Below are positions 1-64,000 of a stretch of DNA of 64,000 nt, one piece after another; positions within the stretch are counted from its first letter, which is position 1, and each line of letters opens with the position of its first letter. The stretch spans positions 11,566 through 75,565 of the forward strand of contig CAKOXX010000001.1 of the NCBI GenBank assembly GCA_934130405.1. The letters are read 5' to 3'. Below the pieces are notes generated by a model. It was given only the letters and a program-made list of their open reading frames with translations, was not told where the DNA came from and made no database searches. This DNA is from an uncultured Bacilli bacterium (GTDB lineage: Bacteria > Bacillota_I > Bacilli_A > RF39 > UBA660). The translations under genes and the position numbers were made by a program.

Positions 1-372
1 GAAGATAGACATCTAAACAATTTTGGTATAATTAGAAATGTTAATACTCTGAAATGGCTAGATATTGCTCCTATCTTTGATAATGGGCAGTCATTAAATA
101 TCATTGATTATAACGACGATGAAGTAATTATAAATGGACAGGGTCGCTTTTTCTATAGTGTAATGGATTTTGATACAATTATTTCTAAAGTAAAAAGCAT
201 TAAAAGTTTTGATTTAGCAAAGTTAGACGGCATGGTAGAGGAGTTTTCTAATTTACTGCGTAAATATCAATCAGTAACAAAAATGACAGATAGAAGAATT
301 AATAAGCTATGTAATTTACTAGCAACTAGAATAGCTAGATTAGATAAAATTATAAATGAAAGTAATAACTAA
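1..372 (+). CDS. HipA-like Ser/Thr kinase, C-terminal part (5' end outside window)
   Basis: Frame 1 is open from base 1 to TAA 370-372. Translation begins EDRHLNNFGIIRNVNTLKWLDIAPIFDNGQS, a D-x-H-x-x-N catalytic-loop region typical of HipA_C kinases. It is paralogous to the gene at the other window edge (TDRHLKNFGVIRNVNTLEWVRTTPIFDTGQS). Confidence 0.6.
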   Translation, partial: EDRHLNNFGIIRNVNTLKWLDIAPIFDNGQSLNIIDYNDDEVIINGQGRFFYSVMDFDTIISKVKSIKSFDLAKLDGMVEEFSNLLRKYQSVTKMTDRRINKLCNLLATRIARLDKIINESNN

Positions 373-473
373 TAAGAGTGTTATGAATTAAATTTCAGGC
401 ACTTTTTTATTTGACATAATCATCTGTTAATTTACATAAATTATTTTCTTTTTAAAAAAATGTTAAAAAGAGG

Positions 474-502
474 TTGACAGTTTCATATGATATTAATATA
501 AT
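474..502 (+). promoter_or_regulatory. Consensus sigma-A promoter of the NAD operon
   Basis: TTGACA (474-479), a 17-nt spacer, then TATAAT (497-502), about 75 nt upstream of the pncA start. The leader contains inverted repeats (ACAAGT-gaagag-ACTTGT; GTTAATAAC...GTTATTAAC). Confidence 0.6.
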
Positions 503-579
503 GTTAATAACAAGTGAAGAGACTTGTAAAAATTTTTAACTATAGTTATTAACAAATTATTAATAAGAGGAGAAAAATT

Positions 580-1185
580 ATGAATAAAATAGACAACTTA
601 AAACTATATAAAGATTGCTTAATTATTGTAGATATGCTTAATGGTTTTGTAAGAGAAGGAGTATTACACGATGAAGAAATTAGTAAAATAATACCTAAAC
701 AAATAAAACTAATAAAAGAAGCAAAAGAAACCAAACAATTAATTATTTTTATCAAAGATAATCATACTAAAGAATCAACAGAATTCGAAAGATTTGGAAA
801 TACAACCCACTGTCTTAAAGGAACGAGTGAAAGTGAAGTAGTAGATGAATTAAAAATCTATGAACAAGAAAAAGATACCATTAGTATTGGAAAGAATTCA
901 ACTAGTTTTATGGAAGCACCGGATTTTAGAAAACTACTAGAAAGACAAACTGAACTAGAAAACTTCAACGTAGTAGGTTGTTGTACGGATATTTGTATTA
1001 CCAACGGTGTCTTAGGACTTGCTAATTATCTCGATGAAAATAATCGAAGACATAGCATAAACGTCTATTTAGATGCTATCGCAACTTACGATGAGGAAAA
1101 TCGTAGAGATTACGTAAATGCTAGTAAAATCTTATTAAAACAACAAGGTGTTAACTTAATTAACACTAAAAGAAAGGAAAAATAA
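580..1185 (+). CDS. pncA: Nicotinamidase / isochorismatase-family cysteine hydrolase
   Basis: 201-aa ORF with SD AGGAG 8 nt upstream. It has the isochorismatase-type motif VVGCCTDICI and sits directly upstream of pncB. Confidence 0.8.
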   Translation: MNKIDNLKLYKDCLIIVDMLNGFVREGVLHDEEISKIIPKQIKLIKEAKETKQLIIFIKDNHTKESTEFERFGNTTHCLKGTSESEVVDELKIYEQEKDTISIGKNSTSFMEAPDFRKLLERQTELENFNVVGCCTDICITNGVLGLANYLDENNRRHSINVYLDAIATYDEENRRDYVNASKILLKQQGVNLINTKRKEK

Positions 1186-1186
1186 T

Positions 1187-2647
1187 ATGGAAAATAAAAC
1201 ATTAATGACCGATTTTTATGAATTAACAATGAGTCAAACTTACTTTGATGAAGGAAAACAAGAGGAAGAAGCTTATTTTGATATCTTCTTTAGAAAGAAC
1301 CCCTTTGATGGTGGTTATACCATTAGTGGTGGTTTAGCTGAAACGATTGATTATATTAAAAACTTTAAATTTGAAAAAGAAGAAATTAATTACTTAAGAA
1401 GTTTAAAGCAATTCAGTGAAGAGTTTTTAAACTATCTAGAAAATCTAAGATTTAAAGGAGATATTTACGCAGTACCAGATGGAACTATTGTTTTTCCAAA
1501 TGAAACAGTATTAACCGTAAAAGCACCTATCATTACTGCTCAGCTATTAGAAACTGCTTTGTTAGCTAATTTCAATCACGCAGCACTTGTTACTACTGCT
1601 GCTAAAAGAATTACTAACGAAGCAGAAAATATACCTGTTATGGAGTTCGGTGCTAGACGTGCTAGAGGAATTGATTCTGCTATTGAAGCTAGTAAATATG
1701 CTTATATCGGTGGATGCAGTGGAACTTCCAACACCTTAGCTGGTATGAAATATCAAATACCTGTTCTTGGAACAATGGCTCATTCACTAGTAACAGAAAG
1801 TAGCGATGAATATGAAGCCTTCTTAAAATACGCCAAGAGTAATAAAGACAACTGTGTATTTTTAGTAGATACATATGACACTTTAAAAAGTGGGATACCA
1901 AATGCTATTAAAGTATCAGATGATTATCTAAAACCAAACGGTTTAGAGTTTAAAGGTATCAGAATAGATAGTGGTGACTTAGCATATTTGTCAAAAGAAG
2001 CGAGAAAATTATTAGATGAAGCTGGTTATACTAATACTGGTATCTGTCTATCAAATGGTTTAAATGAATTTACTATTAGAGATTTAAAACTTCAAGGAGC
2101 AATCATTAACTCTTTAGGAGTAGGTGATAATATAGCTGCTGCTAAAGAACGTGTTGGTGGTGTTTACAAACTAGTCGCAACTATTAAAGATAATAGAGAA
2201 ATACCTAAGATAAAAGTTAGTAACGATAGTGCTAAAACTATCAATCCTGGTCATAAAAAAGTATATCGTTTTTATGATAAGAAAAGTGGTTATGCTTTAG
2301 GTGATGTTTTAACATTAAGTGATGAAAAGATACCTGAAGATAAATATACTCTAGTGCATCTAGTTGAAACTTGGAAGCAGAAAGAGCTAAGTAATTATCA
2401 AGTAAGAGATTTATTAATACCAATCTTTAAAGATGGTGCATTAGTTTATCAAACACCTGATATAGAAGAAACTAAAAGTTATTGTAACAAGGAATTTAAT
2501 ACTTTATATGAAGAGATTAAAAGAATAGATAAACCACATGAATATTATGTTGATTTATCAGATAAACTAAGAACACTAAAACAAGAATTAATTAATACAC
2601 ATAGAATGCAAATAACAGAAAAAGAAAAAGTAAAGGTTAAAAGATGA
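1187..2647 (+). CDS. pncB: Nicotinate phosphoribosyltransferase
   Basis: 486 aa. The N-terminus LMTDFYELTMSQTYF and the motif EFGARRARG are typical of NAPRTase. Confidence 0.9.
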   Translation: MENKTLMTDFYELTMSQTYFDEGKQEEEAYFDIFFRKNPFDGGYTISGGLAETIDYIKNFKFEKEEINYLRSLKQFSEEFLNYLENLRFKGDIYAVPDGTIVFPNETVLTVKAPIITAQLLETALLANFNHAALVTTAAKRITNEAENIPVMEFGARRARGIDSAIEASKYAYIGGCSGTSNTLAGMKYQIPVLGTMAHSLVTESSDEYEAFLKYAKSNKDNCVFLVDTYDTLKSGIPNAIKVSDDYLKPNGLEFKGIRIDSGDLAYLSKEARKLLDEAGYTNTGICLSNGLNEFTIRDLKLQGAIINSLGVGDNIAAAKERVGGVYKLVATIKDNREIPKIKVSNDSAKTINPGHKKVYRFYDKKSGYALGDVLTLSDEKIPEDKYTLVHLVETWKQKELSNYQVRDLLIPIFKDGALVYQTPDIEETKSYCNKEFNTLYEEIKRIDKPHEYYVDLSDKLRTLKQELINTHRMQITEKEKVKVKR

Positions 2648-3276
2648 GAAGAGAAAAACTAGAAGAATTAAAAGATTATATTTCCGAATTAAAAACAATT
2701 AAAAAGGAAAAACTAAAGGAAGAATATATTTATCAAGATAACATTCCTGTAGGAAGAAAAGGTTTCTTAAATATCGAAAAATACAAATGTTATTTAAATA
2801 ATGGACAAGAGATGACTAGAGAAAAAATCAGAAAAGGTGGAACTGATAAAAGTGCTTGTATCATAATGCCAGTTACTCGTGATAATAAAACTATTTTAGT
2901 AGTTCAGCCAAGACTATCTACCATCGAAGGAGTAAGTGTTGAATTACCTGCTGGGTATATTGAAGAAGATGAATATAAAGAAACAGCTGCTTTAAGAGAA
3001 TTAGCTGAAGAAACTGGTTATATCAGTAATAATCTTATCTACTTAGACAAATTTTATCAAGACCAAGCTTGTGGAGTTTCTGCTTATAATTATGCTTTTC
3101 TTGCTAAGAATTGTGTCAAAGTCCAAGAGCAAAATTTAGATAAAGATGAATTTATTAAGTATTTTGAATGTGATGTAGCAGATGCTTACGAATTAATCGA
3201 TTTAGGTTACATCACAGATATTCAATCAAAATACACTATGGAAAAAGCAAAACAATATATAAAAATAATTAAATAG
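2644..3276 (+). CDS. Nudix hydrolase (ADP-ribose pyrophosphatase-like)
   Basis: ATGA overlap with the pncB stop. Nudix box: ELPAGYIEEDEYKETAALRELAEETGY. Confidence 0.75.
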   Translation: MRREKLEELKDYISELKTIKKEKLKEEYIYQDNIPVGRKGFLNIEKYKCYLNNGQEMTREKIRKGGTDKSACIIMPVTRDNKTILVVQPRLSTIEGVSVELPAGYIEEDEYKETAALRELAEETGYISNNLIYLDKFYQDQACGVSAYNYAFLAKNCVKVQEQNLDKDEFIKYFECDVADAYELIDLGYITDIQSKYTMEKAKQYIKIIK

Positions 3277-3287
3277 AGGTGAAATAT

Positions 3288-5231
3288 ATGCGAGATTATG
3301 GTTACGTTAGAGTAGGAGCAATAGTAAATAAATTAGCACTAGCTAATCCATTGGAAAATGCCAAAGAGTTAATAAAAAACATTAAAGAAGCTTATCAGAA
3401 AGATATAGCTATCGTTGTAACACCAGAGTTAGCCCTAACTGGATATACGTGTGCTGATTTATTTTTACAAGATAAGTTAATTAAAGATGCCCTAGAAGGT
3501 CTTAAAGAAATTTTAAAAGCTACCAAAACACTTGATATAATAGCTATCATTGGTATGCCATTAGCGACTAATAACACTCTTTATAATACCGCTGTAGTTA
3601 TTAATAAAGGGAAAATACTAGGAATAGTACCAAAGAGTTATATACCAAACTATAATGAGTTTTATGAAGATAGATGGTTTAGTTCTAGTCTTAATTTGAA
3701 AGATAACTATCTAGAACTTTTAGGACAGTTGGTACCATTCGGAACAGATTTATTGTTTCAAGATGAAAATACTAAAGAGATAACTTTTGCTATCGAAATA
3801 TGTGAAGATTTATGGTCAGTTGTTCCACCTAGCAGTAACTATGCTGTAAATGGTGCTACTATTATCTTTAATTTATCAAGTAGTAATGAACTAATTGGTA
3901 AAGACAGTTACCGTCAAAAATTAATTTCCAGTCAATCAGCAAGAACAGTTACTAGTTATATTTACACTTCAAGTGGCATAATGGAATCATCGTCAGATTT
4001 AATCTTTGGTGGAGCTAGTTATATATATGAAAATGGTAAATTATTAAAGAAAAATGAACGCTTTCAGTTAGAAAGTAACATCATCAGTTCTGATATAGAT
4101 ATTTTTCTTCTTACTAATGAACGCCGCCGTAATAGAAGTTTTATGCGAAAAAAAGATAATAAAGAATATCGTATAGTAAAGATTAAAACTAATTGTAACG
4201 CTAAAACCATTGATAGAATTTATGCAAAATATCCATTTGTTCCAAATAATAATCTAGAAATGGATGAACGTTGTTTAGAAATAATTAACATTCAAAGTAG
4301 TGCTTTAGCAAGACGTTTAATTCAACTTAACAATCCTAAATGCATTATTGGAATGAGTGGTGGTCTTGATTCTACATTAGCTTTCCTAGTAATTATTGAA
4401 GCTTTTAAAAAACTTGGACGTAACAATAAAGATATTATCGGTATAACCATGCCAGGATTTGGTACTACTAATAGAACTTATCAAAATGCTTTAGACTTAG
4501 TTAAAAGTTACAATGCTACTTTAAAAGAAATAAGCATTAAAGAAGCTTGTCTTCTTCATATGCAAGACATTACTTTAGATGAAAGTGATAGAAGTATAAC
4601 TTATGAAAATTTACAAGCTCGAGAAAGAACGCAAATATTAATGGATGTAGCTAATAAAGAAAAAGGAATTGTTATTGGTACAGGTGATTTATCAGAACTA
4701 GCTCTTGGTTGGTGTACTTATAATGGAGATCATATGAGCATGTATGCCGTAAATATTGGTATACCAAAGACATTGATTCGTCACTTAGTAAATTGGTATA
4801 TGGAAAAAGAAGATGAAAAGAAAAAACTAATATTAACTGATATCTTAGAAACACCTATCTCTCCTGAATTATTACCACCTGATAAAGACGGTAATATTGC
4901 TCAAAAGACAGAAAATTCCATTGGTAACTATATATTACATGACTTTTTCTTATATCACTTCTTACGATATGGAACTTCTCCTAAAAAGTTGTATTACCTA
5001 GCTAAACTAACCTTTCCTGAATATAATAAAGAAGAAATTATTAAATGCTTAAAAATCTTTATTAACAGATTCTTTACCCAACAATTTAAAAGAAATTGTT
5101 TACCAGACGGTGTCAAAGTAGGAAGCATTAGTCTATCACCAAGAGGCGATTTAAGACTACCTAGTGACCTTAATTATCAAAGCTATCTAGATGAAATAGA
5201 AAAAATAGAAAGCAGTGAGAAATATGAATAA
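3288..5231 (+). CDS. nadE: Glutamine-dependent NAD+ synthetase
   Basis: N-terminal CN-hydrolase domain (EICEDLW) plus a C-terminal PP-loop (MSGGLDS). The ATG at 3288 is preferred because SD GAGGTG lies 7 nt upstream; the ORF track starts at GTG 3279. Confidence 0.9.
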   Translation: MRDYGYVRVGAIVNKLALANPLENAKELIKNIKEAYQKDIAIVVTPELALTGYTCADLFLQDKLIKDALEGLKEILKATKTLDIIAIIGMPLATNNTLYNTAVVINKGKILGIVPKSYIPNYNEFYEDRWFSSSLNLKDNYLELLGQLVPFGTDLLFQDENTKEITFAIEICEDLWSVVPPSSNYAVNGATIIFNLSSSNELIGKDSYRQKLISSQSARTVTSYIYTSSGIMESSSDLIFGGASYIYENGKLLKKNERFQLESNIISSDIDIFLLTNERRRNRSFMRKKDNKEYRIVKIKTNCNAKTIDRIYAKYPFVPNNNLEMDERCLEIINIQSSALARRLIQLNNPKCIIGMSGGLDSTLAFLVIIEAFKKLGRNNKDIIGITMPGFGTTNRTYQNALDLVKSYNATLKEISIKEACLLHMQDITLDESDRSITYENLQARERTQILMDVANKEKGIVIGTGDLSELALGWCTYNGDHMSMYAVNIGIPKTLIRHLVNWYMEKEDEKKKLILTDILETPISPELLPPDKDGNIAQKTENSIGNYILHDFFLYHFLRYGTSPKKLYYLAKLTFPEYNKEEIIKCLKIFINRFFTQQFKRNCLPDGVKVGSISLSPRGDLRLPSDLNYQSYLDEIEKIESSEKYE

Positions 5232-6297
5232 CTTAAAAATAATAGCTCTTAAAAGCATAAATGAAATGGGAGAAAAAGTTAATTATGAACTAAAAAAATT
5301 AAATAAGAGTGATACTAATTATCTTTTACCAATCAAAGAAGATAGATTTTCTAATGGTGAAGGGAAAGTAAAGATTAGTGATACCATTAGAGATAAAGAT
5401 GTTTACCTTTTAGCTGATGTTGGTAATTATGGGGTAACTTATAAAATGCATGGGTTTACCAATCATATGGGGCCTGATGAACATTTTCAAGATATTAAAA
5501 GAACAATCTCTGCTCTTGCAGGTGGTCCAGAAAAAATTAACCTTATAATGCCTCTTCTATATCAAGCAAGACAACATAAAAGAAAAGGGAAAGAGTCACT
5601 TGATTGTGCCATTGCTCTTCAAGAATTAGAACACTTAGGAGTTGACCATATCATTACTTTTGATGCTCATGATCCAAATGTTTCTAATGCTATTCCTAAT
5701 CTTCAATTTACTAATTTTTATCCCACTAATACTATTTTAAAAGATTTATTAATTAATGAAGATATTCATAATCCACTAGTAATAAGCCCAGATATGGGGG
5801 CAATGGAACGGGCAAGATACTATGCGGAAATGTTAGATAGTGATGTTGGTGTTTTTTATAAAAGACGTGATTTACAGAATGTAGTAAATGGAAAAAATCC
5901 TATCATTGAACATATTTATATGGGAAATAATGTAGCGGATAGAGATGTTTTAGTAGTAGATGATATGATTGCTTCTGGTAATTCTATGTTAGAAGTAGCA
6001 GAAAAACTATATAATAAAGGAGCAAATAATATTTATTTCATAGCAACGTTTGCACTTTTCACTGAAGGAATTCAAGAATTCGATAAAGCTTATGAAAAAG
6101 GACATTTTACCAAACTTTATACTACCAATCTTTCTTATATACCAGAAGAATATCAAAATAAAGAATGGTGTCATGCTGTTGATAATTCTTACGATATTGC
6201 TAATATCATTAATACTCTACACAATAAAGAATCTTTAAAACCACTTTTAAATGGTAAAGAAAAAATCTTACAATTAAGAAAAGAGTTAAAGAAATGA
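5224..6297 (+). CDS. prs: Ribose-phosphate pyrophosphokinase (PRPP synthetase family)
   Basis: Contains the PRPP-binding loop VLVVDDMIASGNS and FSNGEG near the N-terminus. The ATG at 5224 overlaps the nadE 3' end. Confidence 0.85.
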   Translation: MNNLKIIALKSINEMGEKVNYELKKLNKSDTNYLLPIKEDRFSNGEGKVKISDTIRDKDVYLLADVGNYGVTYKMHGFTNHMGPDEHFQDIKRTISALAGGPEKINLIMPLLYQARQHKRKGKESLDCAIALQELEHLGVDHIITFDAHDPNVSNAIPNLQFTNFYPTNTILKDLLINEDIHNPLVISPDMGAMERARYYAEMLDSDVGVFYKRRDLQNVVNGKNPIIEHIYMGNNVADRDVLVVDDMIASGNSMLEVAEKLYNKGANNIYFIATFALFTEGIQEFDKAYEKGHFTKLYTTNLSYIPEEYQNKEWCHAVDNSYDIANIINTLHNKESLKPLLNGKEKILQLRKELKK

Positions 6298-6872
6298 AGA
6301 TAGGAATATTTGGTGGAAGTTTTAATCCACCTCACAAAATTCATCAAAAAATTGCTAATTATCTTGTTAAAAATAATTACTTAGATAAAGTTATTTTTGT
6401 TCCAACCGGTAGTAATTATGAAAAACCTTATCTTGCTAGTGAACAAGATAGATATAATATGTTAAAATTAATGATAGGTAATGTTTCTTATTTAGATATT
6501 TCTACTTATGAATTTGGTAAGTTAACTCATACTTATCAAACACTTGATTATTTTAAAGAGCACTATAAAGATGATGAAATTTACTTCATCTGTGGTTCTG
6601 ACAATTTAAAAGAAATAAAGACTTGGAAACGCTACCAATATATTCTTTCTAATTATAAGTTGCTAGTAATTAGAAGAAATGGTGAATCTATTACTGATAT
6701 TCTTTCAGAACTTAAGAGTTATCAAGATAATATTATCGTTATAGATGATATTAAAAGTTCTTTATCTTCTACTAGTATTAGAAAAAGATTTAAAGATGAT
6801 AAGAAGCTAGTAAAAGATGGAAATATAGATTCTAAAGTATTTGAATATATCAAAAATAATTTATATAGTTAG
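6294..6872 (+). CDS. nadD: Nicotinate-nucleotide adenylyltransferase
   Basis: GGSFNPPHKIH (the (H/T)xGH nucleotidyltransferase motif) and SSTSIR near the C-terminus. ATGA overlap with prs. Confidence 0.9.
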   Translation: MKIGIFGGSFNPPHKIHQKIANYLVKNNYLDKVIFVPTGSNYEKPYLASEQDRYNMLKLMIGNVSYLDISTYEFGKLTHTYQTLDYFKEHYKDDEIYFICGSDNLKEIKTWKRYQYILSNYKLLVIRRNGESITDILSELKSYQDNIIVIDDIKSSLSSTSIRKRFKDDKKLVKDGNIDSKVFEYIKNNLYS

Positions 6873-6881
6873 AGGTATGAT

Positions 6882-7679
6882 ATGAAAATTAAAAGAATAA
6901 AAATATTCGCAAATAATAATGATAAGTCACTTAGTCTTAAAGATGAAGTTGCTAATAAATTAATAGAAAATGACTTTGAAATAGTAGATAATAGTTTTGA
7001 TTTAGGTATAGCTATCGGAGGAGATGGTTCTTTCCTAAGAATGATTAAAGATAATAATTTTGATAGTGACACCTATTATATCGGTATTAATGCTGGTACT
7101 TTAGGATTTGCACAAGAAGTAGAAATTAATGATATCGAAGAATTTATTAATGACTTAAAAGAAGATCAGTTTTTAGTAGAAGAGATAGGAATCCAAGAAA
7201 GTACTATTTATAATGAAAATAGCAAAATGGATGAATTTTACTCTTTAAATGAAATAGTAGTACGTGAAAAAACTTTAAACACTTTAAAACTAGATGTTTA
7301 TATTGATAATTATTTATTAGAAAACTTTGCGGGAGATGGTATTTTAGTAGCTACTTCTTTTGGAACAACAGCATATAATCTTAGTTTTGGTGGTAGTATC
7401 ATTTATAATACTTTCCATGCTTTAGAATTAACTACTATTGCTCCTTTAAATAATAAAACTTATAAGACTATTTCTAATTCAATTGTTCTTCCACAAAATA
7501 AAAATATCACTCTTCTACCTACTAAAACTGATAATTTAATAGTAACAGTAGATGGAGTAAATAAAGTATATGATAATGTTATTAAAATAGAAACTATTAT
7601 GAAAGACAAAACTATTAAATGTCTTAGAAACAAAGATTATAATTTTATTAAAAAGATAAATGAAAAATTCATTAAATAG
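6882..7679 (+). CDS. nadK: NAD kinase
   Basis: GGDGSFL motif, length 265 aa, SD AGAGG upstream. Confidence 0.9.
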   Translation: MKIKRIKIFANNNDKSLSLKDEVANKLIENDFEIVDNSFDLGIAIGGDGSFLRMIKDNNFDSDTYYIGINAGTLGFAQEVEINDIEEFINDLKEDQFLVEEIGIQESTIYNENSKMDEFYSLNEIVVREKTLNTLKLDVYIDNYLLENFAGDGILVATSFGTTAYNLSFGGSIIYNTFHALELTTIAPLNNKTYKTISNSIVLPQNKNITLLPTKTDNLIVTVDGVNKVYDNVIKIETIMKDKTIKCLRNKDYNFIKKINEKFIK

Positions 7680-7695
7680 AAAAGGAGAGGGTAAT

Positions 7696-8178
7696 ATGGA
7701 TTTTAAAAACATTATTCATAAATTACAATTAAAACAATTAACTATTGCAACAATGGAATCTTGTACTGGTGGAGGTGTTGCTAATGCTATCACTAATATG
7801 GAAGGTGCTAGTGAAATCTTTAAATTTAGTGCTGTTACTTACTGTAACGAATATAAAATAAAGATGGGGGTAGATAAAGAAGTTATTGATAAATATACTG
7901 TTTATAGTATGGAAACAGCTATGTCTATGGCTAAAGCAATATCAACTTTTGCTGATAGTAATTATGGTGTTGGTATCACTGGTAAGCTTAATAGAAAAGA
8001 TGAAAATAATGATACTGGAAGTAATAATCTAGTTTATATAAGTATCTATTGTAAAGATGAAGATAAGTTCTATAATGAAGAAGTAACTGTTAATAAAATG
8101 GTTCGTTCTCTAAATAAAGAATTAGTAATTAATAAGATAATTGAGCTGATGGAAAATCTTTTAAAAGACATAAATTAA
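7696..8178 (+). CDS. pncC: Nicotinamide-nucleotide amidohydrolase (CinA C-terminal domain type)
   Basis: ATMESCTGGGVANAIT is typical of the CinA/PncC domain. The ATG at 7696 is preceded by AAAGGAGAGGG. Confidence 0.8.
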   Translation: MDFKNIIHKLQLKQLTIATMESCTGGGVANAITNMEGASEIFKFSAVTYCNEYKIKMGVDKEVIDKYTVYSMETAMSMAKAISTFADSNYGVGITGKLNRKDENNDTGSNNLVYISIYCKDEDKFYNEEVTVNKMVRSLNKELVINKIIELMENLLKDIN

Positions 8179-8204
8179 CTGTCAAGAGTTTACATAAAAT
8201 TTTC

Positions 8205-8233
8205 TTGACTATTTACGTAAACCTCGCTACAAT
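8205..8233 (+). promoter_or_regulatory. Promoter with a palindromic operator-like site
   Basis: TTGACT (8205-8210), 17 nt, TACAAT (8228-8233). The spacer holds the perfect palindrome TTTACGTAAA (8212-8221), and a near copy TTTACATAAA lies at 8189-8198. Confidence 0.55.
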
Positions 8234-8251
8234 GATAGTGGAGGGTAGACA

Positions 8252-9019
8252 ATGAAGAAGTTAGATGAATTATTATTGGAACTTGGAATTTCTAAGGTTA
8301 GATTAGCTAAATACTTAGGTGTTTCAAGACAAATGTTATATAATTACTTGGCACTTTCATCATTAGAAGAATGGCCAAAAGAAAAAGCTTTAAAACTATT
8401 AAGTTTATTAGATATAGATAATGAAGAAGAAATTAATTCTCTTAGTATTACTGGAGATTATATTATGAGAGTTGAGACTAGATTGAATGAAGGAGTTAGA
8501 GATAGTTCTAATAGGGAAGTCCTTGCTGATTTAAAAGGTTTAAATAAAAAAGACCAAGATATCCTATCAGATATTATTAATATATTAAAGGAAAAATTAT
8601 TAGAAGATAAAACTAAGAAAACGCAGCAAACATATATATACTTATATCACTATTTACAATCTATGGAAACTACTGAAGAGTTACGTTATATCTTAGCTTA
8701 TATGTCAAAATCAATGGGATTTACTGATCCTTTAAAATTTGATTTTGATCAAAGTAAGCAATTTATATTTGAAAGTATTATGTTTTCGGCGATGACCTTA
8801 TATCATAACGGTGGATCTTCTAAGAGTAAAATTGCTGAAGTTCACAAAAGATTTGTACAAGATATAGAGCAAAAAAATGAAGAAAAATTAAGTCGTACGC
8901 AAGAGTTAAATGCTGCTAAGGTTCAAGCTTTAAGAGAACTTGGCTATAATTCTATCAGTGAAGAAAATGCTAAAGAAGTATTAGAAAAAATAGCAGAAAT
9001 TCAATCAAGAAAAGTATAA
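8252..9019 (+). CDS. HTH-domain protein of unknown function
   Basis: 255 aa. The N-terminus LGISKVRLAKYLGVSRQMLYNYL looks like an XRE-type helix-turn-helix; the rest is unrecognised. Confidence 0.6.
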   Translation: MKKLDELLLELGISKVRLAKYLGVSRQMLYNYLALSSLEEWPKEKALKLLSLLDIDNEEEINSLSITGDYIMRVETRLNEGVRDSSNREVLADLKGLNKKDQDILSDIINILKEKLLEDKTKKTQQTYIYLYHYLQSMETTEELRYILAYMSKSMGFTDPLKFDFDQSKQFIFESIMFSAMTLYHNGGSSKSKIAEVHKRFVQDIEQKNEEKLSRTQELNAAKVQALRELGYNSISEENAKEVLEKIAEIQSRKV

Positions 9020-9027
9020 TTAAATAG

Positions 9028-9050
9028 AGTAGGGGTTACCCTACTTTTTA
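9028..9050 (+). terminator. Rho-independent terminator
   Basis: GTAGGG-gtta-CCCTAC followed by TTTTT. Confidence 0.6.
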
Positions 9051-9074
9051 GTATTATTTTTTACGAAAAATTAA

Positions 9075-9098
9075 AGTAGGGAACTACCCTATTTTTTT
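9075..9098 (+). terminator. Second tandem terminator-like hairpin
   Basis: TAGGG-aacta-CCCTA followed by T7. Confidence 0.5.
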
Positions 9099-9675
9099 AT
9101 CAGTTAATCTAATTATTAATGGATAAATGTTTAACTAAATATATCTATACTATTAGATAACAATGGTATACGAATATAACTATTTTCTAGGAATGATTAG
9201 TTAATATTAATATATATCAAAATATATTTTAGCTGATAATAAAAAATTAATTTAATATTATTCATAAATAATTTTAGTATATAAAATAACAAAAGGTTAA
9301 TAGTTAAAAAATATAGTATAATATTTGTTGAAAGCATGTTAGTTAACATAATATCAATTATATGAAGTAATAAATAACTTAATTTTACCTTAACAACTAA
9401 TCATTTAAATCTTTTTTAAATTTTACTTTTCGTAAGTTAATTTTATAAAAATCATTTTTGTCTTAATATTTATGTATTACATCAATTATATTATTAAGTT
9501 AATTATTTATACTAATACTAATACATAAATTCTAATAATATTATACTTAATTTAAAATAGTATTACCTTTTATTATTAATTACTTCTCCCCTTCTTTTCT
9601 TTTTATAAATTTTAAAGTAGGGGAATAAAATAGGGGAAAAGGGTACAAATTAATATTGAAGGAGGAAATAATACA

Positions 9676-9852
9676 ATGTTTAAAGAAAAGAAAAAACAGG
9701 TAATTCATTGTGACGTTAAATCTTGCAAGTATCATAATGAAGAAGATTGTAAATGCGATTTAGATGAGATAAAAGTTGATTCATCTTGCAACTGTGATAA
9801 TGTTAAAGATAAAGATGAAACAGTATGTTCTAATTTTAAAAAAGAAAAATAG
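9676..9852 (+). CDS. Small Cys-rich protein, DUF1540-like (58 aa; below the ORF-track length cutoff)
   Basis: SD GAAGGAGG lies 8 nt before the ATG at 9676. Translation: MFKEKKKQVIHCDVKSCKYHNEEDCKCDLDEIKVDSSCNCDNVKDKDETVCSNFKKEK. The C-x-V-x-x-C-x-Y-...-C-x-C-...-I-x-V pattern resembles DUF1540. A strong terminator follows. Confidence 0.65.
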   Translation: MFKEKKKQVIHCDVKSCKYHNEEDCKCDLDEIKVDSSCNCDNVKDKDETVCSNFKKEK

Positions 9853-9854
9853 AA

Positions 9855-9910
9855 AAATGAAATGACACTATTTATATTTAATATATAGAAGTAGTCATTT
9901 CATTTTTTTT
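9855..9910 (+). terminator. Rho-independent terminator
   Basis: AAATGAAATGAC ... GTCATTTCATTT followed by T8. Confidence 0.7.
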
Positions 9911-9944
9911 GCTCCCTACTCTACCCTTTTCTTATCGTTTTTTA

Positions 9945-9973
9945 TTGAAAAAATAATTAAATAATGATAATAT
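9945..9973 (+). promoter_or_regulatory. Sigma-A-type promoter
   Basis: TTGAAA (9945-9950), 17 nt, TAATAT (9968-9973), with a TG-extended -10 (TGATAATAT). Confidence 0.5.
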
Positions 9974-10001
9974 AAGTAACTAGTGAAGGGAGATTAATTC
10001 T

Positions 10002-10775
10002 ATGACTAAAAATTTAAATATTTTACGTTCTAAAGTAATTGCATTATCGTTAGCTGCTGGAATATCATTAGTGCCATGTTCAAATGCAAATGGTGCAGAT
10101 GTTAATTCAACATCAAGTAAAAATACTGAAACAAAATATTATAATACTGATGATTATAATATAATATACGTTGATGGGACGCCTCATCTAGTCTATCATA
10201 AATTTGAAAATTTTTTTGGCTTAGGTGTTGCATATTATTTTGATGTCAATACTGATGAAATAATTGCAAAATTTTCTAATTCATATGAAAATGAAAAAAA
10301 TACAGAATTTTCTAATGAGATTGGATCTAATTTAACTAGGTTTGCTATTATAAAATTAACTGATATAATAGATAATGATACATTCAGCGATGAAACTTAT
10401 CAATTTCTGGCTGAAGGCGGAGATAAGCTTGATGAATATTTAGAAGATAACTATGAATATGATGTTAATGTATTAACAAAGACACTGAATAAGGATGAAA
10501 CATATAAATCTGAGTTAGGTATTTATGAATTCGATGATGAATTAAAGAATGAAAAAACTTATCATATAGGATATAATGCCAATCGTATATACGAAAGTGA
10601 TGACATATATGATATAAAAGACGGTAAAGTTTATCATATGCCAGATATAGGAGCTTATACCTTTACATCAATTGACGAACTATATGATGATGAAACAATA
10701 ACTGTTAATCGAGCAGAAGATATAATGAATACTTATATTAATCAAGAAAAAGGTAAAATATTGCAAAAAAAATAA
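10002..10775 (+). CDS. Secreted protein of unknown function
   Basis: 257 aa with an N-terminal signal-like segment (LRSKVIALSLAAGISLVPCSNANG) and SD GAAGGGAG upstream. Confidence 0.6.
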   Translation: MTKNLNILRSKVIALSLAAGISLVPCSNANGADVNSTSSKNTETKYYNTDDYNIIYVDGTPHLVYHKFENFFGLGVAYYFDVNTDEIIAKFSNSYENEKNTEFSNEIGSNLTRFAIIKLTDIIDNDTFSDETYQFLAEGGDKLDEYLEDNYEYDVNVLTKTLNKDETYKSELGIYEFDDELKNEKTYHIGYNANRIYESDDIYDIKDGKVYHMPDIGAYTFTSIDELYDDETITVNRAEDIMNTYINQEKGKILQKK

Positions 10776-10802
10776 CTGTCATTGTGAAACAGTTGTTTTT
10801 TA
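10775..10802 (+). terminator. Terminator hairpin between convergent genes
   Basis: AACTGT-cattgtga-ACAGTT followed by GTTTTTT. Confidence 0.5.
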
Positions 10803-11969
10803 ATTCAAAAATTCCATTAAACTTGATCCAATCTCTGGAGTATCTAAGTCAAAATTATCAGCGATAGTTGCACCGATACAAGCAAAAGTTTCTTGAGGTT
10901 CTAAAAGATGAGGCGTTTTAAAATTACGACAATATAATATTACAGGAACATTCTCTCTAGTATGATCATTTCCCTTAAAAGTTGGATCATTACCATGATC
11001 AGCTGTTATAATTAATAAATCATCCATTTCTAGTTTATTAAGTAATAAAGGAATTTCCACATCTAAATCCTCTATCGCCTTACCATATCCTTCTACATCA
11101 CGAACATGTCCATACAAATTATCAAAATCTGATAGATTTACTATGCAAAGACCAGTAAAGCTTTTATCCATTATATTAGCAAATTTTGTTAGTGCTTCTT
11201 GATTATTGGAAGCCTTTAATACTTTGTTAATTCCTTGCTCTGCAAAGATATCATTGACTTTACCAATACCAATTACGTTATAACCATTATCATTCAAGTC
11301 ATCTAATATAGTTCGTTTTGGAGGTCTGATAGAGTAATCTTTTCTTCCAGCATTATTTAATTTGAATTTACCATTTTTACCGGTAAATGGTCTAGCAATA
11401 ACTCTTGATACTAAGAAATCTTCACGCATAGTTAATTCTCTTACTTTTTCACAATAAGAATATAATAATTCAGCCGAAATAATATCTTCATGTGCTGCTA
11501 TTTGTAAGTCAGAATCAGCAGATGTATAAACAATCAAAGAACCATAGTTTAATTGTCTTTCTCCTAACTCATTAATAATACTATTATCATGACTACACTT
11601 ATTACCAATGACACGTCTACCTGTTACTCTTTCAATCTCATCAATTAATTCAATAGGAAAACCATTTTCATTAAAAGTTTTAAAAGGCATATTTGATGTT
11701 ATACCAATCATTTCATAATGTCCAGATAAACTGTCTTTTCCAACATTATTTGGTTGAGCGATAGTGTAATAAGCATCATTAGTTTCTTTATCTTCAAGGG
11801 TTAAAGTATCAAAAAAACCAATTTTTGCAAGATTTGGAATAAATAAATCATAATTATCTTTGATGTGCCCTAAAGTATTACAGCCATTATCATCATAATT
11901 ACTAGCGTCCTTTGCTTCCCCTACTCCTAACGAGTCTAAAATCATTAAAAATACTCTTTTAAATTTCAT
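10800..11969 (-). CDS. deoB: Phosphopentomutase
   Basis: MKFKRVFLMILDSLGVGE... and ITADHGNDP are typical of DeoB. The start is placed at the MKFKRV methionine (11969), just after the xerD stop. Confidence 0.9.
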   Translation of the reverse strand: MKFKRVFLMILDSLGVGEAKDASNYDDNGCNTLGHIKDNYDLFIPNLAKIGFFDTLTLEDKETNDAYYTIAQPNNVGKDSLSGHYEMIGITSNMPFKTFNENGFPIELIDEIERVTGRRVIGNKCSHDNSIINELGERQLNYGSLIVYTSADSDLQIAAHEDIISAELLYSYCEKVRELTMREDFLVSRVIARPFTGKNGKFKLNNAGRKDYSIRPPKRTILDDLNDNGYNVIGIGKVNDIFAEQGINKVLKASNNQEALTKFANIMDKSFTGLCIVNLSDFDNLYGHVRDVEGYGKAIEDLDVEIPLLLNKLEMDDLLIITADHGNDPTFKGNDHTRENVPVILYCRNFKTPHLLEPQETFACIGATIADNFDLDTPEIGSSLMEFLN

Positions 11970-11973
11970 AAAT

Positions 11974-12876
11974 TCACTCTTCTTTCTTTGCTCTTGGATG
12001 ATTATGTAAGTAATCATTTCTAACTTTTTCGTTAGTTATATGTGTATATATTTTAGTTGTTGTAATATCAGAGTGTCCCAACATAGTTTGAACACTTCTA
12101 AAATCTGCCCCATTTTCAATTAAGTGGGTTGCAAAAGAATGCCTTAGACTATGAGGAGAGATATTAGTTGGCATATTTTTTTCAGCTAACAGTTTTTTAA
12201 GATTTTTAAAAAAACCTTGCCTTGAAATGCCTTCCCCTCTAGAATTTAAAAATAATTGTTCTGAGTTTTTCTTTTTTAACATAGCAGGTCTATATTCCAA
12301 ATAAAGTTTTAAATATTTAATTGAATTGCTATTAATAGGAACAATTCTTTCCTTACTACCTTTTCCTTTAACCATTAAGAAAGCATTATAAAAATCAATA
12401 TCATAAACAGTAAGACCTATTAATTCTGAAACCCTAAGGCCTGTGCCGTACATCAATTCTAACATAGCCTTATCACGATAGTCAAATGGACTCTTAAGTT
12501 CTATATCAAGTAACTTATCAACCTGACTAGTACTTAAAGTGTAAGGTAAGTGTTTAGCTAACTTTGGTCTATCAATAAATTCTGCTTCATTTTCTTTTAC
12601 GACTTTTTCTCTTAAAAGATACTTATGAAAATTATAGATAGTAGTTATTTTATGAGAAACAGTTTTACTATCTTCATCTAATGAATAACAATATTTCAAA
12701 TAACTTTCAATGTGTTCTTTTTTTATATCTTCTACATCCATTATACCCAATTTATCTTCTAAATAATTCTGATAAGCATTTAACTCATAATTATATGACT
12801 TTAAGGTATTAGTAGCTAATCCCTTTTCATACTCACAGCAGTTAATAAAATCTTCTTTTTTTACTTGAAACCTCAT
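11974..12876 (-). CDS. xerD: Tyrosine recombinase XerD
   Basis: Conserved ARG...HSLRHSFATHL...LGHSDITTTKIYTH tyrosine-recombinase motifs. The xerD-deoB adjacency matches the ripX-drm arrangement in Bacillus. Confidence 0.8.
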   Translation of the reverse strand: MRFQVKKEDFINCCEYEKGLATNTLKSYNYELNAYQNYLEDKLGIMDVEDIKKEHIESYLKYCYSLDEDSKTVSHKITTIYNFHKYLLREKVVKENEAEFIDRPKLAKHLPYTLSTSQVDKLLDIELKSPFDYRDKAMLELMYGTGLRVSELIGLTVYDIDFYNAFLMVKGKGSKERIVPINSNSIKYLKLYLEYRPAMLKKKNSEQLFLNSRGEGISRQGFFKNLKKLLAEKNMPTNISPHSLRHSFATHLIENGADFRSVQTMLGHSDITTTKIYTHITNEKVRNDYLHNHPRAKKEE

Positions 12877-12955
12877 AGCATAATTCCTTCCTATAACAGT
12901 ATACCATAAAGCTTAAAAACGTGTTATAATAAGTTAACTAAAAAGGAGGAAACTT

Positions 12956-14113
12956 ATGAAAGTAGTTGGAATCGTCGCAGAATTTAATCCATTTCATAAT
13001 GGACACTTATATTTACTAAATAAAGCTAAAGAAATGTTTGATAATGCCATCTATATACTTATAATGAGTGGAAATTTTACACAAAGAGCAGAGCCTTCTA
13101 TTCTTGATAAAAAAAGCAAAACAGAAATAGCTCTTACTGCTGGTTTTGATTTAGTAGTAGAATTACCTTTTCCATTTGCTACTGCTTCTAGTGAAATATT
13201 TGCTACTGGTGCTACTTGTTTAGCTAACTCTTTAGGAGTTACTGATTTAATCTTCGGTAGTGAATCAAATGATTTAACTTATCTTTTAAAAATGGTTGAT
13301 ATTGAACTAAATAATAGCAATTTTGACCCATTAGTTAGAGTTTATTTAGCAAGTGGAATGAATTATCCATCTGCTAGAAATGCTGCTTTTTTAGACCTTA
13401 CTAATGAGAGTATAAAACTACCAAATGATATTTTAGCTAGTTCTTACATCAAAGCAATAAAGAAGAATAATTATAAAATAAATGTTCATGCTATTAAAAG
13501 AACTAACGATTATAATAGTAATGTCTTAGAAAGTGATATTTCAAGTGCTAGTAGTATCAGAAAAGCCTTAGCAAAGAATGAAAATATCGAAGATCAAGTA
13601 CCTAGCTATGTTTTACCATATCTAGAAAAAATAAAAGATAAAGTTTTAACCAATGAAGACTATTTTAAATATATTAAATACAAGTTGTTAACGGAAGATA
13701 ATGAAAAAGAATATCCATCACTAGATAGAAGTCTTATCAATAAATTAAAGAAAAATATCAATAATGTTTCTTCCTATGATGAGTTAATTAATAGTGTTAA
13801 AACTAAAAATCTTACTTACCGAAAAGTAGCAAGAGGACTTTTATACTATTTATGTAATTATACTAAAGAAAAGCGTGACATGATGGAAAATATTAATTAT
13901 ATAAGAATTTTAGGTCTTAATAAAAAAGGACAAAACTATTTAAATAAAATAAAGAAAGATTGTTCTTTACCATTAATTAGTAAGTTTACACGTGAAAAAG
14001 ATGAAATGTTAGAACTTGAATATAAAGTATCACTTATCTACTGTTTAGAACATATAAATGGTAATAATATTATAAATGATGAGTTTAAAGCTTTTCCAAT
14101 AAGAAAGGAATGA
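12956..14113 (+). CDS. tmcAL: tRNA(Met) cytidine acetate ligase (YlbM/TmcAL nucleotidyltransferase family)
   Basis: N-terminus GIVAEFNPFHNGHLYLL; length 385 aa. Confidence 0.75.
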   Translation: MKVVGIVAEFNPFHNGHLYLLNKAKEMFDNAIYILIMSGNFTQRAEPSILDKKSKTEIALTAGFDLVVELPFPFATASSEIFATGATCLANSLGVTDLIFGSESNDLTYLLKMVDIELNNSNFDPLVRVYLASGMNYPSARNAAFLDLTNESIKLPNDILASSYIKAIKKNNYKINVHAIKRTNDYNSNVLESDISSASSIRKALAKNENIEDQVPSYVLPYLEKIKDKVLTNEDYFKYIKYKLLTEDNEKEYPSLDRSLINKLKKNINNVSSYDELINSVKTKNLTYRKVARGLLYYLCNYTKEKRDMMENINYIRILGLNKKGQNYLNKIKKDCSLPLISKFTREKDEMLELEYKVSLIYCLEHINGNNIINDEFKAFPIRKE

Positions 14114-14119
14114 TAAAAT

Positions 14120-14806
14120 ATGGAATCAATGCTAAAAACAAAAAAACAAGGATTATTAGTTGTCCTATCAGGACCTTCTGGTTGTGGTAAAAATACTATT
14201 ATTAATAAAGTTATGGAAAATAACAAAAATATTTGGTTATCTATTTCTTGTACTAGTAGAGCTCCTCGTGGAGAAGAAAAAAATGGTGTAAACTATTACT
14301 TTTTATCAAGAGATGAGTTTGAGCAAGAAATTGCAAATGATGAATTTTTAGAGTACGCTGAGTACTCTAAAAACTACTATGGAACTCCCAAAAAATACAT
14401 TAAAGAGCATTTAGATAATGGTGAAGATGTTATTTTAGAGATAGAAATTCAAGGAGCTTTAAAAGTAAAAGAAAAGATTAAAGAAGCGGTATTTATCTTT
14501 ATTCTACCACCTAGTATGCAAGAATTAAAAAGAAGATTAGAAGCTAGAAAAACCGAAGATCAAGAAAAAATCGATATGCGTTTCAAAAGAGCGTATGAAG
14601 AAATAAATGAAGTTAGTAAATACAACTACGTTGTTGTTAATGATGAAGTTGATCAGGCAGCTAGTAAAGTTCAAGCAATACTTGATGCAGAAAGATGTAG
14701 GGTTGATCGTATTGAAGAAGTTTATCTAAATACTGAAGAAGAACGTCTACACGAAAAATTATTAGAAGATAAAAAAGAATTTAATAATGAGGAAATATCT
14801 CTATGA
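14120..14806 (+). CDS. gmk: Guanylate kinase
   Basis: GPSGCGKNT P-loop, TSRAPRGEEKNGVNYYF, EIEIQGA. Confidence 0.9.
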   Translation: MESMLKTKKQGLLVVLSGPSGCGKNTIINKVMENNKNIWLSISCTSRAPRGEEKNGVNYYFLSRDEFEQEIANDEFLEYAEYSKNYYGTPKKYIKEHLDNGEDVILEIEIQGALKVKEKIKEAVFIFILPPSMQELKRRLEARKTEDQEKIDMRFKRAYEEINEVSKYNYVVVNDEVDQAASKVQAILDAERCRVDRIEEVYLNTEEERLHEKLLEDKKEFNNEEISL

Positions 14807-15132
14807 AAGATTTAATAAAGATTTATCAGAAACAAGTTGATGACAATCTTAAGAATAAAAGTTTTACTAAACAAGACTTAGAAGATTTTAAAGTAATAAT
14901 CAGTTATTTTCAACATGAAAGACTTATTCATTTACTAGTTACTATAACCGTCATCTTTGTTACTTGTTTCTTCTTTTATTTATTAACTATCAAACCATCT
15001 ATTATATTATTTATATTAGTTGTTATTCTTCTAATTTTGCTTGGGTTTTATTTTTATCATTATTATTTTTTAGAAAATAATATTCAAAAATTAGAAGAAA
15101 AATATTTACAAATCAAAAAAGCCCTTAAATGA
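14803..15132 (+). CDS. Small membrane protein (two predicted TM helices)
   Basis: ATGA overlap with gmk. The central part is hydrophobic (LIHLLVTITVIFVTCFFFYLL...ILFILVVILLILLGFYF). It occupies the position after gmk. Confidence 0.5.
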   Translation: MKDLIKIYQKQVDDNLKNKSFTKQDLEDFKVIISYFQHERLIHLLVTITVIFVTCFFFYLLTIKPSIILFILVVILLILLGFYFYHYYFLENNIQKLEEKYLQIKKALK

Positions 15133-15151
15133 GCTTTTTATTTTGTCTTAA

Positions 15152-16564
15152 TTAATCAATAACCTCAATCTTCATTAAGTTAGTTGTTCTAGATACTGCA
15201 TTATTAGGGAAACCTCCAGTAGTAACTACGATATCTCCACTTACTAATTCAGTATAATCTTTAGCACAAGCAACACTCTTTGTAAGAACTTCATCAGTTG
15301 AATTACAAACTGGTAATAATGCTGGATAAACACCCCAGTTTAAAGCTAAACGGCGTCCTGTTTTTTCATCAGGTACTAAAGCAAGAACAGTTGCTTTTGG
15401 TTTTAAATTACTAATTACTCTAGCTGTTGAACCACTAATTGTAGCAGCACAGATTAATTTAGCATTAAGTCTTTTTGTTGTATCAACTACAGCATCAGCA
15501 ATAGCAGATTGAGCATCAACGACACGTTCATTTTCATCTGAATAATTAAATTCAGCATATTTTTCAGCAGTTTCACAGATGTTTGCCATAGCAGCTACTG
15601 TTTCAACTGGATGTTTACCAATAGTAGTTTCACCACTTAACATAACAGCATCAGTACCATCAAATACAGCATTAGCAATATCACTAGTTTCTGCTCTTTT
15701 TGGACGGTTATTTTCCATCATTGTTTCAAGCATTTCTGTAGCAACAATAGCAATCTTTCCAAGTCTTCTACAAGTTTTTATCATTTGTTTTTGAACGATA
15801 GGTAACATTTCACTAGGAATTTCTGTACCTAAATCTCCTCTAGCTACCATAACACCGTCTGATACTTCTAGAATTGATTCTAAGTTTTTAATACCTAAAT
15901 CACTTTCAATCTTACAAATTATTTGTAAGTCTTCTCTATTGTGTTGTTTTAAAATTTCCTTAATTTCTAGAACATCTTCTTTACAAGATACAAATGATAA
16001 TGCTAGGTATTCTCCACCATTTGCACAAGCATATTCGATATCTTTTCTATCTAATTCACTTACATAAGGAATATTTAACTTAACACCAGGAACACTCATA
16101 CTTTTTCTGTTTCCTAAAGTTCCACCGGCGATAACTTTACAAGTAACACCGTCTTCTTCTTTGCTGATAACTTCAAGTTTCATCTTAGCATTCTCAAGTA
16201 AAATAAAGTCACCAACAGATAAACTATCAATAGCTTCTGGATGGTTAACTGAAAATCTCTCAGTAGTTCCAAGTACTTCTTCTTTAACAATACGAATAAT
16301 ATTTCCGTTAACTAATTCGATAGAATCATTTTCTAACATACCACTTCTGAATTCAGGACCTTTAGTATCCCATAATATTGCTACAGACTTACCAGTTCTT
16401 TTTCTAACTTCACGAACTGAAGTAATAGCTTTATCTCTTTCTTCGATTGTTGCATGGGTAAAGTTAATTCTAGCAACATTCATACCTGCTAAAACCATTT
16501 GTTCCATTACATCAGCTTCATTAGATGTAGGTCCAATACTACAAACTATTTTTGTCTTTTTCAT
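15152..16564 (-). CDS. pyk: Pyruvate kinase
   Basis: MKKTKIVCSIGP...NVARINFTHAT...MVARGDLGTEIP. Confidence 0.95.
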   Translation of the reverse strand: MKKTKIVCSIGPTSNEADVMEQMVLAGMNVARINFTHATIEERDKAITSVREVRKRTGKSVAILWDTKGPEFRSGMLENDSIELVNGNIIRIVKEEVLGTTERFSVNHPEAIDSLSVGDFILLENAKMKLEVISKEEDGVTCKVIAGGTLGNRKSMSVPGVKLNIPYVSELDRKDIEYACANGGEYLALSFVSCKEDVLEIKEILKQHNREDLQIICKIESDLGIKNLESILEVSDGVMVARGDLGTEIPSEMLPIVQKQMIKTCRRLGKIAIVATEMLETMMENNRPKRAETSDIANAVFDGTDAVMLSGETTIGKHPVETVAAMANICETAEKYAEFNYSDENERVVDAQSAIADAVVDTTKRLNAKLICAATISGSTARVISNLKPKATVLALVPDEKTGRRLALNWGVYPALLPVCNSTDEVLTKSVACAKDYTELVSGDIVVTTGGFPNNAVSRTTNLMKIEVID

Positions 16565-16634
16565 TTACTACTCACTCCTCTTTCAAACAGTAATAATTAT
16601 ACTATAAATTTATCATTTTGTATAGAATTTTTTG

Positions 16635-17453
16635 CTATTTTTGGCAATTTGGACAGTAATAAGTTCCTCGTCCACCAACTCTTGTGAAAATGATTTCACT
16701 GTTACAATTTTTACAAGTCTCATTCTTTCTACCATGAACTATTAATTCATTTTGAAAATGACCATGAACTCCCTCACTAGATTCAAAGCTTTTAATAGTT
16801 GTACCACCCATTTTAATGGCTTTTTTAAGGACAATTCTTGTATTTTGAATTATTTGTTCAGCTTCCTCACTATTAACCGTTTTAGCAGGTCTTAATGGAC
16901 TTATATGACTTAGATATAATATTTCATCATCATAAATATTACCAATTCCAGCAATAATACTTTGATCTAATAAAACAGTCTTTATTGGTGTAGTTTTACT
17001 TTTAAATCTATCTAATAGATACTCTTTAGTTAATCTTTCATCATCAAATTCATAACCCAAATCACTAAGTGGTTTTTGTTCATTAATCTTATACTTAGGA
17101 AGAAGCATCATTCTACCAAATTTTCTAACATCATGAAAGCGCATTTCAATATCATTATCTAATAATAAAGCAACGTGTTCATGTTTTGATACAACTTCAT
17201 TTTTATGTCTAAAATAAAATCTTCCTTCCATTCTAAGATGTACTAATAAAGCATAATTCGTTAGATAAATAACTATCCATTTACCTCTCGTTGTAACACT
17301 TTCTATTTTTTCATTCTTTATCTTTTCTAAAAATTCATTCTTATCACCAACTATTACATTATCATAATAAACATAAGCTTTAGTAATAGTATGTCCAACT
17401 ATTCTTTTTTCTAACATTTTGGCAACTGTAATTACTTCTGGTTTTTCTGGCAT
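16635..17453 (-). CDS. mutM: Formamidopyrimidine-DNA glycosylase
   Basis: N-terminal MPEKPEV and a C-terminal zinc finger CKNC...YYCPNCQ. Confidence 0.9.
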   Translation of the reverse strand: MPEKPEVITVAKMLEKRIVGHTITKAYVYYDNVIVGDKNEFLEKIKNEKIESVTTRGKWIVIYLTNYALLVHLRMEGRFYFRHKNEVVSKHEHVALLLDNDIEMRFHDVRKFGRMMLLPKYKINEQKPLSDLGYEFDDERLTKEYLLDRFKSKTTPIKTVLLDQSIIAGIGNIYDDEILYLSHISPLRPAKTVNSEEAEQIIQNTRIVLKKAIKMGGTTIKSFESSEGVHGHFQNELIVHGRKNETCKNCNSEIIFTRVGGRGTYYCPNCQK

Positions 17454-17475
17454 ATTTTATCACTTTCCTTTACTA

Positions 17476-20115
17476 CTATTTAGCTTCATACCAATCGCTA
17501 CCAAGTTCTATATCTACTTTTAACGGTACACTAAGTTTAACTACTTGTTCCATCTTCTCACGTACTAACTCTTTCATTATGTCAAGTTCATCTTTATAAA
17601 CATTAAATACCAATTCATCGTGAACTTGAATTAACATTTTACTCTTTAAGTTCCTATCTTTCATTGCTTGATATAATTCAACCATTGCTTTCTTTAAAAT
17701 ATCAGCAGCGCTTCCTTGAATTGGCGTATTTAAGGCCATACGCTCACCACTACTCCGTACCATATAGTTACTACTCTTCAACTCATCTATTTTTCTTCTG
17801 CGATTCATTATTGTAGTAACAAAACCATTTTTATAAGCTTCGCTTTTTTCTTGCTCCATATATTCCTTAATACCAGGATAAGTATTTAAGTAGTTTGATA
17901 AAAACTCCTTTGCACTAGCAACATCTATTTTTAAGTCTTCACTAAGACCAAAGCTACTTATTCCATACAAGATACCAAAGTTGACGGTTTTAGCAATTCG
18001 ACGCATTTTTTTATCAACTTCATTTATTGGTACCTTGAATATATCTGAAGCAGTTTTTGAATGAATGTCTTTATCTTCAATAAAAGCTTCTTGTAAGTTT
18101 GTAGCATTAGCCATATGTGCAAATACTCTTAACTCTATCTGACTATAATCAGAACTCATTAAAAGGCTATCTTCTTCTGGAATAAAAGCTTTACGAACAA
18201 GTTTAGAGTAATCACTTCTAATCGGAATATTCTGTAAGTTTGGTTTACTACTAGATAAACGACCAGTTCTTGTTAAACATTGATTAAAAATAGTATGAAT
18301 TTTTCCATCTTCTCTTATTTCATCTATTAAACCAATTGAATAATTAGCATATAATTTATAAAGATTTCGATACTCTAACACTTTTTCAACAATAGGGTGT
18401 TTATCACTTATTTTATCTAATATATCTTTACTAGTAGAATAACTAGTATCATCTTTTTTTCGTTTTTTAGGATATTCTATCTCCAACTTTTCAAATAAAA
18501 CTTCTCCTAACTGTTTAGGTGATAAAATGTTAAATTCACAACCAGCATCTTCATATATTTCATCTTGCATAAGTTTCATTTTTGCTTCTAGTTCTTCTTT
18601 TTGCTTTAATAAGTAGTTTTTATCAGCCCTTATACCTGTTAACTCCATATCAGCTAATACAAAAGCAAGGGGCATTTCTATTTCCTCAAACAATTTTGTT
18701 TCATTATAAGCAGCTATTTCTTCAAGAATTTGTTCTCTACTGTCGTAAGTAAACTCACTTTTCATTATAGATTGTTTCTTTGTCGTCTCAAGTGAAGCTT
18801 CTCTTTTTTTTCTTTCTGTTCCATAAGTTTCTTCATAGCTTGGACAGTCATAGTTAAATTGTCCCATTAAAACAGTAATATCATCATCTAATTTATAATC
18901 TAATAGATAAGCACCAATCATTGCATCATAGTTACAATTATTTATGGTTATATCATACTGATTTAAAAGAATAATCATTCTCTTGACATCATATGTATAT
19001 TTAGTTACATCATTATTAAATATTTCTTTATGCTTAATAATTTCTTCAATAGTCATAAAACAAGAACTATTTTTATTAGTAAATGCTCCACCAATAATTT
19101 TACTTTTACTATAGGTATGTCCATCCATTTCTAAGTAAAAGGAAAAAGGTATAGTAAAATCAAAGTCATTATAAGACACAAATGTTTTATTAACTGGTTT
19201 TTCTTCTAATAATTCAAAGCTTTGTTGACCTGTCAAAACAGTATTATCTATACCAACACTTATTTTCTTTAGGAGTGATTTAAATTCTAATTCCCTTAAA
19301 ATAGCAATATATTCTTCAGTATTAAGTCCTTGATAAATACAATCTTCTAGGGTAAAAGAAATAGGTACTTCCCGGTAAATAGTAGCTAAGTCAAAGCTTG
19401 TATAAGCATCTTCTTTTCCTGTTTCTAATTTTTCAGCTGTCTTACCACCAATATTTTCTAGATTATTATAAATTTCATCAAGACTACCATATTTTTTCAA
19501 AAGAGTAATTGCTGTTTTCTCTCCAATTCCTTTAACTCCCGATATATTGTCGCTAGCATCTCCCATTAGAGCTTTTAAATCTATCATATGAATTGGTGTT
19601 GTTCCATAATATTCTTTAAAAGTTTCTTCATCAAATCTAATTGAACCTTTTGTTTTTAAAAGTTTAACTTCTACTTCATTACTTATTAGTTGTAATAAGT
19701 CTTTATCACTAGATATAATCGTCGCAATAAATTCATCTGCTTCATCAACTATTTTAGCAAGCGTACCAATTATATCATCAGCTTCATAATTATCTATTTC
19801 AAAATGCTTTATTCCCATAGTATCAAGAATTTCTTTGGCTTTTGGAAATTGTAGTTTTAACTCTTCTGGCATTTCTCTACGGCCAGCTTTATAGTCTTTA
19901 TACTTTTCGTGTCTGAAAGTTTTTCCTTTATCAAAAGCCACCAAAATATAGTTTGGTTTTTCTTCTTCAATTATTTTATTCATCATATTAATAAAGCCAT
20001 AAAGAGCATTAGTAGGAAATCCCTTACTATTTCGCATAATAACTCCACTATAACTTGTTGCATAATAACTTCTAAATAGCAAATTGTTTCCATCTACTAA
20101 TATTATTTTTTTCAT
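17476..20115 (-). CDS. polA: DNA polymerase I
   Basis: 879 aa with a 5'-nuclease N-terminus and the polymerase motifs DYSQIELR and QVHDE. Confidence 0.95.
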   Translation of the reverse strand: MKKIILVDGNNLLFRSYYATSYSGVIMRNSKGFPTNALYGFINMMNKIIEEEKPNYILVAFDKGKTFRHEKYKDYKAGRREMPEELKLQFPKAKEILDTMGIKHFEIDNYEADDIIGTLAKIVDEADEFIATIISSDKDLLQLISNEVEVKLLKTKGSIRFDEETFKEYYGTTPIHMIDLKALMGDASDNISGVKGIGEKTAITLLKKYGSLDEIYNNLENIGGKTAEKLETGKEDAYTSFDLATIYREVPISFTLEDCIYQGLNTEEYIAILRELEFKSLLKKISVGIDNTVLTGQQSFELLEEKPVNKTFVSYNDFDFTIPFSFYLEMDGHTYSKSKIIGGAFTNKNSSCFMTIEEIIKHKEIFNNDVTKYTYDVKRMIILLNQYDITINNCNYDAMIGAYLLDYKLDDDITVLMGQFNYDCPSYEETYGTERKKREASLETTKKQSIMKSEFTYDSREQILEEIAAYNETKLFEEIEMPLAFVLADMELTGIRADKNYLLKQKEELEAKMKLMQDEIYEDAGCEFNILSPKQLGEVLFEKLEIEYPKKRKKDDTSYSTSKDILDKISDKHPIVEKVLEYRNLYKLYANYSIGLIDEIREDGKIHTIFNQCLTRTGRLSSSKPNLQNIPIRSDYSKLVRKAFIPEEDSLLMSSDYSQIELRVFAHMANATNLQEAFIEDKDIHSKTASDIFKVPINEVDKKMRRIAKTVNFGILYGISSFGLSEDLKIDVASAKEFLSNYLNTYPGIKEYMEQEKSEAYKNGFVTTIMNRRRKIDELKSSNYMVRSSGERMALNTPIQGSAADILKKAMVELYQAMKDRNLKSKMLIQVHDELVFNVYKDELDIMKELVREKMEQVVKLSVPLKVDIELGSDWYEAK

Positions 20116-20153
20116 AATGCACCTTCTTTTCTCTAATTATTATAGCAATCTTT

Positions 20154-20267
20154 CTAAATTTTCGAAAGCAAATTAGCACATATTATTAAACTAAGTATGA
20201 TTGCTATCACATATAAACCTATTATTAATATGATTGTTTTTATAATTTCTATGATGTTATTTTTCAT
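20154..20267 (-). CDS. 37-aa single-pass membrane peptide, divergent from lexA (not in the ORF track)
   Basis: GGAGGAATTA precedes the ATG (20267..20265). Translation: MKNNIIEIIKTIILIIGLYVIAIILSLIICANLLSKI, stop TAG at 20154-20156. It lies 38 nt upstream of polA on the same strand. Confidence 0.4.
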   Translation of the reverse strand: MKNNIIEIIKTIILIIGLYVIAIILSLIICANLLSKI

Positions 20268-20299
20268 TAATTCCTCCATCTCTTCTTCCGATTTTATTA

Positions 20300-20342
20300 G
20301 CAAACATAAGTTTTGTCAATATATTTTCGAAATTTTGTTTGA
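20300..20342. promoter_or_regulatory. Two candidate LexA (Cheo-type) boxes in the lexA divergent promoter region
   Basis: AAACATAAGTTT (about 20302-20313) and CGAAATTTTGTTTG (20328-20341) resemble CGAAC-N4-GTTCG with symmetric C-to-A/T changes. The second overlaps a TTGACT -35 (20339-20344), which pairs with TAATAT (20363-20368). Confidence 0.4.
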
Positions 20343-20388
20343 CTTTTTCCTATTAGACGTGTTAATATTGAGAAAAGGAGGAAAAAAG

Positions 20389-21009
20389 ATGGAGAAATTA
20401 ACAGATAGACAGTATGATATTTTACAAATAATTAAGAAATTAACAGCGAAAAAAGGTTATCCACCTACAGTTAGAGAAATCGGTGAGGCAGCTAACCTTC
20501 ATTCCCCTGCTACTATTCATTTTCATTTAATGCAATTAGTTAAGAAAGGTTATATTTCTAAAGAAGATGGTTCTAATAGAACAATAGAAATACTAGTACC
20601 AAACGAGTTTTTAAAAGAAAAAGAAGATGTAATTAAAGTACCTCTTCTTGGTAAGGTTACAGCTGGTACACCGATTGAAGCAATTGAACGTCCCAACGAA
20701 ACATTTGCACTTCCTGTTGAGATAGTTGGTAATAAAAAGGAAGTATTTACTTTACGAGTAAGTGGTGAATCAATGATTAATGTTGGTATCTATGATGGTG
20801 ATATCATAATCGTTGAAAGACAAGAAACTGCAAAAAATGGTGATACTGTAGTAGCAATGAATGAAAATAACGAAGCGACTGTTAAAACTTTTTATAAAGA
20901 AGATAAGCATTTCAGACTACAACCTGAAAATGATACAATGGAACCAATCATTCTTGATAAAGTTACAATTCTTGGCAAAGTTATTGGTTTATATCGAAAA
21001 TTCAACTAA
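20389..21009 (+). CDS. lexA: LexA repressor
   Basis: MEKLTDRQYDILQII... winged HTH, an AG cleavage site (VTAGTPI), and an S24 peptidase domain (VSGESM...K). The ATG at 20389 has SD AAAGGAGG; the ORF-track N-terminal extension is rejected. Confidence 0.9.
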   Translation: MEKLTDRQYDILQIIKKLTAKKGYPPTVREIGEAANLHSPATIHFHLMQLVKKGYISKEDGSNRTIEILVPNEFLKEKEDVIKVPLLGKVTAGTPIEAIERPNETFALPVEIVGNKKEVFTLRVSGESMINVGIYDGDIIIVERQETAKNGDTVVAMNENNEATVKTFYKEDKHFRLQPENDTMEPIILDKVTILGKVIGLYRKFN

Positions 21010-21028
21010 AAAGAACAAGCTAGATATC

Positions 21029-21724
21029 TTATCTATTCTTGTTCTTTTCTATTGTATCTTTAACTACTTCACTAGCTATTACCATTCCTGCTGTTGCGGG
21101 AACAAAAGCACAAGAAGCAATTATATTACTATCTAATTTAACTGGTAATTCGCTTGAAAAACACACTTTTGTTTTTAATGATAATCTATTTTGTTTTATA
21201 AAATAACGTAATTTTCTTGCTAAAGGATCATTATAAGTCTTTTCAATAGTAGTTATTTCTATTTTTGTTGGATCTAATCTTTTTCCCATACCCATACAAG
21301 ATATGATTGGTATTCTTTTCTTGTTACAGTAAATTAATAATAGCTCTTTAGCTTTTATGTCATCACACGCATCTATTACATAGGTGTAATCGTTTAAAAA
21401 TAATTTTTCTATATTATCCATAGAAACTTTAATCTTAAGAGCTGTAATGTTTGCTTCTGGATTAATATCTATAGCTCGTTTTTTTATTAATTCAACCTTA
21501 TCTTGATTAATTGTGCTAGATAAAGCGATGATTTGTCTATTACAATTAGTAATATCTACTTTATCGTAATCAACTATAGTTAAATCCAAAAAGCCGCTTC
21601 TTACTAATCCTTCGATAACATAACCACCAACGCCACCACAACCAACTACTAGTATCTTTTCTTTTCGAAAACTAGCAACCATTTCCGTTCCTAATAAACA
21701 ATTTATTCTTTCTAGTCTTTCCAT
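21029..21724 (-). CDS. tcdA: tRNA threonylcarbamoyladenosine dehydratase (ThiF/E1-like)
   Basis: VVGCGGVGG Rossmann motif; 231 aa; ThiF-family layout. Confidence 0.75.
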   Translation of the reverse strand: MERLERINCLLGTEMVASFRKEKILVVGCGGVGGYVIEGLVRSGFLDLTIVDYDKVDITNCNRQIIALSSTINQDKVELIKKRAIDINPEANITALKIKVSMDNIEKLFLNDYTYVIDACDDIKAKELLLIYCNKKRIPIISCMGMGKRLDPTKIEITTIEKTYNDPLARKLRYFIKQNRLSLKTKVCFSSELPVKLDSNIIASCAFVPATAGMVIASEVVKDTIEKNKNR

Positions 21725-21725
21725 A

Positions 21726-22514
21726 CTAAGCGACTTTCTCTTTAACGTATTGTTTTTGTGGTAATTTAAATTCCATATATTGTCTATTATTAAGTAATTG
21801 ATAATAATAACTATAGATTAAATAATTTTCTTCTCCTGTTTTTAAGTAATTAAACATATTCTTCTTCATCTTAGTTTCAGTATTAGCAAACGATTCTAAT
21901 ATTTGATCATAACTATCTCTTTGTTTAACACTACCATCAACTGGAGTAAATTCTAATGTATCTAAAAATTCTAACCATTCAACTTGGGCAGTAAGCCCTG
22001 TTGCTGATAACTGATAGAAATAGTCTACCTTTGTAAGTGATTTTTGTCTCAATTTTAGCATTTCTATCTGGTCATGTTCATTTAACTTAGAAACAATTCC
22101 AATGTCGTTAAGAGAAATAGTTCTATCATTTCGTTTAGCATCATTATTAAATCTTAGGTCATTTACTAGTATTCCATATAATGTATCAACATATATATTT
22201 GGTCTTTCTGGAGGTAGAGGTATTGAATATTGATCACAAAAGTCACCATCTCCATATTTTTTACTAGTAACTTTAATAACGGATGCATAATTGTTGTACT
22301 GATGAACTGCATTTCTAATATCATTAGTTAATTTAATAGGTTGATCTTTATAATATCTAGCATCTACACTATCATTTAAAGAAACTTTTCCAATTAGTAC
22401 ATCACTTTCACTACCCTTTTCTGATTGTAATTGCATTTCTTCTTTATAAAGATTACGAAATGACACTTCTAGTTCTGACATATATTCATTTGTTGCTATT
22501 GGTAAAATTGTCAT
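21726..22514 (-). CDS. Hypothetical protein
   Basis: Start placed at MTILPIATNE (22514), preceded by AAGGAGGTGG. No recognisable motif. Confidence 0.55.
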   Translation of the reverse strand: MTILPIATNEYMSELEVSFRNLYKEEMQLQSEKGSESDVLIGKVSLNDSVDARYYKDQPIKLTNDIRNAVHQYNNYASVIKVTSKKYGDGDFCDQYSIPLPPERPNIYVDTLYGILVNDLRFNNDAKRNDRTISLNDIGIVSKLNEHDQIEMLKLRQKSLTKVDYFYQLSATGLTAQVEWLEFLDTLEFTPVDGSVKQRDSYDQILESFANTETKMKKNMFNYLKTGEENYLIYSYYYQLLNNRQYMEFKLPQKQYVKEKVA

Positions 22515-22581
22515 AACTACCACCTCCTTGGTTAAGATTAATATTATATCATATTGATGTTTTAAAAGCAAACATTTTTAG

Positions 22582-22610
22582 AAAAAAAGAGAACTTTTTT
22601 TAGTTCTCCT
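22582..22610 (-). terminator. Rho-independent terminator after the tRNA
   Basis: Minus strand GGAGAAC-taaaaaaa-GTTCTC followed by T7. Confidence 0.7.
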
Positions 22611-22620
22611 ATAAACTATC

Positions 22621-22697
22621 TGGTAGCCTGTACGGGGTTCGAACCCGTGAATACGAGCTTGAGAGGCGCGCGTGTTAAACCACTTCACCAACAGGCC
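22621..22697 (-). tRNA. tRNA-Glu (anticodon CUC), CCA encoded
   Basis: Minus strand GGCCTGTTGGTGAAGTGGTTTAACACGCGCGCCTCTCAAGCTCGTATTCACGGGTTCGAACCCCGTACAGGCTACCA. The acceptor, D and T arms (ACGGG-TTCGAAC-CCCGT) closely resemble Bacillus tRNA-Glu. Anticodon loop is C-T-CTC-A-A. Confidence 0.8.
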
Positions 22698-22729
22698 ATA
22701 ATAAAATCTTCAAAGAAGATATTATTATT

Positions 22730-23974
22730 CTAACATACTTGAAAAGGTTTGACAATCGATTTAGTGATTTTTTTACTATTTTGTTTTTCTGTTAATTTTT
22801 GAACTATTAATCCTTTACTCATTGGTAAATTTTCTTCTTCTAGTTCATTAATAACTTTTACAAAATTAGCTGGTTCATAATTGACTGTTTGATTTTCAAA
22901 AGTAAGTATAGAGTTTTTACTATACATAGCTATTTCTTTTGCATCATAACAAGTAAACGCATTAGGGTGCATTACAACATACTTTCTAAATTTTTCAGCA
23001 ATATTATCCAGTTTTATGGCTCTTAAAAATTGAAAGACTTCATCTTTATTTAGCTTTTGTTTATAAAAATAATGGTAATCAATCGTATCGATATCAGTAT
23101 TTTCATCAAAAGCATCAACTAACTGAGCAGCTAATGGTTTAACTTTATCTACTTCATCAAGTTTTACTAGTGAAAGTTGTTCTACTTGTTTAGCTAAATC
23201 AAGTTTAAAGAAATCAGAATTCTTTGCTTTTTGTAACCTGCAATATCTTCTAACCATACTTGTAGGTAAGTCATTTTGTTCACAAAATGCTACAAAGTTT
23301 TTATGATTTTTTGGTAAATAGTAATCTTCATCAAGTGATGCTACTTCGGTTATAATTTGTCTAGTATAGCCATTACCTTTAAACTCTTTTGGTTCCTTCA
23401 TAAAATCATCTTTATTTAATGAATCATAAAATTCATAAGCATTGCTTCTTAAAAATTTATATGAATCAATTATTTCATCCATTTGAATTCCATACATTTT
23501 TTTCAAATCTGTTGGTGACGGACAATCTGCTTCTAAATATATATTAATTTTTGCTTTAGCTTCTTCAATTCTATGTGCTAATTGTCTTTCTTTTAAATCA
23601 TTTTGTGGATAAACCTTTAAAGTATACGCAAGGAAAGCTTCATCTATTTCATCTTTATTTTGTTTCTTTAGTAAAATTTCTCTTATTTCCCACCAAGCAA
23701 GTTTGGTATCAATTGCTGTCAAATCAACTACATTTCCTTGGACTTGTTTAACAAAGTTTAATAATAAACTATTACGAACTTCTTGTTCCCTTTTTTGGAT
23801 TTGTTCATAATAAAATTCATCTTTTTTGTTTTTCATTAGGTCTAAATAGTCATCTTGTTTTAAAGTGTTACCGCATTTTTCTAATTGCCAACCAGTTGCG
23901 ATAATTTCTTCAAGAGTATTAGCTTTCGCTAATTTTGCTAGTAAAGTATCTCTCTTTTCAATCATATTCATCAT
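22730..23974 (-). CDS. Hypothetical protein
   Basis: About 414 aa with no recognisable motif. The ATG at 23974 is preferred because GGGAG lies 7 nt upstream. Confidence 0.55.
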   Translation of the reverse strand: MMNMIEKRDTLLAKLAKANTLEEIIATGWQLEKCGNTLKQDDYLDLMKNKKDEFYYEQIQKREQEVRNSLLLNFVKQVQGNVVDLTAIDTKLAWWEIREILLKKQNKDEIDEAFLAYTLKVYPQNDLKERQLAHRIEEAKAKINIYLEADCPSPTDLKKMYGIQMDEIIDSYKFLRSNAYEFYDSLNKDDFMKEPKEFKGNGYTRQIITEVASLDEDYYLPKNHKNFVAFCEQNDLPTSMVRRYCRLQKAKNSDFFKLDLAKQVEQLSLVKLDEVDKVKPLAAQLVDAFDENTDIDTIDYHYFYKQKLNKDEVFQFLRAIKLDNIAEKFRKYVVMHPNAFTCYDAKEIAMYSKNSILTFENQTVNYEPANFVKVINELEEENLPMSKGLIVQKLTEKQNSKKITKSIVKPFQVC

Positions 23975-24052
23975 AATCACACTCCCAAATCGTTCTTTAT
24001 TATACCAAAATATCAGTTATAATGCAACGAAAAAAAGCAGATGATTCTGCCC

Positions 24053-25000
24053 TTAGTCACTATTAATTATTAATAATTCCATTGCTAGTTCTTTATCAAC
24101 TTGACCACTTTTTAATTTCAAATCAAGGTCAGCTAACTTTAGTAAAAAGTTTTTTATTTCTTTAATAGTAGTAGTTCTTCCTAGTTCTAATATTTTCTTA
24201 GCACGATAAGGATGAATTGCTAATTCTTTAGCTATTTCCCCTTCTCTATAACCACGATTATTTAAAAGTTTAACTTGATATAACACTCTATACTGACTCT
24301 CTAAAAGACCCATCAATGCAAATATTTCAATATTAAATTTCTTTAGTTTCTCATATAGTTTTAAAGCTTCTCTTTTATCTTTAAGACCAATCGCTCTTAT
24401 TAAATCAAAAGTTAATTGATCTTGTTTTTCTAAAGGAGCTGGTAACATATTTTCTACATCACTATTTGTTATTTCTTTACTATCAACTTTATAAAGTTTA
24501 AGTTTATCACTTTCTTGATAAATCTTGTCATAATCATCTTCAACTCTAGAAAGAATATTAGAAATTACACCTTTTTCTAATTTATAATCTGCTAGTAAAC
24601 TCTTAAGATATTCTTCCTTATCTGGACTAATATTTAGAAAAGTCATTTTCTTCTTTAATTCTTTACCGATTTTTTTTCGCTCATCCATCTTATCAACTGT
24701 TAAAAAGAATAAAGTCGTCTCAATATTTTGGTCCAAATATTTTAATAAATGATTAAGACTTGCCTCTTCTTCACTAGCTCCCGCTGTCAAAAAATTAGCA
24801 TGATTAGCAATTACTACTTTCAAAGGAGTCAAGAAAGAAACAGTATCTAACTCTTCTAAAACATCAACTAAAGTTACTTCTTCTAAATCATAAGTTATAA
24901 TACTTGCTTCTTCAAATTTTTTCTCTTCAATAATTTTTTCTATTTCTTTATCTAGTAATATACTAGAGGAAGAAAGAAGCAAATAATTATTCTGCTTCAT
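24053..25000 (-). CDS. holA: DNA polymerase III delta subunit
   Basis: 315 aa with a typical HolA N-terminus (YLLLSSSSILLDKEI...). It overlaps the alaS 3' end. Confidence 0.75.
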   Translation of the reverse strand: MKQNNYLLLSSSSILLDKEIEKIIEEKKFEEASIITYDLEEVTLVDVLEELDTVSFLTPLKVVIANHANFLTAGASEEEASLNHLLKYLDQNIETTLFFLTVDKMDERKKIGKELKKKMTFLNISPDKEEYLKSLLADYKLEKGVISNILSRVEDDYDKIYQESDKLKLYKVDSKEITNSDVENMLPAPLEKQDQLTFDLIRAIGLKDKREALKLYEKLKKFNIEIFALMGLLESQYRVLYQVKLLNNRGYREGEIAKELAIHPYRAKKILELGRTTTIKEIKNFLLKLADLDLKLKSGQVDKELAMELLIINSD

Positions 25001-27674
25001 TTATTTGCTCCACTAAATATTTATATATTTCTTCAAGATTAGCACTAGTCTTTCCACCACCTTGAGCGAAACTAGTACTTCCACCACCATTTCCGTTTGA
25101 AATAGCAGCGATTTGTTTGATTAAATATCCAGCACTTAGACTAGCCACCTTATTACGGCATAAGAAATTAACACTATTATCTTCTTTAATATTAACAATA
25201 AACACTAATGAATTATCAAGTTTGTTAGCTACAGCATCCATTATAGCTTTTAAAATTTCCATCTCTTCATGTTCGAAAGTTAAATATAAGAATTTCTTAC
25301 CATTTATATCTTTTAGATTAGTTAGATATTCATCTACTTTGCCTAGACTTTGTTTTTCTTTTTCTTCTTGAAATTTTCTCTCTAATGTTTTAACTTCGCC
25401 TTGAACATAAGAAAGTTCATTACGATTAAACACTATATCACGGTAGCTCTTTGGAGCACTATTATCAATAGTAACATCAAAAGTAAGATTGATTCCTAAC
25501 CTTCTTGCTTGTTCAAGTATTTCCTTAGATTTCATTAATAATTTAACCATCTCATCATTATAAGGTTTGATAATATCAAATAAGGTTGTTTCTATCTTTT
25601 TATTAGTACAAGCTTCTATACGATAAGTATTACTTCCTTTAGATTCAAATGAAGAAATAGCAAATCTGTTAACATCTTTAGTATTAGCAATATGTGTACC
25701 ACCACATAATTCAATGGACTTATCAATTTTAACAACTCTTACAGTTTCTCCGTATTTTTCTCCAAATAAAGCCATTGCTCCCAATTCTTTAGCTTTATCA
25801 AGTGGCATTACTTCTGTAGAAGTGATTATTCCACGATTAATCATATCATTAACCATATCTTCTACTTTATATAAATCCTCATCAAAAATCTTACCAGTAT
25901 AAGTAAAATCAAAACGAAGTTTACTATCATCAACATAACTACCAGCTTGCATAATCTTAGGACTTATAACTGTTTGTAGAGCATATTGTAACATATGAAC
26001 ACTACTATGATTAGCTTCAATATTATGACGACGTTCTTTATCAATAATTACTTCACATTCATCACCAGTAGTGATTTTACCTGATAATAGTTTAACTTTA
26101 TGAATATGTTGACCATTAGGACCTTTGAAAACATCAACAACTCTAGCCGTAAAATTCTTACCCGTAATCATACCAGTATCAGCTACTTGTCCACCACTTT
26201 CCGCATAAAAACAAGTTCTCTTTAAAACAATATAACCATCATGATCAAGTGTCTTTTCAAGTGCATCTTTACTAATAATTGCTAAAACACTACTTTTCAA
26301 ACGATATAAGCCATAAACAAAAGTTGAAGGCTTCTTAAAATCCATTAAAACTTGTTTTTGTTTAGCCATTGATGTTTTATTACGATTACTCTTCTTAGCA
26401 GCTTCTTTTTGTTTATTCATATAATCAACAAAACCTTCAGAATCAACTCTATAACCCTTCTCAGTAGCAATTTCTTCAGTTAATTCAAGTGGAAAACCAT
26501 AAGTATCATATAGTTTAAAAGCATCATAACCAGAAATAACGCCATCAGTAACAGTTTCTAAGATATCATCAAGTTTTGACATACCTTGTTCAAGTGTTTT
26601 TAAGAATAATTTTTCTTCTTCTAATATTAGTGCTTCTACTTCACCGCGTTTTTCGTATAGTTCTTTATAGAAGTCTCCCATTGTCTCACAAACAGTACCT
26701 ACTAATTTATAAAGGAATGGCTCATTGAAACCTAATTGTTTACCAAATCGAGAACTTCTTCTTAAAAGACGTCTTAAAACATAATCACGTCCTGTATTTC
26801 CAAAACTAGCACCATCTGATAAAGCAAAGGTAATGGCCTTAATATGATCAGCAATTACTTTAAAAGCCGTTTGACCATTATAAAGAATTCCTGACATTTC
26901 TTCTATCTTCGCTAAGATTGGTGTAAATAAATCCGTCTCAAAACTAGAATCTACATCTTGGAATATTGTACACCATCTCTCAAGTCCTGCCCCAGTATCA
27001 ATATTTTTATGAGGAAGTTCCTTATATTTTTCACGAGGTTTCCCTTCTTCTGATTGAAACTGACTAAAAACGTTATTCCAAATTTCAATATATCTTTCTT
27101 GCTCATCATCATTTTTAAACTTCTCAAATGCATCGTGGTTAGGATCATATTTTTCACCGCGATCAAAAAATATCTCACTATCAGGTCCACAAGGTCCACT
27201 ACCAATCTCCCAGAAATTCTCATCTAGTTTAATCATATGAGAAGGGTCCATTCCAAGTTCTACCCATTTATTTAAAGCATCTGTATCATTAGTATAAACA
27301 GTTACATAAAGTCTATCTTTTGGAATAGCAAACCATTCTTCACCAGTTAACAATTCATAAGCAAAAGTAATCGCTTCATTCTTAAAATAATCACCAATTG
27401 AAAAGTTCCCCATCATTTCAAAGAAAGTATGGTGACGTCTTGTTACACCAACATTCTCAATATCATTTGTACGAATGCACTTTTGAATATTAACAATTCT
27501 TCTATTTTCAGGAATAACGGTTCCATCAAAATATTTTTTTAGTGGAGTTACTCCTGCATTTATCCATAATAATGAATCATCATCACGGGGAATCAAGGGA
27601 GCACTTTCTACATATTTATGTCCATGTTCTTCAAAGTATTTTATCCATAATGATCTAATTTCATTACTAGTCAT
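24987..27674 (-). CDS. alaS: Alanine--tRNA ligase
   Basis: MTSNEIRSLWIKYFEEHGH..., a class II core, an HxxxH editing domain (HSSVHMLQ), and a C-terminal DHHA1-like GGGS motif. Confidence 0.95.
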   Translation of the reverse strand: MTSNEIRSLWIKYFEEHGHKYVESAPLIPRDDDSLLWINAGVTPLKKYFDGTVIPENRRIVNIQKCIRTNDIENVGVTRRHHTFFEMMGNFSIGDYFKNEAITFAYELLTGEEWFAIPKDRLYVTVYTNDTDALNKWVELGMDPSHMIKLDENFWEIGSGPCGPDSEIFFDRGEKYDPNHDAFEKFKNDDEQERYIEIWNNVFSQFQSEEGKPREKYKELPHKNIDTGAGLERWCTIFQDVDSSFETDLFTPILAKIEEMSGILYNGQTAFKVIADHIKAITFALSDGASFGNTGRDYVLRRLLRRSSRFGKQLGFNEPFLYKLVGTVCETMGDFYKELYEKRGEVEALILEEEKLFLKTLEQGMSKLDDILETVTDGVISGYDAFKLYDTYGFPLELTEEIATEKGYRVDSEGFVDYMNKQKEAAKKSNRNKTSMAKQKQVLMDFKKPSTFVYGLYRLKSSVLAIISKDALEKTLDHDGYIVLKRTCFYAESGGQVADTGMITGKNFTARVVDVFKGPNGQHIHKVKLLSGKITTGDECEVIIDKERRHNIEANHSSVHMLQYALQTVISPKIMQAGSYVDDSKLRFDFTYTGKIFDEDLYKVEDMVNDMINRGIITSTEVMPLDKAKELGAMALFGEKYGETVRVVKIDKSIELCGGTHIANTKDVNRFAISSFESKGSNTYRIEACTNKKIETTLFDIIKPYNDEMVKLLMKSKEILEQARRLGINLTFDVTIDNSAPKSYRDIVFNRNELSYVQGEVKTLERKFQEEKEKQSLGKVDEYLTNLKDINGKKFLYLTFEHEEMEILKAIMDAVANKLDNSLVFIVNIKEDNSVNFLCRNKVASLSAGYLIKQIAAISNGNGGGSTSFAQGGGKTSANLEEIYKYLVEQINEAE

Positions 27675-28236
27675 CTTCCTCATTTTCATCTACTCCTTCT
27701 ATTAAACTCTTAATTCTTGTTAAGTCTTTTAAATATTGTTCCATACCACTATTATTTAAAATGTAATAATCAGCATAAGCGATAGGTCCCCCTTTAGCAG
27801 AATTTTCTATCTCCGCTACATCACGAGCAATAATTTCTTTTTCATTAAATGCTCGTTCCTTTCGCTTCGATATTCTATCATACCTTAATTTTTTATCACA
27901 GACAATAGCAATTACTACTAAATCTTTAAATTCTTCCTTTAATATTTTATATTCATCCCAAGAATACAAGCCATCTAAAATGACATTTCCTTCTTGATAA
28001 AGTTTTTTAATCTTTGGAAGTAATAGTTTAGCAACTACTCCCATACCATGTTCTTTTCTAATTTTTTCTCTATATTCTTTTTGACTTTCCGGCGTTATTT
28101 CGATATTTTCTTCTTTCATTTTTTCGTAAATAACTCCCCCAAAATAGACTAAGTTATAACCATTCTCTTCAAAATAAGAAGAGGCGATACTCTTCCCACT
28201 TCCAGCCATTCCAACAATTGCTACTATTTTATTCAT
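27667..28236 (-). CDS. P-loop nucleotide kinase-like protein (dephospho-CoA kinase/dNMP kinase-like)
   Basis: Walker A VGMAGSGKS; 189 aa. Confidence 0.55.
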   Translation of the reverse strand: MNKIVAIVGMAGSGKSIASSYFEENGYNLVYFGGVIYEKMKEENIEITPESQKEYREKIRKEHGMGVVAKLLLPKIKKLYQEGNVILDGLYSWDEYKILKEEFKDLVVIAIVCDKKLRYDRISKRKERAFNEKEIIARDVAEIENSAKGGPIAYADYYILNNSGMEQYLKDLTRIKSLIEGVDENEEDD

Positions 28237-28766
28237 TTTCTTCCTCCTACTATCTCTTCTGCTTTTAATAAAAGATTATCTATACCTTTATTCTCGACAA
28301 TGTAATCAAAGTCTTTATAACTATCTAAATCTGTTTCTGTCTTATGTTTCTTTTCCTTTTCAGTCAACAAATTATCTTTTTCATTAGTTAATAGAATAGT
28401 TTTAATTGAAGGATATTTAGCTTTTAACACTTCTATTTCGTGAACTAAACGTCCATCAGTAATAATTCCTACATCATAAAAATTATCAAGTATTTCAATA
28501 GTAGTAATCAAATAATCTAAAAGGAAATCTTTCTTTTTAAGCTTTGTCTGAAGTAAGTCAAAACCTATTGTTTGTAACAATTCTCTTGGTTTCTCATCTT
28601 TCGTACTATCATAATCAAAGTAGTCTTCTAACCATCTATATAAAGGAGCAGTTAATTTCAAAATACAAACTTTTTTATTATTTTTTTCTTCTTCTTTTTT
28701 TAGAGTTCTACCAAATGTATCTTTACCACTTCTTGCTTTTCCACATATTAAATAAAGTTTCATCAT
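28233..28766 (-). CDS. Second P-loop kinase-like protein
   Basis: Walker A CGKARSGKDT; 177 aa. Its 3' end overlaps the start of the next P-loop gene by 4 nt (28233-28236). Confidence 0.5.
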   Translation of the reverse strand: MMKLYLICGKARSGKDTFGRTLKKEEEKNNKKVCILKLTAPLYRWLEDYFDYDSTKDEKPRELLQTIGFDLLQTKLKKKDFLLDYLITTIEILDNFYDVGIITDGRLVHEIEVLKAKYPSIKTILLTNEKDNLLTEKEKKHKTETDLDSYKDFDYIVENKGIDNLLLKAEEIVGGRK

Positions 28767-28777
28767 GTCACCTCAAC

Positions 28778-29926
28778 TTAGTCTATCACTTCTTTTTTAT
28801 TTAGAGAATGGAACTTCTCACCAAGGCCAGTTTTCTCATCGATAAACTCAAAAATTATCTTTAAACTAGCAATAACTGGCGTCGCCACTATCATTCCTAT
28901 CATACCAAAGAAGTAGTTAAAAATCAATAGTCCAAGCATGATAGTAACGGGGTGTAATTTCATTGTTTTACCCATAATTAAAGGCTGATAGAAGTTATTT
29001 TCTAAAGTCTGACAGACCATTATAGAGATGATTGTTAAAATACCAACCCGTGGATTCATTGAAAAACCAACTAAGACAGCGGGTAAGGCGCCAATCCAGG
29101 GACCAATATAAGGAATAACATCCGTCACTGCACAAAATAAAGCAAATAGTAATGGTGCTTTTATACCAGATAAGGTAAGCCCTATCGCCTGGGTTAAAAA
29201 GACAAAGAACATAACAATCAAAACACCTTGAACATAATTTCTTAACTTACCATTAATTCGGCGCATTAAGTCTTTAGCATTGTCGTGATAAATATCCGGT
29301 ATAAATGATAAAGTATGTTTCTCAACTTTTTTAAAATCAAACAAGATATAAAAGCCAATCATGAATCCTAGAAGAATAGTTGCTCCGCCACTTATCACTT
29401 TACTAATAGTTTTAATTAATAAAGTTGGTAAAGTCTCCGTTGCATTTTTACCAATTGTTTCAATTTTTGTAATAATATCCGCTTCATAACCAGCTATTAA
29501 AGAGTTATGACTAGCAGCAAAGAAATTATCTACAGTCTTCTTAACTTTGTCAATCAAACTAGGTAAAGCATTAACAAGGTCAGTTACTCCCGTAGCAAAA
29601 GATGGTATTACAAAATAACAAAGTAAAACGCACATAATGATTAGGATAAGATAGGTCAAAATGCACGCAACTACTCTATTCATTTTTTTCTCCATTTTAG
29701 TAACTAACGGATCTAAAAGCCAAGCAACAACAAGGCCAATAAAAACAGGAGAAATTACTTTTATTATATTAAAGATGAAATCTAAGACTTTCCATTCTTT
29801 AATAACATAGGTAACTAAGAGAACTACTAAAACAAAAACTAAAATATAAATTAGTTGTAAGACTTTATTAGAAGTCTTTATAAATTTATTAAGTTCTTTT
29901 TTATCAACTTTTTCACGGAACATCAT
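28778..29926 (-). CDS. AI-2E family (PerM/UPF0118) transporter
   Basis: Multi-TM protein containing VTDVIPYIGPWIGALP, typical of AI-2E transporters. Start placed at MMFREK with SD GAAGGTGA. Confidence 0.8.
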   Translation of the reverse strand: MMFREKVDKKELNKFIKTSNKVLQLIYILVFVLVVLLVTYVIKEWKVLDFIFNIIKVISPVFIGLVVAWLLDPLVTKMEKKMNRVVACILTYLILIIMCVLLCYFVIPSFATGVTDLVNALPSLIDKVKKTVDNFFAASHNSLIAGYEADIITKIETIGKNATETLPTLLIKTISKVISGGATILLGFMIGFYILFDFKKVEKHTLSFIPDIYHDNAKDLMRRINGKLRNYVQGVLIVMFFVFLTQAIGLTLSGIKAPLLFALFCAVTDVIPYIGPWIGALPAVLVGFSMNPRVGILTIISIMVCQTLENNFYQPLIMGKTMKLHPVTIMLGLLIFNYFFGMIGMIVATPVIASLKIIFEFIDEKTGLGEKFHSLNKKEVID

Positions 29927-30008
29927 ATCACCTTCATTTCTATTTCCTAGTATACCACTTATCTTTACATTTAAAAAGAAATTTAATAAAATATAGATGG
30001 TGAAGTAA

Positions 30009-30593
30009 ATGCAAACAATTAAGGAAAATGTCATTTATCAAGAAGAGATAAAACATTCAAAGTTTATCACGCTTTTATATAAAGTTAATAGTAATGAAGA
30101 AGTTAATTTCTATCTAAAAAAGGTTAGAGAAGATTATAAAGGAGCTACTCATTACTGCTATGCTTTTAATCTTTTAAATACTAGTGGTTATAGTGATGAT
30201 AGAGAGCCCAAAAATACAGCTGGTCGTCCAATGCTTTTTACCTTAACCTCTCTTAATATTGTTAATGTATTAGTAATATCTGTTCGTTATTTTGGGGGCA
30301 TAAAGCTAGGAACAGGTGGACTTTTAAAAGCTTATACGGGTGGACTTACTTCTGTTCTTACTAAAGCTACTCTTGAAGAAGTAACAAACGGTTACTTAAT
30401 CACCTGTGAGTTCAGTTATAATAATGAAAAAAAATATTCCTATCTTTTTAAGAATAAGAATATTATAGCTAAAAGTTATCAAGAAAAGTGTATTTATCAA
30501 GTAGAAGTAGATGATACTTTTCTTAATGAAATACAAGCTCTTCAAGATTTAACTATTACTGCTAAAGTTAAACAATTAATCGTAAAGAAATAA
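30009..30593 (+). CDS. yigZ: YigZ/IMPACT-family protein (UPF0029)
   Basis: IKHSKFI...ATHYCYAF...DDREPKNTAG.P pattern. Confidence 0.75.
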   Translation: MQTIKENVIYQEEIKHSKFITLLYKVNSNEEVNFYLKKVREDYKGATHYCYAFNLLNTSGYSDDREPKNTAGRPMLFTLTSLNIVNVLVISVRYFGGIKLGTGGLLKAYTGGLTSVLTKATLEEVTNGYLITCEFSYNNEKKYSYLFKNKNIIAKSYQEKCIYQVEVDDTFLNEIQALQDLTITAKVKQLIVKK

Positions 30594-30896
30594 TTATTTA
30601 ATAAACCAAGAAGCAATTGTATCATAATCACGATACCCTACTTCTTTTTTTATTAGTTTACCATCACGATACACTTCTAAAGTAGGAATACTCATTACGC
30701 CATGACTTTTAGCAATACTTTCAAACTCATCAACATCAATCTTAACGATTTTTACATTTTCAAAGTGTTCATCTAATTCTTCTAACACTTCGCCTACCAT
30801 CTTACAAGGTCCACACCAAGTAGCATAAAAGTCTACTAAAACATCTCCTTTAGAAACAAGTGATTCAAATTTACTTTCATCTTCTAAATATATCAT
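30594..30896 (-). CDS. trxA: Thioredoxin
   Basis: WCGPC active site; 100 aa. Confidence 0.9.
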   Translation of the reverse strand: MIYLEDESKFESLVSKGDVLVDFYATWCGPCKMVGEVLEELDEHFENVKIVKIDVDEFESIAKSHGVMSIPTLEVYRDGKLIKKEVGYRDYDTIASWFIK

Positions 30897-30911
30897 TTTA
30901 TCAAGTCCTTT

Positions 30912-31610
30912 CTAATATTTATTAATTACCGTATCAAGTCCATCAACATTAACTATCTTTCCATTAGTAGCTAACTCTTGTACTTCATCTTTTGTAATAA
31001 TTTTATTCTTTAATAGTATGTCAATTACTTTTAAATTTAAACTATTTTCAGTATCATTCTTGTCAAGTTGTAGTACTTCTTCTAAGCTAGTATTAAGTCC
31101 ACCAAAGCTATCTTTCAAAATTGGTGTTTCTTCCACAATATATTTTCTAACTCCTGAATCCATAAAAGTTGTATTACTACTTAACGGTATCATTAAAACG
31201 TTTAAAACAATAAACATCAAGACATAGCCTTCAACTATTCCTAAAAGAAAACCAATTATTCTATTCGGTAGTAGTAAAATTACTGTAACATCCATTATTT
31301 TTCCTAACAAACCAGATAAGTTGATAATTATTCTTAATAAGAAATGAAATACTATTAATAGGGCTAGAAAAGCAATCAATTTGTAGAAAATAATAGTTAA
31401 AGAACTAAGCGGTCCCAACACTGAATTAATTTTATAAGTTGGTAAGGTGTTCATCAAATAGCTTGCTAACATATCTTTAAAGAAATAAGCAATAGCTATT
31501 ACCAAGATATTTCCGAAAACAATTACTGCTTCTTTCAAAGCTCCTCGTTTAAGTCCTAAAAGACCAAAACTTATAATTATTAAAACAATCGCTATACTAA
31601 TATTATTCAT
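30912..31610 (-). CDS. CvpA-family membrane protein
   Basis: Four hydrophobic helices and an N-terminus (IAIVLIIISFGLLGLKRG) typical of CvpA. Start placed at MNNISIA. Confidence 0.65.
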   Translation of the reverse strand: MNNISIAIVLIIISFGLLGLKRGALKEAVIVFGNILVIAIAYFFKDMLASYLMNTLPTYKINSVLGPLSSLTIIFYKLIAFLALLIVFHFLLRIIINLSGLLGKIMDVTVILLLPNRIIGFLLGIVEGYVLMFIVLNVLMIPLSSNTTFMDSGVRKYIVEETPILKDSFGGLNTSLEEVLQLDKNDTENSLNLKVIDILLKNKIITKDEVQELATNGKIVNVDGLDTVINKY

Positions 31611-31686
31611 AACAACAATCCTTTCCAATTTTATTATAACGATATTTTTGAAAATATGCTATACTAAATTGAAAGAGGTGAAAGAT

Positions 31687-32592
31687 GTGAACGAAGTAAT
31701 TAAAGTTAGTGATAAAACTAAAGCGAAAATGATTGAATATTATAAAGATAAAGTTAAAGATAAAAAGATACCTTATGTTGTATTCCAAGCTGTTGATATG
31801 GATACTACTATCACAATGTATGAGTCAGGAAAAGTTATGTTTCAAGGAAAAAGTGCTGATGTCGATGCTGCTATGTGGAAAGAAATGGATGGTGTAGAAA
31901 CAACTACTAAGGAAAGAATTGATGATAGTAAATATCACAATTGTTCCTCAGTTGGTAGTGACGAAGTGGGAACTGGTGATTATTTCGGACCTATAGTAGT
32001 AACTGCTACTTATGTTAGGAAAGAAGATATTAAATTTTTAGAAGATTTAGGTATCAGAGATAGCAAAAAATTAACAGATGACTTTATTTTAAAAACTGCT
32101 CCTACGCTTGCTAAAAAATTAACTTATCGCAGCATTATTTTAAATAATGTTGATTATAATAAAAACTATACTAAAGATTTCAATATGAATAAGATTAAAG
32201 CTATAATGCATAACAAGGTCTTATATCAAATAATGCATGAAGTTAATCCTGAAGTTGACTATATTATTGTTGATGAATTTGCAAGAGAAAAAAGATATTA
32301 TGAATATATCAGTGATGCCAAAGAAATTCAACGTGGTATTACTTTTATGACTAAAGCTGAAGATAAAAACTTGGCAGTAGCAGCTTCTTCCATTATTAGC
32401 AGATATATATTTTTAAAAGAGTTTGATAAACTAGCTGATAGTGTTCATCTTCCCTTACCAAAAGGTGCCTCAAAAGAAGTTGATAAAATTGGCGAAGAAA
32501 TAGTAGCAAAATATGGCGAAGAAAAATTAAAAGAAATTGCTAAATACAATTTCAAAAATACAGAAAGAATATTAAAGACGGTCATTTTCTGA
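31687..32592 (+). CDS. rnhC: Ribonuclease HIII
   Basis: GSDEVGTGDYFGP catalytic motif and an N-terminal TBP-like domain. GTG at 31687 is preferred because AGAGGTGA lies upstream. Confidence 0.85.
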   Translation: MNEVIKVSDKTKAKMIEYYKDKVKDKKIPYVVFQAVDMDTTITMYESGKVMFQGKSADVDAAMWKEMDGVETTTKERIDDSKYHNCSSVGSDEVGTGDYFGPIVVTATYVRKEDIKFLEDLGIRDSKKLTDDFILKTAPTLAKKLTYRSIILNNVDYNKNYTKDFNMNKIKAIMHNKVLYQIMHEVNPEVDYIIVDEFAREKRYYEYISDAKEIQRGITFMTKAEDKNLAVAASSIISRYIFLKEFDKLADSVHLPLPKGASKEVDKIGEEIVAKYGEEKLKEIAKYNFKNTERILKTVIF

Positions 32593-32607
32593 TCGTCTTT
32601 ATTTTTT

Positions 32608-33543
32608 TTATCTAGTACGTACTAGTCTTTTACTTACGCTGATATTATCTTTATAAGTTTCATCATTAGTAAGTTCTACTGTTTCCATTTGCATTGGACA
32701 TAAGTAATTTAATGGTTGCATTATCTTTGGACAACTATTACCCATTTTTACGATACCACCACTAATTAGTAAATCTGTTCCACTGCTAAGAGTTCTAACG
32801 CCACGAACATCTTTCGGAAACAACTCTTTCTTAGGACTAATTAATCCTCTTTTGGTGTTGAAAAGTCCGAATGGTACACAACCATCATGATCATGACCAC
32901 CAAGCAATAAGTTATATTCTTTCATCAATTCAACATTTTTCTCATCTTTAGCAAATTCTGGTGAGTGAATTAAACCAACTGTTGGAACATCTTTAGGAAG
33001 ATTTTTATATAAGTTTTCTTTTGTAACCATATCTTCATAAAAAGCTTCTAAATCTTCAATATGTGTTTTCTCAATATTATTGTAATAGTATTTAAGAGTT
33101 TGAACATATCCCATAAAAAACATTTTTTCATCTTGATATGTTCTATCTAATAAAATATGAACATCTTTTATATCATCTAGTTCTTGCCAGAATTCACCAT
33201 TAGCAACAACGGCATTGCCACTTTTACTTTCAAGAACAAAGTCGTGACTTCCAAGTATAACGATGGTTGGTGCTATAGTAGCTGATCTTTTGATTGTATT
33301 AGTTAACAATCTTCTACTATCAGCGTTATCTAAATCTTTTGGACTATCAATTAAATCTCCCAAGAAAATATTATAGTCAGCTTCTTCTTTTTCTATCTGA
33401 TTAATAACTGGTTCTAACTTTCGTTCACTAACTAATGGACTAATATGCAAATCTCCTAAAGTAGTTAATTTAATATTTTCTTTTACCCTAGGATTATAGA
33501 CTTTTAAATCTTTTATTTCAATTACTTTTTCTGTTTTAAGCAT
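32608..33543 (-). CDS. Calcineurin-like metallophosphoesterase
   Basis: GDLHIS...GDLID...GSHD...GGHDHDG motifs. Confidence 0.75.
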   Translation of the reverse strand: MLKTEKVIEIKDLKVYNPRVKENIKLTTLGDLHISPLVSERKLEPVINQIEKEEADYNIFLGDLIDSPKDLDNADSRRLLTNTIKRSATIAPTIVILGSHDFVLESKSGNAVVANGEFWQELDDIKDVHILLDRTYQDEKMFFMGYVQTLKYYYNNIEKTHIEDLEAFYEDMVTKENLYKNLPKDVPTVGLIHSPEFAKDEKNVELMKEYNLLLGGHDHDGCVPFGLFNTKRGLISPKKELFPKDVRGVRTLSSGTDLLISGGIVKMGNSCPKIMQPLNYLCPMQMETVELTNDETYKDNISVSKRLVRTR

Positions 33544-33571
33544 TTGATTTACCCCAATCTAACGCAAACAA

Positions 33572-34411
33572 TTATCTTTTCTTATAATAAGCACCGGTAA
33601 ATTGTCTACCTGCTTTATCCTTGTTATTTCTAGCTGCACTATTTGAATAATAATTATTATTAGTTATAGTATCGTCATTATTTACAATGTATGACTCAAA
33701 TTTTTCAGGATTTAGTTGATATAATAAAGATTTTCTTAAATCAATTTTGTAGTTTCCATCCTTAGTTTGTTTAATAGCTCCAGTCTCTTCCCAAAAACTT
33801 TCTTTAGCGAAAGGCGGCATACAATCATATGTCCAACTATCACCAGCATGACTACCTATATAGATATAAATATCATCTAATTTACTATCATATTTACTTT
33901 GAAGTGCTTCTACAGTCATTTGTGGTAAATATCTATCAATCATTTCAGCACCACAATGAGCAGTTGCTGTTACACCATTTTTCAAGTCACTTGCTATTAG
34001 AACAGGACAGTCAGCAACAGGATATCCTGCTACAACACCTGGTGTTTTATCTGTTACAATTAAAATGTCTGATTTGATATCTAAATCCCAACCATCTTGA
34101 TAAGCATCAACCATTTCTTGTGTTAAAACAGTAGCTGAACCGTCTTTTGTTTGTGATGGCATATAAAATTTATATGGATCAAACTCACCATTATTTGCTA
34201 AGCTTACTAATTGACGATGTTCTAAAAATAAAGCTTTCCTCTCTTCTTTAGTAAGTCCTTCTTCATAAAATCTTTCTGCAGTATTCATGCATCCAAATTG
34301 TTTAGTAGTATCAATCATTCTAACGCTATTTACTGGCATTGTTCCTGCCTTATAAATTGCATACTTGCCAACTTTCATATAATTATTTCTTCTTACATCT
34401 AAATTTTTCAT
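33572..34411 (-). CDS. Laccase-domain (DUF152/PgeF-like) protein
   Basis: YPVADCPVLIA ... ATAHCG resembles the ADC-P/H-G motifs of the DUF152 family. The start is ambiguous (34426 or 34411). Confidence 0.5.
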   Translation of the reverse strand: MKNLDVRRNNYMKVGKYAIYKAGTMPVNSVRMIDTTKQFGCMNTAERFYEEGLTKEERKALFLEHRQLVSLANNGEFDPYKFYMPSQTKDGSATVLTQEMVDAYQDGWDLDIKSDILIVTDKTPGVVAGYPVADCPVLIASDLKNGVTATAHCGAEMIDRYLPQMTVEALQSKYDSKLDDIYIYIGSHAGDSWTYDCMPPFAKESFWEETGAIKQTKDGNYKIDLRKSLLYQLNPEKFESYIVNNDDTITNNNYYSNSAARNNKDKAGRQFTGAYYKKR

Positions 34412-34435
34412 TTTTATTTCCCCCATATTTCTAAA

Positions 34436-34858
34436 TTATCTTTTATTCATCATATTAAGTAGATTAATCTTAAACATATCTCTTTCTGGATCTGTCTTAG
34501 ATATCATTACACCTTTATATGTAGAAAGTTCTGCTCTATGTCCTTCATCTAGGATACCTTCTGGTGTTATATTTGTTAACAATACAACTTTCTTATCAAG
34601 ATATACTGTATAGTGAACAATAATTTCACCATGTACCTTAGCGAAAGATTCATCAGTAGGTAATTTTAATTCATAACTTTCTGTGTTATTATTTTTATCT
34701 TCCCCTACTAATTTTCCTAAGAATTTTCCTGCACGAATAGTTGGATAATATTCAAATGTTAATTTTTTATAAGCTAGCATATTATATTTTCTAACGGAAC
34801 GTTCTCTTTTCTTGAAATTGTTCTCATCCAAATATTCAAATATGTATGACTTCTCCAT
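34436..34858 (-). CDS. Hypothetical protein
   Basis: 140-aa ORF with no recognised motif. Confidence 0.5.
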   Translation of the reverse strand: MEKSYIFEYLDENNFKKRERSVRKYNMLAYKKLTFEYYPTIRAGKFLGKLVGEDKNNNTESYELKLPTDESFAKVHGEIIVHYTVYLDKKVVLLTNITPEGILDEGHRAELSTYKGVMISKTDPERDMFKINLLNMMNKR

Positions 34859-34995
34859 AGCCGTTACCCCCTTTTATTAACCCCTATCTCTGAAGTTGCT
34901 AATATTATACTACATAATGATTATTTTGTCAAACTTTTTTTCGAATAAATTTTATACAGCAAAAAAACTAAGCAATAAATATCACTTCTTTATCA

Positions 34996-36027
34996 CTACT
35001 CAGTAGTTTTTTTTACCTTCGTTTTTTCACTATCTTTTTTATCACTCATAAACATCTTATCAAGAATATTCAAACATTTTCGATGACCAAAATCATTTTC
35101 ATCTATGTTCAATTTCTTATCACCATACATATTAGCTTGAAAGGTATTAAACAATTTTTGAAACACTGTTTTCTTTTCTTTCTCCGATAATTCAAATGAT
35201 TCAAGGGAACTATTTCTTTTAAGTAGATAGTAATAACACAATTCTTCTGCCTGCAAATCTACATTCAACTGTTTGGCTATAGAATTAATTTGGCGTTTTA
35301 TTTCTGGACTGATAAGTTTAGAATACTGTTTTAGTAATTTAGCTTCTTCCATAAATATTTCTACACTAGAATCGTAAATGAATTTAAGCTTAGTATTTTC
35401 AATATAATCTTTAGAATTATATGCCTCATCGACATTTATTTTCTTAGAGCAAATATCTAATAGTTTTTGATTAGCAGTTACATAATTAACTAACTCTCTA
35501 TCATACATCCCAATATATTCAATCATGCATCTTTTTATTCCATAAGAATCTAATTTAGCTTTTTGTGGAAATCTCTTTACAACATTTTCTAAGAAACCAC
35601 TCTTATCAATTATAAATAAATTAGCTAAAAAATGCCTAGCAAAATATTCTAAAACTGATGGTTCAGTAAACTTGTGAGTAAAATATACAAATCCTAGTCC
35701 AAAATTTTCAATGCCATCCTCTTCGCAATAACTAGAAATTTGTTTCAATGCCAAAGTATAATTTTTCAAAATATAAACTTGCATATCATTGTACTTCTGA
35801 TATCTTTCTTCAGGAATTAGTGATTTTGTTCCTAATCTATTTAAGAGCATAAAGATAATAGTCATTGTTGGTTCTTTAACCAAATCAATATATTCCATAA
35901 AATTATTTTGATAATTTTCTAAGAACTTTTGATCATTATTTTTTAAATACTTATCTACTTCATCACAAATCAAGCCATAATCAAAACTAGTCCTAATAAG
36001 TTTTTTTAATTTATTATATTCATCCAT
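34996..36027 (-). CDS. Hypothetical protein
   Basis: 343-aa ORF with no recognised motif. Confidence 0.5.
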   Translation of the reverse strand: MDEYNKLKKLIRTSFDYGLICDEVDKYLKNNDQKFLENYQNNFMEYIDLVKEPTMTIIFMLLNRLGTKSLIPEERYQKYNDMQVYILKNYTLALKQISSYCEEDGIENFGLGFVYFTHKFTEPSVLEYFARHFLANLFIIDKSGFLENVVKRFPQKAKLDSYGIKRCMIEYIGMYDRELVNYVTANQKLLDICSKKINVDEAYNSKDYIENTKLKFIYDSSVEIFMEEAKLLKQYSKLISPEIKRQINSIAKQLNVDLQAEELCYYYLLKRNSSLESFELSEKEKKTVFQKLFNTFQANMYGDKKLNIDENDFGHRKCLNILDKMFMSDKKDSEKTKVKKTTE

Positions 36028-36048
36028 AGTTTATCCCTTATGCACTAC

Positions 36049-36819
36049 TTATTTTTTGACTTTTACCTTTTCTTTAATCATAGAATCCAAACATTCATTT
36101 AAAGATTCTTTGCATTTTTGAATTTTAGTATTATTAATAGCAGTAACATGAGCATCGATATCTGACCCTTCTATAAGTTCAAATTTCCCATTATATTCAA
36201 TGCTACCACTATTTATTATTACCTTACCATGAGCTCTTACATCTGCGCCCTTAACATCACTAGCAAATTTATAATTATACTCCAAATCTCCACTATCTAT
36301 TATCACCTTACCATGTGCTCTTACATTTGCTCTTTTTACATCTCTAGCAAATATGTAATTATATTCCAAATTTTTACTATCTAGTATTACTTGTTCATGC
36401 GCCCATGTATCCGCTCCTTTAGCATCTCTAGCAAATATGTAATTATATTCCAAATTTTTACTATCTAGTATTACTTGTTCATGCGCCCATGTATCCGCTC
36501 CTTTAGCATCTCTAGCAAATTTATAATTATACAGTAAATTTCCACTATTTGCTATAACCATACCATGTGCTTTTACATCTGCTCCCTTAACATGAGTAGC
36601 AAATTCATAATTTCCCTCTAAATCTTCACTATCTATTATGACCTGTCCATGAGCTTTTACATCTGCTCCTTTAATGTTTACAGGAAAAAATTGTGATAGT
36701 TTTAAATTATGGAGTTTTAATAACTTAGTTTCAAAATCTTCTACAATTTTCTCATCTGGATAACCAAGCTTTTTCATTTCCAAAATCATATCAATAATCT
36801 CTTGTTCCTTATTTTTCAT
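36049..36819 (-). CDS. Protein made of about 6.5 tandem 28-aa repeats (KGADVxAHGxVIxDSxxLEYNYxFAxDV)
   Basis: The translation shows the repeat directly. The N-terminal 50 aa are non-repetitive. Confidence 0.6.
   Translation of the reverse strand: MKNKEQEIIDMILEMKKLGYPDEKIVEDFETKLLKLHNLKLSQFFPVNIKGADVKAHGQVIIDSEDLEGNYEFATHVKGADVKAHGMVIANSGNLLYNYKFARDAKGADTWAHEQVILDSKNLEYNYIFARDAKGADTWAHEQVILDSKNLEYNYIFARDVKRANVRAHGKVIIDSGDLEYNYKFASDVKGADVRAHGKVIINSGSIEYNGKFELIEGSDIDAHVTAINNTKIQKCKESLNECLDSMIKEKVKVKK
36124..36672 (-). repeat. 84-nt tandem coding repeat array; two units plus 14 nt are perfectly identical (36349..36530)
   Basis: The unit catctctagcaaatatgtaattatattccaaatttttactatctagtattacttgttcatgcgcccatgtatccgctcctttag occurs back-to-back at 36349 and 36433. 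Confidence 0.9.
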
Positions 36820-36934
36820 ACAAATTTCACATCTCCTCTAATAGTGCTATTTATTATACACTTTCTATATTAATTAAGCAACAAAATTAATTCAGTAAAA
36901 CAATTCAAAAAAGATGACTATTGCCATCTTCTTA

Positions 36935-38680
36935 CTAATCTCTTACTTTAATATGAACTTCTCTTAACTGTTCTTCTGTAACATTACTTGGTGCATTCAT
37001 TAAAATATCACTTCCAGAAGCACTCATTGGGAAAGCAATTGTTTCTCTAATTGAATCTTCATCTAAAAGCATCATTAGAATACGATCAAGTCCAGGAGCC
37101 ATACCAGCATGAGGTGGAGCACCATATTGAAAGGCCTCATATAAAGCTTTAAATCTTTTCTTGATTTCATCTTCTTCATAACCTGCAATAGCAAAAACTT
37201 TCTTCATAATTTCTAAGTCATGATTTCTAACAGCACCACTAGATAGTTCAACACCATTACAGACAAAATCAAATTGATAAGCTAAAATATCCTCTATCTT
37301 TTGATCAAGTGCTTCCATTCCACCTTTCGGCATACTAAATGGATTATGCATAAAAGTATATTTTTCTGCTTCTTCATCCCACTCAAACATTGGAAAATCA
37401 TGAATAATAGCAAAAACATATTTATTAGGATCCATAAGATTTAACTTTCTACCAAGTTCCATTCTAATAGAACCGGCTAATTCCAAGGATTTCTTTCTAT
37501 CAGCTATAAAGAATAAAACATCATCTTTTTGTAACCCAGCTTTAAGAATTAAAGCTTCACGTTCATCTTCTGTTAAAAACTTATCAATTGGACCAGCAAA
37601 AGATAAATCCTCATTTACTTTCAAATAACCAATTCCAGGCATTCCAATACTCTTAGCATAATCAACTACTTCATTAAACCAAGAATTACTCTTACTAGCT
37701 AAATTTTCAACCTTTATTCCTTTAACAGGTACTCCTCTAAAAGGACGAAACTCAGTTTCTTCAAACTCTTCCGTTAAATCAATTATTATTAAAGGGTTTC
37801 TTAAGTCTGGTTTATCAGAACCATACTTTTCCATAGCATCTTTATAGGTTAATCTAATAAATGGTGGTTCTGATATATCTTTATCTTTAGAAAATTTCTT
37901 AAATGTCTCATAGAAAACTTTCTCACCCATTTGTAAGACATCCTCCTCAGTAGCAAAAGCCATTTCAAAGTCTAATTGATAAAACTCACCATAAACACGG
38001 TCACTTCTAGCATCTTCATCACGGAAACATGGAGCTATTTGATAGTATTTATCAAAACCAGCACACATTAATAATTGTTTAAATTGTTGAGGAGCTTGGG
38101 GTAAGGCATAAAACTTTCCTTTATATTTTCTACTAGGTACTAGAAAGTCTCTAGCACCTTCTGGAGAAGATGAAGTTAAAATAGGAGTTTGTAGTTCAAT
38201 AAAATCGTCTTCTTCCATTAAGTTTCTTAAAAAGTGAATTACTTTATTACGGAAAAGAATAGATGATTTAACTTTCGGATTTCTTAAGTCTAAGTAACGA
38301 TATTTAAGTCTTACATCTTCTGCCACTTCTTTACTAGTCATTATTTCAAAAGGTAAAACATTCTTACTTTTACCAAGTATTTCTATTGAACTAACTAATA
38401 ACTCAATAGTACCTGTTTCAATTCGGTCATTATAATCATCTTCATCTCTTTTACGAACAATTCCTTTAACAGTAACAGATGACTCTCTTGTTAAATCATC
38501 AAACATCTTATCATCATTACTAACTAATTGTAGTGTTCCATAAAAGTCTCTTAAATCAACAAAGATTACTCCACCATGATCTCTTATATTTTCAATGAAC
38601 CCTACTACCACTACTTCTTTATCTATATCTTTTTCTCTTAAGCTACCAGCATAGCAATCACGATATTTATTTTTAATCAT
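36935..38680 (-). CDS. aspS: Aspartate--tRNA ligase (probably non-discriminating, from context)
   Basis: 581 aa with class IIb motifs (FRDED, GLDR). It is the last gene of the gatCAB operon. Confidence 0.9.
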   Translation of the reverse strand: MIKNKYRDCYAGSLREKDIDKEVVVVGFIENIRDHGGVIFVDLRDFYGTLQLVSNDDKMFDDLTRESSVTVKGIVRKRDEDDYNDRIETGTIELLVSSIEILGKSKNVLPFEIMTSKEVAEDVRLKYRYLDLRNPKVKSSILFRNKVIHFLRNLMEEDDFIELQTPILTSSSPEGARDFLVPSRKYKGKFYALPQAPQQFKQLLMCAGFDKYYQIAPCFRDEDARSDRVYGEFYQLDFEMAFATEEDVLQMGEKVFYETFKKFSKDKDISEPPFIRLTYKDAMEKYGSDKPDLRNPLIIIDLTEEFEETEFRPFRGVPVKGIKVENLASKSNSWFNEVVDYAKSIGMPGIGYLKVNEDLSFAGPIDKFLTEDEREALILKAGLQKDDVLFFIADRKKSLELAGSIRMELGRKLNLMDPNKYVFAIIHDFPMFEWDEEAEKYTFMHNPFSMPKGGMEALDQKIEDILAYQFDFVCNGVELSSGAVRNHDLEIMKKVFAIAGYEEDEIKKRFKALYEAFQYGAPPHAGMAPGLDRILMMLLDEDSIRETIAFPMSASGSDILMNAPSNVTEEQLREVHIKVRD

Positions 38681-40109
38681 TTTTCTTCATCCTCTCTAAT
38701 TCTTCTTTAATTAATTCTCTAGTAAGGTTAGGATTAGCTTGTCTTTTAGTAGCTACCATTACTTTTCCCATAAAGAAATTAATTACTGACATATTATCTT
38801 CTTTAATATATTGTTCAACTTGTAAATTATACTTAGTAAATTCATCTTTTATATATTTAACTAGTTCTTCTTTATCATTAATTTGCGATAAGTTTTCTTT
38901 CTCAATTAATTTAACTGGATCTATCTTCTCTTCGATTGCTTTATAAAGTATTTTCTTAGCATGATCTAGCGACAATTTATCAGCACTTACTAAGTTTATT
39001 AAACTACTTAACATTGAAGGAGTAATATAAAACTCATCTAAAGTTATTTCTAATTTATTTAAGGTTGATAAAATACTAGTTGTTACAAAGTTAACTACTA
39101 AAGATATATCTTTGACATTCTTAACTACTTCTTCAAAGTAATCAGCTAATTTACGATTTTTAGCAATAACACTAGCGTCATAATAATCTAGTCCTAAATC
39201 ATTTTGATAAGTCATTATTCTATCTAATTTTAAGACTGGAATTGACTCTTTCAATTCTTGTTTCTTTGCATCTGTTATTTTAACAGGCGGTAAATTAGCA
39301 TCAACAAAGTATTTATAATCAATAGCATCAACTTTCTCTCGCATTGAGTGTGTTTTTCCCATTTCATCTATACGTCTTGTCTCTTGAATTATTTTTTCAC
39401 CATTTGCTAAGGCTTCACTTTGTCTTTTAATTTCGTATTCAATCGCTTGTTTAACACTACTAAAGGAGTTAATATTCTTCATTTCTACTTTAGTACCTAG
39501 CCTGTCACTACCTTTTTCTTTTAAAGAAATGTTTACATCACAGCGCATTTGTCCTTTATCTGTCTTAGCTTCACTCACCCCAAGATATAAAAATACATCT
39601 TTTAAATCTTCTAAGAATGTAACTGCTTCTAGACTACTAGTAAGACAAGGCTCTGTTACTATTTCAATCAAAGGAACACCACTACGGTTATAATCTATTA
39701 ATGAATAATTCTTATCATGCTCTAAACTAGCCGTATCTTCTTCTAGATGTAACTGATGAATTAGTATCCTTTTAACTTTTCCCTCTACCATAATATCAAG
39801 ATAACCATTTCTTCCCATTGGTTTGGTAACTTGCGTTAATTGATATCCTTTAGGAAGGTCAGGATAAAAATAGTTTTTACGATCAAACATTATAACATCA
39901 GGGTTTTCACAGTGAAGAGCCATGGCGGTTCGTAAAGCATTATAACAAGCTTTTTCATTAACAACTGGTAAAATTCCTGGAAGTCCTAAATCAACAGGTG
40001 AAACATGAATATTAGGAATTTTAGTGTAACTATTCTCACTACTAGAGAAGTTCTTAGAATTTGTTTCTAACTCACAATGTACTTCTAGTCCAATAACAAC
40101 ATCATACAT
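38673..40109 (-). CDS. gatB: Asp/Glu-tRNA amidotransferase subunit B
   Basis: VIGLEVHCEL... N-terminus; 478 aa. Confidence 0.95.
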   Translation of the reverse strand: MYDVVIGLEVHCELETNSKNFSSSENSYTKIPNIHVSPVDLGLPGILPVVNEKACYNALRTAMALHCENPDVIMFDRKNYFYPDLPKGYQLTQVTKPMGRNGYLDIMVEGKVKRILIHQLHLEEDTASLEHDKNYSLIDYNRSGVPLIEIVTEPCLTSSLEAVTFLEDLKDVFLYLGVSEAKTDKGQMRCDVNISLKEKGSDRLGTKVEMKNINSFSSVKQAIEYEIKRQSEALANGEKIIQETRRIDEMGKTHSMREKVDAIDYKYFVDANLPPVKITDAKKQELKESIPVLKLDRIMTYQNDLGLDYYDASVIAKNRKLADYFEEVVKNVKDISLVVNFVTTSILSTLNKLEITLDEFYITPSMLSSLINLVSADKLSLDHAKKILYKAIEEKIDPVKLIEKENLSQINDKEELVKYIKDEFTKYNLQVEQYIKEDNMSVINFFMGKVMVATKRQANPNLTRELIKEELERMKKND

Positions 40110-41560
40110 TATTCTTCACCTCCAATTTGCCCTTTAAGCCCTGTTAATTTTTCTATTTCATTAGCAATATTTAATACTTTCTTGTCTTCTTTTATACCAC
40201 TAGTAATATTAATACCAATCGGACAATCACTGACAAAACCAGATGGAATAGTAATTGATGGAAAACCACCAAAGTTTCCTAAAGCCATATGATTTTCTAG
40301 TAATAAATATTTATCACTTAATTTATCGGTAGCATCAGAAAACTTTGGAGCAGCTCCACCACTACAAGGTAAGATAAGACCATCATAAGTAGTGAATAAT
40401 TCTGTTAATTTTTCTACTAACAGTCTTCTAACACGACAAGCATTTAGATAAAGTTTTTCTTGATTTTCTTTTTGTAAAATATAACTTCCTAATACAAAAC
40501 GACGTTTAATAAGTTCTGAGAAGCCTTCTGTTCTAGTAGCAATTATTAAGGAATTAACGTCATCTTTATTAACTCTATTTCCAAAAGCTATACCAGTTAA
40601 GTTAGAATTATTACTAGTAGCTTCCGCACAAGAGATGGTCATATAAGTTGGATATATCGCTTCTAATAAGGCTTTATCAATTGATACTTCAACAACTTCT
40701 ACTCCTCTAGTTTTTAATCTTTCTAATAAAGAATAAAAATTATCTAAAACTTCCATTAGTTCTTTATCATCAGTATCATATAAGCTTCGATCAACTATTT
40801 CTTTAATATAGAATAGTTTTTTACCAGCAAGTGGTTCATCAATATTTTCTAATAAATCACTATCATCTTGATAAGTTGTCATATCATGAATGTCATAACC
40901 TTTAATAGTGTTAATAACAGTTGCTACATCTTTAACACTTCTTGCAAAACAACCAACATGGTCAAGACTTGATGCAAAAGCAAATAAACCATAACGTGAT
41001 ACCAAACCATAAGTCGGTTTAAAACCAACAACGCCACCGAAAGCAGCTGGCTTTCTAATAGAGTCCCCCGTATCGCTTCCAAGTGCAAAAGGAACTATTC
41101 CTAAAGATACAGCAGCAGCACTTCCAGCACTAGAACCACCGATTTCTCTTGTTACGTCATAAGGATTTCTAACAATACCAGTATGTCCAGTAGTACCAGT
41201 TCCTCCCATCGCTAATTCATCAAGGACTGTTTTCCCAACTAAGACTGCTCCAGCATTTTTTAATTTTTTATAAACGGTTGCATCATAAACTGGAACATAG
41301 TTCTTTAAGATGTTACTAGAAGCAGTTGTTAAGATATTGCTAGTAGAAATATTATCTTTCAAAGCATATGGTATTCCTGCTAACGGACTAGTTCTTTTCT
41401 TTATCTTGCATTTATCACAGATAGTAACAAAAGAATTATAAGTAGCTTGATATTTATGGGCAAGTTGATTTGCTTCATTAAATAACTCCTCACTAGTAAC
41501 ATTTCCATTATCAAGTTCATATCTTAAATCGCTAATTAAACTTTTTCTATAATTCATCAC
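40109..41560 (-). CDS. gatA: Asp/Glu-tRNA amidotransferase subunit A
   Basis: Amidase signature GGSSAGSAAAV; 483 aa. Confidence 0.95.
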   Translation of the reverse strand: MMNYRKSLISDLRYELDNGNVTSEELFNEANQLAHKYQATYNSFVTICDKCKIKKRTSPLAGIPYALKDNISTSNILTTASSNILKNYVPVYDATVYKKLKNAGAVLVGKTVLDELAMGGTGTTGHTGIVRNPYDVTREIGGSSAGSAAAVSLGIVPFALGSDTGDSIRKPAAFGGVVGFKPTYGLVSRYGLFAFASSLDHVGCFARSVKDVATVINTIKGYDIHDMTTYQDDSDLLENIDEPLAGKKLFYIKEIVDRSLYDTDDKELMEVLDNFYSLLERLKTRGVEVVEVSIDKALLEAIYPTYMTISCAEATSNNSNLTGIAFGNRVNKDDVNSLIIATRTEGFSELIKRRFVLGSYILQKENQEKLYLNACRVRRLLVEKLTELFTTYDGLILPCSGGAAPKFSDATDKLSDKYLLLENHMALGNFGGFPSITIPSGFVSDCPIGINITSGIKEDKKVLNIANEIEKLTGLKGQIGGEE

Positions 41561-41855
41561 TATCCACCACCCTTGGTACTTTTACTTGATCTCTTACTTG
41601 ATGATCTGTATTAGCTAATACCTCACTGACAGAAAGCATTTCCATTTCATTTACTTCGTCATTTCTTAATTTTGCTTCGTTTGAAATGTACGGATAAAAT
41701 AATGGTTCTATCTCTTTAATGTTAGGTATATTTTCAATTAATTCCATCTGTTTAAGAATTGTTGCAAATTCATCTTGCAATGTTTCATATTCATTATCAT
41801 CCATATCAAACATTAGCTTTCTAGCATAATCTTTTAACATTTCTTTAGTTATCAC
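41547..41855 (-). CDS. gatC: Asp/Glu-tRNA amidotransferase subunit C
   Basis: A GTG start at 41855 (AAAGGA 8 nt upstream) gives (M)ITKEMLKDYARKL..., a typical GatC N-terminus of about 102 aa. The upstream part of the tracked ORF is the T-box leader. Confidence 0.8.
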   Translation of the reverse strand: MITKEMLKDYARKLMFDMDDNEYETLQDEFATILKQMELIENIPNIKEIEPLFYPYISNEAKLRNDEVNEMEMLSVSEVLANTDHQVRDQVKVPRVVDSDEL

Positions 41856-41877
41856 TTTATCAGTCCTTTCTTTTTTG

Positions 41878-42108
41878 AAAACGAAAAAGACTCTAAATCC
41901 CAGTAAAGGGACGAGTCTTTTACCCGCGGTACCACCCAATTTATTATCGGTTAGATAATCGCTTATCTTGTTAACGGGAACTACCCGGCTTAGTCTACTT
42001 TGTTCTTTAAGCACTCCGAAGTGTTATTCGTAAATACTTTATCTTAACTGTTTTCACCAACCACAGCTTCTCTTATAAGTAAAGTATTCCTACTCGTCTT
42101 CATCAACG
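41878..42108 (-). promoter_or_regulatory. T-box riboswitch leader, probable Asn (AAC) specifier
   Basis: On the minus strand: Stem I with GA/K-turn (TGATGA), AGTA, AGAGA and GGTGAAA elements. Specifier loop is ...CGAAT-AAC-A-CTTCGG (codon at 42025..42023). T-box sequence AATTGGGTGGTACCGCGGG lies at 41942..41924. Terminator is AAAGACTC...GAGTCTTTTTCGTTTTC. Confidence 0.85.
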
Positions 42109-42223
42109 TTTTCTAATAAATTTTACAATGATATTTTATAATTTGTCAATTATTTATATAAATTTTTTGAAAAATTTATTATTTTAGTTTTTACAATTTG
42201 TAGCTAATTATACATGTCATATG

Positions 42224-42484
42224 TTAGTTTTTATTATTAGAAATTTCTTCTAGTTCAATAATAGAAAGTCCTGTATACGTAGAAATTTTATCTAGACTTT
42301 CATTGTTACTTAACATCAGCTTAGCTATTTCTAGTTTTGTTTCTGTTTTTCCAATAATAACACCATTATCAACGCCTTCTGAATAAGCAGAATTTCGACA
42401 TTTTTCTTCTACCTTCTCAGCGTTATACCAAGCATTAAATTCATCATTTAGTTTCAATTTCTCAATCTCATCCATTATGACCAA
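42224..42484 (-). pseudogene. Stand-alone duplicate of the C-terminal ~85 aa of the upstream Rpn-like gene
   Basis: VIMDEIEKLKLNDEFNAWYNAEKVEEKCRNSAYSEG ... ELEEISNNKN matches residues ~190-283 of the 283-aa protein. Confidence 0.5.
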
Positions 42485-42511
42485 TCCTTTCTTGCTTTAT
42501 TTTTAATATCT

Positions 42512-43363
42512 TTAATTTTTATTGTTAGAAATCTCTTCTAGTTCATTAAGAGTAAGTCCAGTTGCATTTATAATTGTATCCTTGTCTATATTCAATGTTA
42601 GTAAATTCTTAACTATTTCTAACTGTTTATGCTTTTCTCCAATAGTAACACCATTATCAGCGCCTTTTGTATAGCCTTCTGAATAGCCCTCAGAATAAGC
42701 AGAATTTCGACATTTCTCTTCCACTTTCTCAGCATTATACCAAGCATTAAATTCATCATTAAGTTTCAATTTCTCAATCTCATCCATTATAACCAGTCCT
42801 TTCTTACTATTACCAGTTATCTTCTTTAACTCCTCATCAGTTTGTGCTGTTAACATTGATAATAGCATTTCGTCTTCGTTAGCTCCAGTATAACAAATGT
42901 CTTTGTAATTTACTAGGTATACATCATAAATTTTGATACCATTTTTTACTAAATTATATTTTCTATTCATTAATTCATACTCTAAAACGGTATCCTCATG
43001 CTCAAACTTATCATTATTTAAACTAATTTGAATTACTTCTTTGGTAGTATATTTTTCACCTTGTTCTAATCTGCTACCGGCTAGACGAAAAGCATAAGTA
43101 AGATTCTTTACTGTCGTATAATTCTCCATCGATTTATTGATTTCAACATTAACAATAATATCTCCTTCTTCTAGTAATAAGTCTAGACGATAATCTTTTC
43201 TTTTGTTACCGCTATTTAACTCATTATCAATAATCTTATAATTAGATAAATCAATCCCAATTATATGACTAAATAACTCAAGATAGATATTTCTTGTCCT
43301 TTCTTCTTTCATGAGATATTTCATAGTTGTATCTGATAAGATACTAATAAAATTATTATTCAT
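42512..43363 (-). CDS. Rpn-family / PD-(D/E)XK nuclease-family transposase-like protein
   Basis: N-terminal pattern ...KYLM...DYRLDLLLEEGDIIVNVEINK resembles PDDEXK_2 'putative transposase' proteins. Confidence 0.6.
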   Translation of the reverse strand: MNNNFISILSDTTMKYLMKEERTRNIYLELFSHIIGIDLSNYKIIDNELNSGNKRKDYRLDLLLEEGDIIVNVEINKSMENYTTVKNLTYAFRLAGSRLEQGEKYTTKEVIQISLNNDKFEHEDTVLEYELMNRKYNLVKNGIKIYDVYLVNYKDICYTGANEDEMLLSMLTAQTDEELKKITGNSKKGLVIMDEIEKLKLNDEFNAWYNAEKVEEKCRNSAYSEGYSEGYTKGADNGVTIGEKHKQLEIVKNLLTLNIDKDTIINATGLTLNELEEISNNKN

Positions 43364-43503
43364 ATTCGGTTCCTTTCATAAGATGATTATTTTTGCTTTT
43401 TCGAAAAAGTGGCACCATCTTAACAGGTTCAAAACTAAATAGCAAATCGGGAATTTTGCATTTTTCCCTAGTAGATACCCCTCAATTTACTAAATTCAGC
43501 CGG

Positions 43504-43541
43504 CAAAATGAAAAATTCAGGTCGAACAAGTACCTGAATTT
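43504..43541 (-). terminator. Rho-independent terminator after the 391-aa surface-protein gene
   Basis: Minus strand AATTCAGGT-acttgttcg-ACCTGAATT followed by TTTTCATTTT. Confidence 0.6.
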
Positions 43542-43580
43542 GTAAAATCTACCCTAAAAAAGTAAAATTTTAATTTTTTT

Positions 43581-44756
43581 TCAAGAAATATCAATTACAT
43601 CATAATAACTAGTCTTACCAGTATAGTTTACATCACTAATAGGAGTTTTAACTCCACTTTCACTATATTCTATATAATCAATTAAATGCTTATCACACCA
43701 CTCTTTACTTGGTTCATTACCTTCTCCAAACATTAAAGTTAAATCTATAATCATATAATCTTTAAAAGTAAACTCTGCCCAATCATATGATTCTATGTAA
43801 AAATGGTCATTTTCACTATTAGAAACGACAATTCCAGTATATATTCCTGTTGCATTAGGACTATAAATGAATTGAGTTTTTGGCCAATATTCTATTCCGT
43901 CTATTACTGTTTTGTGTGCAAATTCAAGTATTTTTTCCAAATTATGTCCCAACTTTTCAACTATAGATAATATATTAACATTATAATAATAATTGTGCCC
44001 AACACTTTTCATACTAGAAGCTGTCATCGCTATAGAATTACCCAAATAAGTAAGTCCATCAGTTGATAAAGTATAAGAGTCATCAGAATTCACTATTAAT
44101 TTTGCATATGTGCCTTTCCTAACAACTGCTATATTATTTTTTAATACATAATATTTTCTACATTCTCCATCTACGTAATAATTTCCTCCTGCATCTTGAC
44201 ACTTTTTATTTAAACTTTCTTCATTAGTTGATGCTCCTTCTATTCTAAGTTTTGCTTTAAAGACTTTATTTTCTTCTTCAGCTGTCATATCGCTTGAAAA
44301 CCATAATCTTAATTTATAGTTAATAGTTTGTCCACTATTAATTATTCCACTTTCTAGTTTTTGATTTCCTGTTAATGACTTAGCAACATTATTAGAACTA
44401 TCTCTTTCCAAACTATAATGAACATATTTCTGATCAATTCTAACATCACCTTCATCTAGTGGTTGATTATCTAAATAGATTGTATATGATGATGCTACTT
44501 TACCATTATTAGTTAATTTAAATGAATAGTAATTATTTAAATTAACACCTTCACTATCTGATAATGGTCCATCTGCTGATACTGTTATCGCATTACCATC
44601 TGATTCATCTAATACAAGTGATAAACTTCCAACTTTCAGAACACTATCTTTAGTTGCAAAGAAACTAGTTTGCAAAAATGCATATGATATTCCTAAAATA
44701 ATAAATATCAATATTACTAATAATATAACTAAAAATATATTTTGTCCCTTTTTCAT
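43581..44756 (-). CDS. SipW/TasA-type signal, TasA-like N-domain protein with a unique C-terminal domain (391 aa)
   Basis: N-terminus KKGQNIFLVILLVILIFIILGISYAFLQTS...VLKVGSLSLVLDES...FKLTNNGKVAS resembles the TasA/CalY signal plus first beta-strands (GGTWAAFND...GTLDLS...FENNGSL). Confidence 0.6.
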   Translation of the reverse strand: MKKGQNIFLVILLVILIFIILGISYAFLQTSFFATKDSVLKVGSLSLVLDESDGNAITVSADGPLSDSEGVNLNNYYSFKLTNNGKVASSYTIYLDNQPLDEGDVRIDQKYVHYSLERDSSNNVAKSLTGNQKLESGIINSGQTINYKLRLWFSSDMTAEEENKVFKAKLRIEGASTNEESLNKKCQDAGGNYYVDGECRKYYVLKNNIAVVRKGTYAKLIVNSDDSYTLSTDGLTYLGNSIAMTASSMKSVGHNYYYNVNILSIVEKLGHNLEKILEFAHKTVIDGIEYWPKTQFIYSPNATGIYTGIVVSNSENDHFYIESYDWAEFTFKDYMIIDLTLMFGEGNEPSKEWCDKHLIDYIEYSESGVKTPISDVNYTGKTSYYDVIDIS

Positions 44757-44787
44757 TTTTTACCTCTTTCTAATATTCAAACAGCAC

Positions 44788-44819
44788 AAAAAAACAGAAT
44801 AAGCTTTTTCCTATTCCAT
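44788..44819 (-). terminator. Leader terminator-like hairpin 1
   Basis: Minus strand ATGGAATAGG-aaaaag-CTTATTCTGT (with G-U pairs) followed by T7, about 30 nt upstream of the gene start. Confidence 0.5.
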
Positions 44820-44850
44820 TACTTTTACACTATTAAAGAAAGCAGGTTTA

Positions 44851-44940
44851 TTACTTAATAAGTACCCCCCCCCAAGTTAATTTTAAGTTAACTTTTCTAG
44901 ACTTAAAAAGTGAGCAACTATTTTTAAAACAACTTTTCAT
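44851..44940 (-). CDS. Leader uORF 1 (29 aa) containing the G9 tract
   Basis: AGGTGA lies 6 nt before the ATG at 44940. Translation: MKSCFKNSCSLFKSRKVNLKLTWGGVLIK*. Confidence 0.5.
   Translation of the reverse strand: MKSCFKNSCSLFKSRKVNLKLTWGGVLIK
44865..44873 (-). repeat. Homopolymeric tract, C9 on plus strand (G9 in the transcript)
   Basis: Counted directly: agta-ccccccccc-aagtt. Confidence 0.95.
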
Positions 44941-45014
44941 AATTACTCACCTACTTTCTTTACTTTTATAGTTTATCACAGTTATTTTTGTATCTCAATA
45001 TATTTATTGAAATA

Positions 45015-46652
45015 CTATCCAATGGTAACAGTTCCTTTTCCTCCCAACTTATCTTCTAACCAAGCTTTAGTAGTTGCATCCTTAGTAATAATATTTATAT
45101 CTGATGCTACTAACGTAAATGTATTATCATAATTTGAAACAGATGTAAATACAGCTTTTCTTAAATCCAACCTTTTCAAACTTTTACACCAATTAAAAGT
45201 ATGAAACATATCAGTTACATTTTCTGTATTAAAACTACTAAGATTTAATTCTTGCAGATTAATATTAAAAGCAAACATATCACTCATTGTAGTAACTTTA
45301 CTTGTATCAAAACTACTTAAATCTAATTCAGTTAAAGAACCATAACTAGAAGTACCAAGATTTGTATCCCACATATTAAACATTGATGACATATCTGTTA
45401 CTTTTGATGTATCAAAACTAGATAAATTGATTGAGAACAATTTTTTACAATTACAAAACATCCCACCCATATTAGTTACATTACTAGTATTAAAATTACT
45501 CAAGTCTAGTGTTGTTAAATTCTTATCTCCGTTAAACATATGAAACATATCTGTTACTTTTGAAGTATTAAGATTGTCAATATTTAATGTCTGTAAACTC
45601 GTATTGTATGCAAACATATCTCGCATTATTGTCACGTTTGAGGTATCAAAACTACTTAAGTCTAATAAAGTTAAGCTACCAGTACTAGCAGCATCATCCG
45701 TTTTATTCCACATATTAAACATTCCATACATATTTGTAACTTTAGACGTATCAAAGTTACTTAAATCGATATTTAATAAACTTTTACAATTACTAAACAT
45801 TTGTGACATATCTGTAACCTGCGAGGTATTTAACAAAGTTAAATTTTCTATTGTTTTTAGTTCAGTAAAATAGTTAAATAGGTAACTAGAATTACTATTA
45901 GCAAATATTTCACCATTACTTTGGATATATAAAGTATTGGTACTATCATCGTTAGATACTATTTTACCAATAACACTATTATTATCATTTGCTGATAAGT
46001 CATAACTCTTAGTAGTGTTTTCTATATCATTTATTTTATCTTGAAATACTATCTTAGTAACTGTTTGTTTTTCTTCATCGATAAGTTTAAGAGATGATGC
46101 CATAGTATTAATATTTTGGCTAGCTTCTATTCTAAGTTTTGCTTTAAATACTTTATTTTCTTCTTCAGCTGTCATATCACTTGAAAACCATAATCTTAGT
46201 TTATAGTTGATAGTTTGTTTACTATTTATTATTCCACTTTCTAGTTTTTGCTCTCCAGTTAAAGACTTAGCAACATTATTAGAATCATCTCTTTCTAAAC
46301 TATAATGGACATATTCTTGGTCAATTCTGACATCACCTTCATCTAATGGTTGATTATCTAAATAGATTGTATATGATGATGCTACTTTTCCATTATTAGT
46401 TAATTTAAATGAATAGTAATCATTTAAATTAACACCTTCACTATCTGACAATGGTCCATCTGCTGATACTGTTATCGCATTACCATCTGACTCATCTAAT
46501 ACAAGTGCTAAACTACCTACTTTTAAAACATTATCATTACTTGCAAAGAAACTTGTTTGTAAAAATGCATATGATATTCCTAGAATAATAAATATCAAGA
46601 TTATAAGTAATATAATTAAAAATATATTTTGTTTATTAATCTTAGATTTCAT
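45015..46652 (-). CDS. TasA-like N-domain fused to BspA-type (DUF285) leucine-rich repeats (545 aa)
   Basis: The N-terminal ~180 aa are nearly identical to the 391-aa protein. The C-terminal part repeats LDLSxFDTSxVTxMxxMFxxCxxL, the DUF285/BspA LRR pattern. Confidence 0.7.
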   Translation of the reverse strand: MKSKINKQNIFLIILLIILIFIILGISYAFLQTSFFASNDNVLKVGSLALVLDESDGNAITVSADGPLSDSEGVNLNDYYSFKLTNNGKVASSYTIYLDNQPLDEGDVRIDQEYVHYSLERDDSNNVAKSLTGEQKLESGIINSKQTINYKLRLWFSSDMTAEEENKVFKAKLRIEASQNINTMASSLKLIDEEKQTVTKIVFQDKINDIENTTKSYDLSANDNNSVIGKIVSNDDSTNTLYIQSNGEIFANSNSSYLFNYFTELKTIENLTLLNTSQVTDMSQMFSNCKSLLNIDLSNFDTSKVTNMYGMFNMWNKTDDAASTGSLTLLDLSSFDTSNVTIMRDMFAYNTSLQTLNIDNLNTSKVTDMFHMFNGDKNLTTLDLSNFNTSNVTNMGGMFCNCKKLFSINLSSFDTSKVTDMSSMFNMWDTNLGTSSYGSLTELDLSSFDTSKVTTMSDMFAFNINLQELNLSSFNTENVTDMFHTFNWCKSLKRLDLRKAVFTSVSNYDNTFTLVASDINIITKDATTKAWLEDKLGGKGTVTIG

Positions 46653-46684
46653 ATTTAAATCATCTCTTTTCTCACTTGTATTAT

Positions 46685-48544
46685 TTATATCGCAAATGGA
46701 TTTAGAGCAGTTCCATCTCCCTTAATTATTTGAATATCTGCACGAAGACTTATAACTGGACGAACACTGTAGAGATTTGAGACATAACCCCAAGGATTCA
46801 GACTGCCCGAAGGAAGCACTCTCCAAACTTGTGCAACAGAGCTGTAAGACTCAAAGTTAGCCGGAGAGAGTGTCCAAAAATATTGTCCATTATATAGATA
46901 ATAATTACTGTTTGCTGTGTTATATATTCCGCCGGCCATTCCTACTTCATCTGCTGTAATAAGTGAAATTGGATAATCTAATTTAGCACTTTCATTTGAC
47001 ACTTTAAATTTATCATTATCTTGTGCACATTTTAAACTTGGTGCTTTCTTTTCATATAAACGTTCATATGTTCCATAAGTAGTAGTTGGTGGCGTTAAAT
47101 AACCATTACCCCAATTTATACTTCGATCATTACAGAATGTTTCATCTGCTAAATATGATGTATAACTTGTTAAATTGTTTTTATACCATGTATCTAGTGT
47201 ATTCTTCATTGTATTGTTTGTATTATTTGTTACTGCATCGGCATAACTATCACTGCTATAAGAAATTGGTTGGACTATCATTGTTGTATCATTTGAATAT
47301 CCTGTGATTTTATATACTACATTACAACTTGTATTTAAACAACTATATAGTTTTCCTGATACAATTTCATCCGAATTATCTTTCCAAGTTAATTGTTTGG
47401 TAGTTCCGGTTAATGTGAATTTTTTTGTTGTTTCATCAAAAGTGTATCCTGTTCCAAAGTTATATTTTGAGGTATTAGCAAACCAATTGTAACCTGTTGT
47501 TCCATTATTTTCATGTAGAGAAAACTTTTCATTATATTTATATCCGACATAAGTTGGATCCCAATATTTTTCATTAAACACTGAATTACCTATGTTTGTA
47601 GCAGTTCCTGTATCTGACGTTGTTTTTCCTGAATAAATCATTCTGATACTTCCATCTCCATTACGACGGATAATTCTCCAAGTATATCCTGCAAATGATA
47701 CATAGTTATTTTTCACTGCTCCTCTATAATAGTAGCTGTCTCCCTCATCATCCTCTGCCATGAATAAACCCTCATCGGTAGTAGCAGTTTTAGAAAAGTC
47801 TGGGGTTCCTTTGGCATTTATATTAGTCTTGGCACTTTCTACTGATATTTCATGATTGTTCATTACTAACATACAATCTGATAAAGTATTAAATCCATTA
47901 TCTTTGCAATAGGTATCTTCTACTTCTGCTACGGTATCTGAGGTTTGTCCGTAAACATTTACTTTTACTTTATATACTAATCCACCGTTATCACTTTGTG
48001 GATTATAACTTTCATCTACCCATAGTCTTAATCGATATTTGATTTCTGTATCTCCTTGTTGATTTAAATTTCCTACAAATAAACTCATCATATCTGATGG
48101 GCGACCAGTATAAACATTTCCAGTTGGGTCTTCTGAATAAGTTTTTGGTGGCATTGCTTCTTCTTCAGTACCATCGGAATTAACTTTCGTAAGATATAGT
48201 TTGATATTCTTTCCATCAAAGGTGTTTCCATTCTCTTCTTTCACTGCTATCTCATAGTTAATATCTGTATTCCCTGCTATTGATGATTTAATGGTAAAAT
48301 CAAAATATTCTCCAGAATTAAGTCTTTTCTTTCCAGTCGTATCGGTCGTCGGAAGAGCATTACTCATAGATATAATATTAGTACTTTCTGTATAATTCAT
48401 CGTTATTGCTCCAGTAGTTATGGTATTCAACTTTTGACCTATTCCTGAATAGTTAAATGCTGCATAACTGATACCAATAACAGCAATTAGTAAGATAAAA
48501 GTTGTTCCGATAGTTAATATATTTTTAAACTTTTGTTTATTCAT
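46685..48544 (-). CDS. SipW/TasA-type signal surface protein (619 aa)
   Basis: GISYAAFNYSG...ITTGAITMNY closely resembles TasA GGTWAAFND...ASGTLDLS. The C-terminal end ...VRPVISLRADIQIIKGDGTALNPFAI is shared with the 503- and 495-aa paralogs. Confidence 0.65.
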   Translation of the reverse strand: MNKQKFKNILTIGTTFILLIAVIGISYAAFNYSGIGQKLNTITTGAITMNYTESTNIISMSNALPTTDTTGKKRLNSGEYFDFTIKSSIAGNTDINYEIAVKEENGNTFDGKNIKLYLTKVNSDGTEEEAMPPKTYSEDPTGNVYTGRPSDMMSLFVGNLNQQGDTEIKYRLRLWVDESYNPQSDNGGLVYKVKVNVYGQTSDTVAEVEDTYCKDNGFNTLSDCMLVMNNHEISVESAKTNINAKGTPDFSKTATTDEGLFMAEDDEGDSYYYRGAVKNNYVSFAGYTWRIIRRNGDGSIRMIYSGKTTSDTGTATNIGNSVFNEKYWDPTYVGYKYNEKFSLHENNGTTGYNWFANTSKYNFGTGYTFDETTKKFTLTGTTKQLTWKDNSDEIVSGKLYSCLNTSCNVVYKITGYSNDTTMIVQPISYSSDSYADAVTNNTNNTMKNTLDTWYKNNLTSYTSYLADETFCNDRSINWGNGYLTPPTTTYGTYERLYEKKAPSLKCAQDNDKFKVSNESAKLDYPISLITADEVGMAGGIYNTANSNYYLYNGQYFWTLSPANFESYSSVAQVWRVLPSGSLNPWGYVSNLYSVRPVISLRADIQIIKGDGTALNPFAI

Positions 48545-48575
48545 AAAGACTTATTCCTTTCATTTTGGTATACAC

Positions 48576-48618
48576 AAAAAAGATAGATTTATATTATCAG
48601 TGATATTAATCTATCTTT
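48576..48618 (-). terminator. Leader terminator-like hairpin 2
   Basis: Minus strand AAAGATAGATT-(18-nt loop)-AATCTATCTTT followed by TTTTGTG. Confidence 0.5.
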
Positions 48619-48654
48619 ATTCCACGATAAAAGAAAGTAAGTCTTTTTCTTAAA

Positions 48655-48711
48655 TTAGTAAGTACCCCCCCCCCACGTTAATTTCTGGTTAACTTGAGTC
48701 AATCGATACAT
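48655..48711 (-). CDS. Leader uORF 2 (18 aa) containing the G10 tract
   Basis: AGGTGA lies 5 nt before the ATG at 48711. Translation: MYRLTQVNQKLTWGGGTY*. Confidence 0.5.
   Translation of the reverse strand: MYRLTQVNQKLTWGGGTY
48665..48674 (-). repeat. Homopolymeric tract, C10 on plus strand (G10 in the transcript)
   Basis: Counted directly: agta-cccccccccc-acgtt. Confidence 0.95.
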
Positions 48712-48794
48712 ACTAATCACCTACTTCCTATTTTTTATTATCAGTATTCTTGACATCTTAATAATATCATAATCTTTGAAATTTTACAATTAAT

Positions 48795-49226
48795 TTATCT
48801 TGATAAAGTTTCATTATAATTTTCTAAGAAAAAATAGTCTTGGTTTTTAAAGTCACAGATAAAATAATTATTATTTAAACTATTAAGTATCTTTAGAAAA
48901 AAAGAATTATAGTAATTAGTCTTTAATCTCATATAACTTCTCTTCACAATTAAAGACCCAATCTCATCATGACCTGGTTCGTTATAGTAATGCACCCCTT
49001 TTCTCTTACTATAAGGAATAGATTGATGATACTTAATAAAGATATGTTGGTCGATTTTCTCCTTATCAATCTTTTTAGTCAACTGATGAAATAAACTATA
49101 ACCATACTTAGCATTTTCTTCTCCTAAAAAATAAATTTGTTCTAATATCTGATACAGAATAGATGGCTTATCTTGATACAAACTTTTAAACTCATCCTTA
49201 ATCTCAAAAATAAAAAACTCTCTCAT
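48795..49226 (-). CDS. Hypothetical protein (weak resemblance to SirA/DUF2522)
   Basis: 143 aa. The overall pattern (FIFEIKDEF... ...FICDFKNQDYFFL) is reminiscent of Bacillus SirA, but this is only an impression. Confidence 0.35.
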   Translation of the reverse strand: MREFFIFEIKDEFKSLYQDKPSILYQILEQIYFLGEENAKYGYSLFHQLTKKIDKEKIDQHIFIKYHQSIPYSKRKGVHYYNEPGHDEIGSLIVKRSYMRLKTNYYNSFFLKILNSLNNNYFICDFKNQDYFFLENYNETLSR

Positions 49227-49275
49227 ATAATCACCACTGTAATCATATCAAGAGAGTCATAAGAACTTTGTCGAA

Positions 49276-51234
49276 TTATTTTAACAAAGCTTCTATCTTT
49301 AAAGAAATTTCTTCTTTCGTAAAACCATAGAAAGAATCAACTTCTTCTTTAGTTCCACTAGTACCAAATTTATCTAGTGTAAATAAATAACTATCTTTAT
49401 AAACAAAGGAATACCAAGAATAACTTGAACCTTTCTCAATAACAAACTTCTTCGCTCCAACTGGGAACAATTCTTCTTTTTCTTCTGCTGTTAATAAATT
49501 ATATCTTTCGATTGAAGGCATACTTATTACTCTTAAGTCATAGCCTTTTTCTTTAAGTAACTTCATAACACTTAAAGCAAGTGTCACTTCTTCCCCGGTA
49601 GCAATAATAATTCCGTCTAGTTTACGCTCTTCATTATGAACAATATAAGCTCCTTTACTAGTAGCAGAAATTGAAGTTGTTTCTAATATTTTAATCTTAT
49701 CTCTACCAAGTATTAAACAACTAGGTTTATTATTTTCAAAAATTGTTTTAAAAGAACCAATTACTTCGTTAGAATCAGCTGGACGAAATACTTCTAAATT
49801 AGGAGTTGCTCTTAAACTAACTAATTGTTCTACTGGTTGATGTGTTGGTCCGTCCTGACCGATAGAAATAGAGTCATGCGTAAAGATGTAAGTAACTGCT
49901 AGATTCATCAAAACTGAAAGACGAAGAGCTGGTTTTAAGTAATCACTAAAACTTAGAAAGGTTGAGACAAAAGGACGATAACCAGCAAGAGCTAGTCCAT
50001 TAGCAATCGCTGCCATTGCGTGTTCTCTAACACCAAAGTTAATATTTCTTCCCTTATAGTTATCCTTAGAAAATGGTGATAACTCATTTAAATACATTTT
50101 AGTAGAAGATGAAACATCAGCATTTCCTCCAATAATTAATGGACTAATAGTGGCATAAGAATTAAGGACTTTCTTAGCACTAATTCTTAGTAATTCTTCA
50201 TTATCATCAGGTTTATTATAATCAAGTGAGGTAAGTTTAATAGATTTATCTTTATCCATCAACTTATTCAAAAGACTAACTTCATCACTTTCTAAAGTTT
50301 CTAATTTAGTATCAAAATCTACTGTTAAGTCTTTATTTCTTTCCTTAATATAATTTCTAAACTCTTCTACTGCTTCATTACTAATCGTAAAAGGAATATC
50401 ACGAACACCAAGACTAGTTTTAATCTTCGAAATTTCTTCTTCACCTAAAGGACCAGAATGAACTTTATTACTACCTGCTAGCAGTGAACCTTTACCAATC
50501 GTTGTTATAACTTCAATAAGAGTTGGTTTATCGGCAGACTTCGCTTTAATAAGAGCATTATTAATATCTTCTACACTATCAGATGTAAATAATACATTCC
50601 AGTTCATACTTTCAAATCTAGCAGCAATATCTTCATCAAAAACATTTTCCGTTTTACCATCTAAAGTTACTTTATTAGAGTCATATAACACAATTAAATT
50701 ATTAAGTTTTAAACTACCCGCAAGAGAAGCTGCTTCATAGCTAACGCCTTCCATTAAGTCCCCATCACCACATAAACAATAAATATTATAATCAATTACT
50801 TTCTCTTTATTATTAATTAAAGAAGCGGTATGTTTTTCAGCAATGGCACACCCAACTGCTGTTGCAAAACCTTGTCCTAAAGGACCAGTCGTCATCTCTA
50901 CTCCTGGTGTTTTCATATATTCAGGATGACCTGGTGTCTTTGAATTAAGTCTTCTAAAAGATCTTAAATCATCAAGAGATATATCATAACCAGCAAAGTA
51001 TAATACTGAATACAAAAGACTTGAACCATGCCCTGCACTCATAATAAATCTATCTCTATTGTAAAAGTCTGGAACTTCTGGAGCAAATCTTAAATGTTCT
51101 AAAAACAAAGTATAAAGTATAGGAGCAGCTCCTAAAACAATACCTGGATGACCACTTCCTGCTTCTTCAATCATATCAAGACCAAGTGACTTTATCTCTC
51201 CGATTATTTTCTCTTCTAATTTCTTTGGTAACAT
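49276..51234 (-). CDS. tkt: Transketolase
   Basis: GSGHPG, CGDGDLMEG, and the ThDP/pyrimidine-binding domains; 652 aa. Confidence 0.95.
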   Translation of the reverse strand: MLPKKLEEKIIGEIKSLGLDMIEEAGSGHPGIVLGAAPILYTLFLEHLRFAPEVPDFYNRDRFIMSAGHGSSLLYSVLYFAGYDISLDDLRSFRRLNSKTPGHPEYMKTPGVEMTTGPLGQGFATAVGCAIAEKHTASLINNKEKVIDYNIYCLCGDGDLMEGVSYEAASLAGSLKLNNLIVLYDSNKVTLDGKTENVFDEDIAARFESMNWNVLFTSDSVEDINNALIKAKSADKPTLIEVITTIGKGSLLAGSNKVHSGPLGEEEISKIKTSLGVRDIPFTISNEAVEEFRNYIKERNKDLTVDFDTKLETLESDEVSLLNKLMDKDKSIKLTSLDYNKPDDNEELLRISAKKVLNSYATISPLIIGGNADVSSSTKMYLNELSPFSKDNYKGRNINFGVREHAMAAIANGLALAGYRPFVSTFLSFSDYLKPALRLSVLMNLAVTYIFTHDSISIGQDGPTHQPVEQLVSLRATPNLEVFRPADSNEVIGSFKTIFENNKPSCLILGRDKIKILETTSISATSKGAYIVHNEERKLDGIIIATGEEVTLALSVMKLLKEKGYDLRVISMPSIERYNLLTAEEKEELFPVGAKKFVIEKGSSYSWYSFVYKDSYLFTLDKFGTSGTKEEVDSFYGFTKEEISLKIEALLK

Positions 51235-51236
51235 TA

Positions 51237-51974
51237 CTATTCATCCTTCTTTCCTTTAAGTAAGCCTAAGAGAAGATGTTTTTTCTCTCTAGACATTTTT
51301 TCTAAATACTTGCCATTATCAAATTTGATAATATCTTTTTTAAAATCAACTGATGTTACTCTATCTAGATTAATTATACAATTTCTATATACTTGAAAAA
51401 ATCTATTATCTAACTGTTCTTTTATCTGAATTAAACTAAGCGGAACAGTATATTCGCCGTGAGAGGCATAAACCGTTGATGTTTTACTATCAGGGTCTCT
51501 TATGATGTAATAAATATGTTTAAGTTCAATTCTTGAGTAAACACGGTTCCGTTGATAAGTTAAACATCTATCCTTTCCACGATAACTTTTTAATACTATG
51601 TCTAAAACTTCATCCATCTTTTTAGTGCAACTATCGAGCTTATTAATAAAGTCTAAAACAAATAAGCGATTAGTAATTATTTCATAGCGATATTCACTAA
51701 AAGACGAAACTATTATGATGATAGAATTCCAATCTTCAATCATTTCTCTTATAAATCTAGCAGCATCTATTCCTGAACCATAGTTAGTTTTGATATCTAG
51801 AAAGTAGACTTTAAAGCCAATTTCTTTACCTGCTAATTTTTCAAAATCTTGATTATATCCCGCAAAAGTGTAAATCTTATACTCCATATCAGTTCTCATC
51901 ATATAGTTATCAATTTGATTTTTCATTCCTTGTCTAAAAAACTGATCATCATCACATATAATAAAATTTAACAT
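51237..51974 (-). CDS. LytTR-family response regulator (no adjacent histidine kinase)
   Basis: Receiver domain (ICDDD...FLDI) plus a C-terminal LytTR domain (...IYYIIRD...FFQVYRNCIINLDRV). Confidence 0.8.
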   Translation of the reverse strand: MLNFIICDDDQFFRQGMKNQIDNYMMRTDMEYKIYTFAGYNQDFEKLAGKEIGFKVYFLDIKTNYGSGIDAARFIREMIEDWNSIIIIVSSFSEYRYEIITNRLFVLDFINKLDSCTKKMDEVLDIVLKSYRGKDRCLTYQRNRVYSRIELKHIYYIIRDPDSKTSTVYASHGEYTVPLSLIQIKEQLDNRFFQVYRNCIINLDRVTSVDFKKDIIKFDNGKYLEKMSREKKHLLLGLLKGKKDE

Positions 51975-52043
51975 AGTGCCCCCTCCTATAGATTATTCTA
52001 ACACACTTGAAAAGGCAAAGTCTATATGCTCCAAAACCAGCAG

Positions 52044-53219
52044 TTATTTATATAAAATATCTAAATCTGTTAAGTTATTTATTCCATCTACTACTCCTCT
52101 ATCAGTCTTCTGCCAGATATTATATTCCTTCTGATAAGTAGTATTATTAGTATAATGTGCTAACCAAACAGGATAAGTATTATTAGTAAAAACATTTTCT
52201 AAATAGTATTTACTACCATAAAGCATTCCTTGATAACCTTCTTTCTCTACTGTTTCTAAGAAAGTATCAGCTATTTCTCCTAAATGGTAAAATGATAAGT
52301 TAAATTCTTGATAGAAAGAGAAGTTTTCCCAGTCAAAGACGATTGGCAGTTTAATGTCATAACCTTTAAGTTCTTTTAAAACCCAAAGAGCTTCCTTCTT
52401 CGCATCTTTTTTATCTTTAGCATAAGAATAGAAGTAAACGCCGGTCTTAATTCCTACTTTATTAAAGCCTTCAATATTTTCTTTAAACTTAGGGTCTAAG
52501 ACAAAGTCTTTATCAATTCCTTTTCTAGTACCAATTCTAATAAAAACGAACTCAACTCCAGCTTCTTTAACTTTTTCATAATCAATATCTTGTTGCCATT
52601 TAGAAACATCTATCCCAATTAAGGTATTAGCAGTTTTATTTTCTTGATAAAAATCTTTAAAAGCTATTTTTTCTTTCTCGCTACTAGGCACTTGGTAATC
52701 TTTCTTTTCTCTTACAGAGATGGTAAAGTCCTTTCTAGTAACATTTCCACTAGAATCAAGGGCTTCGTAAACTAACGGATAATCACCAACCGTATTAAAG
52801 TCATAATTACCAACTACTTGACAAGTCGGTTTATCATCATAGTTATCACCACAAAATACTTCTTTAGCAAAGTCTTCATCAGAACCTAAATCAACATAGT
52901 ATAAACTACTAAGGGAAATGACAGGAGGAATATCATCTACTACTTCATAAGTAAAAGTATAACTAGCAAGACGATTATCATCATTTTTATAAGTAAGAGT
53001 ATACTCATTCTTTCCGACCTTCTTGGTATTTAACTTTTCATTTTTATAAGTACCATTAATTGATTTAATAATATCATCTAGACTAGTATCACTATAAACT
53101 TGAAAAGTTAAGTCATCTGTTAAACTGACACTTACTGTTACTTCTCTTGTATTTAAATAGATAATACTTGCTATTAATAAACTAATAACTAGAAAGATAG
53201 CTAGTAAAGATTTTTTCAT
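52044..53219 (-). CDS. Membrane-anchored GH25 muramidase (lysozyme)
   Basis: N-terminal TM segment. GIDVSKWQQDIDYEKVKEAGVEFVFIRIG is typical of GH25. The start overlaps the mutS stop (ATGA). Confidence 0.8.
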   Translation of the reverse strand: MKKSLLAIFLVISLLIASIIYLNTREVTVSVSLTDDLTFQVYSDTSLDDIIKSINGTYKNEKLNTKKVGKNEYTLTYKNDDNRLASYTFTYEVVDDIPPVISLSSLYYVDLGSDEDFAKEVFCGDNYDDKPTCQVVGNYDFNTVGDYPLVYEALDSSGNVTRKDFTISVREKKDYQVPSSEKEKIAFKDFYQENKTANTLIGIDVSKWQQDIDYEKVKEAGVEFVFIRIGTRKGIDKDFVLDPKFKENIEGFNKVGIKTGVYFYSYAKDKKDAKKEALWVLKELKGYDIKLPIVFDWENFSFYQEFNLSFYHLGEIADTFLETVEKEGYQGMLYGSKYYLENVFTNNTYPVWLAHYTNNTTYQKEYNIWQKTDRGVVDGINNLTDLDILYK

Positions 53220-55777
53220 TCGTCTTTCTTCATCTCCTCTTTCAAACGATATAAAAAGTTTAAAGCGTCCATTGGACTCATTTCTAAAGGGTTAATTTCT
53301 TTAATTTTCTCAAGATACTTATTTTCTTTTTCTTCTTGCTCTTCTACTTCTTGGTCAAACAAGCTAGTCTGTGTATAAATAGTTTCTCTTTTTTCTTGAT
53401 TTTCATACACATTTAAGATTTCTTCTGCTCTTTTAATTAAAGATTTAGGTAAATCAGCTAAACTAGCAACATTAATACCATAACTCTTATCAACAGAACC
53501 ATTTTTAATCTTATGAAGAAATGTTAGTTTTCCATCTTCTTCGACAGCTGAAACGTGAACATTCTTTAGATGAGCTAAACTACTTGCAAGTTCTGTTAAT
53601 TCGTGATAGTGCGTAGAAAATAAAGTCTTAGCACCAATATTATCATGAATATATTCTAATATCGCTTGTGCCAAACTCATTCCATCATAAGTAGCAGTAC
53701 CACGACCTAACTCATCAAATAAAATTAAACTATTCTTAGTTGCACGTGATATCGCTAAGTTAGCTTCTTTCATTTCCACCATAAAGGTACTTTCACCACT
53801 AACTAAATCATCACTTGCTCCTATTCTTGTAAATATCTTATCAAAAACAGGAATAGTACAACTCTTAGCTGGTACAAAAGAACCTATCTGGGCCATAATA
53901 ACAGTAATAGCAAGTTGACGCATATAAGTAGATTTACCAGCCATATTTGGTCCAGTAATAAGTAAAATAGACGTATCTTTATCCATTATTATATCATTAG
54001 CAACATACTTTTCATTCTTCTTAGCCATTACTTCTTCTACTACCGGATGACGACTTTCAATTATCTTTACTTCATTCTTATCATTTAAGACTGGTTTTAC
54101 AAAGTGATAATTATCTGCTACAAAAGAAAGTGCTGATAACATATCAATCTCTGCTAGAATATTAGCACATTTCTGTAACGGTAAAATATATCTTTTAACA
54201 ACTTCTCTAATTTGCATAAACAGTTGATATTCTAAGTTAATTATCTTCTCTTCTGCTCCTAGAATAATACTTTCTTTTTCTTTTAATTCCTTAGTAGTAA
54301 ATCTTTCACAATTAGATAGAGTCTGTCTTCTATCATACCCAAACTCTTCTTTTACTAAATCACATTGTCCTTTACTAATTTCAATATAATAACCAAAGAC
54401 TTTGTTATAACCAACCTTTAAGTTCTTAATACCAGTTCTTTCTTTTTCTTTCTGTTCTAGTTCTAATAAGAAGTCTTTACTACCACTTGATAAGTCTCTT
54501 AACTCATCTAGTTCTTCATTATAACCTTTCTTGATTAAGTTTCCTTCTTTTAGAGAAATCGGTGGTTCTTCATTCAAACTATTATCAAATAAAGATACTA
54601 AATCATCAAAAGTTTCTATTTTTTTATCATATTTTATTTCTTCTAGTATTTTCTTAATAGTAGGTAGAGCTTTCAAACTAGAATTTAATTGTAATAAGTC
54701 TCTCGCATTTAAGTTACCATAACAAACTCTGCCGATAAGTCTTTCAATGTCATAGACTTGATTTAAGCTTTTCTTTAAGTCATCTCTTAAGATAAACTCC
54801 GTTTGTAATACTTCGATATAATGATAACGACGTTCTAGTTCTTTTCTATCTATTAAAGGAAACTCTAAGTTCTTTCTAAGTAATCTACTTCCCATTGCTG
54901 TTTGATTTTTATCAAGTAACCATAACAAACTATAAGTCTTTTCTCTAAGTCTAAGTGTTTCTGTTAACTCAAGATTACGTTTAGTATGTTCATCTAGTAA
55001 TAAATGTGCATTAATTAGTTCCACTTTTGCAGCTTGTAAATGCGATAAATCACCTTTTTTAGTATTAACAGTATAAGCAAGTAAGTGTTTAATTCCTCTT
55101 TCTTTTCGTAAGTCATTTAGCTCTTTATAAATATAACTATACTGTTCATCATCATTATAATCATTATAAATCGTAACATTTAACTGATAAGTCTTACGAA
55201 GAGTATTAATAAAGTTACGGTCAATTTCATCACTGACAATTATCTCCTCAAAACCATGACGAATAATCTCTTGTAATAATTCTTGTAAACTATCATCTAG
55301 AATTGTGACATAAACTTCTCCCGTAGAAATATCAGCATAACTTAATGCATACGAGTTGGCGGTATAAGTAACCGATGCTAAAAAGTTATTCTTAGTGTCA
55401 TCAATCGAACCATCTAGTCTTGTTCCACTAGTAACGATTTGAATTACTTCCCTCTTAACCATTTCTTTAGTAAGTTTAGGGTCTTCAACTTGCTCAACGA
55501 TTGCTACTTTATATCCCATTTCTACTAATTTATCTAAATATGCTTCATAAGCTTTAAAAGGAATACCACACATTGGTACTTTTTCTTCTAAACCAGCTTG
55601 CTTCCCTGTTAAAGTTAATTCTAATATCTTAGATGCCACAATAGCATCATCAAAGAACATTTCATAAAAGTCTCCTAAGCGAAAAAAAATAATCGCATCT
55701 GGATTTTCGTCTTTTATCTTCATCCACTGTAACATAACAGGGCTTAATTTAGTTCTATCTACTTCGTTTCTTAACAT
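53216..55777 (-). CDS. mutS: DNA mismatch repair protein MutS
   Basis: TPVMLQW-like N-terminus (SPVMLQWMKIK), Walker A TGPNMAGKST, and STFMVEM. Confidence 0.95.
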   Translation of the reverse strand: MLRNEVDRTKLSPVMLQWMKIKDENPDAIIFFRLGDFYEMFFDDAIVASKILELTLTGKQAGLEEKVPMCGIPFKAYEAYLDKLVEMGYKVAIVEQVEDPKLTKEMVKREVIQIVTSGTRLDGSIDDTKNNFLASVTYTANSYALSYADISTGEVYVTILDDSLQELLQEIIRHGFEEIIVSDEIDRNFINTLRKTYQLNVTIYNDYNDDEQYSYIYKELNDLRKERGIKHLLAYTVNTKKGDLSHLQAAKVELINAHLLLDEHTKRNLELTETLRLREKTYSLLWLLDKNQTAMGSRLLRKNLEFPLIDRKELERRYHYIEVLQTEFILRDDLKKSLNQVYDIERLIGRVCYGNLNARDLLQLNSSLKALPTIKKILEEIKYDKKIETFDDLVSLFDNSLNEEPPISLKEGNLIKKGYNEELDELRDLSSGSKDFLLELEQKEKERTGIKNLKVGYNKVFGYYIEISKGQCDLVKEEFGYDRRQTLSNCERFTTKELKEKESIILGAEEKIINLEYQLFMQIREVVKRYILPLQKCANILAEIDMLSALSFVADNYHFVKPVLNDKNEVKIIESRHPVVEEVMAKKNEKYVANDIIMDKDTSILLITGPNMAGKSTYMRQLAITVIMAQIGSFVPAKSCTIPVFDKIFTRIGASDDLVSGESTFMVEMKEANLAISRATKNSLILFDELGRGTATYDGMSLAQAILEYIHDNIGAKTLFSTHYHELTELASSLAHLKNVHVSAVEEDGKLTFLHKIKNGSVDKSYGINVASLADLPKSLIKRAEEILNVYENQEKRETIYTQTSLFDQEVEEQEEKENKYLEKIKEINPLEMSPMDALNFLYRLKEEMKKDE

Positions 55778-55871
55778 AAATTCACTTCCAATTTCTATTA
55801 CCTATTATAGCTAAGTTTTTGTTTTGAAACAAGAAATTTCGTGATAAAATAAGTACCGGGAGGTATTATCT

Positions 55872-57098
55872 ATGAATAGAGAACCATTAGCAAAAAAATT
55901 AGAACCAAAGTCTTTAGATGATGTTTTAGGACAAAAGCATTTAATTGGAAAAGGTGCTATTTTAAGGAATTTAGTGGAAAAGAAGAAATTAGTTTCAATG
56001 ATTTTGTATGGAAAACCAGGTATTGGAAAGACTTCTATTGCTAAAGCAATTGTTAATGATTTAGATATGCCCTATCGTTTTTTAAATGCAACTATTAATA
56101 ATAAGAAAGATTTTGATATGGTTGTAGAAGAAGCAAAGATTTATAACGGAATGATTTTAATTATGGATGAAATTCACCGTCTTAATAAAGATAAGCAAGA
56201 CCTACTTCTTCCGCAATTAGAAAGTGGTTTAATAACACTTATCGGTATGACAACTTCTAATCCTTATCATGCTATTAATCCGGCTATTAGAAGTAGATGT
56301 CAATTATTTGAACTTAAAGAGTTAGAAACAACTGATATTATTGAAGGTTTAAATAACGCAGTTAAGTCTAGTTATCTTGAAGGAATTAAGATTGATGATG
56401 ATACTATATCTTATATTGCTAATCTAGCAGGAAGTGATCTTCGTTATGCTTATAATTTATTAGAAATTGCGTTCTTTGCTAGTAATAACCAAAGGGTTGA
56501 TATTAAACTAGTTAAACAAATCAATTCTAAACCAGTCTTTTTTAGTGATAAAAATGGTGATGGGCACTATGACGTTTTATCGGCTTTTCAAAAGTCCATC
56601 AGAGGAAGTGATGTTGATGCTAGTTTATATTACTTAGCAAGACTTATCGTAGAAGAAGACTTAGATAGTATTTACAGGAGAATGAGTGTTATCGCTTATG
56701 AAGATATCGGTCTTGCTAATCCTAGTATTGGTCCAAGAGTAATGGCAGCAATAGCAGCAGCTGAGAGAATCGGTTTACCGGAAGCAAGAATTCCGCTTGG
56801 AACTATTGTTGTAGAAATGGCTTTATCGCCTAAGAGCAACAGTGCACATTTGGCACTTGATGAAGCAATTAACGATATAAGAAGCGGCAACACTGGGAAT
56901 GTACCTAATAATATAAAAACTGATTCTAAGGACTATTTATATCCACACGATTATCCTGGGGCTTATGTTTATCAAGAGTATTTACCAAAGAAGCTTAAAG
57001 GGAAAAAATATTATCACCCTAAAACGATTGGATATGAAAAAAATATCAAGAGTTATTATGACTTTATCGAAAATATGAAAAAGAAGGCTAATCACTAG
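55872..57098 (+). CDS. rarA: Replication-associated recombination protein A
   Basis: GKPGIGKTS Walker A, MDEIHR, and a MgsA C-terminal domain (HYDVLSAFQKSIRGSD). Confidence 0.9.
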   Translation: MNREPLAKKLEPKSLDDVLGQKHLIGKGAILRNLVEKKKLVSMILYGKPGIGKTSIAKAIVNDLDMPYRFLNATINNKKDFDMVVEEAKIYNGMILIMDEIHRLNKDKQDLLLPQLESGLITLIGMTTSNPYHAINPAIRSRCQLFELKELETTDIIEGLNNAVKSSYLEGIKIDDDTISYIANLAGSDLRYAYNLLEIAFFASNNQRVDIKLVKQINSKPVFFSDKNGDGHYDVLSAFQKSIRGSDVDASLYYLARLIVEEDLDSIYRRMSVIAYEDIGLANPSIGPRVMAAIAAAERIGLPEARIPLGTIVVEMALSPKSNSAHLALDEAINDIRSGNTGNVPNNIKTDSKDYLYPHDYPGAYVYQEYLPKKLKGKKYYHPKTIGYEKNIKSYYDFIENMKKKANH

Positions 57099-57111
57099 TC
57101 TTCTTTATTTA

Positions 57112-58623
57112 TTATTCTGCTAAAATGAATGGATCAGTTGATGAACCTGTTCCAGAGGTTATATTTATTGTTGACTTTAGATAGACGACTGGACGTTCCT
57201 CAAGAGCAGCATAGGCATAAGTATTGTGAACAGCTCCATAAGCATAAACATCGAAAACATAAGCAGAATCAGTAGCAAACGAGCTCATTGTCCATTGTAT
57301 TTTTGATGATTTATAAAGCCAGTCATTATCTCTACAATTAATATAGCTACTATCATCCCAACTATATAATTCTACTGTCATACAACTCATTCTATTTGTA
57401 CTACTTCCGCCACTTGTTGCATATCCATAGTCACTTGGGTACATTAATCCTACTTTTCCTATCCAATTGGTACTGCGTCCACTATACACTGCTGTTCCTC
57501 TTTCATTTTTATAAAAATCTGATGTTGATAATCCATTTGTTGAACTAAAATAATCTGCAGGACTACCTAGATACCACTTTGCATCTCCTATCATTAGTTT
57601 TGCTGTATCTGTTAGACCAGTAGAAGTAAAATTACATGATGTTGTACCATTATATTGTCCATAGTAACAGGTCCCACTCTTTCTATTCCAATATAAACTA
57701 CCTCCATAAGTTTCACTTTCATGTCCTGGATTTAGTAAATAGTTTAGTCTTGCTTCTGGCCAGCTATTCTTTCCCCAATGATTTTCTGCTCCAGTTGATA
57801 AATCTTTATTATCCCATGAGTAAGCCCCTATTGATTCATTTCTTATTATCTTTAGTCTCTTTTCTTTTTTTCCTGTTCCATCATCGACATCAAATACTCC
57901 GATTATTCGCCATAATTCATCACTAAATTTAACATAATTATTTGGATTTGCTCCGATATAGCGATAATCAGTGGTTACTTCTAACTGTTCAGTTTCTTCA
58001 TGGGAAAATGTCCACATTTGATTTTTTTGATCATCCGTTGCTGTATTATAGTCTAAATCTTCTGGATTAGCATTTGCTACCAAAGTTTCTGTTGCTGGTG
58101 GATTACTTAATAATAAGAATACTGTTGTTCCACTTGGTAATGTTAAGTTAGAATTATTTAAGCCCATTGAGAAACCTATTTTAATTTGCTTGCCAGTTGC
58201 TCCCTTAATTTTTATCTTATAAGTTAATGTCTTTCCAGCTTCTACTGATACTCCTTCAACCGTTGGAATAGTTGGGCTATCAGATGTATAACCTATCTCA
58301 ATTGAACTATCTGATAGATTGTAGTAATAGATTGAATTTTTTACTGTTCTATCGCTTGTATTAGTTACTGTTAAAGTAATAGTATCATTATCTGTTGATG
58401 GTGTATAAGTAATTACGCCAGTTCCATTAATTGTTACGGAGTTACTTCCTATCGCTACTGTTCCATTTAAAGTACCTGTTACTACGCTATATTGCTGTAC
58501 TCCTTGAACAGTAAACCACGCATAAGAAAAGTATCCCATCAGCATTAAGCCACTTACTCCAAATAAAATAAACATATAACTTGTTGATATTTTTGTATCC
58601 AATAATTTCTTAAATATTTTCAT
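57112..58623 (-). CDS. SipW/TasA-type signal surface protein (503 aa)
   Basis: N-terminus ...LMLMGYFSYAWFTVQG...VVTGTLNGTV. C-terminus ERPVVYLKSTINITSGTGSSTDPFILAE. Paralog of the 495-aa and 619-aa proteins. Confidence 0.65.
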   Translation of the reverse strand: MKIFKKLLDTKISTSYMFILFGVSGLMLMGYFSYAWFTVQGVQQYSVVTGTLNGTVAIGSNSVTINGTGVITYTPSTDNDTITLTVTNTSDRTVKNSIYYYNLSDSSIEIGYTSDSPTIPTVEGVSVEAGKTLTYKIKIKGATGKQIKIGFSMGLNNSNLTLPSGTTVFLLLSNPPATETLVANANPEDLDYNTATDDQKNQMWTFSHEETEQLEVTTDYRYIGANPNNYVKFSDELWRIIGVFDVDDGTGKKEKRLKIIRNESIGAYSWDNKDLSTGAENHWGKNSWPEARLNYLLNPGHESETYGGSLYWNRKSGTCYYGQYNGTTSCNFTSTGLTDTAKLMIGDAKWYLGSPADYFSSTNGLSTSDFYKNERGTAVYSGRSTNWIGKVGLMYPSDYGYATSGGSSTNRMSCMTVELYSWDDSSYINCRDNDWLYKSSKIQWTMSSFATDSAYVFDVYAYGAVHNTYAYAALEERPVVYLKSTINITSGTGSSTDPFILAE

Positions 58624-58644
58624 AAACTACCTCTTTCTACGCAC

Positions 58645-58677
58645 AAAAAACAGAATAAGATTAGATTCCTATCCTGT
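58645..58677 (-). terminator. Leader terminator-like hairpin 3
   Basis: Minus strand ACAGGATAGG-aatctaat-CTTATTCTGT (two G-U pairs) followed by TTTTTTGTG. Confidence 0.5.
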
Positions 58678-58714
58678 TTTTTTTACACTATTAAAGAAAG
58701 TAGTTTTCTCTACC

Positions 58715-58777
58715 TTATATAAGTACCCCCCCCCAAGTTAATTTCTGGTTAACTTGAGTTCCTAAGATATTTATCAT
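58715..58777 (-). CDS. Leader uORF 3 (20 aa) containing the G9 tract
   Basis: ATG at 58777. Translation: MINILGTQVNQKLTWGGVLI*. Confidence 0.5.
   Translation of the reverse strand: MINILGTQVNQKLTWGGVLI
58726..58734 (-). repeat. Homopolymeric tract, C9 on plus strand (G9 in the transcript)
   Basis: Counted directly: aagta-ccccccccc-aagtt. Confidence 0.95.
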
Positions 58778-58860
58778 ATTACCATCTACTTTCTTTTTAT
58801 TGTTCACTTAAATTTTATCATTTTTTTATCATCTATACAATATGTTTATTTTCTAAATTA

Positions 58861-60348
58861 TTATTCATCAGATAAAACATAAGGATTTGATTTTTCACCT
58901 GTTCCTGATGCTATTTTCACAGAAGATTTCAAATAAACTGTTGGTCTTGCAGTATGATTACTATAGCTATTAGCTGTACTAAGATAACTTTGTTGTACAC
59001 GAAATGTAGAATAAGAAATATCTGATCTAGAATTTATAGTCCATTGCATAGCTGATGATTTATAAAGCCAGTCATTATTATAACAATCAGAATAGTTATT
59101 CCAACTGGCAAGCGAAGTTTGTAAACATGTATTTCTATTAGTTGTACTTCCTCCACTTGTGGCATAACCATAATCAGAAGGATAAATTAGTCCTACTTTT
59201 CCTATCCAAGATGTATCTCTTCCACTAAATACAGTATTTCCCCTTTCATAAGAGTAAAAATTTGAGACTAGTCCTGTTGCACTTGTTGTCCCTCCCAAAT
59301 ACCACTTTGCATTATCTATAGCAGCCTTTGCTTCCATCGTTAAACCAGTAGATGTAAAATCACATGATGAAGTTGAATTACCACTTCCCTTGTAACAATT
59401 TCCACTCTTTCTATTCCAATATAAGCTTCCACCATAACTTTCACTTTCGTGTCCTTCATTCAATAAATAATTAAGTCTTGCATCAGTCCAGTTATTTTTA
59501 CCATTTGCACTTTCTGCACCAGTTGATGTATTCTTATTGTCCCAACTATAACTTCCGATAGCATTGTTTCTTATTATTTTTATTCTCTTTTCTACTTTAC
59601 CGGTTCCATCATCAACATCAAATACCCCAATTATTCGCCATACCTCATCATTAAATGTTACATAATTATTAGGACTGCTTCCTATATATCTATAATCAGT
59701 TAATGCCTCTGTTTGGTCTGTTTTATCATGAGAAAATTTCCACATTTGATTCTTTTGATCATCGGTTGCTGTATTGTAATCCAAATCTTCTTTATTAGCA
59801 TTTGTTATTAAGTTTTCCACTCCAGTTGGTTCTAACTTTTCAAAAGCATTGGTTCCAACTGGTAATGTCAAATTGGAATTATTTAAGCCCATTGATGAGC
59901 CTATTTTTATTTGTTTACCAGTTGCTCCTGTTATCTTTATATAGTAGGTTAGTATACCTCCTTTTTCTACTGATACTCCAGTAACTTCAGGAATAGTTGG
60001 ACTATCTACAGTATAACCAATTTTAATTGAGCTATCTGATAAATCATAGTAACAAATAGAGTTTTTTGCTGTTCTATCATTTGTGTTAGTTACTGTTAAA
60101 GTAATAGTGTCACTATCTGTCGATGGTGTATAAGTAATTACGCCAGTTCCATTAATTGTTACGGAGTTACTTCCTATCGCTACTGTTCCATTTAAAGTAC
60201 CTGTTACTACGCTATATTGCTGTACTCCTTGAACAGTAAACCACGCATAAGAAAAGTATCCCATCAGCATTAAGCCACTTACTCCAAATAAAATAAACAT
60301 ATAACTTGTTGATACTTTTGTATCAAATAACTTTCTAAATATTTTCAT
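58861..60348 (-). CDS. SipW/TasA-type signal surface protein (495 aa)
   Basis: Paralog of the 503-aa protein. Shares a 193-nt perfectly identical 5' segment (60122..60314 vs 58397..58589). Confidence 0.65.
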   Translation of the reverse strand: MKIFRKLFDTKVSTSYMFILFGVSGLMLMGYFSYAWFTVQGVQQYSVVTGTLNGTVAIGSNSVTINGTGVITYTPSTDSDTITLTVTNTNDRTAKNSICYYDLSDSSIKIGYTVDSPTIPEVTGVSVEKGGILTYYIKITGATGKQIKIGSSMGLNNSNLTLPVGTNAFEKLEPTGVENLITNANKEDLDYNTATDDQKNQMWKFSHDKTDQTEALTDYRYIGSSPNNYVTFNDEVWRIIGVFDVDDGTGKVEKRIKIIRNNAIGSYSWDNKNTSTGAESANGKNNWTDARLNYLLNEGHESESYGGSLYWNRKSGNCYKGSGNSTSSCDFTSTGLTMEAKAAIDNAKWYLGGTTSATGLVSNFYSYERGNTVFSGRDTSWIGKVGLIYPSDYGYATSGGSTTNRNTCLQTSLASWNNYSDCYNNDWLYKSSAMQWTINSRSDISYSTFRVQQSYLSTANSYSNHTARPTVYLKSSVKIASGTGEKSNPYVLSDE

Positions 60349-60369
60349 AAACTACCTCTTTCTACACAC

Positions 60370-60402
60370 AAAAAACAGAATAAGATTAAATTCCTATCCT
60401 GT
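60370..60402 (-). terminator. Leader terminator-like hairpin 4
   Basis: Minus strand ACAGGATAGG-aatttaat-CTTATTCTGT followed by TTTTTTGTG. Confidence 0.5.
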
Positions 60403-60437
60403 TTTTTACACTATTAAAGAAAGTAGTTTTTTCTACC

Positions 60438-60500
60438 TTATATAAGTACCCCCCCCCAGGTTAATTTCTGGTTAACTTGAGCTTCTAAGATATTCATCAT
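60438..60500 (-). CDS. Leader uORF 4 (20 aa) containing the G9 tract
   Basis: GAGGG lies 4-7 nt before ATGATG at 60500. Translation: MMNILEAQVNQKLTWGGVLI*. Confidence 0.5.
   Translation of the reverse strand: MMNILEAQVNQKLTWGGVLI
60449..60457 (-). repeat. Homopolymeric tract, C9 on plus strand (G9 in the transcript)
   Basis: Counted directly: aagta-ccccccccc-aggtt. Confidence 0.95.
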
Positions 60501-60559
60501 ATTACCCTCTACTTTCTTTTTATTGTTCACCTAAATTTTACCAAATATCATATAAATAT

Positions 60560-60913
60560 TCAACAATATTTATTTTCTATAATATATGCTATTTCCCTTC
60601 CATTTCTGCCAATCTCAATACCGTTATTCTTCTGAATTATTCTTTGCATTTTAATATTATCAAATGAAACTGAACATATAACTGATTTATTAACTTTGGA
60701 TAATAGCAATTTAAATACAGCACTTCCATATCCCTTATTTTGATATTTTTGAGCAATAATTATAAATAGTTCATCTCTTACTTTTTTACGTATAATTGCA
60801 TAACCAATTTTAATATTGCTTAAATAACATTCATATAGTTGATCACCTTTTGATAATTCAAACTTTTGAATTAAATCATCAGTTATTTTAGTCACTTCAT
60901 TTAAACTTATCAT
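60560..60913 (-). CDS. GNAT-family N-acetyltransferase
   Basis: 117 aa with Q-x-x-G-x-G/A-like motif QNKGYGSAVFKLLL. Overlaps the upstream gene by 4 nt. Confidence 0.65.
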   Translation of the reverse strand: MISLNEVTKITDDLIQKFELSKGDQLYECYLSNIKIGYAIIRKKVRDELFIIIAQKYQNKGYGSAVFKLLLSKVNKSVICSVSFDNIKMQRIIQKNNGIEIGRNGREIAYIIENKYC

Positions 60914-63120
60914 AATTTAGTTCCTCCCTTACTAGGTGCATCAAGTTCGTCAGAAAAATTAGGTACACACCTATCCATAAAGTTATGAAATGATTCAATA
61001 TTATCATAAAAGTGTTGAACTTCTGATAAAGAATCAGAATCTAACGTATCAACAGATTTTCTTGCTAAATCTAATAATTCTTCTTCATCAATGGTATTTC
61101 TTTCATTTCTTGAATCATAATGAATTGTCGCTGTATCATTATCCCAATCAAATGATATGAATGAAATATCAGGATTAGCTTTTTGAATCAAATAGTTACA
61201 ATATGTTTTCTTGAAATTTGTTTTTGAAGTAAGAGTAACAGGAATCTTATACATTTCTCTAAGTTTTTCCTCGCTTTTCTCTTTTTTCATACAATCTAAT
61301 AAATAATGAAAACGTAGAACAGTAAATCTATGTAAACCATTGCTTGAAATAATATATTTTCCATCTTCTATTTCCCTTACACACATATCGATAGTATCCC
61401 TATTTCTTCTTTCCAATCCTTTTAGTAGTTGTTCTCCAGACTCATATTCCAATAATTCTAATGATCTTGAACGATAACAATCTTCACCTTCTTCAAAAAA
61501 GTTTTCAAAAGTACGCAATATATTCATCCCATTACCACTGTTAACTTTTGGTGCAGCATCATGTCCTACCAAATCTGCAACACTAATAGTAACTTCTTCA
61601 TAGAAACTATCATATATACCATATTTACTAACTATTGGATTAATATCAAAAGAATTTTTATAATCATTATTTGCATTGGACATAAATTCTTTAACATCAA
61701 AACCAAGTGATCTAACAAATTTCATAGTTGTAGGAGATAATCTTGTAGATAGTAAATATATAAACTGTTTTAATTGTGGTTCATCTAATTTATCTGATAT
61801 GTTTAATTTTTCTAATACTCTAGGTTCTTGCAAAATACTTACTTTTAAGTCATCCGGTAATTGATTAATATGATAAATCAAATTACTTATAGACATATTA
61901 TCAAAGTCCTTAAAATTTTCATCTATATAAAATTTTGTATTAAATGCTGGTTTCTCAATTAATTTTTCTCTATACTCTTCAATATCAAGATTGAATTCAT
62001 TAGTTAATTTTTCAATCTCTTCAATATCCAACCCTTCCAAAAAAGGAAGAATTTTTTCTTTTACTTCAAAATCGGAAAATATATTACCATCTGAATATAT
62101 ATTTTTAATTTGATATACTAGTTTTTCTTTCATTTCACTATTAAGTGAAGATTTTTCAGTCACATAAATAAGATGATTATATTTTACTAATTCATAATCA
62201 ACTTCATATTGAGTATATTCATCAATATTATTTTCTTTAGTATATTTATCAATATTATTTTGTAATTCTTTTGAAGAAAGTACTATTTTACAATTGGAAA
62301 TCTTATCAATAATAGCTTCATCTAAATCATAAAAAGAACTATAAAGCATTTGAACAATAAATTCTTCGTTTAACTCGATATTCCCAGCAATAAATTTTTC
62401 AAAGTCATGATATACTATCTTATTTTTTGTTTTTGGAAAATACAATTTAGTATTAGAAAACATTGATGTTTTTGTTAATTTTTCACTACCTAGATTAATT
62501 TTAATATTAGGAATCAATGAATCAATTACATTTTGAAATTCTACCGGTTCAAGCTCCTTTAAATCAACATAACATCCTTGATAATCACTACTAATAGAAT
62601 CATAATCAATTTCATTTTTTAATAAAGAAACCAGCTTTTTAGTTTTCTCATCTAACTCAAAAAATTCAATAAATCTTAAACCTTCCTCATTAAATGGAAG
62701 AGAAGTTAGTTTTTCTTCATAACTTAGTAACAAAATAATATCTTGCGGTATATTACCCTCTAACAATAAATTAACTAATTTTGGATACTTTTCAATTTTT
62801 TCAGCCATAATATCACTAATATATTCAATATTATTTATTTCTGCTATTTTTTCAAAAACCTCATTGGGAACAGTAGCTGAATAATTATTTTTTGTAGTTA
62901 ATTCATCACTATTATCACTCACATTTCCTTGAAAATCATCGATATTTGAATAATTATTTTCAGTAATTAGTTCTTCACTATTATCACTGATATTCTCTAC
63001 AACATCACCAATGTTTGAACTAATGTCAACTGGTGTTAGAGTTTCCTCAACAAACGTAAAATTATTATCTTCACCTTTTGGTTGGGTTTTCTTCTTTCTA
63101 AATAAATCAAATAATCCCAT
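60910..63120 (-). CDS. Large hypothetical protein with a possible ParB/Srx-like C-terminal region
   Basis: Start placed at MGLFDLFRKKK (63120) with AGGAAGTGA upstream. The N-terminal part has an internal duplication (NISDNSEELITENNYSN / NVSDNSDELTTKNNYS). ...VREIEDGKYIISSNGLHRFTVLRFHYL resembles the ParB-N 'DGxHR' region. Confidence 0.5.
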   Translation of the reverse strand: MGLFDLFRKKKTQPKGEDNNFTFVEETLTPVDISSNIGDVVENISDNSEELITENNYSNIDDFQGNVSDNSDELTTKNNYSATVPNEVFEKIAEINNIEYISDIMAEKIEKYPKLVNLLLEGNIPQDIILLLSYEEKLTSLPFNEEGLRFIEFFELDEKTKKLVSLLKNEIDYDSISSDYQGCYVDLKELEPVEFQNVIDSLIPNIKINLGSEKLTKTSMFSNTKLYFPKTKNKIVYHDFEKFIAGNIELNEEFIVQMLYSSFYDLDEAIIDKISNCKIVLSSKELQNNIDKYTKENNIDEYTQYEVDYELVKYNHLIYVTEKSSLNSEMKEKLVYQIKNIYSDGNIFSDFEVKEKILPFLEGLDIEEIEKLTNEFNLDIEEYREKLIEKPAFNTKFYIDENFKDFDNMSISNLIYHINQLPDDLKVSILQEPRVLEKLNISDKLDEPQLKQFIYLLSTRLSPTTMKFVRSLGFDVKEFMSNANNDYKNSFDINPIVSKYGIYDSFYEEVTISVADLVGHDAAPKVNSGNGMNILRTFENFFEEGEDCYRSRSLELLEYESGEQLLKGLERRNRDTIDMCVREIEDGKYIISSNGLHRFTVLRFHYLLDCMKKEKSEEKLREMYKIPVTLTSKTNFKKTYCNYLIQKANPDISFISFDWDNDTATIHYDSRNERNTIDEEELLDLARKSVDTLDSDSLSEVQHFYDNIESFHNFMDRCVPNFSDELDAPSKGGTKL

Positions 63121-63202
63121 AACTATCACTTCCTATATAATATAGATTATAGCATACAATTTACTTTTAACGAAAAGGTTATTGTTCTACTAACAAAATC
63201 GA

Positions 63203-63241
63203 ACAAACAAAAACTCAGGATGTTTAAATTACTATCCTGAA
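63203..63241 (-). terminator. Rho-independent terminator after the hipA-like gene
   Basis: Minus strand TCAGGAT-agtaatttaaac-ATCCTGA followed by GTTTTTGTTTG. Confidence 0.5.
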
Positions 63242-63259
63242 TTAATAAATACTCAATAG

Positions 63260-64000
63260 TTAATTGTTGTTCTTAAATTTCTCTATGTGATTTTCTAATT
63301 TTCTTATCCTCTCTTGTAAACCATTAACTAACTTTTCAATTCGTTTATCAGACATATCCAATTTATCTTTATACTTTTCTAGTAAAGACTGATACTCATC
63401 GCAAAGTACATCTAAACGTTTAATATCTATATTAACTATATCTTTTCCAATTACTTTTAAAATATCTTCATAATTTTTATTAGTATTAGTAAAGAACTTT
63501 CCAGTACCATAAGAAAAGTTAATTTCATCAAGATATTTATCACATTCCATACTTTGACCAGTATCAAATATTGGAGTAGTTCTTACCCATTCTAATGTAT
63601 TAACATTTCTAATAACTCCAAAATTTTTCAAGTGTCTATCTGTATTAAGCATTAAATAATCTAAAATAAACATATCTTCCACATTCTTACGAGCATTTGG
63701 AACGTTATGCTTTTCTAATGTTTGGATATAAAATTCATAATCGTTTATGTTATTAGGTTTTTTCTCAGATTTAAAAACATCATAAGCAGAAATAATTTCT
63801 TCATCTGCACTAACAAAATTTTCACACTTAGAAATAAATTTCGTTTTATCAGTCCAGCGAACAAAATAATTACAATAGTTAAAACCTAATCTTTTACTTA
63901 TTTGAGAAGCAAGCCATTCATTAAAAGGTTCTTCTCTACTTGATGTATATGTTCCTTTTACTAAAATTCTTTTACCATTCTCAATAATCCAACCTTTTTG
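63260..64000 (-). CDS. HipA-like Ser/Thr kinase (5' end outside window)
   Basis: The minus-strand frame is open from 64000 down to the stop at 63260; I translated it by hand (QKGWIIENGKRILVKGTYTSSREEPFNEWLASQISKRLGF...LMLNTDRHLKNFGVIRN...). The ORF track shows only the part after an internal GTG at 63682. Confidence 0.65.
   Translation of the reverse strand, partial: QKGWIIENGKRILVKGTYTSSREEPFNEWLASQISKRLGFNYCNYFVRWTDKTKFISKCENFVSADEEIISAYDVFKSEKKPNNINDYEFYIQTLEKHNVPNARKNVEDMFILDYLMLNTDRHLKNFGVIRNVNTLEWVRTTPIFDTGQSMECDKYLDEINFSYGTGKFFTNTNKNYEDILKVIGKDIVNIDIKRLDVLCDEYQSLLEKYKDKLDMSDKRIEKLVNGLQERIRKLENHIEKFKNNN

Follow-up and report, generated by a model that had tools for sequence, protein, structure and literature searches.

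Known TasA-type fibres, from Bacillus, Clostridium and a few archaea, are biofilm scaffolds made of single-domain subunits. In a 64,000-nucleotide stretch of the genome of an uncultured Bacilli bacterium (hereafter the window), three clustered genes encode proteins whose N-termini were compared in a first-pass annotation to those of TasA and camelysin, each followed by a different C-terminal part. The locus raises the question of whether this N-terminal module is related to TasA and, if so, what such a module does in front of large and exchangeable domains.

Gene organization

Three open reading frames of 391, 545 and 619 aa are present on the minus strand, with exactly the boundaries called in the first-pass annotation (Table 1). 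As described there, the translations and their alignment contain a basic N-terminus, a TM helix and a G-I-S-Y-A motif in all three proteins. Two strand motifs had also been attributed to the whole set; G-(S/T/A)-(L/I) is present in each protein, whereas the 'TNNGKVASSY' strand is found in the 391/545 pair. The N-domains of this pair are near-identical (93% over 154 aa; DNA ~94%), and the DNA similarity breaks off sharply with the domain's final codon. The C-domains behind the three N-modules are mutually unrelated. The N-domain of the 619-aa protein was correctly described as a distant relative of the pair, with 22% identity and a pairwise E=1e-3, and it falls in the same HMM family as the other two (E=1e-82). 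The 545-aa gene starts only 32 nt past the stop of the 619-aa gene and has no leader of its own; it is therefore probably co-transcribed with the 619-aa gene.

Table 1. Features of the locus and of the two paralogs at 57–60 kb, in window positions.
Feature	Position	Strand	Description
619-aa protein gene	46685-48544	-	
619-aa protein, signal/TM segment			residues 1-28, ending in S-Y-A
619-aa protein, N-module	47930-48460	-	TasA-like, ~aa 29-205
619-aa protein, C-domain	46688-47929	-	orphan, aa 206-619
619-aa protein, terminal module			last ~90 aa, also in 503-aa type
545-aa protein gene	45015-46652	-	
545-aa protein, N-module	46106-46652		TasA-like, followed by DUF285/PARCEL (BspA-like) repeats
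391-aa protein gene	43581-44756	-	
391-aa protein, N-module	44217-44756	-	TasA-like
391-aa protein, C-domain	43581-44216	-	orphan, 211 aa, in 5 paralogs
619 leader	48545-48789	-	
619 leader, promoter-like site	48761-48789		sigma-70 scan
619 leader, SD and upstream ORF	48655-48711		encodes MYRLTQVNQKLTWGGGTY*
619 leader, G10 run	48665-48674		
619 leader, conserved block			CTTACTTTCTTT
619 leader, hairpin and T-run	~48576-48617		
391 leader	44757-44998	-	
391 leader, promoter-like site	44970-44998		sigma-70 scan
391 leader, SD and upstream ORF	44851-44940		
391 leader, G9 run	44865-44873		
391 leader, hairpin and T-run	~44788-44819		
503-aa paralog gene	57112-58623	-	C-terminal module common to 619-aa type
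503-aa paralog, leader G9 run	58726-58734		
495-aa paralog gene	58861-60348	-	type as 503-aa paralog
495-aa paralog, leader G9 run	60449-60457		

Relationship of the N-module to TasA

The N-module belongs, as a divergent member, to the jelly-roll superfamily of TasA and camelysin (Peptidase_M73), and we regard this homology as established. It is a beta-rich domain of ~175 aa that Pfam and NCBIfam do not recognise. Searches of five window proteins against these two collections gave no match at E<=1 to PF12389 or TIGR04088, the models that the first-pass annotation had proposed for a check, and PF12389 matched nowhere in the genome translated in six frames. Among 81 family members, five matched PF12389 directly (best E=7.9e-5). 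The proposed likeness to TasA and camelysin is therefore not seen by direct Pfam or NCBIfam HMMs, but it is seen by profile–profile comparison and by fold. Aligned with hhalign, the family profile (alignment A2, 70 sequences) and a set of nine Peptidase_M73 proteins, eight of them at or above the Pfam cut-off (A4), matched with a probability of 98.6% (E=5e-16, 173 columns). When the signal peptides were trimmed, the match remained at 94.9% (E=4.2e-8) over 151 columns, which is the whole mature domain.

The AF2 model of the N-module is all-beta (pLDDT 84.8, pTM 0.82), with the first 12 mature residues disordered. In a Foldseek search with this model, the TasA fibre (8aur_A) ranked first of 350,542 PDB chains (E=4.4e-4, prob 1.00), a match that is modest in its scores (TM 0.45) and has generic jelly-roll CBMs close behind it. 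The archaeal AbpA (7ueg_A) appeared at rank 42. The sequence profile of the N-module retrieved nothing significant from the PDB.

Signal peptide and SipW operon

The motif G-x-(S/T)-(Y/F)-A-x-(F/L) is conserved in the family and has no TIGR04088 match at E<=1. It aligns with G-(G/T)-T-Y-A-(L/W)-F-S-(D/E) of the Peptidase_M73 proteins. Ala -1 and Gly -5 are each at least 90% conserved among the 81 diverse members, and Ala -1 and Ser/Thr -3 are near-invariant across thousands of divergent ones; this near-invariance implies selection for cleavage by a signal peptidase. The basic stretch, TM helix and (S/T)-(Y/F)-A motif suggest a signal peptide of the SipW-cognate type, predicted to be cut directly after Ala. 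With the cut marked by a slash, the cleavage site of TasA is TWA/AFND, compared with a predicted SYA/AFNY here.

No sipW gene lies within the 64-kb window, in agreement with the first-pass annotation. A search of the rest of the genome, which had been recommended there, retrieved one SipW-type peptidase on contig 3 (TIGR02228, 93 bits against a cut-off of 51.85). It carries the motifs SPSMVP/THRV/GDAN and is a type I (S26B) signal peptidase. Both the similarity to the TasA family and a SipW-type peptidase, on which the original proposal hinged, were thus found in this genome. The sipW operon contains four stand-alone subunits of ~200 aa, sipW, a 171-aa family member that lacks the S-Y-A motif and then two membrane proteins, and it is conserved in a related MAG. 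The N-module of the 619-aa protein shares 42% identity with a stand-alone operon subunit (E=4e-41), rising to 64% over the first 25 mature residues, whereas N-modules of the 391/545 type are only ~25% identical to the operon subunits. SipW was detected in all nine carrier genomes, and in seven of the eight other carriers it is encoded within ~2 kb of stand-alone subunit genes. Linkage to sipW is a property of these stand-alone paralogs and not of the three window genes; the cargo-bearing genes are dispersed.

Family size and cargo domains

An HMM search detected 46 N-module genes in the 1.32-Mb genome, corresponding to 5.3% of its length, a number of module-bearing ORFs far beyond chance. Public collections hold 8,848 cluster representatives, mostly from gut metagenomes. 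In these representatives, which range from 175 to 2,835 aa, the module is always located at residues ~2-180. Cargo domains among 81 relatives include LRR_5/BspA, DUF285, Ig-like, Laminin_G_3, DUF6273, Flg_new, F5/8-C and lectin-like domains, or are unrecognised. The commonest cargo is that of the 619-aa type, with 27 copies. One C-domain is joined to two different N-subfamilies, and stand-alone subunits of other N-subfamilies were also found (C1:194636, C7:35559, C3:57973). The genome-wide expansion, the sipW operon and the putative poly-G leader switch described below had not been recorded at first pass.

The idea of a constant module with exchangeable distal domains, proposed from the three window proteins, holds at the scale of the family, and a natural recombinant illustrates it. 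This is a 394-aa chimera with the N-terminus of the 545-aa type and the body of the 391-aa type, encoded directly behind the 619-aa gene in ~20 contigs. The chimera shows cargo exchange by recombination across the N-module repeat, and the sharp end of the DNA homology at the domain edge agrees with it.

C-terminal domains

The DUF285 assignment of the 545-aa protein was confirmed by a Pfam scan (PF03382, E=6.2e-44, three stretches), and an NCBIfam scan added eight PARCEL repeats (TIGR02167, E=1.1e-68). DUF285 was first named from Mycoplasma. The label 'Mollicutes-style' given to these repeats is apt only as an association of the domain name, but not as a statement about the organism, which has a cell wall and encodes penicillin-binding proteins and sortases.

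As had been noted at first pass, the paralogs at 57–60 kb also contain the final ~90 residues of the 619-aa protein (hhalign 97.5%, E=8e-12). The 503-aa paralog keeps an F-S-Y-A-W-F signal motif and the first strand, and the remainder of its N-part is different and Ig-like. In the C-parts of the 619-aa and 503-aa proteins, whose shared module ends in V-R-P-V-I-x-L, Pfam gave no match to DUF6273 (PF19789). This domain was matched in 4 of the 81 relatives, and one close homologue has a precomputed DUF6273 match that was not reproduced at E<=0.1. The AF2 model of the 619-type C-domain has a pLDDT of 66.7, and Foldseek retrieved no match to it below E=0.38. For the 619-type and 391-type C-domains, sequence searches of the PDB and Pfam were empty. 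Public sources offer no names beyond 'hypothetical protein'. Because neither C-domain has a recognisable fold or family, 'adhesin' is a guess for these two.

Poly-G leaders

All 20 G/C runs of at least 7 bases in the genome lie within one conserved leader, and 18 of them are upstream of these surface-protein genes. In every complete copy of the leader, the run is contained in an SD-preceded upstream ORF (uORF), and the uORFs of the 619 and 391 leaders were verified. The uORF is followed by a hairpin of -10 to -18.5 kcal/mol with T6-8, of which there are two compensatory stem types. One of the three uORF reading frames stops inside the 5' arm of the hairpin. Rfam has no family for this leader. 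In one genome (G174), the leader carries the variant 'TTGAC', which may represent a codon change (V-N to V-D).

A promoter-spacer function of the Neisseria/Mycoplasma type was considered for the G-run and rejected, as the sigma-70 scan calls no promoter across the run. Since the promoter-like sites are located upstream of the SD-preceded uORF and none spans the run, an attenuator reading replaces the spacer reading. The leader is a candidate phase-variation attenuator, predicted from its sequence to switch the downstream gene with a polarity that is also a prediction. One-base slips in the poly-G run, situated in a uORF upstream of a terminator hairpin, would set whether the ribosome enters the terminator, and slippage would in this way turn single genes or gene pairs on or off.

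Run lengths differ between consensus assemblies of otherwise near-identical sequence, in which homopolymer errors are possible. The 619 leader has G9 in five assemblies and G10 in three, with G10 occurring in both SNP haplotypes. In the 391 leader, 13 of 14 assemblies have G9 and one has G10. The state predicted to give a long uORF (G8/G11) occurs in none of these 14 assemblies, among which the 10 added to look for it are all G9.

Discussion

The three window genes are best explained as encoding secreted surface proteins. In the reading that we favour as a whole, with a probability of roughly 0.6, these TasA-like proteins are cleaved by SipW, displayed on fibres and varied by recombination and poly-G switching; we only infer that the proteins are cleaved, polymerise and adhere, and in which direction the switch works. 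The single SipW-type peptidase of the genome would remove the signal peptide. Cleavage would free an N-terminal strand ('AFNYSGIGQKLN...') that could enter the beta-sandwich of the adjacent subunit, following the donor-strand mechanism described for TasA (PMC9674648). The four stand-alone subunits beside sipW would form the fibre backbone, and the 171-aa operon member without S-Y-A could be its membrane anchor. Some 40 paralogs with cargo, among them the three proteins of the cluster, may join the same or parallel fibres and would display C-terminal binding modules, such as the DUF285/BspA-type LRR and the orphan domains. The N-module coding sequences form a conserved repeat, and homologous recombination across it swaps this C-terminal cargo. 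The 46-gene family probably lets the cell vary its surface display.

Alternatively, the N-module may be a non-polymerising stalk or anchor, either an uncleaved signal-anchor or part of a cleaved and released monomer, in which the jelly-roll spaces the C-domain from the membrane or wall and the stand-alone operon proteins form a separate fibre devoid of cargo proteins. We consider this unlikely, although several observations fit it. Cleavage and assembly are only inferred in the fibre model, the cargo genes are unlinked to sipW and the 391/545-type N-modules are far from the operon subunits in sequence. In addition, the C-terminus of TasA forms an inter-subunit contact (PMC9674648), and a cargo of 200-2,600 aa fused at this interface might therefore not be tolerated in a TasA-like lattice. 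Nevertheless, the near-invariant -1 Ala and -3 Ser/Thr imply selection for cleavage. Between the 619-type and the backbone subunits, conservation is highest in the stretch that directly follows the predicted cut. AF2 leaves this stretch unfolded, as a donor strand would be. A donor strand can be free only if the module stands at the very N-terminus of the protein, as it always does. Other N-subfamilies, moreover, also include stand-alone subunits.

The proteins could instead be secreted enzymes or polymorphic effectors, with the N-module as an export or targeting tag and catalytic 619-type and 391-type C-domains. These two domains, one of them the commonest cargo, carry no recognisable binding-domain signature, and some relatives have Metallophos, trans-sialidase-C or 3-keto-disaccharide hydrolase domains. 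However, where cargo can be recognised, it most often consists of binding or repeat modules (LRR_5/BspA, DUF285, Ig-like, Flg_new, Laminin_G_3 and F5/8-C), and neither a catalytic motif nor a toxin family was seen. This reading seems improbable, and fibre display would be compatible with it as a means of delivery. Type IV or archaeal-type pilin-like subunits, which retain their hydrophobic helix in the filament core after cleavage by a prepilin peptidase, are very improbable. The only PDB sequence-profile matches are archaeal pilins (6nav, 8tib, 6w8x and 8fjs, E=0.08-1.1), but these are non-significant and stem from the TM segment. A class III signal motif (G/A plus a hydrophobic start, or G-F-T-L-x-E) is absent, and the small residues that are conserved follow the helix rather than precede it. 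The significant homology is to the TasA family even without the signal peptide, and the peptidase encoded in the operon is a signal peptidase of type I (S26B), not a prepilin peptidase.

The closest known parallel to the proposed secreted fibre is the TasA/TapA/SipW system of Bacillus subtilis (tapA-sipW-tasA; PDB 5OF1, 8AUR). There too, a jelly-roll subunit stands behind a SipW-type signal, a dedicated S26B peptidase is encoded in the subunit operon and an N-terminal segment is placed as a donor strand. In contrast to B. subtilis TasA, the present family falls below the Pfam threshold, has four tandem backbone paralogs instead of one, lacks a recognisable TapA and bears large C-terminal cargo in most members. 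The 1.3-Mb genome holds 46 scattered paralogs, which are probably expressed in a phase-variable manner and not under SinR control. BsaA/BsaB/BsaC with SipW in Clostridium perfringens and CalY (camelysin) in the Bacillus cereus group form SipW-linked matrix or pilus-like polymers of the TasA family (PMC7395162, PMC11580942, 10.1101/2024.02.27.582368). They resemble the present family in being Firmicutes proteins with several paralogous subunits per operon, but they are single-domain subunits of one operon, and the papers that we found describe no modular cargo family or homopolymer switch for them. AbpA/AbpB of Pyrobaculum calidifontis (PDB 7UEG) is likewise a highly divergent TasA homologue recognisable only by profile–profile comparison or structure, and AbpB was proposed to carry distal beta-domains that act as adhesins (PMC9245690). 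Unlike the family described here, this system is archaeal, has no dedicated SipW and includes one minor multidomain partner instead of dozens.

For the putative switch, leader-peptide phase variation with attenuation has a precedent in pil1 of Streptococcus gallolyticus (PMC3894217). In pil1/pil3, as in our leaders, a short leader ORF with a slippage-prone repeat precedes a terminator, and the frame decides how far the ribosome reaches. The differences are the repeat (a G9/G10 homopolymer here, GCAGA there), the ~20 copies per genome and the proteins controlled (a TasA-like family here, sortase pili there), and the effect on transcription is here a prediction. Two further systems are analogies only. 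In FimH and PapG of chaperone–usher pili, too, a polymerisation module is joined to a binding module, yet there is no homology to usher pilins, and the polymerisation module would here be N-terminal and the cargo C-terminal. The Mollicute Vlp/Vsa/vlhA families share large paralog sets, simple-repeat switches and small genomes, whereas the organism studied here has a cell wall.

Tentatively, these elements may form a modular display scaffold in reduced-genome gut Bacilli. A single SipW and a small set of constitutive backbone subunits would serve ~40 co-polymerising cargo subunits, whose genes would be switched singly or in pairs by poly-G leaders of their own and reshuffled through recombination, resulting in a stochastic, combinatorial adhesive fibre. 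If true, this would be a Gram-positive counterpart of usher-pilus tip adhesins and mycoplasmal variable surface antigens. Within the TasA superfamily, the family itself is a branch of very large size that carries no annotation and escapes Pfam; its fibre module is joined to adhesin-like cargo, and alignments A1 and A2 are a ready family definition for a new Pfam or NCBIfam model. In one small-genome human-gut Bacilli lineage, the branch makes up ~5% of the genome and is combined with a putative simple-repeat switch and cargo recombination. If the cargo subunits polymerise, they would represent a new sortase-free route to variable adhesive fibres in Gram-positives, assign a role to thousands of 'hypothetical proteins' and help to explain surface variation in uncultured, host-dependent gut bacteria.

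A cluster of modular proteins

In the genome studied (G000; 1.32 Mb, 28% GC; the window covers contig 1, 11566-75565), three adjacent ORFs of 391, 545 and 619 aa occupy the minus strand of the window, with exactly the coordinates of the first-pass annotation, whose observations on the cluster proved correct throughout. The near-identical N-terminal domain reported for the 391-aa and 545-aa proteins (here 93% identity across 154 aa), a module of ~175 aa behind an S-Y-A signal that is hereafter called the N-module, precedes unrelated C-terminal domains, hereafter cargo. At the DNA level, the two copies are ~94% identical from about codon 6 onwards, and the similarity ends sharply with the final domain codon ('KLRIE'). 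The N-module of the 619-aa protein is more distant, as had been noted (22% pairwise identity, E=1e-3). Conversely, 619-type C-domains (60-85% identical) are fused to two N-subfamilies of only ~24% mutual identity. The cargo of the 545-aa protein does consist of DUF285/PARCEL repeats (PF03382, E=6e-44; TIGR02167, E=1e-68), and the last ~90 aa of the 619-aa protein recur in the 503/495-aa paralogues at 57-60 kb (hhalign 97.5%, E=8e-12).

Coordinates of the cluster and of related features are collected in the table. The 283-aa ORF adjoining the cluster had no Pfam match, and an 86-aa ORF beside it repeats its C-terminal stretch. A T-box leader (Rfam RF00230, 64 bits, clipped at the search boundary) lies upstream of gatC-gatA-gatB. 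On the other side of the cluster, a 143-aa ORF matched SirA, a sporulation inhibitor of replication (PF10747, E=1.7e-10), and yabP/yabQ-like genes were found close to sipW; because of these matches, this small-genome gut bacterium may sporulate.

Features in the window, elsewhere in G000 and in related assemblies (C, contig; L, locus)
Feature	Location	Strand	Remark
391-aa gene	window 43581-44756	minus	
545-aa gene	window 45015-46652	minus	
619-aa gene	window 46685-48544	minus	
T-box leader	window 42000-42115	minus	
86-aa ORF	window 42224-42484		repeated stretch: 'VIMDEIEKLKLNDEFNAWYNAEKVEEKCRNSAYSEG'
283-aa ORF	window 42512-43363		
143-aa ORF (SirA)	window 48795-49226		
G-runs in window	44865-44873, 48665-48674, 58726-58734, 60449-60457		16 others elsewhere in genome
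G9 element in G174 (another genus of the family)	C5:94, C10:19172, C21:8067, C21:9259		reads TTGAC(T/C)-T-G9-TA
394-aa chimera	L049-L058 (public contigs; form seen in ~20)		32 nt behind 619-aa gene; no DUF285 gene or leader between
130-bp deletion	L034, L035; refpos 7393 of aligned locus (window ~44650)		
Split DUF285 gene	G000 C5:57388-58841		
171-aa protein	L003 8806-9321 = G000 C3:74805-75320	minus	directly downstream of sipW
Conserved small membrane proteins (229 and 144 aa)			after 171-aa gene, sipW operon

Relationship to TasA and camelysin

The N-termini had been likened to TasA/camelysin, and this interpretation of the cluster is supported, although not by the model searches proposed with it: Pfam and NCBIfam models, including Peptidase_M73 and TIGR04088, gave zero matches to the N-module. 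PF12389 had no match in the whole G000 genome, and the N-module sequence profile retrieved only archaeal pilins among PDB chains, none significantly. We compared profiles with Pfam-verified Peptidase_M73 proteins of other Bacilli in the same class that likewise have small genomes; these proteins are ~190-215 aa long, are encoded beside SipW-type peptidases and carry the motif G-(G/T)-T-Y-A-(L/W)-F-S-(D/E). The alignment of 70 N-module sequences matched that of nine such proteins over the whole domain (98.6% probability, E=5e-16) and, with signal peptides removed from both, over 151 columns (94.9%, E=4e-8). PF12389 directly matched five of the 81 multidomain family members. Conservation within the family reaches at least 90% at Ala -1, at Gly -5 and at several core positions (F, W, D, G, Y).

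The mature 619-aa N-module gave a confident, all-beta AF2 model (pLDDT 84.8, pTM 0.82), whose best match among 350,542 PDB chains was TasA in the form of its cryo-EM fibre (8aur_A; E=4.4e-4, prob 1.00, TM 0.45). AbpA (7ueg), an archaeal TasA homologue, was also among the fold matches. By itself the fold evidence would be weak, because generic jelly-roll CBMs score close behind 8aur_A. The combined results place the N-module as a divergent, hitherto unmodelled branch of the TasA/camelysin superfamily.

The sipW operon and stand-alone subunits

The sipW gene missing from the window was located on contig 3, which encodes the one SipW/archaeal-type signal peptidase I of the genome (269 aa; TIGR02228 score 93 bits, cut-off 51.85; motifs SPSMVP, THRV and GDAN). 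It is linked to stand-alone N-module paralogues: four tandem genes for ~200-225-aa proteins are followed by sipW, the 171-aa gene and two genes for small membrane proteins. Over their full length, the stand-alone proteins are homologous to the 619-aa N-module (42% identity, E=4e-41), and conservation is strongest in the first 25 mature residues (16 identical). The 171-aa protein, also of the N-module family (hhalign 97.4%), has no S-Y-A cleavage motif and may be an uncleaved membrane anchor or base subunit. Gene for gene, the operon is kept in the related gut MAG 'Bacilli bacterium HGM10844'. In a survey of 150 genomes sampled from the class, the N-module was carried by nine of the 14 genomes in the same GTDB family and by none of the 136 others. 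All nine carriers encoded a SipW-type peptidase, and in seven of the eight other than G000 a stand-alone subunit gene lay within ~2 kb of the SipW gene.

Family size and host organism

The family is expanded in G000, where the N-module HMM retrieved 46 ORFs amounting to 5.3% of genome bases: 27 of the 619-type, five of the 391-type, two with DUF285, a few others and eight stand-alone. In seven more paralogues, of the 503-aa type, the resemblance is confined to the F-S-Y-A-W-F signal and the first strand. A profile search of 1.84 billion representative proteins gave 8,848 clusters at E<=1e-3 (5,390 at E<=1e-10); in the best 150 matches the N-module was always at residues ~2-180 of proteins ranging from 175 to 2,835 aa. 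Recognizable cargo in the 81 multidomain members was mostly binding or repeat modules, namely LRR_5/BspA (10), bacterial surface Ig-like (7), DUF285 (7), DUF6273 (4), Flg_new (3) and Laminin_G_3 (2). None of the family proteins checked bore a functional name in public sources. The organism occurs in human gut metagenomes, e.g. of the Hadza and Nepal cohorts, and its gene content, with five penicillin-binding-protein matches and four sortases, indicates that it is walled.

Exchange of cargo by recombination

A natural 394-aa chimera combines ~17 N-terminal residues of the 545-aa protein with the remainder of the 391-aa protein (95% identical) and, compared with window 43581-46652, takes the place of the DUF285 gene together with the 391-aa gene and its leader. 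From this make-up and position it follows that a single crossover within the ~530-bp repeat of the N-module relates both locus forms, which is direct evidence that the repeat acts as a recombination substrate for gain or loss of cargo. In two assemblies, a deletion within the stretch of the 391-aa gene that encodes the N-module reduces the ORF to 271/276 aa. The DUF285 gene has a copy on contig 5 that is broken into ORFs of 365 and 116 aa, probably by a frameshift, and may therefore be a pseudogene.

A poly-G leader with a putative switch

All 20 G/C homopolymers of at least seven bases in G000 are G9 or G10 and lie within one conserved ~150-nt element: N-module genes follow 15 of them at a distance of 76-126 nt, 503-type genes follow three, and two are at contig ends. 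The sipW-operon subunit genes lack a G-run. A reading of the run as a promoter spacer was adopted at first and, after a test of every copy, given up for that of a putative leader-ORF attenuator like the one of S. gallolyticus pil1 (PMC3894217). Each complete copy has an upstream ORF (uORF) that starts with ATG, follows a Shine-Dalgarno sequence and encodes '...VN-x-KLTWGG...' across the G-run, with TG-motif promoter-like sites further upstream. Exactly one of the three frames runs on through a conserved '(T/A)FF(N/Y)' peptide to a stop that falls within the 5' arm of a terminator hairpin, and the remaining two stop 10-20 nt past the run. This hairpin (-10 to -18.5 kcal/mol, then T6-8) exists in two sequence versions, with pairing kept in both.

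In 619-type leaders the uORF is long at G9 and short at G10, and in 391/503-type leaders the long frame requires G8 or G11; only two leaders of the G000 assembly are in the long-uORF state. Run length is polymorphic. Among eight assemblies with an identical 619-aa protein, the 619 leader carried G9 in five cases and G10 in the other three, G10 being seen in both SNP haplotypes, and the 391 leader was G10 in one assembly and G9 in all others. Differences across 8.9 kb were limited to 27 SNP columns and six indel events, and two of these events are the G-runs. The 545-aa gene has no leader of its own and probably shares a transcript with the 619-aa gene. The cargo gene family in this lineage is probably phase-variable through the putative leader switch; of 61 genera sampled from the GTDB family, only two had the G9 element.

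Proposed model

By analogy with TasA (PMC9674648, PMC10151520, PMC9245690), SipW would cut the signal peptide after S-Y-A, and the freed N-terminal strand, which is disordered in the AF2 model of the mature N-module, would complement the sheet of the next subunit. Cargo-bearing subunits would join a fibre built of backbone subunits, with their binding domains on display. The main rival is that the N-module merely serves as a stalk or export tag and that cargo proteins do not polymerise. As the TasA C-terminus contributes to the subunit interface (PMC9674648), a fibre might not accommodate large C-terminal cargo. The family represents a large unannotated TasA-like branch, with the fibre module N-terminal and the cargo C-terminal, that is expanded and recombining in this lineage.

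Follow-up and report, generated by a model that had tools for sequence, protein, structure and literature searches.

Our analysis of a 64,000-nucleotide stretch of DNA from an uncultured Bacilli bacterium (the window) indicates that one of its leaders, c44, which precedes a gene for a 391-aa protein, is probably a phase-variable leader-peptide transcription attenuator. A short upstream open reading frame (uORF) with a conserved frame, a three-frame geometry, terminator-like hairpins and both frame states occurring naturally at the same loci were all observed in silico.

Reading along the minus strand, on which all its elements lie, c44 begins with a promoter-like site (44970..44998; TTGAGA, 17 nt, TAAACT, with the TG of an extended -10) and the Shine-Dalgarno sequence of the uORF, SD1 (AAAGAAAGTAGG, 44950..44961), which is also the 5' arm of a long-range helix, P1. 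In the observed state, with nine Gs (G9), the uORF (44851..44940) has 29 codons, MKSCFKNSCSLFKSRKVNLKLTWGGVLIK and a stop, and is in a short frame; the first base of this stop (44853..44851) lies 35 nt upstream of the terminator hairpin. Its core repeat AAGTTAACTTAAAATTAACTT (44874..44894), an instance of the invariant core AAGTTAAC-nnn-AAATTAAC-n-T, codes for VNxKLT(W) and differs from the other copies solely in the 3 nt between its two TTAAC blocks, and the homopolymer tract that follows (G9, 44865..44873) is length-variable and sets the frame. With G8 or G11 there is a latent long frame (44811..44940), a uORF of 42 codons ending in KLTWGGYLLSNKPAFFNSVKVME, whose TAG stop (44813..44811) falls in the 5' arm of the terminator. 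The anti-SD block CCTGCTTTCTTTAATAGTG (44828..44846) is the 3' arm of P1; the long frame reads (A)FFNS there, and the block is also able to pair with the G tract plus GUA via G.U pairs. A conserved block, CTTTCTTTAATAGTG (44842..44828), has exact copies at 58.7 kb and 60.4 kb and a copy with two mismatches at 48.6 kb. SD1 is complementary, with one G.U pair, to CCTGCTTTCTTT (44846..44835), and this helix of 12-14 bp belongs to the minimum-energy fold of c44 (dG -52.2 kcal/mol, z = -4.5); across nearly all copies the energy of the SD1:anti-SD duplex is -11 to -19 kcal/mol. The leader closes (44788..44818) with an intrinsic-terminator-like hairpin (TGGAATAGG / CTTATTCTG, 44818..44795) and a T7 run (44794..44788), and then come SD2 (AGAAAGAGGT, 44771..44762) and the regulated gene (43581..44771 including SD2; ATG at 44756), the gap between the U-run and the ATG being too small for any promoter. 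The original prediction had listed the SD, the KLTWGG codons, the G9 tract, the conserved block, the hairpin with T7 and the anti-SD pairing as the core of c44, and every one of these parts was found where it had been placed. Nor is the copy dead, as it has an extended -10 promoter-like site and an intact 391-aa downstream gene whose close homologs are common.

The 391-aa protein has a K/R-rich N-terminal segment, a TM helix and a signal-like LGISYAF motif, after which two beta-sandwich domains are predicted. Searches of Pfam and NCBIfam returned no match for it or for the 619-aa regulated protein; among the other regulated proteins, the 545-aa one matches DUF285/PARCEL and those of 495 and 503 aa have a weak Ig-like match. 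An AlphaFold2 model of the 391-aa protein, of moderate confidence (pLDDT 64.6), gave in Foldseek generic beta-sandwich or CBM-like matches (TM about 0.23), which do not give its identity. Rfam 15 at the gathering threshold matched only a T-box and a tRNA in the whole window and no leader family, and a permissive scan of 44700-45020 gave a single spurious mir-15 match (E = 3.7).

The window carries three further leader copies on the same strand, all with a uORF in a short frame: c48 (48545..48789), with a promoter-like site at 48789..48761, a uORF at 48711..48655 (MYRLTQVNQKLTWGGGTY and a stop) and a G10 tract at 48665..48674; c58 (58624..58835), with a uORF at 58777..58715 and a G9 tract at 58726..58734; and c60 (60349..60563), with a promoter-like site at 60563..60535, a uORF at 60500..60438 and a G9 tract at 60449..60457. 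Runs of at least eight Gs match nine times in the window, against 0.06 expected from shuffles of this sequence of ~29% GC. From public genomes and metagenomes of uncultured human-gut Bacilli we gathered 48 non-identical leader copies, at least 15 of them within one genome, and a leader pattern of this kind cannot be due to chance. The source metagenomes include the Hadza samples ERZ4562068, ERZ4560875 and ERZ4560646. An nhmmer profile of the leader, run over all loci collected, found no additional divergent copies besides one relative that lacks the G tract.

The uORF ATG is in frame with TGG-GGG-GGG, with no intervening stop, in 41 of the 42 tabulated copies, the exception (L033) being too near a contig end to reach the start codon, and a strong SD upstream of the ATG was recognised by script in most copies. 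This is so even though the uORF N-termini, 9-31 codons long, fall into about 10 sequence families with no relation to one another. Each of the 42 copies analysed in full has a single frame that runs through the anti-SD block, which it invariably reads as (T/L/A)FF, to a stop 4-22 nt into the hairpin; the remaining 84 frames stop 30-46 nt (median 37) upstream of the hairpin. The spacer between the tract and the anti-SD block is 22, 25 or 28 nt long in one class and 27 or 30 nt in the other, so that the indels within each class are multiples of 3; the region read by the long frame contains about 128 sequence differences, which by a rough and inflated count would be expected to create about 7 stops and have created none. 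When a ribosome footprint was masked at each stop, the terminator stayed folded for the short frames and was abolished for the long one. A hairpin followed by U5-7 was found in all copies analysed, with three hairpin sequence families; per-copy folding was used here in place of a simple terminator scan, which requires at least 3 G-C pairs and picks up none of the leader hairpins, these being AU/GU-rich, with dG from -6.5 to -15 kcal/mol. The relative without a G tract is represented by one locus, whose two alleles are distinguished by a 2-nt indel in an A-run: in one, a uORF of 15 codons stops before the anti-SD, and in the other a uORF of 32 codons runs through ...STFF... to a stop in the hairpin.

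The tract itself is polymorphic. Among the loci collected as DNA there were 44 placements with G9, 10 with G10 and one with G8 (55 in all), and in public assemblies we found the states G8, G9, G10, G11 and G12, with orthologous loci differing in G length between samples; all these differences are between assemblies, and homopolymer lengths in short-read assemblies can be wrong. The long frame of c44 exists as a real allele (L077 / P0245), L077 being a near-identical ortholog, at G8, of the c44 leader; its 42-aa uORF runs to the TAG in the arm of the terminator. When 5.8 billion proteins were searched with a profile, called open reading frames were recovered for several states: G8 (WGGY; P0242-45, P0248, P0249 and P0255), G11 (WGGGY; P0241, P0247, P0250 and P0259), short G9 forms (P0282 on 34 contigs, P0286 on 21) and long forms of the c48 type (P0252 on 16 contigs, P0258 on 20, and P0277 at G12). 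Support for these states ranges from a single contig for some, P0245 among them, to 8-34 contigs for others. None of about 33 loci collected as DNA and belonging to the subtypes that are long at G8 was at G8, so the presumed ON state of such loci is rare in consensus sequences, and at one locus G9 was seen in 8 of 8 samples.

These observations suggest how c44 may work. The leader RNA would start from the promoter 20-25 nt upstream, and a ribosome would load at the very strong SD and translate the short uORF containing the G tract. Slipped-strand mispairing during DNA replication would lengthen or shorten the tract by one G and so change the frame downstream of ...KLTWGG. In two of the frames the ribosome would stop 30-46 nt before the hairpin, which could then form and end transcription at the U-run, leaving the surface-protein gene OFF or at a basal level. 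In the third, the ribosome would cross the CU-rich block, stop inside the hairpin and cover its 5' arm, and RNA polymerase would read through, turning the gene ON. This long frame would correspond to G8 or G11 in c44 and most subtypes and to G9 or G12 in the c48 subtype, which in other samples is mostly at G9, that is, in the long frame. With c44, c58 and c60 at G9 and c48 at G10, all four copies of the window are therefore in the predicted OFF frame. That the long frame is ON, that control is exerted at the level of transcription and that switching within a clone is reversible and of high frequency we infer by analogy with the experimentally characterised pil1/pil3 loci of Streptococcus gallolyticus. 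The SD1:anti-SD helix, joined in the c44 subtype by a hairpin over the SD and AUG, probably restricts initiation at the uORF to the nascent transcript, in which case the first ribosome, trailing the polymerase, would decide the outcome. Transcription and translation are often loosely coupled in Firmicutes, which would weaken antitermination mediated by a ribosome.

This reading changes how the conservation of c44 is to be understood. The original prediction took c44 for a divergent copy whose retained core reveals which elements are under selection. The retained core does coincide with what is invariant or nearly so in 46-48 unique copies: the SD, the VNxKLTWGG codons with GTTAAC..TTAAC, the G tract, TACTTA, CTTTCTTTnATnGTG, the hairpin with its T-run and the SD/anti-SD pairing. 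What it missed is the hidden third frame and the G-length polymorphism, which are the reason that these parts are kept together. Nor is the N-terminus of the c44 uORF unrelated or drifted, as had been proposed: it belongs to a subfamily of five (c44, L034, L018, L024 and L008) in which the (C/Y)SLF codons supply the 3' arm of a hairpin of 13 bp that covers the flank of the uORF SD and the AUG, with compensatory changes. In c44 this local hairpin, P2 (44909..44951, minus strand), pairs GGTGAGTAATTAT (44951..44939, including the AT of the start codon) with ATAGTTGCTCACT (44921..44909, codons NSCSL). Paired cells make up 92% of the total, compared with 34-62% in slid controls, and two pairs show compensatory changes among the five members. 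The 3' half of c44 is shared with leaders that have other 5' halves (L009, L028, L029 and L041), which makes the c44 copy a mosaic; the clustering of halves, at 70% identity, is too permissive in AT-rich DNA and served for mosaicism only.

Two features are not explained by the frame model, namely the invariance of synonymous sites in GTTAAC/TTAAC and the possible pairing of the tract with the anti-SD. A broader reading, which taken as a whole we regard as possible but less likely than not, is that the leader would be a portable, recombining switch cassette in front of at least 15 surface-protein genes, each toggling independently by its own G tract and together producing combinatorial surface variation. 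It would have layers that the S. gallolyticus system lacks, with the SD:anti-SD clamp limiting the uORF to one co-transcriptional round of translation, the G tract serving as a cis decoy for the anti-SD, and the invariant tandem TTAAC serving either as a binding site for a factor or as a pause or slippage enhancer.

The tract could instead act as RNA. Together with GUA it would pair by G.U with UAC-UUUCUUU of the anti-SD, competing with SD1 and with the SD of the gene, so that its length would tune the free SD in a translational control akin to that of H. pylori tlpB. RNAalifold on the 48 copies does propose such a helix, with one compensatory change (GUG:CAC in L007, where the same U-to-C change weakens P1) and six U.G variants, and it appears in folds of c48 with SD1 masked. 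We nevertheless consider this unlikely, because the helix is weak and mostly G.U (the consensus energy of the whole RNAalifold structure is -4.95 kcal/mol), its columns are nearly all invariant and so say little about the structure, and one G more or less hardly alters it, yet flips the frame. It also leaves unexplained the geometry seen in 42 of 42 copies, the indels in multiples of 3 and the 2-nt indel switch of the relative without a G tract. The two accounts differ in what they predict for a synonymous change of GGGGGGGGG to GGAGGTGGA in the long frame: under the frame model the gene would be locked ON, and under RNA-level control regulation would be lost and SD accessibility altered.

A somewhat less probable alternative is that the switch is not heritable, and that RNA polymerase slippage or +1 ribosomal frameshifting on G9 places a fixed or tuned fraction of ribosomes in the long frame, giving graded expression from a stable genotype. 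The strong dominance of G9 (44 of 55 placements, and every sample at the locus mentioned above) would fit, as would G GGG GGG, formally a slippery heptamer, and the small hairpin (UACUU..AAGUA) that follows the tract in most subtypes. This hairpin, however, begins 1 nt past the heptamer, too near for classical -1 frameshifting, and a -1 shift would in every subtype lead to another short frame, while the useful +1 shift would have to take place without a slow A-site codon. Genomic G8, G10, G11 and G12 alleles at the same loci further argue that the variation at the DNA level is real. Slippage or frameshifting and heritable frame switching could also coexist.

The invariant motifs raise another alternative, slightly less likely again, in which a trans-acting protein on the tandem (G/A)TTAAC motifs, in DNA or RNA, is the real regulator (as a roadblock, an antiterminator or a translational repressor) and the G tract is secondary. 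All 46 copies carry AGTTAAC and AAATTAAC unchanged, down to the third codon positions of Val, Asn and Leu, while the neighbouring codon takes 10 forms and the Thr codon may be ACT, ACC, ACG or ACA. The core can be read either as a hairpin, GUUAA/UUAAC, or as TTAAC repeated directly at a spacing of 11 nt, which equals one helical turn. The inverted repeat mentioned in the original prediction never varies among the copies and so says nothing about pairing; synonymous positions outside the putative stem are also invariant, and a distant relative retains at this position a direct, not an inverted, repeat (GTTTAC-N5-GTTAC). Against a regulator in trans, we found no candidate factor, and the relative without a G tract shows the two-frame behaviour although it has no first motif. 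In the window GTTAAC occurs 21 times where 17.8 would be expected, which is neither avoidance nor enrichment; on the same count we rejected GTTAAC as a restriction or methylation target. Such a factor leaves the frame geometry unexplained, and could be an added layer without replacing the frame model. Promoter spacing is the commonest known role of intergenic homopolymers, and c58 can be read as TTAACT followed 16-17 nt on by TATAAG, but a model in which the tract is the spacer of a promoter, with TTAACn as its -35 and TATAAG or TAAGTA as its -10, and sets promoter strength by its length is hardly credible and was rejected, as none of the four window copies has a minus-strand promoter-like site across the tract, the candidate -10 varies in sequence and position between subtypes, any transcript begun at that point would run straight into a terminator that nothing could relieve, and the tract sits inside a frame-conserved open reading frame downstream of good extended -10 promoters that precede SD1.

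S. gallolyticus is the one species in which experiments have demonstrated repeat slippage in a leader peptide coupled to a terminator. We found no second case in the literature, and a C. jejuni Ribo-seq preprint in which uORFs and poly-G tracts are mentioned turned out to have no bearing on the matter. If the frame-switching attenuator that we favour for c44 operates throughout the family, this would be a general solution that has evolved independently with a homopolymer. It would mean genome-wide surface variation in common uncultured commensals of the human gut, with likely relevance to evasion of immunity (IgA) and of phages. It would also suggest a rule for annotation: an intergenic poly-G far from a start codon and outside a promoter could still be a frame-dependent switch, and the tiny called open reading frames of 29-57 aa at such tracts would be read-outs of its state. 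Finally, the leader family provides a part that is compact, at about 200 nt, and tunable, from which synthetic stochastic switches could be built.

Several known systems share one or another aspect of this design. In the trp and his leaders and in the tet(M) and ermK attenuators, the position of the ribosome on a leader open reading frame decides whether the terminator hairpin forms. That position is set physiologically, by charged tRNA or an antibiotic, whereas in the poly-G leader it would be set genetically, by the frame; classical attenuators also use an alternative antiterminator hairpin, and we found no conserved antiterminator helix in the poly-G leader. In systems of the cwpV type of Clostridioides difficile, the 5' leader contains an invertible element that gives rise to a terminator in one of its orientations. 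As is predicted for the poly-G leader, a surface protein is heritably switched ON or OFF through a leader terminator and not through the promoter or the coding sequence, but cwpV relies on site-specific DNA inversion by a recombinase, and the poly-G leader has neither flanking inverted repeats nor a recombinase. The G-repeat in the 5'-UTR of Helicobacter pylori tlpB is the target of an sRNA, RepG, which acts on it through a C/U-rich loop. This repeat is likewise a G homopolymer of variable length within the leader of an mRNA, able to pair with C/U-rich RNA; its partner acts in trans and its effect is post-transcriptional and graded by length, unlike the poly-G leader, where the C/U-rich partner lies in cis and the reading frame would be dominant.

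The closest parallel is provided by the pil1 and pil3 loci of S. gallolyticus, in which slippage of a repeat in the leader peptide lets ribosomes block a terminator (Danne 2014, PLoS Pathog, PMC3894217). In that species expression is low with a gap of at least 28 nt between the end of the leader peptide and the terminator, the gap of the short peptide being 39 nt, and high when a long peptide ends in or after the terminator; start-codon, stop-codon and terminator-deletion mutants proved the mechanism (PMC3894217). Danne et al. also showed that this leader functions in a heterologous host. Both systems have a promoter-proximal leader-peptide open reading frame with a slippage-prone repeat, a terminator (predicted in our case) between this frame and genes for surface structures, short frames that stop about 30-40 nt before the hairpin and long ones that stop in or after it, and more than one such device per genome. 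They differ in the repeat, which is a homopolymer of G8-G12 with a 1-nt step in the poly-G leader and 13-22 GCAGA pentamers with a 5-nt step in pil1/pil3, and in the share of long frames, one in three here as against both out-of-frame states in S. gallolyticus. Only the poly-G leader is a cassette that is conserved and recombines, with 15 or more copies per genome, and it has additional conserved elements in the helix between SD1 and the anti-SD, the repeated TTAAC and, in a single subtype, the SD/AUG hairpin. The genes that it would regulate encode non-pilus surface proteins of an uncultured gut Bacilli lineage, known here from sequence alone. The poly-G leader has no sequence similarity to the pil1 leader and contains no GCAGA repeats, and the relationship between the two is one of mechanism, not of descent.

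Every core element that the original prediction had assigned to c44, the leader at 44 kb, was found in place on the minus strand: a strong SD, AAAGAAAGTAGG (44961..44950), a 29-codon uORF, or short leader-peptide ORF (44940..44851), its G9 tract (44873..44865), a conserved block, CTTTCTTTAATAGTG (44842..44828), and a terminator-like hairpin (44818..44795) followed by T7 (44794..44788). The SD is complementary, with one G.U wobble, to the downstream CU-rich block CCTGCTTTCTTT (44846..44835), referred to here as the anti-SD. Runs of eight or more Gs occur nine times in the window, versus 0.06 expected, at a GC content of about 29%. Four leaders, named by their position in kb, are all on the minus strand and each directly 5' of a gene: c44 (G9; product of 391 aa), c48 (G10, 48665-74; 619 aa), c58 (G9, 58726-34; 503 aa) and c60 (G9, 60449-57; 495 aa).

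These leaders belong to a wider family. When genomes, one for each species, were scanned with a sequence pattern, 20 matches turned up, spread over three uncultured Bacilli MAGs; one MAG from the Hadza gut accounts for 15 of these. A scan of metagenomes with a pattern limited to the tract and its downstream sequence gave 25 human-gut loci. GTTAAC-nnn-nAnTTAAC adjoined the tract on its 5' side in every one of the latter with upstream sequence (one copy begins at the contig end). Including loci fetched around homologous genes, 48 non-identical copies were collected. Their parts follow a fixed order. Each copy begins with its own promoter, which has an extended -10, followed by a long near-consensus SD (SD1) and the ATG. 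The uORF then has a variable N-terminus (9-31 codons) and the core VNxKLTWGG. After a short spacer, which also varies, come CTACTTTCTTTnATnGTG and a hairpin ending in U5-7, and last the gene with a second SD in front of it. The regulated products, one of them a DUF285/PARCEL repeat protein, are predicted to be secreted or surface proteins; the N-termini of all carry a K/R-rich segment, a hydrophobic helix and a G-x-S-Y-A-(L/F/A) motif.

Judged from its sequence, the uORF is genuine. In 41 of 42 tabulated copies an ATG lies in frame with TGG-GGG-GGG with no stop between them, the remaining copy being too close to a contig end, and our script recognized a strong SD 5' of the ATG in most. The N-terminal parts form about ten unrelated sequence families of differing lengths, and were ATG and tract unrelated, their frames would agree by chance with a probability of 1/3 per family. 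When all three post-tract frames were translated, the terminators folded and the stop-to-hairpin distances measured, exactly one frame in each of the 42 copies was long: it translates the CU-rich block into (T/L/A)FF, and its stop falls 4-22 nt into the hairpin of the terminator. The stops of the other two frames (84 cases) lie 30-46 nt, median 37, before it. Spacers of 22, 25 or 28 nt require G8 or G11 for the long frame and those of 27 or 30 nt G9 or G12, indels within one length class being multiples of three. Among some 128 differences in the long-frame region none creates a stop, versus about seven expected, a rough and inflated estimate since subtypes were pooled by length. With a 30-nt ribosome footprint masked at each stop, the terminator keeps its fold for the short frames and loses it for the long one.

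That the long frame means ON, as well as the rate of switching, we infer by analogy with the pil1/pil3 leader-peptide phase-variation switch of Streptococcus gallolyticus. All four window leaders are in a short frame. With nine Gs, the c44 uORF has the first base of its stop 35 nt 5' of the hairpin, and its gene is therefore predicted to be OFF or expressed at a basal level; a change to G8 or G11 would switch it ON.

Both frame states occur naturally, and tract length varies among samples at orthologous loci. Of 14 placements of the c48 subtype, 11 have G9, the long frame for this subtype, and the resulting 34-aa ORF has been annotated by gene callers; the window copy, with G10, is in a short frame. 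A search of 5.8 billion predicted proteins with a profile built from the hypothetical long-frame peptides retrieved 68 small ORFs, including G8 (WGGY...) and G11 (WGGGY...) states of leaders otherwise found only at G9, together with short G9 forms of these leaders, which occur on as many as 34 contigs. A locus from a Hadza sample (L077) is near-identical to the c44 leader except for its G8, which yields MKSCFKNSYSLFKSRKVNLKLTWGGYLLSNKPAFFNSVKIME* and a TAG stop in the 5' arm of the terminator. In a related c44-type leader, a 1-nt deletion just 5' of the tract, found on eight contigs, makes the frame long at G9.

The frame model does not explain all of the conservation. All 46 copies compared carry AGTTAAC and AAATTAAC without change, down to the third positions of Val, Asn and Leu codons; ten forms of the intervening codon occur, and all four bases at the third position of the Thr codon. 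A 5-bp GUUAA/UUAAC stem is putative, as it never varies among copies. It does not include the C of GTTAAC, which is nevertheless invariant, and a distant relative has a direct, not inverted, repeat at this position. Possible roles of the TTAAC motifs are to bind a protein, to make the polymerase pause or to promote slippage. RNAalifold pairs the tract and GUA with UAC-UUUCUUU via G.U pairs; L007, one of the public loci compared, shows a single compensatory change, and pairing with the anti-SD may be a secondary role of the tract. With a predicted -11 to -19 kcal/mol in almost every copy, the SD1:anti-SD helix would block the start of the uORF as soon as the whole leader has been made, and presumably restricts uORF initiation to nascent RNA.

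The longer N-terminus of c44 had been attributed to drift, a reading contradicted by a (C/Y)SLF motif common to its whole subfamily (c44, L034, L018, L024 and L008). A 13-bp hairpin, whose 3' arm consists of the motif codons, covers GGUGAGUAAUUAU, the SD flank and start of the AUG, with 92% of cells paired versus 34-62% in slid controls and both-sided changes in two pairs. The 3' half of c44 (22-nt spacer, GGAAUAGG hairpin) also occurs with other 5' halves, and in L009 the gene of c44 is preceded by a c48-type 5' half, which argues that leaders are mosaics recombining at the conserved core. At L013 (~1057, plus strand) TTAACCCC-G9 replaces TTAACnT-G9, removing the Trp codon (..ELTPGG..) with downstream parts normal, and in L078-L082 the T is also missing (KLTGGG); the Trp residue is thus not essential. 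Several contigs begin or end exactly at the core or tract (L006, L021, L023 at 14307, L031 at 9571, L061, L063, L069), as would be expected of a homopolymer and of a repeat of ~45 nt with at least 15 copies per genome, so that leaders and tract lengths are under-reported in assemblies.

The 391-aa (43581-44756) and 545-aa (45015-46652) proteins, both on the minus strand, have almost identical N-terminal regions of ~175 residues, comprising the signal and first beta-sandwich, and dissimilar C-terminal parts, DUF285/PARCEL repeats in the latter. In database matches this N-domain is joined to many different C-termini, indicating that the surface proteins are themselves modular. Directly 3' of the c44-regulated gene, in region 42224-43363 (minus strand), a 283-aa ORF resembles Rpn-family recombination-promoting nucleases/transposases, and the 86-aa ORF after it is a near-exact repeat of its C-terminal part (GLVIMDEIEKLKLNDEFNAWYNAEKVEEKCRNSAYSEG), which indicates a partial tandem duplication. 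Farther along the same strand a full-length T-box leader (135.9 bits, 41904-42115) precedes an operon whose products look like GatC (41547-42014), GatA (40109-41560) and GatB (38673-40109). The c48-type promoter (48740-48790, minus strand) contains two copies of a ~18-nt direct repeat, ATGTCAArnATTAyTGATA, one overlapping the -35/-10 spacer and the other just 3' of the -10, which may be the operator for a regulator. The repeat recurs in L001, L007, L009, L014-L017, L045-L053 and L064-L069, and leaders with this promoter are those usually in the long, predicted ON, frame. Immediately 5' of the c48 promoter, a SirA-like ORF (sporulation inhibitor of replication; Pfam E = 1.7e-10; 48795-49226, minus strand) hints at a host that is a spore-former or descends from one.

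A homologous leader without a G tract lies about 270 nt 5' of a 501-aa gene in another species (L045-L053). Two alleles occur across samples, distinguished by an indel of 2 nt in an A-run (CTAAAAATC against CTAAATC) and one of 1 nt in the SD; the uORF has 15 codons in one allele and 32 in the other, where it reads ...STFF... and ends in the terminator hairpin. A G8 leader from a distant lineage, MRKLCLQYVTWGGQFYNKLSNKTTFFHSVRRIE* (L083, 2415-2660; L085, 190-360), has the anti-SD block of the family, CTACTTTCTTTCATAGTG, and a terminator, and precedes genes with faint DUF6273 matches, near PBP, FtsA, SpoIIIAH and Germane-domain genes; the family thus reaches beyond the clade sampled. In a different genus the c44 gene has an ortholog (38% identical) with a plain promoter and no leader, and in one related species its ortholog has no leader of its own and lies directly 3' of a 620-aa gene.

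No Rfam family matched the leader, and the S. gallolyticus system was the sole precedent found in the literature. There, slippage at a GCAGA repeat in the leader-peptide gene decides which of two peptide types is made: short ones ending 39 nt before the terminator, with low pilus expression, or long ones ending in or after it, with high expression. Experiments proved that this switch requires both translation and the terminator (PMC3894217). The geometry of stop and terminator is that of the present leaders, and we therefore read the element as a homopolymer version of that device. The logic is the same as in pil1; the sequence is unrelated, a homopolymer stands in place of the pentamer repeat, and the leader is a multi-copy recombining cassette with additional conserved RNA features.

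Follow-up and report, generated by a model that had tools for sequence, protein, structure and literature searches.

The whole stretch of DNA analyzed here (the window, 64 kb with a GC content of 28.9%) carries a two-gene operon preceded by a structured leader at around 48 kb. The operon, its leader (referred to as c48) and the related leaders described below are all on the minus strand, on which every sequence statement about c48 was checked. The first gene (46685..48544) encodes a protein of 619 aa and is followed after 32 nt, with no leader of its own, by a gene encoding a 545-aa protein with DUF285/PARCEL repeats (45015..46652), and the two together make up the proposed controlled operon (45015..48544). 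Both proteins have a K/R-rich, hydrophobic N terminus ending in GISYA(A/F). Sequence searches of Pfam, NCBIfam and PDB found no family for the 619-aa protein, and AlphaFold, run on a shallow alignment of 29 sequences, gave an unusable model (pLDDT of 37). The N terminus associated with a second type of leader (type B, see below) showed a sub-threshold match to the SipW-type signal TIGR04088 (E value of 0.007, 16.5 bits versus a cut-off of 19).

At the 5' end of the leader, a consensus scan predicted a candidate promoter, TTGTAA-17-TATTAT with a TG before the -10 element (48761..48789), located directly after the stop codon of a SirA-like gene and upstream of a short open reading frame (uORF). 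The ribosome-binding site (RBS) of the uORF, AGGAAGTAGGTGA (48717..48729), lies 5 nt 5' of its ATG (48711..48709), and in the present register the uORF (48655..48711) has 18 codons, encoding MYRLTQVNQKLTWGGGTY, before a TAA at 48657..48655. It includes a conserved core, GTTAACCAGAAATTAACGT (48675..48693), directly 5' of a tract of 10 G residues (48665..48674), the proposed hypermutable switch. With G10 the leader is read in phase 1 and the stop ends 10 nt past the tract; this is the short register, predicted to be OFF. With G9, the uORF would continue as ...WGGVLTNLRKRLTFFYRGIKID to give a 34-aa peptide, the extension of which (48606..48664) crosses the box described next up to a TAA at 48608..48606, the codon with which the 5' arm of a hairpin ends. 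In contigs L103 and L104, which have G9, a gene of 34 residues was called at this long-register extension.

The box, GACTTA-CTTTCTTTT (48629..48643), resembles an anti-Shine-Dalgarno (anti-SD) sequence and can pair with the RBSs of both the main gene and the uORF. It is followed by a predicted intrinsic terminator (48576..48618) that folds into an 11-bp stem (arms 48618..48608 and 48589..48579; -11.5 kcal/mol, z score of -4.85) and an inner 4-bp stem, with U6 (48581..48576) after them, and then by the RBS region of the main gene, GAAAG-gaa-TAAGTC-ttt-ATG (48542..48561). An earlier note on this DNA had described the G10 tract, the 18-codon uORF, the G9 stop at the top of the hairpin and the 11-bp hairpin itself, and all were found as placed there, together with the complementarity between GACTTA+CTTTC (48643..48633) and GAAAG-gaa-TAAGTC (48561..48548). 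The hairpin, which the note had left as scenery, we read from its sequence as an intrinsic terminator and as the main element of the putative switch.

A family of leaders with a variable G tract

The c48 leader is quite probably one of four copies of the proposed attenuator in the window. The other three precede genes encoding proteins of 391 aa (leader at 44754..44960), 503 aa (58621..58800) and 495 aa (60346..60520), and have G9 tracts at 44873..44865, 58734..58726 and 60457..60449, respectively. Their present uORFs (44940..44851, 58777..58715 and 60500..60438) are all in the short register, with the ON state predicted at G8 or G11. A promoter-like site equivalent to that of c48, TTGAAT-17-TAAAAT, was predicted upstream of the 60-kb copy. 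The hairpins of the window copies have folding energies of -8.4 to -15.6 kcal/mol (z scores of -3.5 to -7.1), each followed by a U-run. None of the window leaders matched Rfam 15 at the gathering score, and the region 48480..48820 gave no match at E values of up to 1.

Leader anatomy is conserved across 85 distinct relatives, collected with a pattern that required the core motif; the sample thus covers core-bearing leaders. They comprise the window type (type A, 45 distinct leaders), a second type (type B, 21 leaders) and types B' and C. Related genomes have up to 15 copies each, and over several species more than 70 distinct paralogs among the surface genes have this architecture in front of them. 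The hosts of the leader family are Bacilli from human, Hadza and rabbit gut. All copies of types A, B and B' possess a strong SD (a match of 5 to 9 nt, at least 5 nt in every type A leader) and an ATG whose frame is open as far as the tract, and the repeat is located inside a predicted short upstream ORF in c48 (at G10) and in all leaders of these three types. The core, with the general form GTNAAY-N3-AAR-YTNAC-N-T, is common to all leader types. Because its reading frame in type A is not that in type B, it must be kept as DNA or RNA and not as a peptide. The GTTAAC...TTAAC core was also considered as a binding site for a LytTR-type or another regulator. LytTR sites have a 21-nt period, which the 12-nt spacing found here does not fit, and this candidate was set aside.

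Runs of G are very rare in these genomes. Only four G/C runs of at least 6 nt exist in the window, all of them inside these leaders (the expected number of G8 runs is 0.06), and 103 of the 106 runs of at least G7 in about 0.7 Mb of low-GC loci sit in the leader motif. Tract length ranges from G7 to G13 across the family, each type having its own mode, and it is polymorphic between samples, the level at which all length comparisons were made. At the c48 locus, next to an identical 619-aa protein, L103 to L105 have G9, while L106, L107 and the window have G10, and near-identical orthologous leaders detected in a metagenome scan have G8 (L077) or G9 (L094 and L097). Similarly, L010 (G13) and L014 (G11) have near-identical flanks, and the 44-kb locus has G9 or G10 in other samples. 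Homopolymer length can be miscalled in Illumina assemblies, and the coverage of several contigs was only 2 to 10x. A difference seen at the 58-kb locus in one sample (TTT-G8 versus TT-G9) was discarded as a substitution rather than a length change.

In types A and B, repeat number sets the position of the leader stop, well upstream in the short forms and inside the hairpin in the long form. Past the tract, all 45 type A and all 21 type B leaders have exactly one register that is open and stops inside the hairpin, which is followed by a U-run. In type A, the stop codon of this long register starts in the 5' arm (32 leaders), the loop (9) or the 3' arm (4), and those of the short registers end 24 nt or more before the stem (median, 31 nt). 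A random AT-rich leader would have exactly one open register that stops in the hairpin window with a probability of 0.385 (per independent sequence), and because there are only about six independent sequence clusters, the register argument alone gives a P value of about 0.003. The long register is the current one in 12 of 74 leaders and the short register in the remaining 62, which fits a family that is mostly OFF. Among about 39 type A leaders in which the ON state would need G8 or G11, it was seen in none.

In all type A copies the long register, whatever its phase (0, 1 or 2), includes the block ACT-TTC-TTT in frame. To that extent the T-F-F reading frame described in the earlier note holds, but a conserved peptide was rejected, as the nucleotides are kept even at third positions while neighboring codons change non-synonymously. 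CTTTCTTT is invariant in an alignment of 21 leaders (A2) and over 34 to 38 distinct relatives; among the 45 distinct leaders of type A, 44 have it and L078 reads TTTTCTTT. Because CTTTCTTT is kept at third positions while the codon after it varies (N, H or Y), the constraint acts on the RNA. As for the indel thought to preserve this frame, it compensates nothing and shifts only the length required for the ON state (G9 in c48, G8 or G11 in the other three copies).

Hairpin covariation and predicted pairing of the box

Hairpin sequences differ between leader types, with ΔG values of -7.5 to -27.9 kcal/mol and a U-run after each of them. Across 21 type A leaders the stem covaries, with 96.6% of the cells paired and compensatory changes in four of seven pairs; its covariation score was 0.427, against values of at most 0.20 for slid controls, and none of 500 shuffles scored as high. 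The hairpins of type A are weak (-7.5 to -18 kcal/mol) and AU-rich, and a consensus terminator scan, which needs three G-C pairs, did not call them. The gap between the U-run and the main RBS is 10 to 40 nt.

The box contains CUUUCU, the usual 3' end of Firmicute 16S rRNA, and duplex predictions suggest it as a plausible anti-SD. In c48, its duplex with the main RBS (-16.2 kcal/mol) beats those of the box with all 47 ordinary RBSs of the window (mean of -7.2 kcal/mol, standard deviation of 2.6), and the four cognate duplexes of the window range from -11 to -16.2 kcal/mol. Minimum-free-energy folds of the c48 leader (z scores of -4.5 and -5.25) contain a box:main-RBS helix of about 19 bp around the hairpin. 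The predicted probability that the main RBS is unpaired in the read-through RNA is 0.01 in c48 and 0.01 to 0.19 in the window copies, with a type A mean of 0.275 versus 0.49 in 47 control genes. Orthologous leaders that precede the same gene as c48 (L077, L097 and L103 to L107) retain the c48 helix, which L094 keeps by means of a G-U wobble; the paralogs L001 and L063 have a box flank that is the same or nearly the same as that of c48 and lack TAAGTC.

The pairs listed by the earlier note for the other window copies (AACTA+CTTTCT with AGAAAG-agg-TAGTT, and ACCT-g-CTTTCT with AGAAAG+AGGT) are present. The covariation that it saw in them stands weakly, in tests that allow a flexible duplex: cognate and non-cognate duplexes differ by 0.6 to 0.9 kcal/mol (P of 0.0009 to 0.04, relatedness not corrected). 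In a fixed register, the signal was matched by slid controls. In no case among 34 distinct leaders do both sides of the inner helix change, and the outer half-helix is paired in 49% of cells, with a covariation score of 0.128 versus 0.132 and 0.130 for the slid controls. Joint folding, which the note had proposed as a check, returned only the terminator stem and not the box:SD helix when RNAalifold was applied to 21 leaders, and in 7 of 20 type A leaders the box:main-RBS pairing is at background level. Pairing of the box with the RBS of the uORF itself is stronger and more uniform (mean of -13.1 kcal/mol). In c48 this duplex has -12.9 kcal/mol, AGGAAGTAGGTGA being complementary to the box plus its 5' flank, and it is the pairing adopted in the minimum-free-energy fold of the 58-kb copy. 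On the predicted accessibility of the main RBS, the box probably adds a second lock in type A leaders.

Proposed mechanism and alternative explanations

Taken as a whole, these features make it likely that the c48 G tract is a phase-variable leader-peptide attenuator that acts as a heritable on/off switch of the surface-protein operon. The promoter upstream of a strong RBS would drive a short uORF with a slippage-prone G tract, with the intrinsic terminator about 45 nt past the tract and the main RBS after it. In two of the three registers a stop would be met within 10 to 20 nt and the ribosome released at least 24 nt before the hairpin, leaving the terminator to form and the operon OFF. The third register would be open through the box and end in the hairpin, where the ribosome behind the polymerase would cover the 5' arm, block the terminator and allow transcription to read into the operon (ON). 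At the c48 locus the ON state would be G9, and the G10 allele of the window would be OFF. As a second lock in type A leaders, the CUUUCUUU box would pair with the main RBS around the hairpin base in the read-through RNA, a pairing that long-register ribosomes would also unwind. The polarity (long register as ON), the dependence on translation and the coupling of ribosome and polymerase we infer from pil1 of Streptococcus gallolyticus (see below). Bacillus subtilis has been reported to uncouple transcription from translation, which would weaken any mechanism that needs a ribosome close behind the polymerase.

The pairing potential of the box could also point to a purely translational switch, in which the anti-SD would sequester the main SD until displaced by long-register translation of the uORF, the hairpin would be a spacer and the helix would be compensatorily kept. 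The roughly 19-bp helix in the c48 fold, the strength of the cognate duplexes (-11 to -16.2 versus -7 kcal/mol for ordinary RBSs), their advantage over non-cognate ones (P of 0.0009 to 0.04) and the low predicted accessibility of type A RBSs all agree with it. We nevertheless find this unlikely, given that covariation of the helix does not rise above that of slid controls, with the outer part paired in only 49% of cells, that RNAalifold does not predict it, that pairing is no stronger than background in 7 of 20 leaders of type A and that the box pairs better with the uORF RBS. Furthermore, the hairpin always has a U-run and covaries, and type B leaders have no box, yet they keep the uORF, the register and the terminator geometry. 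A change of polarity, with the long register as OFF through the peptide or a stabilized terminated RNA, would turn the 62/74 leaders in the short register into a family that is mostly ON, but a ribosome halting inside the terminator stem can only hinder the stem, and the pil1 experiments show that long is ON. Effects of the tract on the RNA itself belong to the same very improbable group: by sequence inspection only, G-U and G-C pairs would be possible between G9 or G10 and CUUUCUUU, but the minimum-free-energy folds do not use this pairing, and transcriptional slippage, the other possible effect, is best documented on A/T runs.

Two further readings deny the uORF its role, and we give hardly any credence to either for the window copies. 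The G tract might be a promoter spacer, with a -35 element TTAACG just 5' of the tract, the spacing setting initiation and the uORF being incidental. Such an arrangement is found in 11/11 type C relatives (rabbit-gut MAGs), which have TTGACN-16-TATAAT around the core and tract and neither a uORF nor a terminator, and c48 at G9 reads TTAACG-17-TAATTT. Types A, B and B', however, have no consistent -10 element (mean score of 3.3 to 3.7 of 6, versus 6.5, bonus included, in type C), they have a strong RBS and ATG upstream, with predicted promoter-like sites upstream of the uORFs, and transcription begun at the tract would run into the terminator all the same and give an RNA with the box. The spacer reading was thus rejected for the window copies, in the absence of a conserved -10, and kept for type C. 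The remaining reading gives the tract no regulatory role, the uORF and terminator being a small gene or a remnant and the length differences assembly errors, as could happen with homopolymers in Illumina assemblies and contigs at 2 to 10x coverage. Against it, the 10 to 40 nt from U-run to main RBS are too short for a promoter, the architecture recurs, across several species, before over 70 different surface-gene paralogs, these genomes (29% GC) have no G-rich runs elsewhere, and tract lengths span G7 to G13 with a separate mode for each type.

Beyond the leader-peptide attenuator itself, one could conceive of the core, GTTAAC-N5-TTNAC-N-T-Gn, as a portable switch cassette of an uncultured gut Bacilli lineage, with two modes, a crossover point and an anti-SD toggle in type A, a combination that we put forward tentatively, as possible rather than probable. 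If true, the cassette would have mechanistically distinct modes in sister lineages, a leader-peptide/terminator attenuator for types A and B and a promoter spacer for type C, and the core would serve as a crossover point for the gain, loss and shuffling of surface-gene cassettes. The universal 16S-mimicking anti-SD of type A could alternate between the RBSs of the uORF and of the main gene, adding up to a three-layer lock of frame, terminator and RBS, and 10 to 15 independently switching loci per genome would produce combinatorial variation of the surface coat.

Were the attenuator model itself correct, the pil1 logic would be no curiosity of one pathogen, and its homopolymer version would be a general switch of a large paralogous family of surface proteins. 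The ON/OFF state of each locus could then be read from tract length in metagenome assemblies alone, and hundreds of unnamed proteins would be flagged as variable surface antigens of commensals. The leaders would offer a natural test of ribosome-polymerase coupling in low-GC Firmicutes, and the type C sister lineages would show, as is rarely possible, how a single hypermutable module passes between two mechanisms of regulation.

Comparison with known switches and attenuators

Homopolymers act as promoter-spacer switches in Neisseria meningitidis porA/opc, Bordetella fim and Mycoplasma hyorhinis vlp. The leaders described here share with them a hypermutable homopolymer, a surface-protein gene and, as proposed, control at the transcriptional level, and the type C arrangement is identical, whereas the window tracts are in a uORF with no consistent -10 and the proposed readout is frame, with a period of 3, instead of spacer length. 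Variable G repeats in 5' leaders are also known from Helicobacter pylori tlpB, with the sRNA RepG, and from Moraxella catarrhalis uspA1. There too a poly-G in the mRNA leader tunes a surface or chemotaxis protein, although those tracts are untranslated, act through sRNA pairing or an unknown transcriptional effect and involve neither a uORF register nor a terminator. In the pyrBI/pyrE attenuators of Escherichia coli, the leader ORF enters the terminator and coupling is set by UTP-dependent pausing of the polymerase, which is reversible. As in the mechanism proposed here, the trailing ribosome blocks the hairpin physically, with no alternative antiterminator; the difference is that between a heritable frameshift (proposed here) and physiological, reversible pausing. 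Translational attenuation of ermC/cat depends on drug-induced stalling and has no terminator. The position of the leader ribosome frees the downstream RBS from a complementary upstream segment in those genes, as proposed for type A, but in our leaders the box:RBS pairing would be auxiliary and is not kept universally, and a predicted terminator is present.

The closest parallel are the pil1 and pil3 operons of S. gallolyticus, in which GCAGA repeats in a leader-peptide ORF combine phase variation with attenuation (Danne et al. 2014, PMC3894217). The short peptide, with expression OFF or low, ends about 30 to 40 nt ahead of the hairpin (its stops are at least 28 to 39 nt away from the terminator), the long peptide ends within or after it, and experiments on pil1 show that the long peptide is ON, the ribosome blocking terminator formation (PMC3894217). 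Switching is stochastic and heritable and governs surface appendages (PMC3894217). In the literature that we searched, repeat-driven frameshifting of a leader peptide together with attenuation was found only in these two pilus operons. The leaders of the window have in common with them a simple-sequence repeat in a leader ORF and an intrinsic terminator (here predicted) before a surface-gene operon, with a short form that ends well before the hairpin and a frameshifted long form that reaches it. The resemblance is one of mechanism and not of descent, as there is no sequence homology. The repeat is a G homopolymer (G7 to G13) instead of 13 to 23 GCAGA units, one register in three is long instead of two in three, and there are up to 15 loci per genome instead of two. 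Type A leaders add an anti-SD-like box able to occlude both the main and the uORF RBS, and the genes encode unnamed proteins with a TasA-like N terminus rather than sortase pili. A pil1-type mechanism, shown experimentally only in S. gallolyticus pili, appears here as a many-copy family in uncultured gut Bacilli.

The 48-kb leader and its relatives

The leader of the 619-aa gene (46685..48544, minus strand) is best explained by its sequence as a poly-G, multi-copy variant of the phase-variable leader-peptide attenuator of the pil1 type, with an optional lock on the ribosome binding site (RBS). On the minus strand it comprises a predicted promoter-like site (TTGTAA-17-TGnTATTAT, 48789..48761), a strong RBS (AGGAAGTAGGTGA, 48729..48717) and start (48711) of an upstream ORF (uORF), the core GTTAACCAGAAATTAACGT (48675..48693) between this start and the G tract, a G10 tract (48674..48665), the anti-SD-like box GACTTA-CTTTCTTTT (48643..48629), an 11-bp hairpin followed by U6 (48618..48576), the main RBS GAAAG-gaa-TAAGTC (48561..48548) and the ATG of the gene at 48544. 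Coordinates and translations offered for this copy by the earlier note were all correct when the minus strand was re-read. A 545-aa DUF285/PARCEL gene (45015..46652, minus strand) lies 32 nt after the 619-aa gene and lacks a leader of its own. Paralogous leaders, three in number and all with a G9 tract, precede genes of 391, 503 and 495 aa at 44.8, 58.7 and 60.4 kb, respectively. The GC content of the window is 28.9%, and its four G/C runs of at least 6 nt all lie in the tracts of these leaders.

A pattern scan for relatives (GTNAAYNNNAARYTNACNTG7) recovered 70 loci from a species-representative genome collection, approximately 64 of them from gut metagenome-assembled genomes (MAGs; Hadza, other human and rabbit) named "uncultured Bacilli bacterium," and 32 further loci matching the core pattern in a metagenome collection. 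Since relatives were selected via the core motif, its conservation among them is partly by construction. Removal of duplicates left 85 distinct leaders that fall into four lineage-specific types. Type A, the window-like one (45 leaders, up to 15 copies in one MAG), has uORF, box and hairpin; type B (21 leaders, 10 copies in one MAG) has a uORF and a hairpin of -20 to -28 kcal/mol; type B' (8 leaders, 8 copies in one MAG) has a uORF and a hairpin; and type C, from rabbit (11 leaders, 10 copies in one MAG), has no uORF and carries the tract in a promoter spacer. Of the 106 runs of at least G7 found in about 0.7 Mb of these low-GC loci, 103 were within the motif and the other three were motif variants.

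The core (GTTAAC-N5/7-(A/G)TTNAC) is at once a direct and an inverted repeat (window 48675..48693, 44875..44893, 58736..58754 and 60459..60477), able in the window copies to fold into a 5-to-6-bp hairpin directly 5' of the tract. It is common to the types despite the different reading frames of types A and B; an RNA hairpin, a protein site or the remnant of a -35 box are candidate roles. Another element, containing TGTCAAG (48733..48752, ATGTCAAGAATACTGATAAT), is conserved in A1-type leaders, downstream of the predicted -10 and upstream of the uORF RBS, and is also found upstream of the core in type C, e.g., TTGTCAAGTTTACA.

In all 11 type C relatives (among them leader loci L007, L016, L017, L022, L027, L036, L044, L049, L052 and L064, in the rabbit-gut MAGs CANQIE01 and CANRHM01), TTGACN-16-TATAAT surrounds this core and tract; uORF and terminator are absent, and several have only about 30 nt to the RBS. 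Their sequence, TTGAC(N)-T-G9-NNNTTT-TATAAT, amounts to a near-consensus promoter whose 16-nt spacer (17 nt at G10) contains the tract, and the downstream proteins share the N-terminal motif of the other types. To judge from this promoter match, type C is a classical promoter-spacer switch made from the same module.

Tract length and reading register

In 45/45 type A and 21/21 type B leaders, a single phase of the three remains open beyond the tract, for 46 to 72 nt, and its stop codon begins inside the hairpin (in type A, 32 times in the 5' arm, 9 in the loop and 4 in the 3' arm). The two closed phases of both types stop within 4 to 25 nt after the tract, which in type A leaves at least 24 nt (median, 31 nt) up to the stem. 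Whether phase 0, 1 or 2 is open is set by small indels just after the tract, so that copies differ in the tract length that yields the long peptide: G9 in the 48-kb copy and its subtype, G8/G11 in the remaining three window copies, and G9/12 or G10/13 in type B. The indel had been taken in the earlier note as preserving a T-F-F reading frame, but it repairs nothing and only re-assigns the length that counts as ON. The frame itself does recur, as every type A long register reads (T/A)-F-F. It is the nucleotides that are fixed, however, and not the peptide: CTTTCTTT occurs in every distinct type A leader except L078 (with TTTTCTTT), no synonymous third-position variants of it were found among these leaders, and the next codon varies (AAT, CAT or TAT).

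By chance, an independent sequence would have exactly one open register that ends in the hairpin window with a probability of 0.385, and with about six independent sequence clusters the register argument alone is moderate (p ~0.003). It gains weight from a strong SD and an in-frame ATG in every type A, B and B' copy, from hairpins that differ in sequence between types while their geometry is the same, and from covariation in the type A stem (21 leaders), where 96.6% of cells were paired, 4 of 7 pairs showed compensatory changes and the score was 0.427, versus at most 0.20 for slid controls and with 0/500 shuffles as high. By folding, the window hairpins have energies of -8.4 to -15.6 kcal/mol (z -3.5 to -7.1).

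Tracts range from G7 to G13 in the family, with modes of G9 (type A) and G10 (type B). At the 48-kb locus, contigs with an identical 619-aa protein and otherwise (near-)identical leaders have G9 (L103, L104 and L105) or G10 (L106, L107 and the window), and in L103 and L104 the long peptide of 34 residues was called as a gene. Orthologs from the metagenome scan, with a near-identical leader and the same visible gene start, have G8 (L077) or G9 (L094 and L097). The 44-kb locus has G9 or G10, and L010 (G13) and L014 (G11) have near-identical flanks. The long register is the present one in 12 of 74 leaders. At the 58-kb locus, sample ERZ27287248 has TTT-G8 instead of TT-G9 (L109:491-498 and L112:2216-2223; window 58726..58734), a G-to-T substitution at the tract edge that shortens the tract and leaves the frame unchanged.

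The box, cassette exchange and the controlled proteins

A helix between box and main RBS, maintained by compensatory changes, had been proposed in the earlier note. The pairing stands as a prediction: in the minimum-free-energy fold of the 48-kb leader, the box plus flank and the main RBS form a duplex around the hairpin base (z -4.5 and -5.25), and the duplexes of the four window copies, at -11 to -16.2 kcal/mol, are stronger than those of nearly all 47 ordinary window RBS regions (mean about -7 kcal/mol, standard deviation about 2.5). In read-through RNA, the main RBS has a predicted unpaired probability of 0.275 in type A versus 0.49 in controls (Mann-Whitney p 2.5e-8, not corrected for relatedness), with window copies at 0.19, 0.14, 0.01 and 0.11. 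TAAGTC is kept in orthologs with the same gene as the 48-kb copy, L094 pairing via a G-U wobble. Covariation, however, was not demonstrated: the outer helix scored 0.128 against 0.132 and 0.130 for slid controls (49% of cells paired in the 3-nt-bulge register), the inner helix is uninformative because only one distinct type A leader departs from the box, and RNAalifold, a check proposed with the claim, did not recover the helix. The box flanks of leaders L001 and L063 are identical or almost identical to that of the 48-kb copy, yet both lack TAAGTC; pairing was at background level in 7 of 20 leaders, and cognate duplexes had an advantage of only 0.6 to 0.9 kcal/mol over noncognate ones. Type B leaders have no such box.

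In every type A leader the box and its 5' flank are complementary to the RBS of the uORF itself (AGAAAGTAGG or AGGAAGTAGG; mean -13.1 kcal/mol, range -9.6 to -19.4), a stronger and more uniform pairing than that with the main RBS. In the 48-kb copy the match (window 48717..48729 with 48629..48643) includes the unusual T in GAAAGTAGG, and in the 58-kb copy the minimum-free-energy fold chooses the pairing with the uORF RBS; cognate specificity is weak here (p 0.02 to 0.12). We read the box as a real RNA-level element, a putative anti-SD mimic, which probably keeps the main RBS of read-through RNA occluded; long-register ribosomes would unwind this pairing. In type A it would be an accessory lock, not demonstrated by covariation, rather than the core of the switch.

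Recombination between leaders may bear on the invariance of the box. Locus L031 of the species-representative MAG SUG1206 has a hybrid leader: its 5' half corresponds to the 48-kb leader and its 3' half to the 44-kb one, and the two meet within the 41-nt core (L031:1426-1466, equivalent to window 48695..48655 and 44894..44854). Compared with the window, 3.8 kb with the 619- and 545-aa genes is absent, so that leader cores serve as points of recombination for cassette gain or loss. As leader halves recombine at the core, only a generic pair (such as SD and 16S mimic) would survive, and tolerance of shuffling may explain the invariant box. Locus L028 (CAKPDM01) is 97% identical over 8 kb to window 48341..56331 but where the window has the 48-kb leader it carries a leader allele that is divergent (G9, long register), followed by another surface gene. 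The position is a hypervariable cassette site beside conserved transketolase and SirA-like genes.

All downstream genes encode a K/R-rich N terminus, about 20 hydrophobic residues and then G-[IVT]-[ST]-[YF]-A-[AFLY]-[FL] (in the window, 43581..44756, 45015..46652, 46685..48544, 57112..58623 and 58861..60348). The type B version, GGTFAY(L/F)T, is a subthreshold match to the SipW-dependent signal peptide model TIGR04088 (E 0.007), and the controlled proteins may be TasA-like secreted or fiber proteins. Just downstream of the cassette region there is a canonical T-box leader (41904..42115, minus strand, 135.9 bits), which overlaps the start of a mechanically listed 155-aa GTG ORF (41547..42014); this start is probably not real.

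Comparison with pil1 and pil3

A full-text literature search found one system of the same logic, pil1 and pil3 of S. gallolyticus, in which GCAGA repeats sit inside a leader-peptide ORF (PMC3894217). There, alleles in frame stop 28 to 39 nt ahead of the terminator and are expressed at a low level, those out of frame stop inside it or beyond it and are highly expressed, and the effect needs both translation and the terminator (PMC3894217). The stop-to-terminator geometry of the poly-G leaders is the same, and on this basis we assign the long register as ON and the short one as OFF, which would need a ribosome close behind the polymerase. The G10 allele of the 48-kb copy would then be OFF and one deletion from ON; the other three window copies (G9) would also be OFF and would need G8 or G11 to be ON. 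The main mechanistic reservation is that B. subtilis is reported to uncouple transcription and translation. Unlike pil1 and pil3, with their GCAGA repeats, the leaders described here use a poly-G tract and are multi-copy, and the points of interest are their scale, their hosts and the use of one core in two modes.
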